A DNA stretch of 64,000 nucleotides from Takakia lepidozioides (lineage: Eukaryota; Plantae; Bryophyta). Under the pieces are notes generated by a model. The model was not told where the DNA came from, made no database searches, and worked only from the letters and a program-made list of their open reading frames with translations. Shown here in pieces: positions 1 to 64,000 of this stretch. The position numbers were made by a program, and so were the translations under genes. Position 1 is the stretch's first letter. Every line of letters begins with the position of its first letter. Where the stretch lies: assembly GCA_030704615.1 (NCBI GenBank), contig CM060732.1, forward strand, positions 12,090,001 through 12,154,000, in the 5' to 3' direction.

Positions 1-294
1 AAAATAAAAAAAGGAACGGGGCAGGGGTTGGAACTTACGTGGTAAGTGAGAGCGTGAAGGGGGAGGAGGGTTGGCGAGGGCAGCAGTGGCGCTTCATGGG
101 TGAGAAAGATGTTGAACTGGCGAGCAACTGGAGCTGAGTCTACAGCTTGGGGAAGAGTGTTCCGAGATTGATGAGCCCGAGGGGGGAGAATTTGCAAATC
201 GGAAGAAGAGGATGAGTGGTTGGAGCCGAGTGGGTTGTAGGAGGGTTGTTCATTGATCCTTTTGCGTTCGATCTCTTTGTTTTGCTCATCCATT

Positions 295-1347
295 CACTAC
301 AGGAAAAGGGGGGGGTTTTCGACGTCGCGGCCATACCGCAGCCATGCCGCGGCGTCGTAAAACAGCCCTTTTCGGGCAGGGGGGAAGAACCAAATTTGCG
401 ACGCCCGGGCGTCGGACAAAAAAAAAAAACCTACTATGCAATGTAAAATTATTATCGTCACTAAGGGCGCCCCAACGCCTCTGCGACGCCAGGGCGTCGC
501 AACAGCATCACCACAGTGAGAGGTTTTTTTTTTTTTTTTTTTTTTTTTGGGCTTTGCGGCCCTCAACTTCATAAAAGCGTCACTGGGGGCGCCCCGCACT
601 GGGACGCCCAATGTTGCGATGCCAGGGGGTCGCAATGGTGTTGTGGTCAGCTTAGGTCATCACAAGGACGTCGCTTGGGGCGTCTGGCGGTGGGGAGGTG
701 CAACAATGGCGACGACGCTGGGGCTGGGGCTGGGGCTGGGCACTAAGGCTGTGGAGGTTGCAACTCCCCGGCATCACAAGAGAGACCCCCTTAGAAGGAA
801 CTTGAAGAAAATCTTTATATGTATATATATAGATTGCTTTTGTGATACATAGATGTAGCGTAGGTGTGTTGGTTAGTTTGTAGTGTCTTAGAAATGTTAT
901 AACGTGGAGGTCTTAGGTTCAAGTATGCATTGCATGATATATGTAGAACAATGAACATATCGCCATTAGACAGAACCGGAGTCAATGGTCAACGCGGGGG
1001 TCGCAAAGTGCGACGCCCGGACGTCACAATTTAAGGGGGTACATTCGAATTTAGGCGGGAAAATTTGAATTTCAAAAACTTGTTGATCATTGACTCCGAC
1101 GCTTTTGCGACGCCGAGGCGTCGCAACATGGCAAGAAAAAAAATCCGTCGCAGCGAGGGCCCTCTTTCCCCCTTCATGCCACCTTACGACGGCTGGGCGT
1201 CGTAATGGTGTCGCAACGACGGATCGGCGTCGCAAAAAAATGCCGCGGGCTCGGCGTCGCGGGCTCAGCACCGCGCGGGGTGTGGGGCGCAGCTGGCGTC
1301 GCAAACCACCCCCCCCCCCCCCCCCCCCCCCCCCATTTGTTGTAGTG
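295..1347. mobile_element. Non-autonomous CACTA (En/Spm) element, family A, copy 1
   Basis: Termini CACTACAGGAAA...TTTGTTGTAGTG; 3-bp TSD ATT (292-294 / 1348-1350); many palindromic GCGACGCCnnGGCGTCGC subterminal repeats; no credible ORF. Confidence 0.92.
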
Positions 1348-1833
1348 ATTTTGCTTTCCAGTACAGCATGTGCCATGGAGTAGGGTGAAGGCTGAGTGAA
1401 TCGTGTCCCTTGCTCGAATGGTAGCTAGATTTGTAGTTGGGAGCTGGTCATAGGGTGGCATACGAATCCAGAGACCTTTCCCCTCCAGACATTGACCAGG
1501 CATAGCCTTCTCTTCGATGAGTGCTAATATCTAGGTTGATGGTGTGAGGGCAGAAACCAGTCCAGGATATTGCCAATGTAGGATCCCCAGGTGATGAGTG
1601 TTTGAGCCTACAACGAGTAGTTTATATTGTACTTGTGCAGAATCGTTTGGATTTTCTCTTTGAGTGTTGGAATGGGGTCATTGTCGATGGGGCAATGGCC
1701 ATGTATTACTGCACATCTGCCGTGGTGATCCAATGGGACTCCAAACCAATCTCATAAGGAGTAGTGGCGAGGAGGGCAGGTTGCGGTGATCTCCTAAACA
1801 TGAGGGGGGTAATGCACGTTGCCTTGGGGTCTG

Positions 1834-3477
1834 TCACAGGTCGCAACCGCGTAGAACAAGGTTTGGATAGGAGCGGAGTTGGGCACATTTCCTTGCAATG
1901 ATTGGATTAATTGCAATGGTAGTCCTACCCCGACTTGGTGCCATTCCTGCTGCCTTTGATCTTGCTTGAAGATGGGCTTGAGATGTGGATGAGCTGACCT
2001 TGGGGAAGCGACGTTGAATGTGGTTGGGCTGAGAAGTAGGCTGGCCCTGTGCTGGCCTACCCTTGGTGGGGTCCGCTTCAACAACCATGGGGTCAATATG
2101 TTCCTTGCGCCTTTTCCCTACTGGGGATGATGAGGACTGCTGTAGATTGCCATCCCAGTCATCTTGAAGAGGGGATTGCAGAGAGACATTGTTAGTTGTG
2201 GTGGCAACAGGGATTTTAGGAATCATGTCAGTTTGAATAGGTCCCCTGCTAGAGTAATGAGGAGGGGCCTCTGCTTGTGAACTTGGAGAGCTTTGCTTTG
2301 TAGCTCTTTTGCGTTTTGCTTTAGGACAATCCACCCTAAGGTGACCAGACTGTCCGCAGGAGTAGCAAACTGAGAATGAAGTGTCCTCCGTGATTTTGAC
2401 CGAGAAGTAATTCCCCTCCACATCAATGGGCAATCTATTGAATTGGGGCAAGATTGCATCTGCTGGCATGGAAACCACGATCTTTGCAAACCCATTGTCA
2501 TTGATCCTCGAAGCAATGGTTGCACCTCTCCAGGCTGGATCTTTAGCGAACTCCTTGGTACACATTCCACCCCCTGCCCCCTCCCAACATCCTTGTCACA
2601 CCACCCCCCTTGTCACTACAGGAAAAAGGGGGGTTTTGTGACGCCTCGGCCATGCCGTGGCGTCGCAAAACAGATAAAAAACGGAGAGGCATCCCAAAAA
2701 CATCCCAAAATGGTTGCCAATTTCCGGAAGGCAGAAGAGATACTGATTTGGGATATAGGGGAGGGCAATGACTCGAGGGGCCCACACTTTGCCATTGCGG
2801 TTGCCCAATGCCGCAGACCATGGAAATATGTTGATATTAAATCCTTGGAGGTGTGGGTTGAACGAGTGAGCTTTATCTGCCGTCTCTTGAGTTGCCAACA
2901 GAATTGAGTAGGAACCTTTGCCCCTGCGATGGCAAAAATGCTGCTTCAAGTCTCCCGACCCTCCCAAGAGTCTTATGGCCCAGTCCCTAGCATATACCCT
3001 GTCAACCTTTTTGCCTCGAAAATTCAAGAGGACACCCCTTCCCTGGATGTCAGAGACTTTGTCATTAATGTAATCGAAATCCACTTTGACCAATGGATCG
3101 TCTTCGCTCATAGCAAGCTGAAGGTCCGATGGATTCTCAATACGCTCGGGCTGCATGTCCTTGGAGTTATCTCCATGAGCATGAATGTTGTCCAAAGGAC
3201 TGAAAGAGGATCCACAGTGATATTGCATGTGAATTGGCTCGGAAACTTGAGAAGGCTTCGAGGAAGGCCCTGGGGGGTGATACTGGGTAGGAAGATCAAC
3301 CAACCTAGGGACTCTGATGTGAGCACTGAGATTGGTGTAGAAAATCATCTTGCCAGGGCATCCTAGTTTGGGCCTGATGTGCCATGAAGAAACCAATACC
3401 GGAAGAAGGTTGCGATTTGCGAGAAACAGGAAGGCCATTGTAGTTCTTGTGGCTGGGATTGACGCCCTTAAAACCAC
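1834..3477 (-). pseudogene. L1-type LINE ORF1 remnant (RRM-like region plus CCHC zinc knuckle)
   Basis: ORF 1834-2565 contains CYSCGQSGHLRVDC followed by a basic/low-complexity tail; ORF 2596-3477 resembles the N-terminal half of plant LINE ORF1; broken near 2614. Confidence 0.6.
2614..2673 (+). mobile_element. Isolated left terminus of CACTA family A
   Basis: CACTACAGGAAAAAGGGGGGTTTTGTGACGCC...GGCGTCGCAAAACAG matches the left ends at 295 and 30543; no right end nearby. Confidence 0.85.
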
Positions 3478-4218
3478 TGCTCGGAAATGGACCCATTGGA
3501 CACTTTGAAAGTGACAGGGAGCTGAGATTGAGAGAACGCGAGAGCTAGTAGGACCGCGAGAAGAGAACTGGAGTAGCGAGAAGGAAGAGAATTGACAAAC
3601 CGAGAAGAAGGGAACTGCAGGAGTGCTTCACCTGACAGAGAAAGAAAAGCCCGCAGGCTCCAACTGTAGAAGGTTAGATACCGGGTAGAGATGAGGAAAG
3701 GTGGAGCTATAGAATTGAGGAAAAAGAGCGAGACGCTGCAGATCTCTCTCAATGCGCGCGGCAAGGGGAGGAGAATACTGAAGGATACAGAGGTTGTCAG
3801 CTGCCCAGTAGCGAGAGATGAATGAGGGAAAGTTTGGAGCCTGTGAGGGGAGGGGAAACTTTGTGAGTACAGCTGCAAGGCGGCTGTGAGTTATGGAGGA
3901 GATAATATACGAAGCCTTTATAACACTATCATTAAAAAGGTTTTAAAGGGAGAAGGATTTATGCCCCCCTGATGAAGGAGCACAGAAGCCTTGAACCAGC
4001 CTGGATAGACACACCTCCGAGAAGACGAAGTAGGCGATGGATCCGTTGAGCTTACTCTCCCTCATGCACTCTCTCTCATCGCAAAACGTGGAGCTATATC
4101 ACGCTCACCGATCTCAATCCCTCTATATTCTGTTTGTTTATTTGTTAAAATTAAAATTTGGACTCGACTTGCTACACTGGCCCATGGGTAGGGGGTACAA
4201 AGGGCTATGGACCTAGCA

Positions 4219-4370
4219 ACCGGGTCGTCCGGGTCCGGTTGGTTCCCGGTCCATTTTAGAAATGAAACCGGATCAGGCCGGGTTTCTGGTGACGACGCAG
4301 GTCAGGGTTATCCGGACCCTAACCCGCCGGATACCCGGGCCAAAACCCGGACCCACACAACAGTGCTCTA
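4219..4370. mobile_element. hAT-like MITE terminus
   Basis: Clustered ACCCGG/CCGGGT subterminal motifs ending in ...CAGTGCTCTA (TAGAG... on the minus strand); partner end not identified. Confidence 0.45.
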
Positions 4371-4439
4371 TACCTCTGTAGGATTGGAAATGGTGTCATC
4401 TTTTGAGCAATGTTGTTGACAAGAATAGATCTAAGTTAA

Positions 4440-5605
4440 TCATAATTTTAGCTTTAGTTCGTAACTTTCTGTGGGGTGCTTCTTCAACATCCCCCAGCCG
4501 TAGAGCGTTGGTGAGTTGGGCCCAAATTACTCAAAAGAAAAAGTATGGAGGTCTTGGGATCATAGATCCCCACTCTCAGGCAAAATGGGTGCCAAGAACT
4601 TTTACCAACTCCTCTCCTTGGAATTTTCTGGTCAGACAGCATATTACGGACTCAGTGCCCTCTCCTACTTACTTGTGGCCTGCCTCCTTGAAATGGGTGG
4701 GGTTCAAGGTTCCTCTGCCATGTCTGCTCAGCTCGGGTCTAAAGCTTGGCAGTCCATTTGGGATGCCTGGCTGCGTATAAGGCCCAATCTCTTTCAAAGA
4801 ATGCCTTCCTTCCCTGAAGAAGCCCAGAGACAACCACTGTTTGCTAGTTTCAATGCAGATTCGGACTTGCTACTTCAATGCTCCAATCATTAGGGGAGAT
4901 GGGAAAACTTGCAGCATCTCCTATTTTTCTCACATCTGGAATAATGGTTTTCCTGGTTCCACTTCCTCTGGAATCTGCCGAACTGGGTCTCTCTTCTTGT
5001 GCTTTCAATAATAGTAGGAATTCTATTGTCAATGAAATTCCGGATTCGTGGATTCATCTCACATCACTCCCTGCCAACCTCAGATCGCTTCCAGCTTGGT
5101 TGGGGTTTATGATCATTCAGGCTTCTTTTGCTTTCCTTGCTTTATACAAGAATCTAAAGGACCTGCAAGGTTGGAAGTTCCAGGTTGACCTGATTGGCAA
5201 TCTGCACTCTCCCTACTGGGGTGAATTACCTAAGAAGGATTTATTCCTCATCCATGTTTTTTCATTGTTTAAGGGAAGTATTGATCCCCTTCCTCCCGCT
5301 TATATCATGCACTATGACAATTCCTGTAGATGGTTCCTCTCAGCTCCTTTGTGTCTTCTTCAATTTGACCCATGGAAATGGTTTTCGATGTCCAAGAATC
5401 ATGACCCATTCTTCGCCTATTCTGTGAAACTTTGTTATTCCCTGTTGAACCCCTCTACTTCCTTTGATGAAAAGCTTAGTCATAAATGGATGCATCTTCG
5501 TGGTGGGGTGGCTTCGTGGAAAACTGTGTGGAAGGATGTCTGGCGGAAAGATAGATTAGTCAAAATATGTGGTTTCTTATGGAGGATTGCTAATCGTATT
5601 CTGCC
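4440..5605 (+). pseudogene. L1-type LINE ORF2 C-terminal region (post-RT, start of zf-RVT), frameshifted
   Basis: VRNFLWG...LVSWAQI..KKKYGGLGIIDP and WKDVW...KICGFLWRIANRILPV motifs; cut by an LTR at 5606. Confidence 0.85.
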
Positions 5606-6231
5606 TGTCAATGACGAGAACATGACTGAACACAAACAAGATATCAAACCAGAGGTACAAGACTAGACAAGAAGTCAAGGTCGGTGTGGCCGAATGCATG
5701 ATGGGTAAACATGAATCAAGATGATCTTTATAACAATGGACAAGAGTACAAGATACTGGAACTCGACTCGAATACTGGAATACTGGAAGTTGGACTAGGG
5801 TACCAGATACTGGAAACTGGACTAGAGTACTGGGACTGGGAACAAGAGTAACTTGAACTTGTGTTGGCGAGACTGAAGAGTGTCCAGTCTTGCCTCCTAT
5901 ATATATTGGCTACTAAGAAGTTCTCTAAGAAACTTCCCCAATAAAGGTTTCTTGATGGAGAAGCTTCCAAGGTTAAACAAAGGTTTCTTGATGGAAAAAT
6001 TTCCTTAAACAAAAGAGGTATCTTGATAGAGAAGTTTTCTCCAAATGAAGCTTAATGAGCAGTTTCCCAAGTTACTTTCGATAATTCGATAAACTCCCGA
6101 TAGCTTGGTAATTAATGGTAACTTATTGTAAATCATGATAGATCACGGTTAATCATGATAACTTTCGATAACATGGTAACTTGATAACTTCTGGTATTTA
6201 CTCCTACTAGCTCTGGGCTATGTCCGTGACA
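5606..6231 (-). repeat. 3' LTR of Gypsy A
   Basis: TGTCA...TGACA inverted termini; polypurine tract at 6232-6244 on the minus strand. Confidence 0.85.
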
Positions 6232-8719
6232 TCACCCCTTCCTCTAGCGCCGAGTTCCTCGAGGAGCGGTAAAATCTTGGACTTGCTTAGAGTTGGAGAA
6301 AATCCAAAATCCGGCGAATGGTACTTGCCAAGTATTCGGCTCTTCGTTCTTGACTCAAATGATTTATAGGTCCCTGCAACCATCGATAGTGTCCAACACC
6401 TTGAACTTGGGACCACGTAGTGATTTGAGCATTCTGATTTTCGAAGCTGCCTTCAAACATGATTTCGTTGCCCTTTGGGTTTGAAGCCTCAACCTCCAAC
6501 AGGATTATCAGACTTCGAGTAGGCTCCACTTGCCGTCGTACGGGGTCCAGACGAGGAAGTACACGTCGCATTGGTGGCCCATCATTTCGAGAGCATCGAC
6601 GTGATGTTGAAGGTCGTGAGAGTCGGAACGGCTGATCTGGTAGTTGGGTAAGCGACAGTTCCAATGTATCTAGTTCATGTGACTCCATGCTGCCAATACA
6701 AGATGCAAAGAGTGCTGGAAGTGTAGCTATATATACTGATGTATGGTGCTCCTCCCTCCTTAGCGTATATCAGGTATACTGAATGTGGAGTCTTCACCTT
6801 GAAGCTAACTTGGCTGACATCATCGTTGTGACGTTTTATTGACGTGTAGCTCGGGGCTTAGCTGGATATCGTTGATGAAACTCTTGGACTTTGTCAGATG
6901 CATTGGCGAGGTTGGATGAAGGTTCCCACGTTCGTTCGTTGATGTCGTAGGCTTTCCAATGTACGAAATACTCAAGACGTTTATACTTGATGCGAGAGTC
7001 TAGGACTCATCGACTTCATACTCGATTTCCTGATTGACTTCGATTGGTGGAGGTGGTACAGAAACTCTCCCTAGAATATTCGATAGATGATACAACTCCA
7101 ATAATGAAACATGAAAGACTGGATGGATGCGCATACTTCGTAGGAGTTCAAGCCGAAAACTGACCGGATTTATTTGTCGAATAATTTTGAATACTCCCAG
7201 ACGTTGATAATCCAACTTCCTTGATGGTCGCGAGGTTTGTATGTCCCGTCGAAGAAGCCACACACGATCTCCGATCTTGAACTGGGGTTGGAGTTGGCGA
7301 TGTTGATCTGCATAATCCTTATATTATTTTTGAGCTTCTGCGAGGTGGAATGTAAGCTCATTGTGAATCGTAGCAAGATGAGTAGCAAGGTTTTCTACAG
7401 CAGGGTTTCCGACAGTCTTCATGTGGAAAGGGTTTGCTCGAGGATGATGACCATAATTGGAAAAAAATGGAGTCTGTTTGGTCGAAGAATGTATAGTGTT
7501 GTTGTAGGCAAACTCAGCCAAGGTCAGTCTGTGAATGATTAGCTGTAGGTAACCGTCTTATTACATGGAATGAAATGTGTCATCTTCGTAAAACGATCCA
7601 CAATAACAAGGATTGAGTCGGTGGTCTTGGAAATTGGAAGGTCCGTAATAAAGTTTATAGACAATGACAACCATGGACCCTTGGGAATGGGTAATGGTTG
7701 AAGAAGGTCGTAAGGTCGATGTCGTGGTCCCTTCGCCCTAGCACACGTGTCACAAGATTTTATAAATTATTTCACGAGTTTCCACATCTGCGACCACCAA
7801 TAGTCCCTGGATATCAATTCCATTGTTTTGTTGAAGCCGAAATGTCCTGTAGCCGGAAGATCATGACATGCTTGAAGAATTCAAAGTAGTGTAGGTCCTG
7901 GAGGTACATAGAGAAGTCCCTCGAAATAAAGTAAGCCATTTTTGAATTCGAAGTCGTTTGTAACATGTGGGTTGTCTCGAGGTCGATTTAGTTGACTTCG
8001 TAGTGTCGTAGCAAATTGGTCGCTCTTCAGTGCTTCCTGAATCTCCTTTATGATCTCTGCATCGTTATAGGTGGACATGTATAGAATATTCAATTGGAGG
8101 TTTGTTGGTTTCCAGATGATGGATTTCTGTTGGTCGAAAGTTGTCTCCCTTTTTTTCGGCGCAAGATACGATCGTCGAGAAAGAGCATCGGGTTTCCCTT
8201 GAAGATATCCGGGGCGATAGGTAATAACAAATCAAACCTTGTTAGTGACATACCCCATCTTGCTTGACGTTGATTCAAAACACGAGCACTCATAAAATAT
8301 TCGAGATTTTTGTGATCGGTGTAGACAGTGACCTGATGTTTAGCTCCCTCCAATAGATGACGTCACTCCTCAAAAACATCGATGATCGCTAGAAGTTCTT
8401 TGTCATAAATTTCATAATTGATTTATGCAGCGGAAAATTTGCGAGAAGAAAACCAACAGGGTGAAGTCGGCCATCCGTACCGTATTGAGAGAGTATAACA
8501 CCAAGTACAAAGTCTCATGCATCTGCTTCCAAAAAGAATGGTTTAGATGGGTCTGCATGTACCGGTATTGGAGCCGTTGTAAATGCATGCTTCAGCCTTT
8601 CAAATGTCTGGTCAGCCTTCTCGTCCCATACAAATTTGTCCTTCCCTGTGAGTCGTGTCAATGGTGCAGCAATTTGGGAGTAGTCATTGATGAAGATTCT
8701 ATAGAAATTTGCAAATCCA
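5606..8719 (-). mobile_element. Gypsy A: 3' half of a degenerate Ty3/gypsy chromovirus (Tcn1-like)
   Basis: pol remnant from GFANFYR through RNase H ([11 protein letters not shown]), integrase (VDRFTKM, AEFAYNN), GPY/F region and chromodomain (EYEV...YFVHWKAY...TWEP); PPT GAGGAAGGGGTGA next to the 3' LTR; 5' half absent. Confidence 0.9.
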
Positions 8720-8867
8720 TCTTAATCCCCTGCCCTATTTGGACATGGGAATTTCACCAAACAGGATAAAACACTATATATATATACATGTAAGCCCAAA
8801 AATGGAGAAAGATTTGGGTTTACTTGAACAAAGTGGATCCATGAAGAGTGATTGGTCTCATTTGCAA

Positions 8868-9230
8868 GAGGGTAGCTACCGTGTGAGCAGTTCATGTGAG
8901 CATGCTCACGCTTTAAGTGGTAAACGTGAGTAGAATCCCTTAAGCGTGAGCAGATTGCAAACGTGAGCAGATTAGTGAATGGGAGCCTACAACCGAGGGA
9001 AGAAGATGACCTATTGCCATGGACAAAAACTACACTGTACGGACACAATCTCCACCCCATCCGACGGAAGAATCCTTCATGGGTGACGACCATATGGTAC
9101 GAATGTGCGATGAAAAGCTGCAGGTTAAATGGTTTTGAGATGAATGAAAAAATGAATGGATGAATGTTGGATGACTTTTGGATGAAAAATGAGCGACATG
9201 AATGAACCATGGTGCGTGTGCAGGTGCTCG
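8868..9230. mobile_element. Putative DNA-transposon left end (GAG/GGG terminus, GTGAGCA and GGATGAA subterminal repeats)
   Basis: GAGGGTAGCTACCGTGTGAGCAG is an imperfect inverted match to the end at about 16205; the repeat motifs are mirrored at 15960-16205; no TSD found. Confidence 0.45.
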
Positions 9231-11513
9231 AGATTAAGGTATACGCTCGCAATATTACTTACGCAGCATAGACACGAAAGAACAGAGCAGAGCTTTTCTC
9301 TTGAGCGATGCTTGCAAGCCCCGCAAGCTTACAAGAAATTACCTATAGTGTAGTGTGAATGCAGGGGAGTAACATTGAAAATTTTGTTGGGCATCAAATT
9401 ACGGCATTGGTGAAGAAGGGAGTGCCTGGTACTAATGTCGGGAGGGAATTACCCAGGCCTACAGGTAATTCCATGGGAACACTATGCTCTTGCTCTGCCA
9501 GGTCAAAATATGGCTAAGTCATAACATGCGCATTTTCATCCTTGGAATGAATGATTTTCGTCGCGTATGTTTAACCTAGAAACTCGAGCTGAGGAAAACG
9601 AGGAGGAAGACGACGGACAACTCTTCACAGCTGCTGCCATAGTGTTGTCAGGCAGGCTGGCTTGGGAACTTACACCTGCACCATGTGAATCAGCTTGCCT
9701 TAAAGACGTTAAGGGATCTGCTTGGCATTTTGTGCAAAGAGAAGCGGTGCCTCTTTCTGCGTGGTGACAATCAATTTTGAAAGCTGAGCAGGTGCTAAGA
9801 GCGGTGCACTACCGCTGCCGCCATTGTCTTGAAGAGTACAGTTATGAGGAGATGGAGCGCAACAACAGCTGTTGGGGAATGAGAAGTGCAGGCTGGTGTG
9901 GATGCGACTCAGGTTATCTGTAATTAAAACTTGTAGTTGCCTTCTGTCTTAGAGCTGTAGGAGCACATCAATCCTTAGGGCAGAAGTACACATGTAGAGG
10001 GATAGGGTAGAGGTTGGCAAGCACAAGGATGTTGCCAGCTGATGAAGCAAGCCGTCATGACATGATGAGAACTGGAATCAAGATGAGGAGAAGCGTTGAA
10101 TATGGCTGATGACAGCGATGGTGAGGTGCCAGCTTGGCAGGCAGAACCACCGCTTCACACGAGTATAAGACAGATAAGTTCTAAGAGTGTTGGCTTCTCT
10201 TTTGGGGCACTTAGGAATGACTTTGTGAAGTTTTTGGAACTGTCTCTTGTATCTGCTGAAGGGGACAGAAATGTGAGGAGTAGAAAGGCCTTTGAAAATG
10301 GAATGAAGACACTGGAATTCAAACCAGGATAGGGTGGAGATGGATGCACCTGTTGTTACACTGTCATTAGGAAAATGAGAGAGGGGACAAGGATATCTCA
10401 CCTCAGGGTCAGAATGGTTGTTGTTGTTGTGTTCCTTTTCTTTATTTTCAGTGTCTTCAGCCAGCATAAGCAAAACAGCCCTGGATGTTAAAACAGTGGA
10501 GCCAGTGTAGAACTAGCTTGGTGGATAAAGGAGAACAGGGATGGTCAGACAGAAACGGATTTGAAGAACTGAGAGGGATGACGTGGATGGGGAAGAAAAG
10601 TCAATACTGTTTTGGGGTTTGGATCTGATTCATAGAAGTGTTCTCAACATGTGAATGACTGAGGTTTGCATTTGAGGAGAAAAAGAGAGCTGTCAGGGTG
10701 TGTGATTTGAGATCTGTAGAAGGGTTGTGAAGCACCTTGGCCAAATAGGATCCACTTGGGGAAAGATAGTGCAAGGACCAGTCACTGGAGAGAGAGAAAA
10801 AGAGAAAGACCGACAGAGGGCAGATCATGTCTTGTAACCAAGGTTGACTTCAATGATGGATGCACTGGATGCCTGGCTGGATGTGCATTTGCATTGCATC
10901 ATAGCCATGCTGTTGTGGAAAAAGTGAGGAATCCACACACGAAGGAAAAAGAGTTTGAGAGAAAGAAAAGGGAGAAAGGGTTGATAAGGGATGGACAAAT
11001 GGAGAGGCAAGGTCAAGAAGACATGACCCCTGAATGATCAAACTAGTGGGCCTGCAGTTCATGGCAGATCTGAGCTGCCCACCCACCTAGACCGTGATCT
11101 CATTACAAAAAGGGGCTTCCGACGTGTTGCAAAACAAGGGAACTGCCCACAAGGGCAGTGTTTATCACTGACATAGGGCTGATTGCATCACTGAATACAT
11201 CGCACCAACATAGTTGGTGCTGTACCTGCAGGTAGAGGATGTTGTGTAAAAGGTAGAACCAAGAGTGAACAACAATTTGACTCCCCATCCATGTCTTCTC
11301 TTCCGCTGCGGCGTGGATGAGGATTGCTTGAACTCTGATCACGAAGGACCTGAGGGAAACCCACAGCCAAGTGACGACAGTTGGACAGATTAGAAGAACG
11401 TTCTCTCTTTTGCTCCGCTTAGAATGGAAGGAAGCACAATTAGAATTATATAGAAGGGGATTCACGCCCCTTCTTTTCACACTACAATAGCTTTCTGTGG
11501 CAACCATACGTTT

Positions 11514-14507
11514 ATGCTTTGTGCACTACAGGCATTTCTGCAGTTGTTACAGCCAAAACAGTTCTGTGAGTCTAAAATGAAGAGAGTGAGAGGAATGGAG
11601 GAAATCAGGGTGAAGAGCACCACAATTCTGCAGAAACAAACGATTGCTACCCCACAGGCGATACAGATACTGGAGGAGCTGAGATTGCAAGGATTGCAAA
11701 GCATAGATTGGACATTACACCATAAACAGTACATGTTACAATTTTTGCAGAACTTTGAGCCAAGGACAGGAACAACAACGGTGAAGGGAGTTGAATTAAT
11801 GATTACTCCCCTATACCTCCAGCAATTGTTTCGATTGCCAGCAGGTCAGGTGCATGTGGAGGAACACAGGGCAAGACTGCAAATAGGGGACTTATTCCAA
11901 GAAGGGAGTTTCTTTAAAACTCAGGGTTATGCTTGTACCAAGGTTGTGTACCCAGGGCTAAAGGAGGTAGGCCAGGTATTGAACGTTCTGATTGCCATGA
12001 AACAGAACCAACAGTATTTGAGCAGATCCTTCACGGAGGAAATACTCAAAGCCCTGAAGGGACAAGAGGTACAATGGGCGGACATAATGTACAACGCACT
12101 GGTGGAGGAGATGAAAAGATTACAAGGTACTACCGCAAAGTCTCCTATCATAGTGTCTGGCCCAATCATTGCTCAAATAATTCTTGATTCTGGCATACTT
12201 GATGCGCAAGAAAGAAAGGAGATGGGAGTGTTTGAGCCAGAAACCACTGCAATGGAAGAGCAAGGCTCTTCACACAGTGAGGGTGGACTAGCAGGGCAAC
12301 CCGAGACTAAGAGGCAGAGACGGGTCTGGTCAAGGAGACAGAGATTCCAGAGGTGCAACAGTTGCCCAAGGGAAATCCTGAGGTGCATATAATACACACA
12401 CCTGTGTCGGAGGTACCACAGGCGGAAGGTCATGACACTGTAGCACCGGTGATAGATGAAGTGGTTCAGGAAGAAAATCCGGTGGGACAATGGCCTGAGT
12501 GGTTCGTGAGACATCACACTGTTGAGGATCAGGAGGAACAGCAGCAACCTCACCATGATGACCCTCAACAGGCAATGCTGATGAGTTCCATAGGCATGAC
12601 ACTTAATTTGTTGGGGACTTATGTCAAATCCCATGTTCCAACTACCCAATTGACAGCCTTGAGAGAGGAACTCAGGAAGGAGTTTGAAGCTCGACTAGCC
12701 ACTGAGTGTGCAAACAAGGTCGATGAAGAGGTCACTCTCAAGATGCAGCAGGACTTGGGAAATACAGAAGCGGCTTTGCAATTGGCCAAGGAACAATTGA
12801 TTGAGGCAGGCCTCGCGCAAGACCAGTTGCACGAAGCACATAAGCAACAGCTATACCAAATGCAGGTGCAGCATGAAAGCAAGTTACAAGAAGTGAATGC
12901 ACTACATACGGAGTTGTAGACAGTGCATGACAGGATGGCGATACAATGTGCTACATTCACAACTATGCTTGACCAATCTACAAAAGAAATAAACAGTCAA
13001 GCGGAAAAATGTACTCTCAGGGGAACCACAAGCAACTTGGTGGATAACCACCTTATGCAGGTCTGGTTAGCACAAGGGCCAGTGGAGGGCAAAACACCAC
13101 GAAAGCTCACCCAAAGCGAGATGAATGAGCTCAGGCCGCAGGTGCAGAACATTGCCACAACTACTATAGACAATGACAATAGCAGAGTTACAGGAGGATG
13201 TAGACGGACTGCAGACTCAAGTGGAGGACCTCACTTCAAACATCGACAAAAGAGTCTATATCCCTCAGGAACAGCTAATGGCTTCTTATTTACAAGCCAG
13301 AACTTTGGCTTTTCAGTCTTCACAGGAGGTGCAGGAGATGCTAATGATACAAGAGCCAGTACCACCAACACCACAACAAGTCACTGTACCAGTAGCTGAA
13401 CCTGTTGTTACTACAACCACACCACAGCCACCACAGCCTGAGGTATGGGGCAATGCTGCTTTTAACCCACCTAAAACTCCAACTGCAAGGGAGTACAGTA
13501 GGGCTATGATTATGCCCTTCAACCAAATTCCCATCATGTTGGATTTGGCTTGGAAAGAATTTAGTCCTCCGCAGTCATTCGCACATTACTACCAAATCAT
13601 GCGCATCTGGCTGCCAGTGGCAACTAGGACTAAAGTTCTTCCGAACAATCGATCAATTGAGGATCATCACTTTGCACAGTACTGGCACGAGGCAGGTACC
13701 ATGTTGAGGGAATTAATTGCTTTCTAGGTTGTACATGGACTCATTTATACCAAGACCAAGGAGGTAGCAAGTATTGTCATGGGATGCGGGTTATACTACG
13801 CTGCTTGTTTTCTAGTACGTTATCACATTGAGCAACAAAAGATGCAAGCACGCTTTCTGAGTTATTCCAGTGGGGATCATTGGGTATTACCTTCGGTGCC
13901 ACCTCATATGTACCTATATGATGCAAAAGTTATGATGCGAAAGGATTCTCAAATTCGTTCATGGTTTCAAGCGGCCTGGAACAATTTGTCAACACAGAAA
14001 TTCGGCATTGATGATATTTTCTATAAGGGACATGTGGCATGGAAATACTTGCACGCTGCACCAGTAATTGGTACCCCACTCACCTGGACAGACAAGGAGC
14101 TCAGTGTCTACACCAATTTTGCTATTCAGCGGTTACACCAAGTTGTAAAATATAAACTTCCAGACATGGTAGGACAGCATTGTATGCCCCAGAGGATTCC
14201 ACAAAAAGTTCGAAAATTTAAACACCTGAGAGGCGATGAGGATTATGATACAACTGTTTCTTCACCGAATTCTTTTGACATGGGAGAAGACTATGCAATT
14301 CAGATGGCAGAGAAGAAGCGACGGGGGTCTCCTATGCCTGAAAGGTTACCTCGATATCAGCCTCCAGAGAGCCTCACTTATCCAGGTAGTGATCAACCAT
14401 CTCCATCAAACAGAGACAGACCTCGGGCTCGTACACACAGTCCGCCACGAAACTCTCAACGTCAGAAAGGTGCTCACTCACAAAGGTTTGCTAATCGCAA
14501 TCAGTAA
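11514..14507 (+). pseudogene. Extra (env-like/ORF3-type) gene of an LTR element D, about 1000 codons with stops and frameshifts
   Basis: Chain of ORFs 11514-12392, 12353-12919, 12923-, 13173-13727, 13779-14507; N-terminus (TVKGVELMITPLYLQQLFRLP, GQEVQWADIMY) resembles plant retroelement accessory proteins; coiled-coil middle; lies directly before the PPT and LTR. Confidence 0.6.
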
Positions 14508-14545
14508 ACCGTGAGGACACGGCTTTTTGAGGGGGGAAGGGGTAA

Positions 14546-15293
14546 TGTTAGAGGACTGTCTGGGACTTAGACACTTATACGGGATCTGTAGGGTACCCTT
14601 AATTTTTGCACAGACTGAGACCAACAGGAGCCTTAGGGGTGACAGCAGCGCACTGTAGAGGGGGGTTACACAGCCCGTCACAGTCGTCACAGCCCACACA
14701 GCCAACATAGACCGTCACAGCCGACACAGCCAACACAGCCCGTCACAGTCGCACAGCCAGTCACAGCCCGTCACAGTTTCACACAGCCAGTCACAGCTTG
14801 ACACAGCTGTCACGACCATAGGGAACGGAGAGCAAGACAAGGAACGACTGTGGGGAACAACACCTGCATATGGAACATGTTAGTTCACGGACGACGGTTA
14901 GTGAGGGAAACGGTTAGAGCCACCACGGGTAGGAAGATAAAGGGAGAAGCAGGGAATTTTGGAGGGGATTAGGATTATGATTATTCGGAGGAGGACTTCT
15001 GGGTCATGCATGAGAGGAGATGGAGCGGAGAGGAGGATCGGAAGCAAAAGATGGGGAGCACGGTGAAGGAGGAAAGAGGATTAGTAGATGCTTGTTATAT
15101 GCAAAGCGATAGTGATATAGTAGAGCAGATTAGAGACACAATGGCTTCGGCCTGATACCTGATAAATCATAATCTGATACTTATACGATACAATCACACT
15201 GTGTAGAGCGATCTGAGTGAAGCTGTGGAATGAATGGATGAATTGATGAGCAAACTGATACTCAATTATCAATAGTAAAGTAGCTAGCTAACA
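14546..15293 (+). repeat. 3' LTR of element D
   Basis: TGTTAG...CTAACA inverted termini, preceded by PPT GAGGGGGGAAGGGG (14529-14542); contains GTCACAGCC tandem repeats. Confidence 0.8.
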
Positions 15294-15949
15294 TGAATGC
15301 GGGAAGGAAACCAAATAGGAAACACCCCCATGATACACTAGCTGTAGGTCATGACTGATTGTTCTGCGCGGGCTGAGTACTTAGAGATTTCCAACTCTTC
15401 TATCTTGGAGTTTCCGCCTCGGATAGCGAAGGGATGGGTGAGTAAAAGCCGCGCGACACATCTTTCCTACACAAGTTGGGCCAGCAGAATGTATGTGGAC
15501 TTACATTGTTTGTGTGTGTGTACAGCAGCCCAAGGTCGCCACGGTTCCTCCCTTTCTTTGCAAACCCGCAATTTTTCCCAAGTCCGAAAGCAGATTTTAA
15601 ATTGTCATGTTATACGGAGGCTGCAGCTTCGGAATTTAGTCTCATCTCTTCTCCCCCTGCTGTGCTTTTAAACAAAGAGGGTTCTGTGCAAAGCAGGGCT
15701 AGTGTCTTCATAGACAGTTCTGCCTTCATTTCGGACGCCGACTCCAGTAGCATAGAATATTCTTCGTCGGAATGAATCTGCAGTTTTTAAACTATTTAGT
15801 TTGAAGCACCAAATGGCCTCTCCACCTTCTTTGCAATTGTGTGTCAGCAACTATGTCTTCTGATACCTGATGAAAGGACAATCACAACCCTCACCAGTGG
15901 GCAGAGGTTCACTCTAGAGCTAGGTGGATTTAGCAACCACTACTCAAAA

Positions 15950-16205
15950 ATGCATCTTAGTTTTGCATTCATCCACAAACTACATTCATCCATGTGCCAT
16001 TCGTCGAACATACATTCATCCCCCATTCATCCATCGTTCATCCATCATTCATCCATAACGATGAATGACGTATGCATGATAAACTAGACACAACCCACAG
16101 TAGTAGGTCTTATAGGCCGAATAGGTGTCCGCGGTTATATGTGAGCACATGCAGAAGCGTGAGCAGAATTCTGCTCACGGATTCTGCTCACGGTTTAGCA
16201 ATCCC
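15950..16205. mobile_element. Putative DNA-transposon right end truncating the Gypsy B integrase
   Basis: CATTCATCC and TGCTCAC repeats ending CTGCTCACGGTTTAGCAATCCC; the integrase frame stops abruptly after MVEHFSKW. Confidence 0.55.
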
Positions 16206-18371
16206 CCACTTGGAGAAGTGCTCCACCATCACCAACACATATTTGTGGTGGCGCATCGTCAGTGACAACGGTCTTGCGAAGTCAAGACTCCATCTGTAGC
16301 CCAATCCCATGATCGGAAGATGATGCAACTGGGGTGTAGGGGCATTGAATGAAGCACGCACCCTGTCACACACCATGCACCTAGCCACGAACCGTTGAAC
16401 CTCTGTGTGCATACCACGCCACCAATACTGCCCCTGTAGTAAACTGTGAGTGCGTCGCACTCCAAAATGCCCCAACTCCTCATGCGCATGCCGCACTAAC
16501 CGTGCATGCTGTGTGGGGTGAGGCACAATCCTCACCCGACCATCCTCCCACACTCGGAGCAGGTGTATCCCCTCCCACTTGAACCTCTTGGCTCGTTGCA
16601 GGATCCAATCCCTCTCCTTGGCAGTCACAGTGGCTGCCGTGTCTCCAGTACGGAGGTAGTCCAACACAGCCAAATCCTCATGTATATCTCTGGCACCACC
16701 TGCCTCGTCACTAGCCTCAGGGTCCTCAGACACTTTGTCTATAGTCATCCCCATTGTAGGTCTAATCTGACCTCCTGCTGCCAAGATACACAAAAATCCA
16801 GATGCGTGCCATCCCGACACCATCTCCTCGTCCGTCTCACCATGCCACCGAGCTCCAATTTCATCCTGCTGGCTCGTGCATGAATTGCGACTCAATCCAT
16901 CCGCATCTCGATTGACCAAACCCGGTCAATGCACAACCTGAAAGTCATACTCCTGGAGTATGAGTGCCCATCGTGCAAGCTTCCCCGTAAGTTTATCTGA
17001 CTCCATCAACCACTTGAGTGGCTGGTGATCCGTGACAAGGGTGAAGAGATTGTCGTATAGATAACACCTGAAGTGTGCCACGACCCACACTGCAGCTAAG
17101 CACTCTCCCTCATATGAGCTATACTTAGCCTCTGCAGCATTGTTTGAGCGGCTAGCATAAGCCACTACGAACTCTCTTCCCTCATCATCCACCTGTGTGA
17201 GCACCGCTCCAAGCCCCAGCATGCTCCAATCCGTATGCAGCTGAAAGGGACGCCCCCTGAAGGTCGTCTCAGGATAGGCGCCAAAGTCAACCTCGCCTTG
17301 AGCTCTTGAAAAGCTCGTTCCTTCTCATCTTTCCACTGCCACTCCTGGTCCACCTTGGTCAGCTTGGTTAGAGCCTTTGCAATGGCACTAAATCCCTTGA
17401 CAAACCGTCTATAATAATTTGCCAACCCCATGAAAGCTCGAACTCGGCTCACATCCGTCGGGCGTGGAATTTGTGCAATGGCCTCTACCTTAGTCTGTTG
17501 CACCCCCAATCCTCCTGGATATATCATGTGACCCAGATACTCAATCTGGTTGTGGAAAAACTTGTACTTCCCCGGATGTAACTTCAATCCGTGCGCTCTC
17601 AAGCGCTCCAATACCACCTGAAGGTGTCCCTCATGCTCCTCTACCGTAGCACTAAAGATGATGATGTCATCTATATAGCACCGAACAAAGTCCACCCCTG
17701 CTAGAATCCTATACATGACTCTCTGAAACTCTGCAGGAGCGTTCTTAAGCCCAAATGGTAAGAACCGCCACTGATATAGGCAATCCTTGCCGTGCTCATT
17801 GATCCCCCAGAATGTCGTCTTCTGCTTGTCCGCCTCCTTGATCGGCAACTGGTGATATCCGAATCGTAAATCCAAAGTGCTAAAGACCTTAGCATGCCCA
17901 ATGACATCAAAGATCTCCTCCGGTGTTGGGCATGGCATACTTATCAGACTTGGTCTGACGATTTACAGGTCGGTAATCACCGCACATACATCTCTCCGTC
18001 CAATTGCCATAGACATCCTTCTTGGCTGGCATCACTGTGGCTGAAGCATACTCTCCACCAGAGAGCTCCACCAAACCTACCTCCCAGAGATCTTGACTCC
18101 TCATCTGAATCAAAGACCTCTCCACGTCACTACATCTATAGGGTCTCCGAAAGATTGGCGTGTCAGTGGCCAACTCAATACGGATCTCTTGACCCTTCAG
18201 TGCTCCCAAGTCCTTCAAACTAAAGGCAAAGCAATTCCTATAAGCCCTCAGGAACCGCCGTATACGTCGTCTCTCTCCTCCGGTGACAATGGGTCCAATG
18301 TCAGGCTCCCAATTGTCCTCCGTAACTGCAACCTTAAGTCCAGTGAGCTTAGAGGTAGAGGACGCGTCCAA
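16206..18371 (-). pseudogene. Gypsy B RT, RNase H and N-terminal integrase
   Basis: DYRPVN, LDLRFGYHQ, LPFGLKNAP, CYIDDII, MGLANYYRRF, AYASRS, HEELGHFG...CMVCDR; frameshifts near 17930 and 17260. Confidence 0.93.
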
Positions 18372-18669
18372 TGGTTACTATGTTGCAACCTCTTGAGCAG
18401 TACTCCCTACCTGCTCAGTCAATGACAAGGCCTCATCCTGCCCCATCATCTCATCCTCGAGGACTTCCTCAACCCGAGAAAAATCCCCAATCTCATCCAT
18501 CACCACCACCTTGGCTGCCAACTCCCTCTGAACCTCGAGCACCTCCCACGTGTGCCATGGATGCCTGTACCCTGTGGTCCTCACATGCTCGCCCCCACTC
18601 ACTGTCTGTACCGTCTCGGTAGGCAGAGAGACCATCGAGGGAAGTGTACTCCATACTCTGCGCTGCTCG

Positions 18670-19635
18670 CCATAGCCAAGCTGATAATCCAGGTCAAGCA
18701 ATTGAGATCCATTGCTTGCCCCAACACCTGATGACGTGATGCCTCAGAAAGAGACAGCACCGCCGTGGTATCAGTGGTAAAATCCATCGCCCGTTCACGT
18801 TCGTCAACATTAGGCTCTACTAACTGCTGCAACTGAGCATCCCACAGGAGGCCAAGTCCACTATCCCGGAAAGCATGCGATCCTGGGAATCTGAGCAATG
18901 TAGGTAATGCTGCTTGTGGTTGACCCACCTTGTTGACCACTGCCAAAGACGAACGGTCATCGTGTCTCACACGCCGAAACTACCTCCCTGTGTCCAAAAT
19001 GCTATCCATTGTGAGGTGTGCTGGTCGTTGCACCCTATCAAATGCACGCTTGAGCAGTGCGGGTGACATCAAGTTAGTCCACCATAGCCGTGGACGATGA
19101 GCCCGTGACCCCACTGCAGCTGCATCCAGCAACACTGCTGACCCAAGCCACGACCGGACTTAATGCACACTGGCCATCACCCTGGCCCGAGAATCGCCCA
19201 TCAGTGGCACATTCTCTAAGATGTATGCTGGAGATACAACTTGATGAAGCTGCAAGTGGCGCAAAACCCGCACCATCTCCCAAAATAGACCCGACCTCGA
19301 GTCTCGCAATCCATTGCCATGCCCGGCTGATGAATGCCCTTGGCAGGGCCAACCTGCCACTACCAGATCAATGGAGCCAACCCGCTCCAAATCCTGCGCC
19401 CCCAACAATGAGATGTCTGTTGGCAAGGCCTGCTGATATCCACGAACTGCAGACACCGTCAACAACTCAGGGCACTGCTGCACCAACTGAGCAATATGGC
19501 GTATGGAGATGCGTCGTGCAGTCTCATCCCTCTCCACATACAAGTAACGCCGAACTTGTACACCTGCCTATAACACAGCAGCCAATCCGGTGCTGATCGC
19601 GCCAAACAAGTCCAGAAGGCAAATGCCTTCATCCG
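18670..19635 (-). pseudogene. DNMT3-like cytosine-5 DNA methyltransferase domain inside Gypsy B pol
   Basis: One frame: motif I LLDLFGAISTG, YLYVERD, motif IV DLVVAGWPCQGHS, SGLFWE, motif VI ILENV, motif VIII GSRAHRPRLWWTNL, motif IX ERERAMDF, motif X QVLGQAMDL; three premature stops (about 19569, 19161, 18981). Confidence 0.9.
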
Positions 19636-19684
19636 GATACTGCCACACAATAGGTGTGGTGTCCAATGGAGACAACTGAGGTGG

Positions 19685-21964
19685 TCATGGTGTAATCCTC
19701 GCACTCTCTTCCTCTCTTGATGGTACAAAAGCCTCTACCCAGGCTTGTTGCACCCGTCGATCAGCAACCTGCTGCAAATCCTTGCTCGTGCCCCACAATA
19801 GAGTCTGAGCAATCATGGCACGCAACTCCGCCATACCATACATGTCATCCTGCTCTGTTGGAGGTGACACATCCTCTGAATGAGCGTTGCCCTCTAGCAA
19901 CTCTCCAGGCCAAGTCACTGCAGCTGTGAATGCTACTAGTGTCGGCATCTTGCCCCACTGGGCAACCGCAAATTCTCCTATGAACGTCACAGGGAGCTGC
20001 ACATGCCGGCCCTCCCCTGACTGCCATCTAGGCCTATAGGAAGCTGACTCCTCCCAAAAATCCAGGATGAATCCCATGGGGTAAAACACTGCCCCACCAA
20101 CCATGACATCGTACGAGACCGCGTCTGTCACAATGGCATTGGCTCGCATCACTGAGCCATCTGTAGGGTGATCCGGCCGTAGTCTGATAGCCAACTCACG
20201 CCATGTCATGCCCCGAGCCTGCTCCGATTCTCCCAGAGATGTCTGTATCTCGAAAGAACAAGGCTCCATATCCGCCTCCGTGAGGCCCAAGCCTACAATA
20301 GCAACTCTGCCCGACATCAATGGCTGAGCTCTCGAGTCCAACAAGACTCGCAGTGGCCGATATCTCTTGCCTGCCGGTCCACTCAAACAGAAAATGTCAT
20401 CCTGGTTGTCTAACATGACAACCCCAAGTGTCACCATGGCGCGCTCAATGGCTGGCCTAGCTGGCAGCTCCGCCAACCTGGCAGCTGCGGCTTGCCATGG
20501 CGCCGTTGTGGCAGTCTTGACCCTCACATCCGAGGATCCGGCCTCTGTCACTACACCTCCCACTATCTCCGCAGAAGATGAAGTAACCTCCCCACTCTCA
20601 CAGAGTGTAGCTACCAGCCTGAACACCTCAGCTGGTCTTACCCCCGGCGTCGCAATCATGGTAGCTGAGAACAATGGAACCTGGCACACAGATGTGGCCG
20701 CCCACAGCAGCACACTAGCTGCCGTAGCCTTGGCAACACTAGATAGTGGTGTTGCCCGTGTGGCTCTCCCCAATGGCATAGTAACCTCCGCCTCAGTAAC
20801 TGTCGGGCGAGAACTAGGTGCCATGGATGGCGTCGACACTGTCTCCGCCAATGTGAATGACTGAGGAAGCCTAGCCTGACGGCTTGCCTCCCCACGATGT
20901 GAATCCAACTCCACCTCTGCACCTCGTGGTTCAGGAACTCGTGCTGCTACTCGGGTCACTGCCGCCGCCGACTCCACTTGCACTAGTGGTAGTGCTGCCC
21001 CGCACATGAATCCCATGCCTCCCATATCTCCTCCCTCAGGAGCAAGAGGTGGACCATCCGGCCTTGGAGCCGGTACCACCTGAGCTGTAGCCATGGCAGC
21101 GAGCCTCTACTCTAGCTGCTGAAGCCGGTTGGCCATGCCTTGGTCAACACCCTGACCTCCACGTCCTTGGCCATGTTGAACTTGCCCTTGGCCTGCACCT
21201 CATGCCTGGTCACCTCGTCCTCTCTGGGCTGCTCCACCTCGCCCCCGGCCACCATTGTTCCTTGGAACTGGCCTGGGCGCAACTCAGGATGCAAACCATA
21301 ACACTGGGCCTCGCCATGCCCGTGCTTGCCACAATGCCCACACTGCAACTGTGCAGGCTGTGCATGTGCCGGCCTTTTGTCTCCCTCTGGGCAATCCTTC
21401 TTGACATGGGGTCCTCCACATGTCTAACGGCCTGCAAATGAAGGGAGAGACCCTTGCATCTGAGGTCCTCTCTATCCTTCCCTGAGCTTCACCCTAGCCC
21501 CCTCGTTGCCTTGAGCACGTTGAGGTGGTTGGCTAGGAGCACCACTACCTCGTGGTGTCTCCTTAGCAAATCCCACCATGACCACTCGTTCCTCCACCAT
21601 GTTGAGCTCTATCCGCTCTGCCAGCAAAAACACATTTGCTAAGGTGGGTTGGGCCGCTTGTAGGAGAGTTGCATCCCGCACCCTTCTCCTCAGCTCCTTG
21701 TCCAATATCCCATACCAGAATTGGACTGCCTGAGCTTCCGTAACCCCTTGGGTTACATTTATCAAGCGCCTCATGCGAGTGAAAGCCTCCCTCAAGCTCT
21801 CAGTAGGCTTCCATTGGAACTCTTGCAAGCTCCGCAACTTCTCTGTCCTCACCCCTTGGTAGTTCCCTCTCAACTCTTTGAAGAACTCCACAACAGGGTT
21901 GAAGGCAGGCACGGGTACTGGTGCTGGTGCGGTAGTGGCTTGGGTGGACGTCGTAGCTACGGTA
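19685..21964 (-). pseudogene. Gypsy B gag C-terminal part, linker and aspartic protease
   Basis: Capsid-like LQEFQWKPTESLREAFTRM; CCHC knuckle near 21340; protease RVLLDSRAQPLM...YDVMVGG. Confidence 0.8.
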
Positions 21965-21969
21965 CCACC

Positions 21970-22692
21970 TGTCGCACACCTCAGTTCGGTAAACTCCCCT
22001 TCAAGTCATAGTTACTCGCTTTGATGCGCGCGCCTGACTCCCAACCTGGCCGCCGGGCCAACTTGGAGTTTCGGCTGCTCACCGGGACATAACGGTCCCC
22101 TTCCACTTCCCTCTAAACCCTCCACCTATTTGGGACTAGGAGAATTCCCTTTGGTAGATGGCAGTCCGGAACAGCTCCCCACTCTTTGGTCGCTTTTCGG
22201 CTCGCTCGCTTACTCACTAGTTTTTGGTCACCAACGGGCTTGCACCGTTCTCGGGGTTACTACTCCCTATATATACTTCTGTAGCTGTCCGCGGGGGTTT
22301 CATAACCAGCCATGCCATTTTATGGCGAACCACCACGAAAACCCTCGACTCCCGGTGGTGAGTCGCGGTGAGTCTTGGCCCACTCACCGCGGCCCCAATG
22401 GACCGTGATGAGTCCCAAGACTCCCCACGACTCCCACCTCGAGGTCTCCACCCCATGGTGAGTCCTATGCCACCCCCACTAAGTCCCACTAAGCTACCAC
22501 CACCCCTTGTGGAGCCACCTCCACCGCAACCCGGTGTGCGGGGCTCCACCTAGTGAGCGCCTCCGCCTCCTTGGTGCCTTGGGCACTCAAGGGTGCTTCA
22601 GCCCCCCATACCTATCGCTGCCGCTGCCCCCACCACAGGGGCAGCCCCTCATGTGTCTCGACCCCCTGCCCTCAAGGCAAAGGGCCGCAACA
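21970..22692 (-). repeat. Gypsy C 3' LTR
   Basis: TGTCGC...GCAACA; direct repeat of 28216-28937. Confidence 0.96.
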
Positions 22693-23600
22693 CACACCCC
22701 TACCAACAGGGAGTCGATGTCCTCATCGACTTGTCCATTTTGTAGAAACGAACATCCAAGTTGTGGCGTCCCACATCAAGGAGTTTGTTTCCGTACCATG
22801 GCGTCCCATGGCAAAGAACCAAACCCCACACTTGACTCCACTCTCCACTAGCTAGTTCGGCCGACTTCCTCCAAGTCCCGGCCAAGGGTGGAGCCTCTCC
22901 AGCTCCTCCCAGTGCACTCTTCTTGGCCTACTTCAAGGCCAAGGAACGATCCTCCCCGAGGATCGAATCGCCTTACTGCAACAACATTGCTTGCGATCGC
23001 TCATGATGCCGCTTTTGGCATCACCTTGAGCAAGGGTTCACCTGGAACCCTCTTTGACTAGGAAGATAACCTTGAACCAACCGTGCGCCCCAATCACTAC
23101 AATTGGGTCCGCCTTGGAATGCTGGCCTGAGGTACGGGAACACGCCGAAGCCGCACTACGACTTCGTCCCGAGGCTACACGATTATAGTACGTGAACGGA
23201 AGCACGTAGCTTCCGCGTTAGCCCGCACTACAAGGCAACCCCCTCGGTAGCGCAGTTATAGTACGCGCACGCGCCAGGTGCGCACTAGCACTTGAACTCC
23301 CAAATAAGGCGCAAGTTTCCTTGCCCCTTGGATGGGAGTCACCCGATTTCGGCACTGCGCAAACACACGATTAACCCAATTTACCTCTCCCACTTTTGTA
23401 AGCTAGCATGCATTCTACACACCAGCCAACCACACCATGCATCACCATTCCAAACACAATAGGACGCACAATATTTGGAACCCATTTCTTTATCACAAAT
23501 TTTTTTTGTACAATACAAGTTTTTGCAATCGGATTCCTGAGCTAGCTAAACCGGGCTAAGCATGCATTTCCTCCCCCACGCTCCAAGGTTGATGTCCCCA

Positions 23601-26364
23601 TCAACGCTTCTTCCGCTTTTGAGGTCGCCCTTCGAACGCTGCAACTGCCTCGGATGCGTTTCCCATTTCTGAGGCACGCACCCAAGATGCCTCCACAAGA
23701 TGATAGCCCTTCCATTTGACGAGATACTCCGTTTCTCGGTTCTTGAACCTCCTCGACTTAAGTATTGCCTCCACCTCGTACTCGGGTTCATTTTCATGAT
23801 CCAACAGCATAGGTGGCGGACGCAACACTTGCTGCCGATTCGGACGTGCTTCATCTTTGAAGTAAGGCTTCAAAAGGGAGACATGGAATACTGGGTGCAC
23901 CTTGCTGTTTGCTGGCAGCTCCAATTCATACACATCCTCATTCATAACCCTCCGAATGCGAAAGGGACCCGCATACGGAGGTACAAACTTCGGACTCATT
24001 TCCGGAGGTAGTCGAAAATTCTTGATGTTCAACCAGACCTCTGTGCCTGCCTCAAACTTCACTTCCCTCCGCTTCCGATTCGCCTGCCTTTCATACCGTT
24101 TCCTAGCTTTGGCAATGTTGTACTTTGCGAGCTTCAACAAACGCTCGCGTTCTTCCAGTACCGCCGCTACTGCCGGTTCCTCAACGTCCTGGGCGGCCCA
24201 ACTTGTCGGCACCAGAGGTGCTTTTCCATAGACCAACACAAAAGGGGAAACTCCCGTCGCGGAGTGTTCTGTGTTATTATAACAGAACTCTGCCGCGTCT
24301 AAGTGTTCCATCCAGTCTGATTGGTCTGCCGACACGTAATTCCGCAAGAATTGCTTCACTACGGAATTCACTCTTTCCGTTTGGCCGTCCGTCGTAGGTC
24401 GGAAGGCGGTGCTCATCTTCAGCCTCGTCCCCATCTTCTTCCAAAGTGCTCTCCAGAATTTACTCGTAAACTTTGGATCGCGGTCCGAGACAATATCCTT
24501 CGGGACTCCATGATGCTTTAAGACGTGGGCGAAGTAAAGTCGCCCTGTCTCCTGCGCAGTTGCCGTCTCCTTGGTGGGGATGAAATGGGCCATTTTACTG
24601 AACCTATCTACCACCACCATGATTGCATCGAATCCTTTTGACAGCGGCATAGCAGTCATGAAATCCATCGAGACGCTTTCCCAAGTCCCCTCTGGAATCG
24701 GCAAGGGTTGTAACAGCCCCGCTTGCTTTTTATACTCGCTCCGGTTTTGTTGGCATGTGGTGCATGTCTTAACATACTCCTCTGCCTCCTCCCTCAGTTT
24801 GGGCCAGAAATACTCTTTCTTCAAGAGTGCCGCAGTGCGCTTGGCTCCACCGTGGCCCGCAAGCGGGCTATCATGGCATTCTCTCAAGAGACTATCCCTG
24901 ATCCCTCCCTTTGGCACATAGAGACGTTTTTGCTTATACCGGAGCAGTCCGTTTTGCAAGTGGAACTGCGATTTAACCCCCATTCTCAAGTTCTGCATCA
25001 CGCACTTTGCCAGCTCATCCTTCCGGCAAGCCTTCCGGATCTTCCTTTGGAGCGCCGTCTCGCCCTTGTACACCAACAAGAGCTGCTGCTTTCTACTTAA
25101 AGCATCGGCCACCACATTGTCCCGTCCCGGTTTGTACTGGATATCCACGTCGAACACTGCCAAAGTATCTTGCCACCTAAGTTGTTTTGGGGACAACTTG
25201 GGCTGCGTGGCAAAATACTTCACCGTGACATTGTCCGTGAACACCTTCACTGGGTTGGAACCAACATAGTGGCGCCAGAGTTCAAGGCAATGTACCACCG
25301 CCTTCATCTCTTTTTCGTGCGTCGGCCACCGTCGCTCCACTTCATTCAGTTTCTTACTTTCGTAAGCCACTGGACGTCCATCTTGCATAAGTACACCCCC
25401 AATTGCGAAGTCCGATGCATCTGTATGAATCTCAAACGGACGATCGAACTCCGGGATTTTTAAGACTGGAGCTTCCGTCATCCGCTGCTTCAATTCAGCA
25501 AAAGCTTGGCCACAAAATGTGTTCCATACCCAGACTTTGGATTTACACAGAAGGTCCGACAGCGGCCCCGCGATCTTGGCGAAATTTCTCACATACTTCC
25601 GGTAATAGGAGGCGAGTCCTAGGAAGGATCGCACTCCCGGACCGAAGTCGGAGGCTCCCAGTCCAAGATCGCCCTCACCTTTCTGTCATCCATTTTGATC
25701 CCATCCTGTGTAATCACGTGCCCCAAGAACTCCACTTTTGTGACCCCGAATTCGCACTTTGAAGCTTTGGCATACAGCTTCCCTTCTCGCAATTTTTGGA
25801 ACACCCTTTTGAGGTGCTCCAGGTGCTCCTCCTTTGTTTTCGAGTACACCAAGATGTCGTCGATGTACACGATCACAAAGTCATCCAACCACTCCTGGAA
25901 AAGGCTGTTCATCAGCGTGCTAAATGTCGCTGGTGCATTGGTGAGCCCAAAAGGCATCACCAAGAACTCATATGAACCATACCTTGTCCTGCACGCGGTC
26001 TTCTCCTCATCTCCTTCCGCCACCCGAATTTGGTGATAGCCGGAGCGCAAGTCGATCCGGCTGAAATACTTCGCTCCTGCCAACCGATCGAAGAGGTCGT
26101 CGATCCTTGGCAAAGGGTACCGGTTTTTGATAGTCACCTTATTCAGAGCCCTGTAATCGACACACATCCGCAGCGTCCCATCCTTCTTGTCTGCAAATAG
26201 CACCGGGGCTCCGTAAGGTGACTTACTCGGCCGGATGTACCCCTTTGACATTAGATCTTGAGCTGAGTCTTCAGCTCGACCAACTCTTTGTGGCTCAACC
26301 GGTAGGGCGCCTTGGCAGGCGGTTCCGATCCCGGTATCACCTCAATTTTGTGGTCAACTCCTCT
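23601..26364 (-). CDS. Gypsy C pol (RT, RNase H, integrase, chromodomain), with two apparent frameshifts
   Basis: VYIDDILV; [10 protein letters not shown]; [13 protein letters not shown]; SMDF/SDRD/TERVN; YEVEAIL...YLVKWKGY; frame breaks near 26260 and 25634. Confidence 0.92.
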
Positions 26365-28162
26365 TCACGGTGGCAAGCCGCTTGGTAAATCCTCCGGCAT
26401 CACATCCTGGTATTTCTCCAAAATCCCCTTGATCCAATCTGGGCTCGGCTCCCCATCGCCTTCTCCTTTCACTTCTCTAATGTAAAGCAAAAACTGGGAC
26501 TCGTGTGTCTCCTCCACGGCCCACTCCTTTGCTGATAGAAGGTTTATTCGCCCTCCCACGGATTTGGGCGTTTCCGACACTCGTAAAACCTCGCCACCAT
26601 TCCCACATGGCAGCGTGACTACTCTCTTGCGGCCATCTATGACCGCTCCGGATTTGCTCAAAAAGGTCATTCCCAAAATGAGATCCACTCCATCGATCTC
26701 GCAGATAGTGAAGTTCTCACGTCCCTCCCAACTCCCCAGTTGAAGAGGAACATCAAACGCCAACCTTGTCGCCAACTGAGGTTCTCCTTTGGCAGAGCGC
26801 ACCTCAATAGAGGCCCCCACGTCACTTGTCGAGAGTCCCAACTTTCGCGCCGCCGCCGGCGTCATGAAGGAGTGCGACGCTCCTGTGTCCACCAACAACG
26901 ACACATTAGTTCCGGATATTATCCCATCCACGAACAATAACTGACTCCCTTTTCGTAAGGCGCCAGTTTCCTGATACAACTCACAAGAAAATTTGCCTAC
27001 CTTGCAAGTCCTGGCGACCACCGCTTCCACCAAGCGACTGATGGTATCTTCCGACAGCTCCGTGGTCGCCCGAGTCATGTTCAATTGCCGGGGCTTCGTG
27101 CACTTCTTGGCCATGTGCCCGGGCTCCCCGCAATTGAAACACACTCCATCAAAGGTCGCCTTCTGTCCGCCATAAGTCGCTCCACCCGCTTTTCCTTTCG
27201 AAGCACCGGGTGCCGCCTTGACGTGTGAAGGACCTCCCTTCGATTTCCACGTGCCATTTTCGCCGCGTGGCCTATCCCACTTCTTTTCCGGTCGGGAGGA
27301 GTCACCTTCCCGCCGGGTCTTCTTGTGGTTCAGCTCCGTACGGCCTTGTCTCTCACCCCTAGGGACATCCGAGAAACATTCAGCTCTCTCAATTGCCTCG
27401 TTCAAAGTCTTGGGTGGCTTCTCCTCCAACTTCCGCCTAGCCCATGGGGCCAGTCCCGCCACAAAGTTGAAGACCATTTCTGGTTCTGCCATGTCCGCGA
27501 CTTCGAGCAACAGCACATTGAAAGCCTGGACATACCCCCGAATGTCATCTGTTTGCTTCAAATTCCTCATCTTGTCCCGGGCAAGCCAGGATGCGTTGAG
27601 GGGCACAAACTGTCTCTTCATCAATTCCTTGAACTCACTCCAGTTCAAGGTTTCCGGGCTTGGGCCTCGGTCGTGAAGGCGTTTCTGCCACCATTGTTGA
27701 GCATAGCCCCTCAAATAGGTGGGAGCCACTTCCACCCGATCCTCGTCACTCAACTTGGCCGCCCGGAAGTACTGCTCTAGCTCCAGGAGCCAGGTGTTGA
27801 GTGCCTTCCGGTTTCGAACGCCCTCGAAGGTGCCGGGTTCCTTAGGCTTCACCTTAAACTTTGCCTTGGTGGAAGTGGCATTAGCCGCCTTCAACACGTC
27901 TTTCAACGTCCCGCCAAACTGCGCCAACAACCCTTCCCAAAAGGCTGCCGGCATGGGAGGCATCTCTTGGTTTGTCGGAGCTCTCAAAGATTCCTCGGGC
28001 TCCGACTCCTCGGATTCCTCCCGCTCCTGAGCGGCCTCGTTTCGGAAACATTAATCGCTTCCTCAAACGGCCGCCTCGGTGACACGTCGCCCCCATCGGG
28101 CTCACCGGGATCATCATCTTTTGGGCCGTTCCGCTTTCGCTTCGGCTTGCCCGACCCCATGA
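26365..28162 (-). CDS. Gypsy C gag-protease
   Basis: Retrotransposon gag (YLRGYAQQWW, LKQT..IRGY); knuckle CFNCGEPGHMAKKC; protease LVDTGASHSF; the probable ATG near 28160 is offset by a frameshift. Confidence 0.9.
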
Positions 28163-28200
28163 TGAGGCCAATCCCAAGGACGATCGCGTACTGAACTCTA

Positions 28201-28213
28201 AGCTCTGATACCA
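28201..28213 (-). promoter_or_regulatory. Primer binding site (tRNA-iMet)
   Basis: TGGTATCAGAGCT on the minus strand, 2 nt from the 5' LTR. Confidence 0.95.
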
Positions 28214-28215
28214 AA

Positions 28216-28937
28216 TGTCGCACACCTCACTTCGGTAAACTCCCCTTCAAGTCATAGTTACTCGCTTTGATGCGCGCGCCTGACTCCCAACCTGGCCGCC
28301 GGGCCAACTTGGAGTTTCGGCTGCTCACCGGGACATAACGGTCCCCTTCGCTTCCCTCTAAACCCTCCACCTATTTGGGACTAGGAGAATTCCCTTTGGT
28401 AGATGGCAGTCCGGAACAGCTCCCCACTCTTTGGTCGCTTTCCGGCTCGCTCGCTTACTCACTAGTTTTTGGTCACCAACGGGCTTGCACCGTTCTCGGG
28501 GTTACTACTCCCTATATATACTTCTGTAGCTGTCCGCGGGGGTTTCATAACCAGCCATGCCATTTTATGGCGAACCACCACGAAAACCCTCGACTCCCGG
28601 TGGTGAGTCGCGGTGAGTCTTGGCCCACTCACCGCGGCCCCAATGGACCGTGATGAGTCCCAAGACTCCCCACGACTCCCACCTCGAGGTCTCCACCCCA
28701 TGGTGAGTCCTATGCCACCCCCACTAAGTCCCACTAAGCTACCACCACCCCTTGTGGAGCCACCTCCACCGCAACCCGGTGTGCGGGGCTCCACCTAGTG
28801 AGCGCCTCCGCCTCCTTGAGTGCCTTGGGCACTCAAGGTGCTTCAGCCCCCCATACCTATCGCTGCCGCTGCCCCCACCACAGGGGCAGCCCCTCATGTG
28901 TCTCGACCCCCTGCCCTCAAGGCAAAGGGCCGCGACA
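28216..28937 (-). repeat. Gypsy C 5' LTR
   Basis: TGTCGC...GCGACA; direct repeat of 21970-22692. Confidence 0.96.
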
Positions 28938-28942
28938 CCACC

Positions 28943-29302
28943 AGTCCCACTTAGTCCCACTGCTGCTTTTTGAAGCTGCCAGTGTAGCGGCAGGTGTAGC
29001 CATTGCCCTCGTGGCTCTAGTGCCCCTAGTGATGGAGACATAGTCGGGTGACTAGTACATCCTCCACTCCTCGATCTCAACCTCATGCCCCCGCCTGAAC
29101 TCATGGTAATCATCCATAGGCGGCCCCTCAAGGGCTGAAACAGCCCCTTCCATGCCATGAAAAGCGTAAATAGTTGTGGATTGTGCATTTGCTGCAAATC
29201 ACACCAACTATCAAACTCTTGGATAAAATCATCCAACTCGATGGTGCCCACTGCCCCAGAGTACCTTCGTGGCCCCTTGGTAGCTCCATACATCTCCTCC
29301 AT
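28943..29302 (-). pseudogene. Gypsy B gag N-terminus
   Basis: MEEMYGATKGPRRYSG...LDDFIQEFDSWC; joins 21964 once Gypsy C is removed. Confidence 0.75.
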
Positions 29303-29414
29303 TGTGTCCCACAACAATGGCAAGGAAACAACTTGTACCACCGGTGTGAGTCCTCCTGATTCACAATCCGAATCAGAACCTTCCGTAGAAGACACTGGAG
29401 GTGAAGGTGGCCTA

Positions 29415-29780
29415 ACACAAGCCACAACCTCAAGCCCATCACAGCCCCATAGGCCACAGCCCGTCACAGCCCGTCACAGCCCCATAGGCCAAAGCCGCCA
29501 CAGCCGCCACAGCCTGTCACAGTCCCATAGGTCACAGCCGTCACAGCCCGTCACAGCCCCACACATGCCATCACAGCCCCACAGACCACTGCCATCACAG
29601 CCTGTCACAGCCCCAAAGGCCATAGGGCACAGCCTGTCACAGCCCATCACAGCCCATCACAGCCCCACAGGCCACAGGTCATAGCCCGTCACAGCCAGGC
29701 CACAGGTCACAGCCTGTCACAGCCCATCACAGCCCATCACAGCCCCACAGGCCACAGGCCACAGCCTGTCACAGCCCCAT
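29415..29780 (+). repeat. Degenerate (GTCACAGCCC)n tandem array in the Gypsy B leader
   Basis: Dozens of TCACAGCC units seen directly. Confidence 0.9.
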
Positions 29781-31049
29781 CCATGGCCGTTCATGGCAGT
29801 TTAGCCATTTCTCCAAAGGGTTTAGCCACGCCAAGCTAGGGTTTGTGTCTCTTGGACTCAAGGCTTCTTTGCACCGAGCTATGGTGGCTGTGAGGAAATC
29901 AGCAAGGTATTCTTGCTCTTTATGGCTCCCACACACCACCAATAGTAGCTCTAATTCCAAAGGAAGATGTTTGCAACCAAAACTAAGTGCAAAAGTTTCA
30001 TTTTAACTCACAAAACAACGCCATTGATCCATATGGCGACTAACCAAACATGGCTGACTTCCAGCCCTTATAGGCACTCATTCACGCACTTTTCTTGACC
30101 ATAGCACGCCCCTTTGCACCTAATCCAGCCCCTGCACTTGCTGCTTCAAGAGTTGTGCTCCCTTCAAGCTTGAAGTTGAAACCCTAATTCACATATGCCC
30201 TACAAGTGCTTTTCTTTCACCCCAAGTGGAAACCAGCCCTAGCCCTTCCATTCTAGCTCTCTAAAGCTTGAAAATAAGAGCCTCAATGGGTTGAAGGCAT
30301 GCTCCACACATGCCCCACTCTCACCATAAGAGAATCAGCTCATTTGCTTCATTTCTTGCACCCACAAACCTGAAAATACAAGCTTCAGCGGGCTGAAAGC
30401 ATGCTCCACACATGCCCTACAGGGAAACCAGCCCCTTCCTTCCTTTCTTGCACTCCCAAACCTGAAAGTACAAGCCTTCAATAGGCTGACAGCATGCTCC
30501 ACACATGCATTGCCCTCACATAAGAGAAATCAGCTCTTCCCTCACTACAGGAAAAGGGGGGGGTTTCCGACGCCGCGGCGTCGTAAAACATACTACAACA
30601 AATTGCGGCTTTTATGACTCCCATGGGTGCGCAGTCATGACAGATTTGTGGCAGAAATGCCATTTGCAGTCATAAATGCCTTTGAAGTCATAACGCTGGT
30701 CTGGGGAAAGGTGTATATGCAACTGCATGACTCCGGACTCTGCGCAACACAGGTCAAACATGTTTGACCACGAATATTGGCATGGCGGATATGACTATCG
30801 GTCACGTTCATGGCTACACTAGAATGACGTGTGCATATTGCTAGACGGACATATGACTTTATGACTCTTACTCTAATGCATTCTGCCAAATCATCACATG
30901 GAAGAATCACTATACGACTGCACGTGTATGCTATTCTGGTTATATATATAATATATGAGTATTTATATTTGGAAAAAACGAGACTCTGACCACTAGAATG
31001 AATTAAAAAAAAAACAAAAAAAAATCAAAGTGCAAAAGATTAAAAAAAA

Positions 31050-31262
31050 GCACATCGGCTGGTAAGTGCACATTGTGTCGCCGTGGTGGTTCGAGGGTTC
31101 AAACCCGCTGCCCTACCCGTGTGTGGGATTGTTCGTGATGGTATCTCTGGGCTGATCGTCCTGTAGGTCTCATGGCCCATAAATGAAAGGGGGTTAATTT
31201 TTCCCCCTCCTCAAGGGCCTGAGGTTTCCTTTAAAAAACGAAAAAAAAGAAAAAAAATCAAA
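31050..31262 (+). mobile_element. tRNA-derived SINE-like element
   Basis: B-box-like GGGTTCAAACCC at about 31095; A-rich tail after GTTTCCTTT. Confidence 0.45.
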
Positions 31263-32177
31263 AAGTTGCTTATAGGGTTTGCAAAAAGGTTTAAAAACTT
31301 AAAAAGTTGCCCATCACGATAGCCGTGAACAGACTTAGAGCTCGCCGTTCTTGGGAGAGTCAGCTTCGTCTTAGCAGGCCGTGTTTCAATCTCTACCCGC
31401 TCGGCCCTGATTTTACAGCACGGATTAGAGCTTGCATGAGTTTCTTAAAGATCCTTCACGATGGTGGCATAACCGCAATTGCAAGGTGTGGCTTTTTCTT
31501 AATGTATGATGTGAAGAAGTTTGTCCATCCTGCAAATGTGGGTTGTTGGCTCCTGTTAGTACCATGATTTGGTACTCTTCCTGATGTTTACAAGGTTCTT
31601 GGGAGAGTTAGCTTGGTCTAGCACGCCGTGTTTCAATCTCTGCCCACTCAGCTGTACCGTGGTGGTTCTCACTGACCAATCCGACATTACCTAACTACAG
31701 ACACAAGCAGCACACACAAGAGGTCCTCTTGGGTTCATGGTCAGTCAAATCCTCCATGGGTCATGACACAAGGTCGAGGACAATGTGGTGAGGGCACCTT
31801 CTTCTTCGACCTATTTCAGCCTATTTTGCCCTCTCATCAGAGGAAGCCCTGAATTTGCGTATTGAAGTCGGTAAGTTAGCTCGTTGGGTGGATCTGTGGT
31901 GGTTTGGAGTGACTTTGATGTTACTCAGGCATTGTATCAGAGAACGGATATCGTCTTCAGGCCGTTGGCATGTCGGACATTTACTATCTCCTTTACCTCT
32001 CTACATCTGTGCAAAGATAGACTCCCCAACTTGAGTTTAAATTTCAGGTCTGGTGTCAAGGGTAGAGGTAGGCCCTTCAGATCATCCTTAAGGTCCGCTA
32101 TGTGCCCCTATAATCAGGTACGGGGAGAGGTGTACTTCAACCTGACCACATCATGTTGGTTTGTGGGGGCAAAGCAT

Positions 32178-32980
32178 GTGTGAGCCTGGCAGCGGGCTGG
32201 AAAAGGGCAAAGACTTCCATGGTGACATCTTCAAAGCGCGAATTGTACCAGATATGATTCTGAGCACTGCCCTGGTGGACATGTATGCCAAATGCGAGCA
32301 TGCTACCTCTGAAGGCGCAAAGTTCCTAGGTGACATCGTCAAAGCTGGAATTGTACTAGATATCATTCTGAGCACTGCCATGCAGCACATGTATGCCAAA
32401 TGTGAGCCTGGCAGCCCTAGAACTGGGCAAAGAGGTCCATGGTGACATCGTCAAAGCTGGAATTGTACCAGATGTGATTCTGAGCACTGCCCTTGTGGAC
32501 ATGTATGCCAAATGTGAGCCTAACAGCCCTGGAAAAGAGAGCAGAGGCCATGGTGACATCGTCAAATTAGCTGGATTGTACCATATGTGATTCTGAACAC
32601 AAGTTTAGGCGAGCGTGGCAGCCCTGGAAAAGGGAGTAGAGGTCCATGGTGACATTGTCAAAGCTGGAACTGTACACCAAATCTGATTTTGAACACTGCC
32701 TTGGTGACATGTATGCCAAATGTGAGTATGATAGCTGTGGAATGGACGGACAGGTCCTCGGTGATATTGTCAAAGCTGAAATGTACCAGATGTCATTCTG
32801 AACTCTGCTCTGGTGGACATCTATGCCAAATGCGAGCCTGGCAGCCCTGGAAAATGGAGCAGATCCATGGTGTCAATGTCAAAGCTGGAATTGTACCAGA
32901 TGTCATTTGAACTATGCCCAGGTGGACATGTATGCCCAATGCGAGCCTGGCAGCTCTGGGAAAGGGCACAGAGGTCCATC
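32178..32980 (+). repeat. Tandem array (about 7-8 units of about 110 bp) derived from a PLS-class PPR gene
   Basis: Unit translates to SLAALEXGKEVHGDIVKAGIVPDVILSTALVDMYAKC; frame is not maintained between units. Confidence 0.85.
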
Positions 32981-34254
32981 ATAGGTCCTGCATGGGTAGA
33001 TGGTCAACTGGAAGCTGCAGAAGCAGCGGCACAATTGATAAAATCAGACACTGCTAATCAAGGTACCTTGTTCAACACATTTCACCCTGTTTTTCGGCCC
33101 TAAATTTTCATGTTGAATTCTGCAAGTTAGCTTGAGTAGATCTTTGATAGATTGGAGTGACTTTGACATCATACTGCCAACGTGACACCTGGAAAGTATC
33201 CAGAAACAGGTAACAGAGACGAGGCGAAGCTCTGACCCCAGTCAATGGTGGGACAATCGAGGCAAAAAGGTGAATGTATGTTGGATTGCAGAGAGTAGCA
33301 GACGCAATTCAGCATAGGAACTAGTGTGATAATCTGAGTTGGGTGTTTCCTAGAACAAATCTAGGTTGTCATTGTCAGATGCTAGCAGCAAGGCAAGGAT
33401 GAATGCATGATTGTGCAGAGGCATGGATAGTTGAAGGAGCAGGGGTAGAGTGACTGCTGCTAGGAATAAATAGTGTGGGGGTGAATTACTTGGTGGCATT
33501 GCATACAAGGATTTGTATCTATGGTGAGCCAGTGTTGGTGAGGAGGGTATGTCTTGTCGTTTTGTGGCCAAGGGTTCAATGTGCAGTATGGTCGTCTATG
33601 AGAATCTGGTTGTTTAAGTTTCTGTCCAATGGGCTGGGTATTTGTAAGCTGATTGCTATGAGTTTGATTTTGGTGGTAGGCTGGAGCAGGGGTGGAATGC
33701 AAGGGTAAGCAAAACATCTGGTCTGGCCGCATGGCCTGTGCATTTTACCAGGTTATGAGGGTAATTGTTTCATGTGAGGGTAATTTTTTATGCGTGTCAG
33801 ATGGTGGGAGACGTAATTCAGCTATGGAAGAGTGTGGAGGAGGTGGAGGGACTATGGCGGTGCAGTCCGTTCCTTACTTCCCAGCAACAGCAGCTGCTAT
33901 TGAAGGCCATTGATTCAGGTATTTTTATGGTCCCCAGCCATTACAGGAACTTAGGATGAGTCTTGGGGGTTCATTTTTACAATTTTGGGCTCCTTTGCAG
34001 GTTACAACAGTCAATGGTTGGGAAATGGATGCTCCATGCTTTGCTGCTGGGGTCTACCTGCAGTTAACCTTTGGACTTCAGCAATGGCAATAACAAAGAA
34101 GTGATGTAAACCAACTCAGAACTCCAGGCCATTGGTTTACTAGTAAAAAATTTGCTGGATTTTTGGATGTTCAGAGGGATGGTTTTCTGAACCTCTGCAC
34201 ATCAGGTGCGCAATCCTGCTGTTTCTCTGGCCGTGAATGACTAGAGAGACATAA

Positions 34255-34490
34255 AAAGAGAGCACGAGATGTCATCGTGAACATTGCTCTGGTGGCCATG
34301 TATGCTAAATGTGGGAGCATTGAGGATGCCAAGGGGGTATGGCTGAACGAGATGTGGTGTCATGGAATGCGATGCTTGCACCGGGGTGTGCAGAGCAGGA
34401 GCGCGGGATGGGGCTTTGGAGACCTGAAAGCAAATGATGGGGAAAGGGTTGAAGGTACCTTCTTCAACATATTTCACCCTGTTTTCCTTG
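34255..34490 (+). pseudogene. Captured PPR gene fragment
   Basis: NIALVAMYAKCGSIEDAKGV then, frameshifted, RDVVSWNAML. Confidence 0.8.
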
Positions 34491-36497
34491 CTACTGTTTG
34501 CTTTGACAATTCCAGGCTGTCGTTGTCAGCTGCTAGCAGCAAGGCAAGGATGAATGCTTGATTTGTACAGAGGCATGGATAGCTTAAGGAGTAGAGATAG
34601 AGTGTGGGTGATGCAGGGTGATGGGCAGTGGGCAAGACGTCTTTGTATAAATGTGAGTGACCTTCATATCCTCCTGGCTCTCATTTTTAGTGCACGTTTC
34701 TTTGTGAAGTATGTGACTTCGCCAACACACACCAACCTGTTTGCTTTGGTTTGTTTATGAGTCCATGGGATAGAAGTTACCATAACAACACTGGCATTGG
34801 TTTTTCTCTTAATTGTTCCACCTTGGCAGGTTGCTCAGTGACCTTCCTTGGACGCTTTGGAGTATAGTGAGTGAGTGTCTCACAATGCAATGTTGGTTGG
34901 TGCATCTTATGCAAGAACTTGGAAAACAAACATATGTCCTTGCTGTAGTGATTCTTAAAGCCATGCAAGCCTTAGTTTTTGATGGGTTTTAGATTGATGG
35001 AATACATGAGTTAGTTTTAAGATTCGGGTGAACACTTGTCAAAGTGTTATAGTTAGACAATATAATTCACATGAGAACATGTGACTATTTTATGTATTTT
35101 TAGATTGCGACAAAAATGATAATGATAAATAGATTGATAAATAGAACCGGTGTACAATCTCTTGGGTTTGCACGGCTTGGCACAGTTATGTCTTGCTGCC
35201 TTGTTCTGTTTGTATTATATATTATATTTAATTGTTGTAATAGACATGTATATGACTTTTATCATAGTCATAATAATGACTACATCTATTTTCACTCTCC
35301 AATGGTACTACACCACGCGGTGGATATATAAATATATAAATATATAAAAAAATATCAATACACCCTTCATGACACATGTCAATCTGCTGAGGGACCACGT
35401 GTAAAAACTGCAATGCGCCACGTGTTGCAACCGGATTAACACGCAGTCATAGTTCATAGTCATGGAGTGTTCAGTCATTCAGTAAAGCCAGCACTACCCC
35501 CACAGCAGCTCAGGCGCCACGTCACAGCCAGCCCGGAGAGTCATATCTGCCATGTCACAACTAACCAGGCTTTTACGTCTTCAGAGTCAGGAAGTCGTAA
35601 ATGGCTTCCATAACTGCATTTGCAGTCATAAAACAGAGACGTAAAAGCCGCAATCTGTTGTAGTGACAGCCCTTTTCAGGTAGGGGGAAAAACCCAAATT
35701 TGCGACGCCCGGGCGTCGCCAAAAAAACGTCCTAAATTTGCAACCAATCGGGGTCGCAAATAGGCGAAACCGCGATTTGTGACGCCCGAGCGTCGGAAAG
35801 AAAAAAAAAAAAAAAAAACCTACTCTGCAGTGCAGAATTAGAATTGCGACGCCCGGACCTCACAATTTAAGGGGTGCATTTGAATTTAGGCGGGAAAAAT
35901 TTGTATTTGAAATTTGAATTTCAAAAACTTGTTGACCATTGAGTTCGGTTCTGTCTAATGGCGATATGTTCATTGTTCTACATATATCATGCAATGCATA
36001 CTTAAACCTAAGACCTCCACGTTATAACATTTCTAAGACACTACAAACTAACCATCACACCTACGCTACATCTATGTATCACAAAAGCAATCTAAATATA
36101 TATATACACATATAAAGATTTCCTTCAAGAGCCTTCAAGTTCCTTCTAAGAAGGTCTCTCTTATGACGCCGGGGAACTTCCACAGCCTTAATGCCCAGCC
36201 CCAGCCCCAGCATCGTCGCCGTTGTTGCACCCCCCCCCCACCGCCAGGTGCCCCAAACGACGTCATTGTGATGACCTAAGCTGACCACAACACCATTGCG
36301 ACCCCCTGTGGCGACGCCGTTGCAACCCCCTGGCGTCGCAATATTGGGCGTCCCAGCGCGGGGCGCCCCTAGCGACGCTTTTGTGAAGTAAAGGGCCGCA
36401 AAGCCAAAAAAAAAACAAAAAAAAAACTCCCACTATGATGATGCTGTTGCGACGCCCTGGCGTCGCAGAGCCCTTAGTGACGCCGAGGCGTCGCAAC

Positions 36498-36551
<54 letters not shown>

Positions 36552-37309
36552 AATTTCCGACGCCGGGGCGTTGCAAGAAAAAAAAATCCGTCACAACGAG
36601 GGCCATCTTTCCTCCTTCATGCCACCTTACGACGGCTGGGCGTCGTAATGGTGTCGCGGCAGGGGATTGCGACGCCGGGGCGTCGCAAAAAAATGCCATG
36701 GGCTGGGCGTCGCAGGCTTAGCGCCGCGCGGGGCGTGGGGGCGCGGCTGGCGTCGCAACCCCCCCCCCATTTGCTGTAGTGCCTCTTCCTTGCTTGCCCT
36801 CCAAGCTTGAAGATGGAAGCTTCAATGGGCTGCATGCATGCTCCACACATGCAACCCCTTCACACAAGAGGCATCAGCCCCCTATCTTGGTTCTTCGGCT
36901 CCTTGATGCTCTCTAAGACAAGACTAAGCACTCCACAGCCTTTGCCAAGCTCCTGAAACCCTAAGGCTTACATTTTCCAGCCACAAGACACTTCTCTTGT
37001 GGTACAAGAGCTCTTCTTCCAGGTTCTGAAACCTTAGGTGCACATTCCATGGCCTTGCCGCACCTCTTAGCTTCTGTTCCAGCCCCGTTCCAGCCCTGCT
37101 CTTGCCATGGCAAGAGCCCTTTCAATGCTGAAGCTCGAGATTGAAACCCAATCTCAACATACTCCACAAAGTGCACTGATTTGCCCCAAGCCAAATTAGC
37201 CCTTTCGCTTGGTCTTGCAATCCTTCACATAATGAAAGCCCGCATTCCCAAGGCCAGTTCTCAGCTTTGCCACCAAAGCCACTATAACCTGCTTTTGACT
37301 AATCTTCTT

Positions 37310-37785
37310 CCCAATCGTGCTTGCTCATGCATGTACACAATCTGAAACCATCAAGGTGCTCTGGAATTACCTGCAACATGGTGCTTTCATCTCTGAAGCT
37401 GAAGATCGAATGCCAAGGTCTGACACCCTTCTTTCATTCTTCTCAATCTCTATGATGACTCTCTTTGGTCTGATTGGTATGGGCGGCACTTCGTGTCCAT
37501 GTATTGTGGCATATCTGGAAAATACGCTGCTCTTCCATGTTTGATGGCATTCTGCCCGGTGTTAGAGTGTTGTTATATAGAGCTCACTCAGACTTGCAGT
37601 CTGAAGCTCGGAAGGCATGGAAATTGGTGGTTACAGTTTTTCACAAAAGCTCAGAGGACAGGCGACAACAACTACTCACTCATTTTGACTCGACTTGGGG
37701 AAATGGAAGCATCTTCTGCACCAGAGTTGCCGATTTGCAAGTTTCATGGAGCAACACCTTCCCTGCATGCTGGGTGTTCAATTAG
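37310..37785 (+). pseudogene. L1-type LINE ORF2 extreme C-terminus (CxxC...ETI, LWHIWKIRC)
   Basis: C(H)AC TQSETI followed by VLWHIWKIRCSSMF, typical of the plant L1 zf-RVT tail. Confidence 0.7.
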
Positions 37786-37789
37786 CACG

Positions 37790-40700
37790 AAGGCCTCCCA
37801 ACACACTCGCGACGCTCCGCTCGCGCGTCTCTTCCACCATGCACTCGTCTAAACGTCAAAGGACGGTCGACGAGGAGGGGGACTCGCCCTCGCCCTCGCC
37901 TCACCCAAGTTCTCATCTATTTCTACATCCTGGCCCGACCTCTCAGCATACTTCTCCCATGCGACAGTACTCCACGCGGAGTGCCGATATCCAAATTCTA
38001 CGGAATCAAGTAGCTACCCTGCAATCTCGTTGCATCTCTGAGGATGCACTGCAGCATCTGCTCGTAGCACGAGATAAAGACGTCGAGAAATTGTTTGCAG
38101 CCAAGGACAAGGATGTCGAGAGGTTGTGTGCAATTCGGGACAAAGCTTTAGAGAGTTTGCAAGCTGAAGTGTCTGTCTTGCGAGCTTTTATTCTAGAGAG
38201 CAATACCAAAGCACGGAGAGTTTGTTGAAACAACTCAATACCAAAGCAACATGCACTCGTATCTCCAAAATAGAAGGGGAAGTGAGAACCATAATAGAGA
38301 GGGACCATTCCAGTGCACCCACGGCAAGTATCCACCAACAGATGGAAACTCTTTACTAAAGAGCTGGAAACCCACAAGGCGACGACTTCTTCAATGGCCC
38401 GAGAACTCCAAGCCCATAAGGCTGAGGCTTCTTCTTGGGCTAACATAGTCAAGGGAAGCACAGGACCATCCAACAACATTTTCTGCTCTTTAGAAATGGC
38501 AGTATTGGCTACCTTGCGGGATGAACAACAACGGGCTTCAAAGCCCTTAACATCCGGGTCACTGGGAAGTTGGGGAACCTGGCAGAGGGTGACCCCCTTG
38601 AAGCGGCAACCACCCTCATCCAGCAAAACCTGGCTCTACCACAAGGAGCAAGTGACATTGAACGGGCTTTGGCGTGCAAGAACTTTGGATCACAAGGTCA
38701 TGTTCATCAGATTAAAGACAGGAGTGCCAGGGAGAGGGTTCTCCGCCAAAGGCCTCAATTGAGAGGACACGACATGTATTTGAATGATGATCTGACCCCC
38801 ATGCAATACAATGCCATGCGGGCTCAACTCAAGCAGGTCAAACAGGCTCGGGCACAAGGACATTACGCGGTATACCGAGATGGGAGGGTAATTATTAGAC
38901 AACAAGAGCGTCGTGCCTCTACCTCAAAATAGGGGTCGAGGCCCCATGAGACCACCACATGCTCACATCTAAACATTGGCTCAAGGAACTGCAATGGCTC
39001 ATTGTGGAGCCATCCACAAGGGCTCTTGGATATTATCCTTTCAAAGTGTGATAGTCTTTTTCTCTTGGAAACTCATGCGTATGAAGGAAAGGACCCCCCT
39101 TCTATTCTCAGATATAGCTTCCAGTCAATGACCCGTCCACGCACAGGTCTCAAAGGCTCTGGTGGTGTTGCTTGCTACTTTGCTGACTGCCTCTCCCATC
39201 TGTTTCTTTCCCATACAAAGATCCATTGGCAAGGTACATTTGGTGTCACATCAAAGGCTACAACTCTCAACCAAACATTTTATTGGAAGGATGTTACTTT
39301 GCCCCGGTTGTAGCTCCACACAGTGGCCTCCACATGCATACAGATTCACCGTACATCCCTTTGGAAGAGGATTTGTCCCGTCTCCATACTGATCCACACA
39401 CAGACATCTTTTTGGTTGGAGACTTCAACGGCCGCACATGATCACTACAGGCCCCAACTTTCGACCCGACGGACCCTCTGGACATCCAACACTCACATAT
39501 GGTCTTGGAGAGGCAAAGCGCGGATGTCTCTAGCGAAATTATAAGCTATGGTCACCATCTAATCAAGTTATGTGAGATTCAGGGGCTTGTCATCTACAAT
39601 GGCACGACCAATTTCAAATCCTCTAGTCATTTCACCTGCAACACGTAGAAGGGACAGAGTGTGGTCAACTATTTCTTGGGGATCCCCAACACAACTCATA
39701 GGGTTGGTTCTTTCTACATCACGAGGTACCCAGATGCTGATCACTCTTGCCTTTCCTTTGCATTTCCTTCCATCTCTTCTCTCGTGAGGGCTCCTCCGCT
39801 TCTCTCCTTTCACACCCACATATTCACTTCAAATACCCCCTTCTCTCACTTACACGACGCTGACTATGAAACTTGCCTAGCTTCAATCCTCTTTCCATCT
39901 TAGCTCTACCATCTACTGATGATAAGGCTACCCATCTAACACACGCTCTTTGGGACTCAGCCCCGCATTCCTTCCGGCCAATCACCCTCCCATCTACCTC
40001 CTCACCCCTCTCCACTCGTAGATGGGTAGTTGTAGGCTACGGTGGACCAAAAACTGCGTAACATGGCAGTTTCTGCAGTGACCTCCTTTCATGGTACCTT
40101 TTATAGTGAAATCACAACTCAATATTTCATACAAGTTTATACGGTCTAAGATTTGTAACTATAGTAGAGAGATACTCCAATTTTTTTATTGTAAAAAAGA
40201 TCATCTATGAAAGAGCTATGGACTCTTAAAGTTGAATCTTATGGACTGCAATATTACACATGAAAACCCATATGGACTAAAAAAACATTATATACATCTA
40301 AGTAATAACAAAAACAAAAACACATTAGGGGTGCCATTTTTGAAAGCTACCCAAATGTACTTTTATATGGACTAAAAACATCAAGGAACTAGGCCCAAAC
40401 TGGGCCTATTTTCCCTAATGTCCATCATCCTCATTTGGTATTCAAAAATCTCTAATTATTATAAATAAAAAAGTTTTTATTTTTCAGAATTAAATACTAA
40501 AATTTCTAATAAAAAAATTCTAGCCTATTTGGGATGGGACTTTTTACTAAAAGTGTTAAATATATCATATCTATCATCTAAAATTAAATATTTGGATAAA
40601 TTCCCTTAATTTGAGGTACCTATATAGACTTTTACGGAGGAAAAATCTGCCTCTTTTGGTCCACCGTACCCTGCAACTGCCCAGATATGCACATTTTTAT

Positions 40701-43197
40701 GACGAAGAATGCAAAGTAGCTAGACGTCAGAGCAAATCTCTACTCCTAGATATCCATTCCTCTCCACATTCCAAAAACCTAGCTCTCAAGCACTATAAGT
40801 CCCTCATTAGATCCAAAAAAAGAGCCTACACTCTCAAGCTGCAATCTACTTTCCTTGCAAAAGCTGTCAGATTTTCTCCTTGTTCTTCTTGGTCCCTCCT
40901 TAAACCTCATAGAGACCCACCTGCAATCACTGACATTCACGTCTGGCATGAGTATGCCCAGTCATTGTATCATTCCCCAAGCCAAACTCCCTCTCCCATA
41001 ACCTCTAAACCCATACACTTATCTCTTTTTACTACAGTCAACGTCAGTAAGGCAATCAAGAAGCTGCAAAATGGCAGGGCATTGGATATTATTTCAGGGC
41101 TATAGGGTGAATTCATCAAGCACGCGGCACCCACTTTGGCCCCATTTATAGCTCACCTCTTCAATGAGGCAGTGTAAGATGGCTTTCCAACAGAGTGGAC
41201 AAATAGCATCATCCACCCCTTCTTCAAGAGCGGTGACATGCTTGCACCGACCAACTATCGTACAATTATGGTGTCATCAATGATGGCTAAGCTGTTTGGG
41301 GCAGTAGTGGCCATGGAGTTGGATGATTGGGCTGAATCCTCTCACATACGTGCTAAGGGACAAATGGGTTTTCCTCGCAACAGATCCATTCTTGACCACA
41401 TTTTCACTCTTCAGGTTATGGTGGAATGTGCTAGCTTTGACAAAAAAACTGGTTTATGTCTGCTTCGTTGACTTCCACGAGGTTTGTGATATGGTTCCTC
41501 GCGACCTTCTTTTCCAACGGCTCCATAGGGTGGGAGTCCCCCATGACATTCTCTATGCCATTTCCTCCATGTATGAGATCGTCACTGGCATGGTCAATGT
41601 CGTAGGGGAATTCTCAACTGAGAACGTCCATAGCAACATTGGGGTCAAACAGGGCTGCCCCCTCTCACCTACCCTGTTCGGAATCTACATTGACGCCTTG
41701 GAAGTTTACATCTCAAAAAACCATGGAGTGGGTGTGCCATTAGATGGAGAACACAATCAGATCTCCATGGATCTCCTCTACGCGGATTATGTTGTCTGGC
41801 ACAATCTCCTGTCTTCCTGCAACGCCATCTCCACATCCTGGAACAGTTCTCCAAAGACTATGGGCTGCAAGTCAACCTTAGCAAAACCAAGATCATGGTT
41901 TTCAATGGGCAGGCCGACCGCAGATTCTTCCTCAACAATCGGGAGGTTGAGATAGTCAAATCGTACCGGTATCTGGGTCTGGTTATCCACTGCAGATCTG
42001 AAAAATGGCAAAGAGGTCCATGGCGACATCTTCAGAGCTGGAATTGTACCAACTGTCATTCTGAACAATACCACCCAAATTCCAGTTTGTAGCAACTGCC
42101 CTGGACAGATTGACAAAAGGCAAGGCAGCCTCCATCCACCTTCATGCCAAATGCAAAGTTCAAACAAATACATCTGCGTCATCCACCGACCAAGAAGTGG
42201 TTGTTTGACAACATTGTCGCCGCAAATGCCACTTTTGGTTGTGAATTCTAGGCACCTGCGGTCCCAGTTTCCTATTGGAAAAAGAATCTGGAACCATTGC
42301 AATCATCTTTCCTCCAAGCAATGCTTGGCTCCAGAGGCACAACTCCATCTGACATACTGAGTGCAGAATTCGCATGCGTGCCACTGCAAATTGAGGCCCT
42401 CTTCCGGCTTCCCTGCATAGGTTGCAAGCCCTTCCCCCCAAGGGGCTTGTGGCCAAAGCCCTCGCAACCTCTATTAGGCTCAAAATACAGGTTTTAAACA
42501 ATCTTGGTATGCTCGTGTGGATACCTTTTTTGAACGCCATGGACTCTCTATTGCTTCACTATTGCCAATGAATCCAGAAGGGGTGGACATCACATCCAAG
42601 CATGACCGCAACAGACTCATTAGAAGGGAGCTTATGGAACTACATGTCAGGAGAACTTGGAAGTTACCCAACCTCATGACAAAGCTCCATTTCTATCGAG
42701 AAACATTCTTGGTTCTGCGAGATGATAGAATCTTGCGGCCCAATTACCTTTCGGTATCTTTATCTCCTTCTCTCCTGAGGGCTTTGGGGCGGTTCAGGGT
42801 GGGCTCCCACAACCTACGGCTAGAGAATGGCAGATGGGAAAACCTGTAGTGGGAGGACAGGCTATGTCCAGCTTGCACAGGGCGCAACCAGGAAATTGAA
42901 ACTGAAGAACACTTCTTCTTCTATTGCCCTCTATATTATGAGATCCGTGGGAGATTCCACTGTCCATTCCGTGGAACCCAATCTCTCACTGAAATCTTTC
43001 ACTATGAAGATCAGAAATGCTTGGCAGCTTACTTGCACGAGGCACTCACCCTTAGACAATCACTCAAACAATAGTTCTTATCTCTGGCTCTGGTTTCCTA
43101 TTTCCTCTCACGTTCTTTTTCCATTTTGTCCCCATAAGCTCTATGAACTTTCCGCGGACGGTATAAAGCACCATTTCATTTCACCTTTCATTTCACC
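37790..43197 (+). mobile_element. Near full-length degenerate LINE, RTEX/L2-like (ORF1 about 37839-38932; ORF2 about 38946-43070)
   Basis: ORF1 coiled-coil and YLNDDLTP; APE endonuclease (LLETH, SGGVA, VGDFNGR, DH); RT (NYRTI, QMGF, GVKQGCPLSPTLF, LLYAD, YRYLG); C-terminal RFRVGSHNL...CPAC...EEH...C; CATTT-type tail. Confidence 0.88.
40024..40682. mobile_element. MITE with 29-bp TIR and 4-bp TSD (Sola2-like)
   Basis: TIR GGG(T/C)AGTTG(T/C)AGG(C/G)TACGGTGGACCAAAA; TSD AGAT (40020-40023 / 40683-40686); AT-rich interior; interrupts LINE ORF2. Confidence 0.85.
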
Positions 43198-43624
43198 TCT
43201 GAATGGCGAGGAGCCGGAGGTCAACTGGCGCCGCTTTAGGAAACTAGATCCAGGGTTCATCTTTCTTTCGAACCCTACAAAAGGAAGTGCGGAAGCTGCT
43301 AGTTTGCCTTCTCGTCTCTGTCTCTGTCTCTTAGTTTCTCAATAGGACCTACCGTAGAGAACTCTGGTTCTGAGCAGTGCCTCATCTGTTGGTCTGCATG
43401 GCTCCCCCGGCAAGGTTATTTTTTCCTTGTTATCTTATGCATTTTTAAATAAAGATTTTCAGGGCCTCCGTCCTGTTTCCTTTAAAAAATAAAATAAAAA
43501 ATCTAAGTTTATAGAAACAACAGGAGTCATGTGAAGGCTTTCGCTTTCGCAATGGGACACTGCCCAAGGGAAGGGGGAGAAGAACATACCAGGTAGGTAC
43601 ATACTCCAGAGCTGTTTTTACGTT

Positions 43625-43712
43625 TTTACTAGACCAGTCAAGGTAGCAGGATTTGACCCCAGATTCATCTAGGTGACACTCACTGCACTATCCAACTGAG
43701 GTAGACTAGACT
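43625..43712 (-). mobile_element. Degenerate tRNA-derived SINE-like remnant
   Basis: Minus strand shows A-box-like TACCTCAGTTGG and B-box-like GGGTCAAATCC. Confidence 0.35.
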
Positions 43713-44289
43713 GAATGGAAGTTTCTACGAGTTCTGAGCCATTAATAGTCTTTCTTGTTCCGAATCCTCGACAGTTTTTGTAAGGTGGGGCGACTTCATC
43801 TCGCCTCCCCGCACTCTCTCTGATCCACCCTCTTTCCTGTTGTCTGACCTTCTTCAGGCTGTAGGTGATACTAGAATAGTTTGATTTCTTTCATTGTGTT
43901 AATATATCTAGTTGTACGAGCTTTGGTTGTTTCCTCTTGGGGACAGTTACACCCATTTGTACAGTCACCCCACTTGGGTCTTTTTATAAAGCTATGCAGG
44001 ATTTCTTTCAAGGTCTGTTCAACAGTTAAAGTTCTAAGACTGTTCTCTTCAGATCCTAAACTATGACATATGATACCCTGAGCTGGAGCACAACCTCCTC
44101 AATTTATTTCTTAGTTGACTCTAACTTGCTGGTATTCTTCTCCTTTGACATCAAACCTGGGCTCTCCAACACTTGAGAGTACCAAGATTGCTTATTAAAA
44201 AAACAGCTCAGCCATTTCTCACTGCTGGGGCAGCAAATGTCATGGATTTCAATACAGTGACTTCCATTGGAGCAAACATGTTACTCTGG

Positions 44290-47200
44290 TCATGCATTTC
44301 CAGAAAAATGTGATTTGGAAAGTGAAGATGCAGTGGGTTCTGTATCACCTAGAATTTGACGACCCGCTATTTTGTCTGACTGCAGAGGGATTGACTCTTT
44401 TGTCATAGACTCACCCCTCTTTGAGTGTGCACATTCAGCCTCCAATACCTGGCTCAATTGCCCAGGCCTCTTGCTGCAGTAACTTATGCACTTAAGCCAG
44501 CCAAAGTGCGAAGAGAAGAACTCTGGCAGAGCAAAGGGATCCATCTGCGGGTGATGTATCGCAGAAGACACTTTCCTCATTCCTGTTGAAAGGATAATTT
44601 AAACAAAACTGCTGCATATGCCTGGCTGAGACCACTTACAAAGATGAATATAGGTCTTGATGGTGCAAGCACATTCTTCCAAACCATGGATTCCACTTTC
44701 AAGGCACCAACAGTAGTGTTGCCATGGGTAGGCAAATCACCACACAGATTTATGGTACATACTAAAACAGTTCCCTTCCCTGATGACTACAAAGCTGTTG
44801 ACGTGCAGTACTTTCTACTCAAAATTTGTTGCTTGCTTCCTCTTGCCTGTCGCTAATTTTCCTGCTTAGCACAGCTCAATGGGAGAAGACAGTTGACAAG
44901 TGATATGCCTGGCCGCCATAGACAAGCAGCATACTGTTATCATCAGCTTCACCACTGTAATGCGTTTTTGTCAGTGACGTTTCAAACAGAACTACACTCG
45001 TTCAGAACCGGTGAAGATGGAGGGGACTATGAACGGGGGGTTTGAATCTTTGGTAGTTCTTACTGAAGACTCCTGGTGCATATCCTGTGCCCTGCACACA
45101 CACATCGTCATCTTCAGCCAGCAATGTATTGATGTAAGTTGTACGGATGAAATACTCCATTACAGACTAGACTGGGAAACTTTCTAAGGTGATACAACTG
45201 TTCTTTCCCTGTCACCGTCCTGCAGAGGCACATCAAAATATATTCTCATTTCTTTATGTTGGTTAACAGATCCCTATCAAGAGCTCATAGTAAATGATCC
45301 AATCTTTCTGTTAAACAAGCAACTGGCAATCTCAGTTTGAAACTAATCCCTAACCAGGGGTTACCAACATCCCATATTGGTAGGCCCTTGCAGAACCCCA
45401 TTTGGGCAAGAATACACCCTGGTTAGGAGCAGCTCTAGTGATTTACATACCAAGGTAGGTTGAGAGGTATGTCTCATGGCACCGCATTGTTGCAATCCAG
45501 GAGAAGTTCGCCAATGTGCATTCAAGGATCTGATGAGAACAGTCTTAGAACTTTCCTGAATGAATAAGGCCAGTGGCCAGGTCTTTTGTGATGTTCTCTC
45601 TTTTCGTCAATTCTATAAAATGGCAAGGACTCCCACATTCAGCTGCATGTGTGGAAGAAAGAAATGAAATGGTACTTTATAATGTCCGCGGGAAGCTCAA
45701 AGAGCTTATGGGACGAGAGGAAAGGAAACAAAACGGAATGGTACTTTATGAAGTCCGTGAAAAGCTCAAAGAGCTTCTAGGACGAGGAAGAAATGAAATG
45801 AAATGAAATGGTGCTTTATAACGTCCACGGAAAGCTCGTAGAGCTTATGGGACAAAATGGAAGAAAATATGAGAGGAACAAATCCAGAAACCACAATTAA
45901 TGTTCTAGCGAATGTCTAAGGGTGAAGGCCTCGTGTAGGTAGGCTGCCAAGCATTTTTTATCCTCATAGTGAAAGACATCAGTGAGAGTTTGGGTTCCAC
46001 TGAATAAACAGTGGAATCTCCCACGGATCTCGTAGTATAGAGGGCAGTAGAAGAAGAAGTGTTCTTCAGTTTCAATTTCCTTGCTGCGCCCTATGCAAGC
46101 TGGACATAGGCGGTCCTCCCGTTGCAGATTTTCCCATCTGCCAGTCTCTATCCATAGGTTGTGGGAACCCACCCTGAACCGCCCCAATGCCCTCAAGAGG
46201 GAAGGAGATAAGGGTGCTGAAAGGTAATTTGGTCTCAAGATTCTATCATCGCGGAGCACCAAGAATGTCTCTCGATAGAAGTGGAGCTTTGTCGTGAGAT
46301 TGGGTAGCATCCAAGTTCTCTTGACATGTAATTCCATAAGCTCTCTCCGAATGAGTCTGTTGCGGTCATGTCTGGATGTGATGTCCACCTCATCTGGGTT
46401 CATTGGTTATAGGAAAGCAGTAGAAAGTCCGTTACGTTGAAATAAACTGTCCACTCGAGCATACCAGGAGTTCCTGAAACCTGCAGCTTTGAGCCTCATA
46501 GATGTTGTGAGGGCCCTTGCCACTAGCCCTTTGGGTGGAAGGACCTGCAATCTATGGAGAAAGATTGTAAGCCTGAAGAGGGCCTCGGATTGCAATGGTA
46601 CACATGCGAACTCTGCACCTAGGATCTGAGATGGAGTTGTGCTCCTGGCGCCAAGCATTGCTTGGAGAAAAGATGACTGTAATGGCTCCAAATTCTTTTC
46701 CCACCAGGAGACAGGGACACCAGGTGCCCAGAACTCACAACCATAGATGGTAGCAGGGCTGACGACGGTGTCAAACAGCCACTTTTTGGTCGGGGGATGC
46801 CGCAGATGTATTTGCTTGCATTTGGCCTGAAGGCGGACGGAGGCTGCCTTACCTTTAGAAAGAAACAAGAAAAGACAGGGGCCACTAACAACCCAAAAGT
46901 AAAATACAAAGTAGAAGCAAAGCCTTTGCATATATATGCAGGGGCCCCTGTAGGGAATTTACCTTTTTTATCAATGTGTAGGTAAGTATTTGAAGATAAG
47001 TTTCAAGGACTAGCAAGGTTTCACTTATAATGTGGTGGCAGTGGTTGCCCCTTTCAAGGAAAAAGAGAAGCAAGCATGGAGAAAATTGAGAAGTTTCAGT
47101 CACCTTGGTTTGCGGTCACTGCACTCCAAAGCATGGGTGGCATGCACGTTGGCAAACCTGCGATTGAAGTTCTCGGGCTTTCGCTTGGTGCCACTTGTCT

Positions 47201-50200
47201 TCAAAAATGAGTCATTCTTCCACACCTTCTGCATCTCTGCAAATCTGATGACACAACCCCACCTTAACTTAGTGGCTGGGCACTTGCTGCATGCAGCGAA
47301 AGGACTAAAGGTGCCAATACTTCACAAAAAATGATCAACCCTCCAACTAATATATTACATTACTCCTGTTCCCCCCATAGTCCATCACATAGCCAGCAAC
47401 AAACATTCTTATTTCCAGGTCTGCCTCTCTGCAGCCCCATGCTGGCAAGCACTACCCCCAATGTTAATGTTCAATATGACTTTGGCATGGGAATTGGAGA
47501 ATAAGACTGGTGTAACCTTGCCACGCGATCTATTTTGCCTCCCCTTCGAGCGGGTGAAAACTTGCCCCTTCCAAATTCTGAGATGACAGTTTTGGTGTCC
47601 GAAAGCACACTTGTCCGATGAGGACCTGTTTTTGCAGGGATGCACCCGTGAGAATCTACTGACACCAACACAGCCTACGAAAGATTGAGAAATATCTGAT
47701 CAGACAAGGAGAGCTCTTATCTTTCTTCATAAAGACAGCTAAATCAATTTGCTCTTACTCCTCGGTTTTTATGAGCTTCTCACAACCTAGTGAGATCCTC
47801 AATTTTCTACGTTAAAGAAGTTACAGGACTCGAATGAGTACTGACTTGGTTCGGCCTCGAGGCTCCTAGAGACATTGTAAATAATACTGCAATGTAGACC
47901 CTACAATAATGACAATTTAAATTCTGCAAGCAAATCCAGCTGCTGTTAACAGTTAAAGGAGTTATACTGACCTGATAGACTTGGACTGTGGTTGTTACCC
48001 ACAGGTTTGCGGTTCATGAGCCGCTTAGCTACTTCTTGCTGTTGGGTGTAGGTCCTGAGAGTGGAAGGAGAGTGGCTTCCACTGTAACTTGCAGAATTGG
48101 AAGGAGAGGGGCTTTCCTCACTTTGTTGAGACTTTTGCATGGTAGGTGACTCTCGTTCCATCATACTTGAGGACCCGGAAAGGGCCCGCCCCCACTCAAA
48201 GGTTGATGGAGAGGCCTTTCGCAAATTTGTAATTCTGCGGCTAAAGTGCCTTTGTGGGCCAGAAGATAGACCAGTATCCCTTTCACCCTTCAGTGGCAGA
48301 GGCGATGCAGATCCTCTTGATGTGCCAATTTCTCTTCTGGTGGTTGACTTCTGGAAAAATATATTAGTGTATTGAGTGAGTTTGGGATAAGGCATGAGAG
48401 CTAAGAGTGGAATGAAGAGAAGAACAACAGTGCCCATGCACAGAAAGAAAGAAGAGGTGTTGCAAGGTGCACAGGAAGCTCAAAAAGCTATTAGCAAAGG
48501 GAAAGTTGGGTACATGAAAGTGAGGCCCCAATAAGCAGCCCAAAAGTACAGTTCAACTTGAGAGATTTTCGAAGGCAAGAGTCTAGTGCAGACATGCCAC
48601 CAGGAAGAGAAAGAGAAAGACTAAACAAAGAAACTTCAAAAACATCACCTGGAAGGCACGAGAGGAGATTTTATGGTGTCCAGAGTGCACAAGGGCAGCA
48701 CATATGTAGTCAGGTTAGCACAAGGCACATGCATTAGCATAAGATGATAGAGTTCCTCTCCTCTCAACCTTATGCATTTTACGGGTATGCTTCTCAGGAT
48801 AATTGCAGATATGAAGTTCAAATTTTACCTTTGAATTTGAGGCAACCTCTACAGCACCCTCTGTAAACTTAAACTGGAACTGCCCCTCCATCCCAGGGCC
48901 ATGACTCTTCTGATATGGTGAGAGACCACTCGAAGTCCTATGACTCTTTCTTTGGCCATGATCCGACACATCACTTGAGCCACCCTCGTTTGTTACATTT
49001 AAACTTCCTGCTGCAAGTTTATTATTTTGAAGGTGACAGTCCTCCATGGCTCCATGGTTTGAATGTGTTTGAGGAAAAAAGTTGTGTGACCTGAAGTCCA
49101 ATCTCGTTGTTTCGATGCCCACTGTGGTAGCAGATGATTCTGATGTATATGCTGTGGATGCAATCTCAGAGAGTATACTGGACACAGAGGAGCAATCTGA
49201 AGAGCCCTGCAGACAAACACTAAATGTTGTGATGCAGAATCTTTAAGTGTTTGTTAAGAAAAAAGTTGTTCAAACATTTTGGTTCTTTCACAGCGAGGGA
49301 CCCACATGATCAAGAACCAGGACTATTCATTCCCCTCACTAAACATGTTCACAAACTACACAAATAACCTCCATTGTGGCCCATATGCAGATTTTCAGAC
49401 TTGAAATGTCTAGCAATGCCTTTGAGTTCACCAGAGCACCAGAAGATGCATTATACTGCAACTACTCTTAGAAGAAATTAATAGACTTTAAGACACTATA
49501 TCAAGTACATCATTGTACCTGCAAACTGAATAGACTTTGGCGGTCCTGGAGCTCAGGAGAATCACCCTCCCATTTCACCTCCCCACTGTTTTGACTGGTG
49601 GTTTCTATTCTCGCCTTGGTATAAATAGGTGCCTTTCTGTCATGGATGTCAAGAGGATCAAACCCAGCACCTCCTTGTCTTTCTGACGGATATAAATCCT
49701 GCAAGAGATTCTCACATGGTTGCAGCACCTGCCTTGGTAGAGCATCTTGTCCAATGCCCTTTTGAATGCTGATGTCATTCTCCTTGCTTTCATCTGTACA
49801 GACAATGTCAAACCTGTCATGAGGCAAATGGGGGAGCAAATTTCAATGGAAGAGTCCTGTACAGAAGCCAGACGACTACAAGCTCATTTCTGTTGGGACT
49901 CTGAATGTAAGGCCCTCCAGGAAAAGTACAGGATTCTCATCTCATGATCCATTACTAGAGCAACAACGCATCTCTTTCGAACCATAAAACTAATGAGAGT
50001 TTTTGGCAATCACCATATTCCACTATGCTTTGCCTGGGAGAGAGTGCTGGAGACGCCAAAGAAATTAGGGCCAATTTCCCCAACCCCTTCACCGCTTCAC
50101 AGGAATCCACGACCCGCCTATCACACTCACGAGACTTGGTCACTTTCCACTCTTTGAAAATCTGCCGTTTGTAGTCGAGCTCTGGCTCTTTCAGTCTGTC

Positions 50201-51245
50201 ATATCTGTGAAAGAACCCTGCAGCGGGATTGACCTCATCATCTGATATGGCCAAAGATCTCTCTAGGTCGATCGTCAGATCTATGTCGAATTCCTCTTTC
50301 CACAAGCCATTGAAAGCGGAAGCCAGATAATCAGTTTCCCAAAGTCGATTGTCCGACATCACATCACGCTTAACACCTGCACGGATGTTTTGTAAGGAAA
50401 GCAGGCAAAAATCAAATCGAAGAGAACACCTCGCACTGGCATAGTAAGATACTGTAAAGTTTGACTTGAAGCCAGTAAATATTTACGTTAAAATGCACAT
50501 CTCTGACCTAGAGTCAAACGGGCAATAGTCCAAAGATGTGGTCTCAAATAGGTGAGGCACTGGTGAAGCGCAGCTAGAAGGTGGAAGGAGGGACACACTA
50601 GAGACCTGACAAAAAGAGGCTGGAGATAATGCAATTCTATGAAAATGTTTCACAGTACGAGGCAGTATAGTGTAGTAGGAGGCATTATCACGGTGTAATA
50701 ACCTGCTTTCGCGGGACGCAGAGTGGATGTCCGCACGTCCTTGTTCCCAGCCTTCGTTGGCCGGAAGGGAACATCCTTGCGTGAGGGTTCGTTTTTACGA
50801 ATATCTGAGAAGCAGAGAAGGATTAGACCTTGAGATGAAAGTCTTCGCAAGGAAAGGAGGTAAAGATCAGAGGAAGAGACAAAAGAAGCGGCCTATAACT
50901 TCCCCTCTAGCATTAAATGCAAGGAAAGTTGAAACACCAATTCGTCAGTGTCATAAGAGTGGATGAAGGTTGGGAGGGTAGAAAGACACACACAATGAGA
51001 GGCTCAAGCTTACCCGATACAGATATAGCGCTCCCAAAACCTGAACAAGGATCTTTAGAACGGGGACGACGATTACTTATAGGACTGATGGAGTTTACGA
51101 AAGATTCATCAGTCCTGTTCCCGAGCTTAGGAATTGTAAGCTGAAGTTGCGATAGAAACGCAGAAATCACATGGTCAGGAACGTCGTCATGCCCCAGGGA
51201 TCGAAGCTCGGCTCGAAGCTCCGGCAGCGTAAAGAATCCTGCCAT
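44290..51245 (-). CDS. Multi-exon host gene, probable HYLS1-like centriole/basal-body protein
   Basis: N-terminus FTLPELRAELRSLGHDDVPDHVISAFL; spliced motif KIDRVAR|FAEMQKVW (exons near 47517 and 47237); GT-AG exons such as 51245-51014, 50804-50703 and from 50376; disordered S/R-rich middle; 3' exons below 47100 uncertain. Confidence 0.55.
45655..46856 (-). mobile_element. 5'-truncated copy of the RTEX/L2-like LINE plus two further tandem 3'-end stubs
   Basis: ORFs 46407-46931 and 45897-46403 closely match 42100-43070; (CATTT)n tail at about 45790-45810; about 70-bp 3'-end units at 45655-45720 and 45721-45790. Confidence 0.92.
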
Positions 51246-52692
51246 TCCTCTGTTTTTCCTGGCCTCTTTTCCCTTGCTCTTAGCTTATCTTCCGTCCTCC
51301 TCTCTTCACTATTCGGTTGCTCGAGTACTAAAAGGTACAAACAGGGAAAGAGAACTGCAAATTGTGAGCCCTCACTGGAAACATAAAGAGAAACAAAACA
51401 AACTACTAAGAGAAATTGCTCTCAGGAGAAACAGATGGCGTAAGAGCAGGCAGTTCCTATCAAAGAATGCGGCTGCCGAGAAAGGTAATAGAAAATAATG
51501 TCCTGACTAAAAATCGAAAGAATGTCAGAGAAATGTGGCCATTGGCCAGTTCCAGTCAGCGAAGATACTTGACAAAATGTGGCATTTGATGATGAAGAGA
51601 AACGCACAATACCGGATGCCCCGAAGAAGGCCGACCTACTTCGACATCGTCATTGGAATTCAACAGGCAACCAGGCAAAGGATGGAAATTGATAACACAC
51701 AAAAACAAATCTGATGCGAACATGCATACCGGAAAGAAAAAAACACACAAACCTGTTAGATTCCCAAGAAACATGAACCATCGGAATGATCCATGCTCCC
51801 ATTGCCCCTGAGAGCGGACACCAATCCAAACAAGGTGCCTGCAAGGGCGAAAGCCAGAGAGACGACGCAAGACACGCTCGCTCATAGCCGGTATCCGGTT
51901 CCCGGCCCGCAGCACCCGGCAAGCCAACAGGCCAGTAGATACTACTCTTCATCCATCGCTCTGAGTTTGCTGCCTGCAAAACAGAATTCTGTTCATTCGT
52001 TACCGACAGTTTCCAGGGACGAGCGTTCATCGCCGGCGTGTTTCACCGGCAATGACCGGTAACAGATGACTTGGAAATTCAAAAGGGGCCAAGAGGCGCC
52101 AAGTTCGCGGGGTCGCGAGCCGCAATATTCTTTTAATATTCTGTTCACGTTGATATTTTTTTCCTGCCCGTTTTCGCCAAGAAAGTTTGTGCGTACGTGC
52201 AGCTGCTGCGGTGTCAGAGCCGGCGATTTTTGTAGGGCAGACGTTCGGGCCGTTATGCAAATTTTATTGCGCTCAGCTTGTGCTGCAGGTCCATTACCTA
52301 TTTGGCACGTAATAACTCGGCCGGTACTTGGTTGGATGGATGATTAGCTGGCTTTATATGTACGTGTACATCAATGCGGCAATGATGGATGAAGTTATAT
52401 GTATGTACCTAGTCTGTTTGGGCAATGCTAGAATCTTGTAGGGTAACGAGGCCTATTATTACAGAGGCCTATGATGGGACATGATTATAGCTAACTTGTG
52501 AAGTGATCACTACTCAGCACGTGATATTACTGGATCTCCTGCCACCTATGACCGCGGAGTTGACTCTCGTAAAGCATTGAACTGTTATAGGTATCTTCTT
52601 GTCTGGTCCCAGTTCTCTCTGCACGGTTTTCTAAATCAAGCAGGTTTGCTTAAAGCACACCATTGAATGGTATTATTAGGTGAGGTGGACTG

Positions 52693-53804
52693 CACTAAGT
52701 CCCAAGCCATTTCAGGATAGTGCCGCGGGCCGGGCTCCCGTCCTCATGCCCGGGCTGGGCTGCTGGCTGGCCCCGCTGCCAGGTCAGCTCCTCCTGCGAC
52801 CCGCTCCCATGCGCTCTTGCTGGCCCGCGGGCTCCGCTTGATGTCGACGCCCCAACACGGCCGATCATATTGGAGCAAGTTATTACTGCAGGAGGTTACT
52901 GTTGTATGGGTCCCAGTTTCCCCTAAGGAGGCAGTGATGGAAGCCAACGCACTGGCTTGAAGAAGAACCCGTTACCCGGTGGATCTATAAACATTCTATT
53001 CTGAAGGACTCATTTTCAAGAGCATGAAGTCATTTCTTCGACCGGTTAGTCGGGAACAGATATGTCACCAAGATCTGGAGGAAGACCAGCTTTAGAGAGT
53101 TTTACTACTTTTCCAAGTTAGAGAGTGTGATAAGTCAGACGTGCAGGATGGACGTGAAGCTATCAGCAGCTCCACTTCAGAACTGTGCACTATGAATCTG
53201 GACGTCTCTGTTAGTCCATTGACCTCATGTTCAAGATGTCTGGAGTCTGGACTTGGACGAGAAAGGGTGATGGCCCCCGAATTCGACATGCACTCTCCAG
53301 GAATTAGATCGACACGATCATACTAACCGAGGTCCAACCGTCCCGTCCCTTCTACGTCCTCTGTTGACCAGTGTTTTCATCTCATTGATACCTGCAGCGG
53401 AGTCGTCGATTACCTTATTTGACAAGCTTGATCCCCCGAGGGCTGACTCCCAAGGCCATGTACAGCTTGAACTTTGATGGGTTGCAACTATGAGTGGTTC
53501 CAACTGCCTGCACCCTGCTTGCAAGCAGACTTGCTTCACCCCCACAACCCAGTCTAGATGGGAGCTCGGATGGCAGAAACTACTTATCATTTTTCCTCGC
53601 GGGCTCTGCTTAAGCCCAAAGTTGTGATTACGGTATCTCGTTTGACATCTAGATCTAATCTAGCTACTTCGCGACGTGGCAAGGAGCTAGCTAGAAGGCA
53701 GGGCAACGAGCCGACGTGGCATGGAGCCACGAACAAGCCAGCCCGGGCATGAACATGGGAGCCCGGGCCCGCGGCACTATCCTGAAATGGCTGGGGACTT
53801 AGTG
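52693..53804. mobile_element. Non-autonomous CACTA element, family C
   Basis: About 65-bp TIR CACTAAGTCCC.AGCCATTTCAGGATAGTGCCGCGGGCC...; 3-bp TSD CTG/CCG (one transition). Confidence 0.85.
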
Positions 53805-53809
53805 CCGAG

Positions 53810-54090
53810 GCTTGGTGTGGATTTTTTTAAGAAATTTGGAAAACAGCACGAGTGGCTACAGAGTTTTGCAAAAAATAGCGGTACATTCTGTTCATCCACT
53901 TAATTTCATCCATTTATGTACTTCAATCCATTTATATCATCCATATTTGGCAAATTCATCTATAATTTTTTTTTATTTGAAGAAATTTGGCGATTTCATC
54001 CATGAAAAAACAGGGGATTTATGACAGAATATTCTATTTTATTTCTTGAGGTCGAAATCTGGCGAAAATTCGCCAATAAAAAAAACGCTG
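53810..54090. mobile_element. MITE remnant with TTCATCC repeats
   Basis: Repeated TTCATCC and TTGGCGA motifs; end ...AAAAAAACGCTG. Confidence 0.4.
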
Positions 54091-55267
54091 CACCTTGCAA
54101 GAAGCTAGTGCTTGTTCAACTTAAAATTTTACTTACCCTTATGGTCACCTTCTGTGACCACATTGGCCACTTTGGTGTCCGGTCATAAAACTCAACGACC
54201 GCGCTCATGTAGCCTATCAAACGTATTGTTAGTCGTAAGGTTCCAACGGTTATGGATGCTTAGATGACCTATTGACCCCATGAGCTCCATACAGGCATCC
54301 AAAGCATTTGGAGCACGACTGTTTGAATTCTTCACTACATGATTGGGGCAACCCTTGCTCAAGATCAGTTCTCTACATGGTCTCTACATGCTAGGGCTTG
54401 AAACTCTAGCGTCGTTTTAAAGCCTATCTGGTCAGCTTTGTTATGAACTTTGAACGGATGAAATCCATTAAGAATTCCACCCTACAGACATGAAAATGTC
54501 CTTTAAGTATAGGAGAAGGGCCTGAATGGAGGGCCTTCCGCCATTTGAGGGCTTTGGACGCCCAGGTCCCGAAAATGGTGGAAGGCCCCATACGTGGGCC
54601 CTTCTCCTGCATAAAGAACCGCCCGAATTTTGTGAAGTGTAGCCTTACGAAATCGTAAAGAACCATGATATTTTTCTTAGTTTATTTTTAGGTCCTTTAT
54701 GGCAGAAGATTGCACTCTACCTTCCGCCCCCTCAAGGATTTTGCCTACCTAGTATGGCGATTTGGAGGAGGATTAAAAAGCAGAATTCTAAGCCTATTGC
54801 CACTAGCACATTATGCCATTTGCACTAGCATATTATAATGTGTTTGATTAGGACTTGCAAGCCAATGAGAGGGCGTCAGACGCTTCATTTGCATATGTGT
54901 TCGAATCTCTCCTTCATCTTTTCCTGTCTCTCTCTCGCGCGGACGGAATGAAGTTCATTTTTCAGCAATCCTTAACGCTATGGAATGGGCCCAACATGCC
55001 ATTATGGCGGTTTCGGTGGCAGCTCGGCCTCCGGCTCTCACCACCACCTTACCCGCCACAATGGCATGTTGGGGCCATTCCATAGTATGTAAGGTCCTTG
55101 CTAGCAAAAATACCTTACGAAATTCAGAAGGTACCGTAGTGGGAAGGCTGATCCGGCACTAAATAATTAGAAATGAATCTGCCTAATAATTAAGTGAAAA
55201 TTTGGGTAAAAATGTCGAAATTCCAGAAACTTTATTAAAAAAAATGCCTAAAATGTCAAACAAATGA

Positions 55268-57216
55268 CTAGGTGAGTTGATCAATCAAATCATCTAGCTT
55301 CTGCAGGTCCCCACCATTTGGATTGCAATTCAAATCTGGGAGATCAGCAGGCTTGTTAATATCCATATCAGCCAAACACCAGCTCATCACCCCTACGATT
55401 GTATCATCCAAGTACACGTCAGGTACTTCATCAAACGCAAGTCTACCATCAGCTATTATATCAACAGCTTCATACTCGTTCGAGGACGCAAACAATGAGC
55501 CTTGGTGGTTAGCTTGCATAGCTTCAGCCTGGAACTTCAAATCAAACGCGTGAATAATACCACATTTTGCCCAACCTTGAATTATCATGTTACGTTCCTT
55601 CACCTTGTTCCAAGCGTTGAACAACCAGATCGCAGTATTCTCTCGCATAACCGCAAGTGATGTATCAACTGCCGTTTTCTCCATTGGAACACCTGTTTGT
55701 ATTTGCCTTTGGATCTGACTTGCTGACCAATGTTTAAACTGATCAGCAAAGGCACGTTTCATTGGCCTTTGTAATATAACATCTGCAGGTTGATATTTTG
55801 ATGTACAACCAGCCGGAACAAAAAGAACACAAATGTGTGGATGTTCACTCTTCATCCAAGCCATGAATTCAACTGACTTGTGAACACTCCAACAGTCAAT
55901 CAACCATACCATCTTTTGTGAAGATGGTAGATTCAACTTGGATCTCTCTGTGTCCAAATAGGGTAGCAAAATCTTCCTTACAAAGTCTTTGCAGGTATCT
56001 AATGTCGACCAGTGATTGGCTGACAATGCCCAATGAAAACCTGCCCTGAGATTTTGCTTTGCTGCATCGCTTTTAGGCAAAGACCGGAGGGTCTTTCCAG
56101 TAAAAACAATTTGTAAGGGTAACATAGATCCACTGGCTGTAGAGGATACACAGGCTGTCACTGCTCTCTTATCATCCAAACCTACTTGACCAACATTTTT
56201 TGAACCCTTCAGCTCCCAGGTCCTTTCCCCAGACATTGGAACAAGCTTCACACATGTCTGTTCAGTATTTACCACCAAACTTGGTGGTATGTTGTAACAC
56301 TTCACCAGGTACGCAATACGACAAGCCATCATTTTGCCTTGTAGTTCCCAGTCAGATGGAATTTTCCCATGTTCGGTTGTGGGCTTTCTGTATGACCAGT
56401 TCAAATGGGTACGCATAAATTTCCGTGTCCATTTGAGAGACACCTGACACTTTCCTAGAACATGTGGTGCTTTAGCTCTGAGAAATCCTACAATAATTGG
56501 CTGAACAATCACAACATTTAAAGATTGACCATATGCTCTCATGGCTCTTAACAACTCACATAATTCTTTTACCACATCTGGTACAGTAGATAGAGCATGT
56601 TTGCGTTGGGAGGATCTACTCCAAGATTGTTGACTCTCCACAAGAGAGACATATTGAGGTTTCAATACTCCAGTAGGAGTGAACCAGTCATAAAGGCAGC
56701 CCCTGCTTAATTTTTCATACGGACCAGTGACTTGCCCTGGTAACCTACATCAACGTTCCAGAAAAGAAGTCTTAGATAAATATTATAATGAAAGTGCTAC
56801 AAAAACACTCTTAAAAAAATGGTTTGGATAGAGAGTACCGACCTGTAAGCTAGACGCAAATATTTGAGTGCAGCCCCAAGGCGTTTATGCCTTTTAATGG
56901 CTAAGACAATTGGAGGCCATAATTCATTTGTAAACCAGTTTGTATAGTGGTCTCTTTGTCGTTTGCCCACAGACGTTGAACTCGAACGTCGAGCTTCTTG
57001 ACCACGAAGACTTCCTTCTGGTGCAATGGGCTGACATACCAAAGCTGCAGCCAACTCTCTCTCTTTGTAAGGCCTTCCTACTCGTCGTTTGGGAGGGGCC
57101 TCAACCACCACTGTCGTTGCATTATGAGCGAGCTTCTCTCCTTCTCGTTGAACTTCAAGTAACCTCTCAGGCTTGTCTATCCCTCGGAACAAAGAAGATA
57201 ACAATGGTTGTCTCAT
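55268..57216 (-). CDS. pogo-like DDE_1 transposase, 616 aa, two exons (57216-56843, 56744-55268)
   Basis: A GT-AG intron at 56745-56842 restores the frame exactly; VVNTEQT, DKRAVT, LPLQIVFTGKT, LIDCWSVH, QPADV motifs. Confidence 0.88.
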
Positions 57217-57603
57217 GATCCTAGATTGCCAAAGCTAAGATCTTTTGCGCAGGAGATTGAGAAATGGCTATCTTAAACTAGACTTCTTTACGCAGGACAA
57301 GGGTTTCTCTTGAGACCCTTCCGGGATTTTCGGTACCCTCCGGTGCTTCATTTGAGGGGCATCATCATTTTTTTCTAGAGATTTGAAGATAAATGCCCAT
57401 GTTTATAGCGTTGTATTTGCACTCGTTCTTTCATAATTTTGATTTGCTAATAGGATAGAAGTGCTTATGATAACCATTCATTTAATGATGAATTCTCGTC
57501 ATTTTTTTCCCTGATTTCATGAAAACCATCAATGGTCTAGAGCTTCGTTGCAATGAGCGTCGATGGTAGGAAAATATGTGTCCAAGGCTGGAAAGATCAA
57601 TTA

Positions 57604-59038
57604 CACTCTGCCCTGGATAAATATTAACAGTCGGGAGTAGGAAAAGAATAACATTTAGACAAGGTTAACACATTAACAGTTATGAAGGGATTAATTGTAA
57701 CACATTAACATTTACAGAAGGTAACATTTAACAAATATAAGATTTGCGGAATTAACACTTGTGAAACAAAGTGTAATTATATGTATTAGGTAAAGTCAAC
57801 GAGGGCTTTACGGGATTCAAGGTTCCACAGCCCCGAGAGCGGTAGCCCCAGGGCGTGGGAATCTTGAATCCCGTAAAGCCCGAGTTACAGGACTTTAGCT
57901 CACGTAAAAACCGCATTTATGACCCTGTGAAAATAAAATTACTTGCCTATCTGAGATTACGAGCCGAGCCGGCCATGGGCTCCACGGCGTAACAGGACAA
58001 GCAGGATTTTATGCTATTAAAAGCGCACCAAAACTACACTAGCTAGGTTTTTACGTGTAGGCTAAGGGCCTCACGCAAGGGCTGTCACGCATTTAAGCCA
58101 TTGGGAACGAGGGCGGAGCCCAAGTGACAAGTGGCGCAAACGTGTGACGGCCCGTACGTGGGGCCCTTACCCTGCGTAAACGTTCCTTGAATAAAATCCC
58201 GCCACGTGTGGGTTCTTTTAGGCGCCCAGACTTCTTTTAGGCTTCTTTCCCCCCTTGCGGCATCTTCTTTGCTTCCCACCTCCTTTGGTTCGTCTGATGC
58301 TGGAAAGACGCGATGGTGGCAGGAGTGACCTTACGGGATGGAACGCCACTCCGCAAATTCCAGTTACACTCCATCGCATAATTCAACTGCTCCCGGGAGC
58401 CGCTAGGGTTCACAGGTATAAGCCAACCGAAAATACAAAGGATTTTATTCAAGCAACGTTTACGGAGTCATTCAGTTATGGGTAGGAAATATGAATCCAT
58501 TATGGTCTGATGAGTATCTCTAATATGCGTATCATCGAGCTCTTTCTCTAGGCGTTTTATGGTTAAAATAGTTTTCATAACTTCATAAGGCTTTTGTTCC
58601 AAATATTGAAATATTGTAGCTATGGCCATTTTGGCATCCTTGAATGCTACAGGGACTGGATTTTGTTCTTCCTCGTCTGGTCTCTCAAAAACAACCTCCA
58701 TGTCAAGTCCCAAAATGTGGAGCGTACACTCATTGGATCAACGATTCAACATATTCGCTTATGATCTGATCACATTAGTATTACCTCCTGCTTTACTTTC
58801 CAGTCTCTGATTGGTTATGTTTTAGGATGTAATCTTATCATAATCTAATCTCGCGTTAGGTGAAGCCTTTATGGTGCACTTAACATTTATTGAGGGCAAA
58901 TTAACAAAGAGGGGAGTAAACAATTGTTAACAAATAACACTTAACATTTGCTAGTGTGCACGAGTATGGGAGTAAAATTTTCTTAACATTTATGATAGTT
59001 TAACGTTTATAGAGGTAACATTTATTTAGGGCAGACTG
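57604..59038 (-). mobile_element. Tigger/pogo-like deletion derivative with an internal insertion
   Basis: TIR CA(C/G)TCTGCCCT..ATAAAT.TTA; flanks TA / CA; TTAACA subterminal repeats; transposase C-terminal remnant at 58468-58713 (..QTIMDSYF). Confidence 0.7.
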
Positions 59039-61904
59039 CACTTCTTTTGGGCTTTTCTTCAATGCTTCATCCTATAAAGTCCAAGCATCTTTTGACTATT
59101 GAATTTTTTGTCTCGAGTTATGAACAATGCTTGCACAAACTTCCATACAAGCTAGTATTAATTAATAAAATATTGTAATTTGGTCCGTATCAGCCTCAGG
59201 TTTCAATCTTCTAACATGGGAAAACATTGTAATTTGGTCTATATCATCTCTTATCCATATTAGCTTTGTAAATGTCTTTATTGGCCTTGCCCGACAGGGT
59301 AGGGACTAGCATCAAGTTGGCCAAAGTGACCTTAACCTTATATCATGGGTTGTTCCCATGAGACTTAATGGGAACATGAAAGTTTTTAGTTCCCAGTTGG
59401 GCACATGTTACACTTATTTCTTTTATTGGCTCTCTTGTAGAGAGAGAGGCTTTGCAACATGTTCAAGTCAATGGAAATGTGGTCAAAGGACCTTACACAG
59501 TGCCAAGGCTCTGATTGGTGTGTTATGCTGAGTCATGCCCCTCACTCTCACTTTTTTCTTATGTTTTGCCAAAGCAATAGAACCCATCCCCCTAAGATAC
59601 ATTATTATTAGCCATAACATAATTCCATAAAACTTCATATCAATAAAACAATGGCAGGGCCTCCGTGTATCTCACGCCTTGTTTATGCTACTTGAGGCTT
59701 TATCAATCTCTCATATCTTCATCGTCCACCATCACAAGTTTGTGACAATTTCTCTGTTTATTCTTCTATGTAAATTACCGTAAAGTACGTCAATCAAAAT
59801 GTAGGCCTAAGATTTTTTAGGCTCAAGAGCGCATAAATGGATATTTACAATCAAGTCTGTTGGGGTCTTCGATGAGAAAGAATTTAAGGCCATGATGAGA
59901 ATGCAATTGGGAACATTTCAATTTATTTGCTTAAAAGAGTTGTTCATTATATGAAGCATCATCGATTGCACGTAACTTATTATTAGAATAGAACATGATT
60001 TCATAGCGTGTTGCTATAAGGGATTCTGTAGCATGTTACTAGGATTATGATATTGGTTGGGCATGTAACATGCGCAATGCAAATCTTTGGTCTCACTAGG
60101 CCATAAGACAATTTTGTAAAGTTGAAAATCCGTGCATTAGTAGGAGATATAGCTTATCATAAGAGTGAGCCCTTAACGCCTAGGATATTGTGTTGGGCCA
60201 TTCTTAACTTATTGTATATGATGGGATCTGCATCCTTTTGTGTGGTTGTGTCGACATTCTGGGGGTCTGATTATGATAGTAATCATTGCATGTAGCATAT
60301 AGCCGTCATGTACAAGGGCTACCCTCTGGAGCTGTTGCAAAATAAAATTATATATAGTAAAAGGATGAGTTAATCTGGCATATTGTGATCTTATTCTGTG
60401 CTAGGGTCTGCTTCTATTCTCGAGCCTGTAGTCATAACAATCTAATTTGTGGTGTCTATTCATGTTGAGCTTGCCCTGGATGTCCATTGATTATGACGGC
60501 CATCGGCTCTCCCAATTTGCTTGACTTGCCGGAGTGGGATTGTTGGGGCCACCAGCCTCTCCTCCATGCTGGTATACCGGGCCATCCATGCTGCCACTAG
60601 TCAGCTGGTATTCGTACTACACAATTTTGTAACCATTATGCTCTAATGTCTTGACGAGGCTGGCGATGGTGGCAATTGTCGTCCAGGGGAAGAACAACCC
60701 TTAAGTATTCAAGTAGTTTATCAAGAGGAAATAAGGTAGAGCGGAGTTTGGAAGAAGCATCAAGTGATACTTCCACTTATCACTTTACATTTAGCTACTG
60801 GAAATGGAATGCAAATGATCGTTAATCTGTGTTGATCTGTATGGTGTGTGAATATCAATTTCATAAAAGATATGTGTAGATCTTGTGTATGCTCTCAAAT
60901 AATATTTTAAAACAGAATATGTAAATTGACATTCTTACACATTGGAGATATGGAGCCAAATTGATGTTCTACTTCCAAGTTATGGATATTTTATGCTGAA
61001 CAAGTCCGAGCCTTAGGGTTTGCGTTAACCATTTGGGATCCAGAAGATGTGGGAACTGACTCAGAATTTTCCAAATACAGAAAAATTAGTTTAAAAGTAA
61101 GATGACAAGTAGTGTAGAATTGGGGCTATGGATTAAGTTCCAGTTCACTCTATAGATATCTAATAAGAGACTTCTTCTAATTAACTTATTTCCGTCATGT
61201 GCAAGTGAGGATTACGTGTCGAAGTGAACTCTCATTTGCACATCATTTGCAATTCCATATATGGTCTTTCATATTGACTCCACATGTGGCAGTTCTATGC
61301 ACGAGAAGATAATTGTTGATTGCATTGTATATTTTTTTGTCGTAAGTACTGATATGGATATACCAATTATTGTACTTCATCACTTTACAATGAGAATGCA
61401 AGATGTGTTTCTATCATTGTCTTAACAAAGTATATGTACGTTTCAATGTTACTGTAGGGCAAAACTTTTGCACAAGAATTTATCTGCAGCTTTCCAGCTT
61501 TTCACACGTTAGTCTAAATTTTTTATGTGGCCTAGTTATTTTGTTATAAATTGAAATTTTAGCCTAGCGAATAGTTACTTAGCCCTAAAACTTTTAAGTT
61601 ATCACTCATCAAAATCTAAATTTCATGCATGAATGATCATTTGTTGCCCATCCATATGTTGTCAATTATAATTTCCATAATTTATAATCCATAATCCATA
61701 ATCCTCAACTATTCAACATATCTATCACGTTTCTAAGAACTCCTTGAAGATTGTCCCAAATAGTCGTAGTATAGCTTTTGCATCTGTCTCTATTGTGGTT
61801 TGTCATACGTAGTAGAGTTCAATTATATATAGAGAGTCATGCACTTCCTACTTAGTCTTTATAATTAATGTAGTTTAAATAATATACAATGTTGATCATA
61901 CCTG

Positions 61905-62560
61905 CAGTCCGACACAAGAGCACTACAGACCTGCCTCGTCATGTAAGGACATCATTTCAGAAAGGAATGCCCTCACTGTGGTGGTGATGAATCTGAACAT
62001 TACACGCTCACAAATAGAGATTTCGGAAGCTCTCAAGACCTTGGTGGGCATGAACAATGTAACCCAGATTTATTTTTGTTACACCCTCAGGGAGAAGACT
62101 GTGAAGCACGAAGGTATAGTGCACCTCACAGGTGCAAACCCAGTTGCCTATGCTCAATGGTACAACAAGCCCCATGTGCTTCAGTACGATAAATTCATAG
62201 ACTTCATGCCACATCCGTAAAGCATACTTGGTACAGTGCATGTTGCATCAGAAATCCTAAAGCGAATAGAGGTAGACAACATTAACCAAGCTTTGGCAAA
62301 TACCGTGGAGTCTATCAATCTCCAAAGAGTGCATACTGCAACCACAGTGCCAAGAGATTCTGTGAGCAAAGTAAAATTCTTGGCGGCCGATATTGCAGAA
62401 TTGATCGCGGACATTGACCAGCACTTCGCAACCCACCGCATCACAATCAAAGGTGATATGTCTAGCCTCGAAAGTCGCTTCAGCCAAGCCTTCTCTAGGA
62501 AGAACGTCATCAACATTTCAAAAAATCTATCTCTGACAACTTGGCCCAAAACTTGCAAAG
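61905..62560 (+). pseudogene. Possible LINE ORF1-like remnant
   Basis: Interrupted frame with an RRM-like segment (..FIDFMPHP*SILG) followed by a coiled-coil-like stretch. Confidence 0.35.
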
Positions 62561-64000
62561 TTTCTAGGCACATGCTGAAACTCGTTCTCTGTAAAATCTT
62601 TCATCTCCAATTTTTGGAGACATTTGTTTTTTTGGAAGACCTCCTGGAGCAACAGATCCATTAGTTATTTATTTATCTCATGCATTTTTCTTTGGTGGAG
62701 TTCACAAGTAGTCACAGTACTTTGTAGAGTTTAATGGTTGGAGAAGACCGGAGTCACATCAAGAAAATGAAGCATCTGCTGAAGAAAGGGTCCCTCGATT
62801 CCAATCAACAAATCCACGATATTGAGGCAGTTAATATCGCAGCAAACATCGTGGCTACTGAAGTGGAAGCGGGCTCTCAAATATTCTTTTCCCACGACCT
62901 ATGAGGCTGCCTTCGAAAACCTAGTATCATCAGAAATTGAAATTGAAAGTGCATGATATTAAATTGGAAGTGTCATGCGACGAATTGTCCATCGAGTGTC
63001 CATGACACTTGTTCGTTGCCCAGGAGTTGGTGTCTGGCCAGGAGATCTTTATTTGTGCACACGTTCAAGAGACTTGGTCTCTAAGTTAGGTAGCGCGCGG
63101 TGTTTGTGCAATATTAACCTTTCTCTTAAGTGTTTTCTTGGTTGCAGACTTCCATATGAAACGTCGTCCAATGGGTATACACTTCTTCAGTTCTTCTATA
63201 TAGTCGGCTTCCCCTTGTGGCTCATAGCGTTCATCCCTGCACATTGAAAATAGAGCAATCATAACACACGTCACAATATGCGTTGAGGGTCGGCAAATTA
63301 GAGTGTATTGATAGAGCAAGGAAGATGTCATTGCAGTTTTGATGATGGAATTTGACGCTATAGAATAAGGTTTTCTCAAATTTTTGAGCATAGGCTATCG
63401 CTTTTGTTATTAGGTTTGCGTAGAAGGTAGGAAGGTGATTGATCAGAAGAAACAATAAAGCAATATTTTCTCATAGATGTCTTTTGTCTTCCAACGCAAC
63501 ACGATCGTGCTGCCTTCATGATCAAACAGAAAAGCCCCCAAGAAACATCTCCCTTTCCCAGATAAAGTTTTTTTACATCTTCATGACATTGCTCATCGTG
63601 TCTCATGTTTGTGGTGAAGAACCTCTTAAGGCGGGGATCCTCCATATGATTGAACCACTCGCGCATTAATCTCATGTTAGTGTTATAGATTTTCCACTGT
63701 GCAGGTTAATACTTCCTTAAGTATGCTTTTCCATGTATGACATCGCAAACGCTTTTTGAGGGCTTCTTTCCAAAGAGACGCTCGTAAGTAGGAACAACTT
63801 GAATATAAGCGTCTTCCGGCAAGGGGACAAGCTCCTTGAAACTCAAACACGGAAGAGTATTAGTAAATCAAATGTATTGTGTGAAAAGCTGATTAATAAT
63901 GGTAAGATATTTCACTATCACTATCAAAGAATTATCTACTTGGTTTTTTTAGGTTATGTAGATAATGACAAGACAACAAGAGGGAGACAAGGTGGAGAGT

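Follow-up and report, generated by a model that had tools for sequence, protein, structure and literature searches.

The window, that is, the whole stretch of 64,000 nucleotides from Takakia lepidozioides that was analyzed, harbors on its minus strand a dead, twice-interrupted Ty3/gypsy copy of the Gypsy-DNMT3 (KnitGypsy-Dnmt3) lineage. This element has the order gag-protease (PR)-reverse transcriptase (RT)-RNase H (RH)-integrase (IN), with an intronless DNMT3-like cytosine methyltransferase (DNMT) inside its coding region. The DNMT3-bearing gypsy is a repeated family in its host and no one-off capture. Gypsy-borne DNMT3 is already known in Klebsormidium nitens since 2018; new are a conserved readthrough-type stop, a single RT clade with two DNMT positions and a PHD finger, and, in relatives, split repeats, a 4-bp target-site duplication (TSD) and a self-priming signature. 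The parts of the element, in the order of the minus strand, are the following.

28943..29302, minus strand: 5' piece of gag with one frameshift, ATG at 29302 (tblastn and sequence)
21970..28937, minus strand: nested chromovirus-type Ty3/gypsy, a later insertion splitting gag (LTRs, TSD, primer-binding site, chromodomain)
21110..21964, minus strand: 3' piece of gag with zinc-knuckle-like motifs, stops and a frameshift near 21259 (PF03732, tblastn)
19685..21106, minus strand: Gag tail and aspartic protease, in frame with the DNMT (homology to relatives)
18670..19636, minus strand: DNMT3-like C5 cytosine methyltransferase domain, motifs I-X (motifs, PF00145, structure matches)
18372..18380, minus strand: amber stop in a decayed context, predicted readthrough site (family conservation)
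17262..18239, minus strand: reverse transcriptase, frameshifts near 17928 and 17260 (PF00078, 1.1e-28)
16878..17258, minus strand: RNase H (PF17917, 3.9e-36)
16206..16514, minus strand: integrase zinc finger and start of the core, cut at ~16206 (PF17921, 8.9e-16)

Both pieces of gag align in tblastn with Marchantia proteins, the 5' piece with residues 1-115 of P0003 and P0004 (78% and 48%) and the 3' piece, whose PF03732 match is weak (0.003), with residues 132-357 of P0003 (56%). At 21259, the site of the gag frameshift, the sister contigs show a one-base difference from the window. The nested chromovirus is nearly intact, with LTRs ~98% alike, a tRNA-Met-type primer-binding site and a chromodomain, and is flanked by a 5-bp duplication of its target (GGTGG at 28942-28938 and 21969-21965); it is a younger insertion and no part of the DNMT element. 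A protease had been predicted upstream of the DNMT, in the ORF 21106-19685. This ORF contains an LLDS motif at 20347 and gives no Pfam match, and the assignment stands through homology to relatives that carry PF13650/PF13975. The DNMT is indeed in frame with it across one TGA (19687-19685), but this TGA is not the only interruption, the DNMT itself containing three more stops (19570, 19162 and 18982). Likewise, the linker between DNMT and RT shows the expected frameshift near 18668 but also further stops at 18380 and 18377, the first of which is conserved in the family. With three stops in the DNMT and frameshifts near 21259, 18668, 17928 and 17260, this copy is dead, as first proposed. On the 3' side, tblastn finds no continuation past ~16206: the window lacks the remainder of the integrase, a PHD finger and 3' repeats.

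The six C5-methyltransferase motifs lie in one minus-strand frame and in unpermuted order, exactly where the original prediction had placed them (in the minus-strand translation, motif I at 19615, IV at ~19354, VI at ~19216, VIII at ~19102, IX at ~18802 and X at ~18724). The domain matches PF00145 with an E value of 8.5e-13 and 48.8 bits (cut-off 22), and keeps the catalytic Cys, the ENV of motif VI and the RxR of motif VIII. Its nearest solved structures are DNMT3A (4.9e-10) and DNMT3B (9e-7), the matches to DRM (9e-5 to 1e-3) and HhaI (4e-4) being weaker; when a profile of 58 relatives is compared with the same kind of structures, the values are 4.7e-29 for DNMT3A, 4e-26 for DNMT3B, 8e-18 to 2e-14 for DRM and 3e-9 for HhaI. 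P0092 is a naturally open relative, at 71% to the window. A Foldseek search with its AlphaFold model (pLDDT 92.4, pTM 0.90) returned DNMT3A, B or C in every listed row, the top one being DNMT3A (1.2e-18, TM 0.84 by target), and a search of the ESM Atlas gave no usable match. A DRM identity was rejected, since the motif order is not circularly permuted (VI-X before I-V is absent). Altogether, motif order, sequence and the fold of the open relative agree with the DNMT3-like assignment first put forward, and the retro-DNMT resembles DNMT3 more than it resembles DRM, DNMT2 or the bacterial enzymes, as far as its fold is given by the P0092 model.

The catalytic residues of the domain are also conserved. 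In full-length relatives of the two layouts, in which the DNMT lies either between PR and RT or between RH and IN, the catalytic Cys is kept in 54/56 and 92/92 and the motif VI Glu in 56/56 and 92/92, respectively; Cys, Glu and both Arg are near-invariant among the 148. Between lineages, the dN/dS of the DNMT is 0.13 for L028/L029 (dS 0.26), 0.12 for L028/L040, 0.19 for L005/L011 and 0.10 for window/L005, the last at a dS of 2.2, near saturation. This range of 0.10-0.19 resembles that of the protease (0.12-0.29), exceeds that of RT (0.04-0.17), is far from 1 and indicates purifying selection. Dead moss-type copies give 0.37-0.58 for the DNMT and 0.34-0.59 for RT. In decayed moss-type copies, private changes in the DNMT have a neutral-like pN/pS of 1.02, versus 0.54-0.59 for PR, RT and RH, and shared DNMT changes have 0.52.

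Sister copies keep the domain: 62,986 contigs of run X1 of organism A, which may be the source sample itself, align over the element stretch and cover all 30 bins, those of the DNMT included, although this depth is not a copy number, and RT adjoins the DNMT in relatives. The nearest proteins with organism names come from Calypogeia, Marchantia (70%), Sphagnum and Riccia, the first three providing relatives at about 70%, and no seed plant or fern is named among the DNMT matches listed. The lineage is found in bryophytes, but it is much wider than land plants and also includes Closterium, Klebsormidium and chlorophytes. Through the DNMT, 70 metagenome loci were collected, of which 53 are close. 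As loci found in this way cannot reveal DNMT-less sisters, a search with RT-RNase H, which is able to do so, was also run, and its DNMT-less PR-RT matches fall outside the DNMT clade. Among the 53 close loci, RT is directly downstream of the DNMT in 35 and the protease upstream in 34, the remaining ones being cut by contig ends, insertions or deletions. Complete relatives read gag-PR-DNMT-RT-RH-IN-PHD. Several Marchantia copies are annotated as ordinary genes (P0003, P0004, P0007, P0015, P0020 and P0198), on at least five chromosomes (Mp_2g, 4g, 6g, 7g and 8g); P0003 is an open Gag-PR-DNMT frame of 1,278 aa, and its cluster has 18 members. The lineage may also inflate DNMT3 counts in algal and bryophyte genomes. 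Two further members of this plant and algal retrotransposon family, P0115 and P0495, are filed under cyanobacteria-like bacterial MAGs, probably by mis-binning.

A tree of RT and RNase H (49 rows, IQ-TREE, LG+G4, without a mixture model) gathers 38 rows in one clade (100/100), which holds all 33 DNMT-bearing rows, five rows whose DNMT status is not seen and none of the nine DNMT-less rows. The window is in the same clade (100/100) as K. nitens P0046 (KFL_009030040), a PR-DNMT-RT-RH-IN protein with the order of the window element. Within it, the window falls together with moss-type loci and Calypogeia (99/98), a Coleochaete transcript whose DNMT is not visible branches two nodes out (100/98), and the Klebsormidium and Closterium members occupy several deeper branches whose order the tree leaves unresolved. 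The second layout, RT-RH-DNMT-IN-PHD, which includes Hariotina and Volvox proteins, forms a sub-clade (99/99). In an earlier FastTree of 128 RT rows, obtained after 51 of 179 had been removed as redundant, P0482, listed as having no DNMT, fell inside the clade; this protein ends at RNase H and was omitted from the 49-row tree. A quick DNMT tree with partial, weakly related outgroups and without host DNMT3 again shows this land-plant group (99), and its second-layout sequences fall within those of the first layout; P0458 and P0443, whose coverage was low, were left out of it, and P0414 forms a long branch in it. Over 82 elements, DNMT identity varies together with RT identity (Spearman 0.54, a value reached by 0/500 permutations).

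One old capture followed by one relocation would be the simplest reading of these trees. One would also wonder whether the land-plant family arrived horizontally, with an alga as donor or by exchange among bryophytes, or whether the two DNMT positions reflect two captures. Such histories would fit the scatter of Klebsormidium and Closterium over several branches, and they gain some room from the fact that most relatives are metagenome sequences and that the DNMT tree holds no host DNMT3. We nevertheless regard them as unlikely, though worth keeping in mind. They agree poorly with an RT tree that nests the window, the moss-type loci and Calypogeia together with Coleochaete next to them, with the single clade that contains the 33 DNMT-bearing rows and none of the nine DNMT-less ones, as well as with the nesting of second-layout DNMTs inside the first in the quick tree, with its partial outgroups.

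A feature of the land-plant sub-clade is an in-frame stop in the linker between DNMT and RT. It is present in 41/48 loci, and as the other seven lack that stretch, in 41/41 of those reaching the site. The codon is TAG in 33 and TAA in 8, and the next codon is CAR in 39/41 (strict CAR-YYA in 9, CAR-YYC in 30, decayed in 2), with the reservation that the 41 loci are not independent and represent about six lineages with many repeated insertions. As a control, 179 decay stops inside domains are followed by CAR in 5 cases and by CAR-YY in 1. The stop is still present in lineages whose DNMT shares as little as 49% identity with the Marchantia reference. L028 has no other stop over 976-8227 (7.2 kb); the frame before it encodes Gag-PR-DNMT (1,369 aa) and the frame behind it RT-RH-IN-PHD (1,047 aa). 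L040 likewise has no other stop over 2669-7805, from the protease on. In the window, the context of the stop (18380) has decayed, and at 18377, among the differences listed, nearly every sister contig departs from the window sequence. Because of this stop in the linker DNA, many database ORFs end 60-190 residues past the DNMT and many others begin shortly before RT; the gene models of Marchantia and Calypogeia likewise terminate at its position. A 2,173-nt contig of run X12, which is RNA by guess and was not counted as evidence, crosses the stop region uninterrupted.

TMV uses UAG-CAR-YYA as its readthrough signal, and retroelements with in-frame stops include SIRE1, Tca2, MuLV and candidate rice gypsy elements (PMC2754532, PMC2194720). 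Systems of the TMV type, SIRE1, Tca2 and MuLV likewise have one in-frame stop that sets an abundant short product against a rare long one; there the stop is at gag/pol or pol/env, whereas here it follows gag, protease and an accessory enzyme (PMC2754532, PMC2194720). Most hexamers of the moss-type copies differ from the TMV signal in ending with C, and the 30/41 contexts that read CAR-YYC instead of strict CARYYA are a point against readthrough. The DNMT had been described as an integral pol domain. It is integral to the Ty3/gypsy element, but in this sub-clade the conserved stop places it at the end of the Gag-protease-DNMT frame, so that the enzyme would be made at Gag levels. The Klebsormidium and Closterium proteins, and P0472 of the same sub-clade, are continuous and have no linker stop; hence expression at Gag levels is not needed across the lineage.

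From these sequences, we propose that most ribosomes would stop after the DNMT, with Gag-PR-DNMT as the bulk product, and that a minority very probably read through UAG-CAR-YY(A) into RT-RH-IN-PHD. RT and integrase would then be made at a small fraction of the Gag level, and the DNMT would be packaged in the particle at roughly Gag levels, either cut free or tethered. Live members would thus probably make DNMT in bulk as a tail of Gag and methylate CpGs in their own new DNA. We favor, by a small margin of belief only, a further step in which the enzyme acts on the cDNA no later than integration, and new copies would reach the genome already methylated. For an accessory enzyme, an abundance like that of Gag points to a role inside the particle, and such a stoichiometry may explain why the isolated domain failed in yeast. 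A point against this reading is that KnitGypsy-Dnmt3 did not methylate yeast DNA in the one published assay of the lineage, where human DNMT3B failed too and which was called inconclusive (PMC5890265).

On the other hand, this negative yeast assay (PMC5890265) could also mean that the DNMT acts on host chromatin, at the insertion site or on competing elements, or that it is a non-catalytic binder of DNA or nucleosomes. Synthesis at Gag levels would leave surplus enzyme outside particles, and the PHD finger on the integrase points to chromatin as well. A binder, however, would not need the catalytic Cys, Glu and both Arg that are near-invariant in the 148 relatives, and the coding sequence of the element itself is CpG-poor, which speaks against a target elsewhere. 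At codon junctions, CpG o/e is 0.30-0.33 in the window DNMT element versus 0.74-0.79 in the chromovirus inserted into it; three near-open relatives, for which there is no same-host control, have 0.09-0.53. CHG o/e in the window element is 1.02. This CpG depletion is ambiguous, as it is confounded by age and host methylation. We consider action on host chromatin, or mere binding, as a minority reading, clearly behind methylation of the element's own new DNA.

Readthrough itself has competitors in splicing, an internal promoter or re-initiation, by any of which the linker stop could be bypassed. Splicing around a stop occurs in Ogre elements. Some Marchantia and Sphagnum gene models do splice across the linker stop, but the modelled introns vary in length from one model to another. 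The moss-type family has an ATG three codons behind the stop, which could serve re-initiation; yet no AUG is conserved behind it among the relatives compared, the first in-frame Met being at codon 48 in L011, 14 in L040 and 92 in the window, while L028 has none in the first 87 codons. A promoter at the gag-pol junction exists in Tca2 (PMC2194720). Against such routes, CAR-YY is kept across lineages only ~49% alike in their DNMT, and we hold a bypass to be improbable compared with readthrough. Finally, the domain might come from a single capture of a transcript of host DNMT3, or belong to a nested transposon with a methylase, and decay neutrally, as the three internal stops of the window DNMT might suggest; this is ruled out for practical purposes by the sister contigs, the same position in 35/53 loci and in Klebsormidium and Closterium proteins, the dN/dS of 0.10-0.19 and the co-variation of DNMT and RT identities in 82 elements (Spearman 0.54).

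The ends of the relatives form DIRS-like split direct repeats. L037 is complete, with the structure A-internal-B-A-B, in which A has 339 bp (TG...CA), a purine tract follows the internal region and B has 113 bp (TG...CA). In L012 and L017 the element finishes with a single B, and the contig of L024 breaks off just behind B. Where B meets A, in L002, L028, L037 and L040, the junction is a near-palindromic CA-NN-TG, and both insertions whose two ends are readable have a 4-bp target duplication (AAGG in L037, CACA in L026). Opening of a circular intermediate at the junction of B and A would give both forms of end. Moreover, the sequence that follows A can pair with a stretch within A, the complementarity spanning 16 nt in 2/8 loci, 9-10 nt in 4/8 and 6 nt in 2/8; in a random control, at least 9 nt were found in 4/2,000 positions. 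This complementarity resembles self-priming of the Tf1 type. The repeats of L037 have no match in the window, and the ends of the window copy itself were not found, a search for a terminal motif, a self-priming pair or a B-A junction upstream of its gag having given nothing convincing. A chromovirus or canonical plant gypsy identity was rejected, as the window element stands outside the chromovirus rows in the RT trees and its relatives have a PHD finger in place of a chromodomain, split repeats and a self-complementary primer-binding site. The lineage is a rare case of an element with a DDE integrase and split direct repeats.

In DNMT-bearing relatives of both layouts, the PHD finger sits on the integrase. 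Its nearest solved relatives are those of CHD4, PHF12, PHF21A and KDM5, PHD fingers that prefer unmodified H3 tails. An attractive hypothesis, though a speculative one that we rate below even, is that this finger may steer the integrase to chromatin with unmodified H3 tails. In the Hariotina protein P0071, residues 2403-2459, after the PHD finger, show a weak Tudor-like match (PF21743, 3.6e-4, below the cut-off), which from its sequence could be a second chromatin reader in the chlorophyte layout.

Taken as a whole, one tentative history would combine these elements, and we rate it as less likely than not. The DNMT would have been captured before the split of chlorophytes and streptophytes, kept since and moved once, from the PR-RT to the RH-IN position. 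Land-plant members would have gained the leaky amber stop, every Gag subunit then carrying a DNMT that methylates cDNA in the particle. A PHD-guided DDE integrase would open the circle at CA-NN-TG and thus produce A-internal-B and A-internal-B-A-B forms with 4-bp TSDs.

The precedent named for Klebsormidium in the original prediction is a real one, namely KnitGypsy-Dnmt3 (de Mendoza et al. 2018, PMC5890265), which belongs to the same RT clade. This K. nitens element is likewise a Ty3/gypsy with an intronless, unpermuted DNMT3, a Ka/Ks below 0.2 and DIRS-like repeats (PMC5890265); the latter are matched by the split repeats of our relatives, here with the hallmarks of an integrase. In its description, the DNMT was acquired within the K. 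nitens lineage and belongs to the Pol ORF (PMC5890265), whereas we find the lineage in Marchantia, Calypogeia, Sphagnum, Riccia, Closterium and chlorophytes, and the conserved amber stop of the land-plant sub-clade separates DNMT from RT so that there is no single Pol ORF. The available text of PMC5890265 does not mention the PHD finger, the second DNMT position, the target duplication or the self-priming signature. Retrotransposon-borne cytosine methyltransferases also exist in Symbiodinium, as SymbioDIRS-Dnmt3, which methylated CG de novo in yeast, and SymbioLINE-Dnmt; these belong to other classes (tyrosine-recombinase DIRS and LINE) and are independent captures (PMC5890265).

Later papers deal with LTR-borne DNMT3 or the Gypsy-DNMT3 of streptophytes (bioRxiv 2026.05.21.726589, PMC12344493), and 'Gypsy-DNMT3' is named as such in bioRxiv 10.64898/2026.05.21.726589. 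The same preprint describes DAM-LTRs and EpiLTRs, which are LTR elements that combine a DNA methyltransferase with a chromatin reader. DAM-LTRs carry adenine methylases and EpiLTRs a DNMT4-related module with chromodomains, and their origin is separate from that of the DNMT3-PHD lineage (bioRxiv 10.64898/2026.05.21.726589). Three gypsy polyproteins of our searches, P0430, P0438 and P0441, have the adenine methylase PF05869, two of them also a PHD finger; they lie outside the DNMT3 clade and match DAM-LTRs (bioRxiv 10.64898/2026.05.21.726589).

A 2019 opinion paper considered methylase-encoding transposons as absent from 'land plants, such as tracheophytes' (PMC6338049, available text). In agreement with the original prediction, we found no characterized land-plant family in print, in a mostly open literature whose figures and supplements may hold sequences. 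The parts available of Neumann 2019 (PMC6317226), of the Apopellia genome paper (PMC12885004) and of a centromere atlas preprint do not describe a land-plant DNMT family, nor do those of PMC11982613, PMC9406493, PMC9940879 and PMC12344493. In the same mostly open literature, we found no description of the chlorophyte form, nor of the DNMT-RT linker stop or the split-repeat ends of the DNMT lineage. The family is abundant in bryophyte data, including those of the model Marchantia, so that what a transposon gains from a silencing enzyme could be tested in a tractable plant with methylation mutants.

The window contains other elements, whereas a look at its ORFs gave no informative host gene. Similar, subterminal-like repeats are found at ~8740-9200 and 15950-16206, where they adjoin a second gypsy RT that is truncated near 8720 and the cut integrase of the DNMT element, respectively; they possibly belong to a DNA transposon that deleted its flanks. 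On the plus strand, 11454-14800 contains open frames of 312, 202, 185 and 259 aa, behind which come a purine tract and, near 14550, an LTR-like start; the frames are probably extra ORFs of another LTR element. At 30543-36781 lies an element of the CACTA type, whose termini read CACTACA and which has a 3-bp duplication, AGG; related ends are found at 294 and 2613. This element contains ~110-bp repeats at 32191-32993, which are presumably fragments of PPR genes, to judge by their motif. Lastly, 42153-46856 is a long inverted duplication of the 3' part of a LINE-like element, with arms of 605 nt (85%) and 258 nt (80%).
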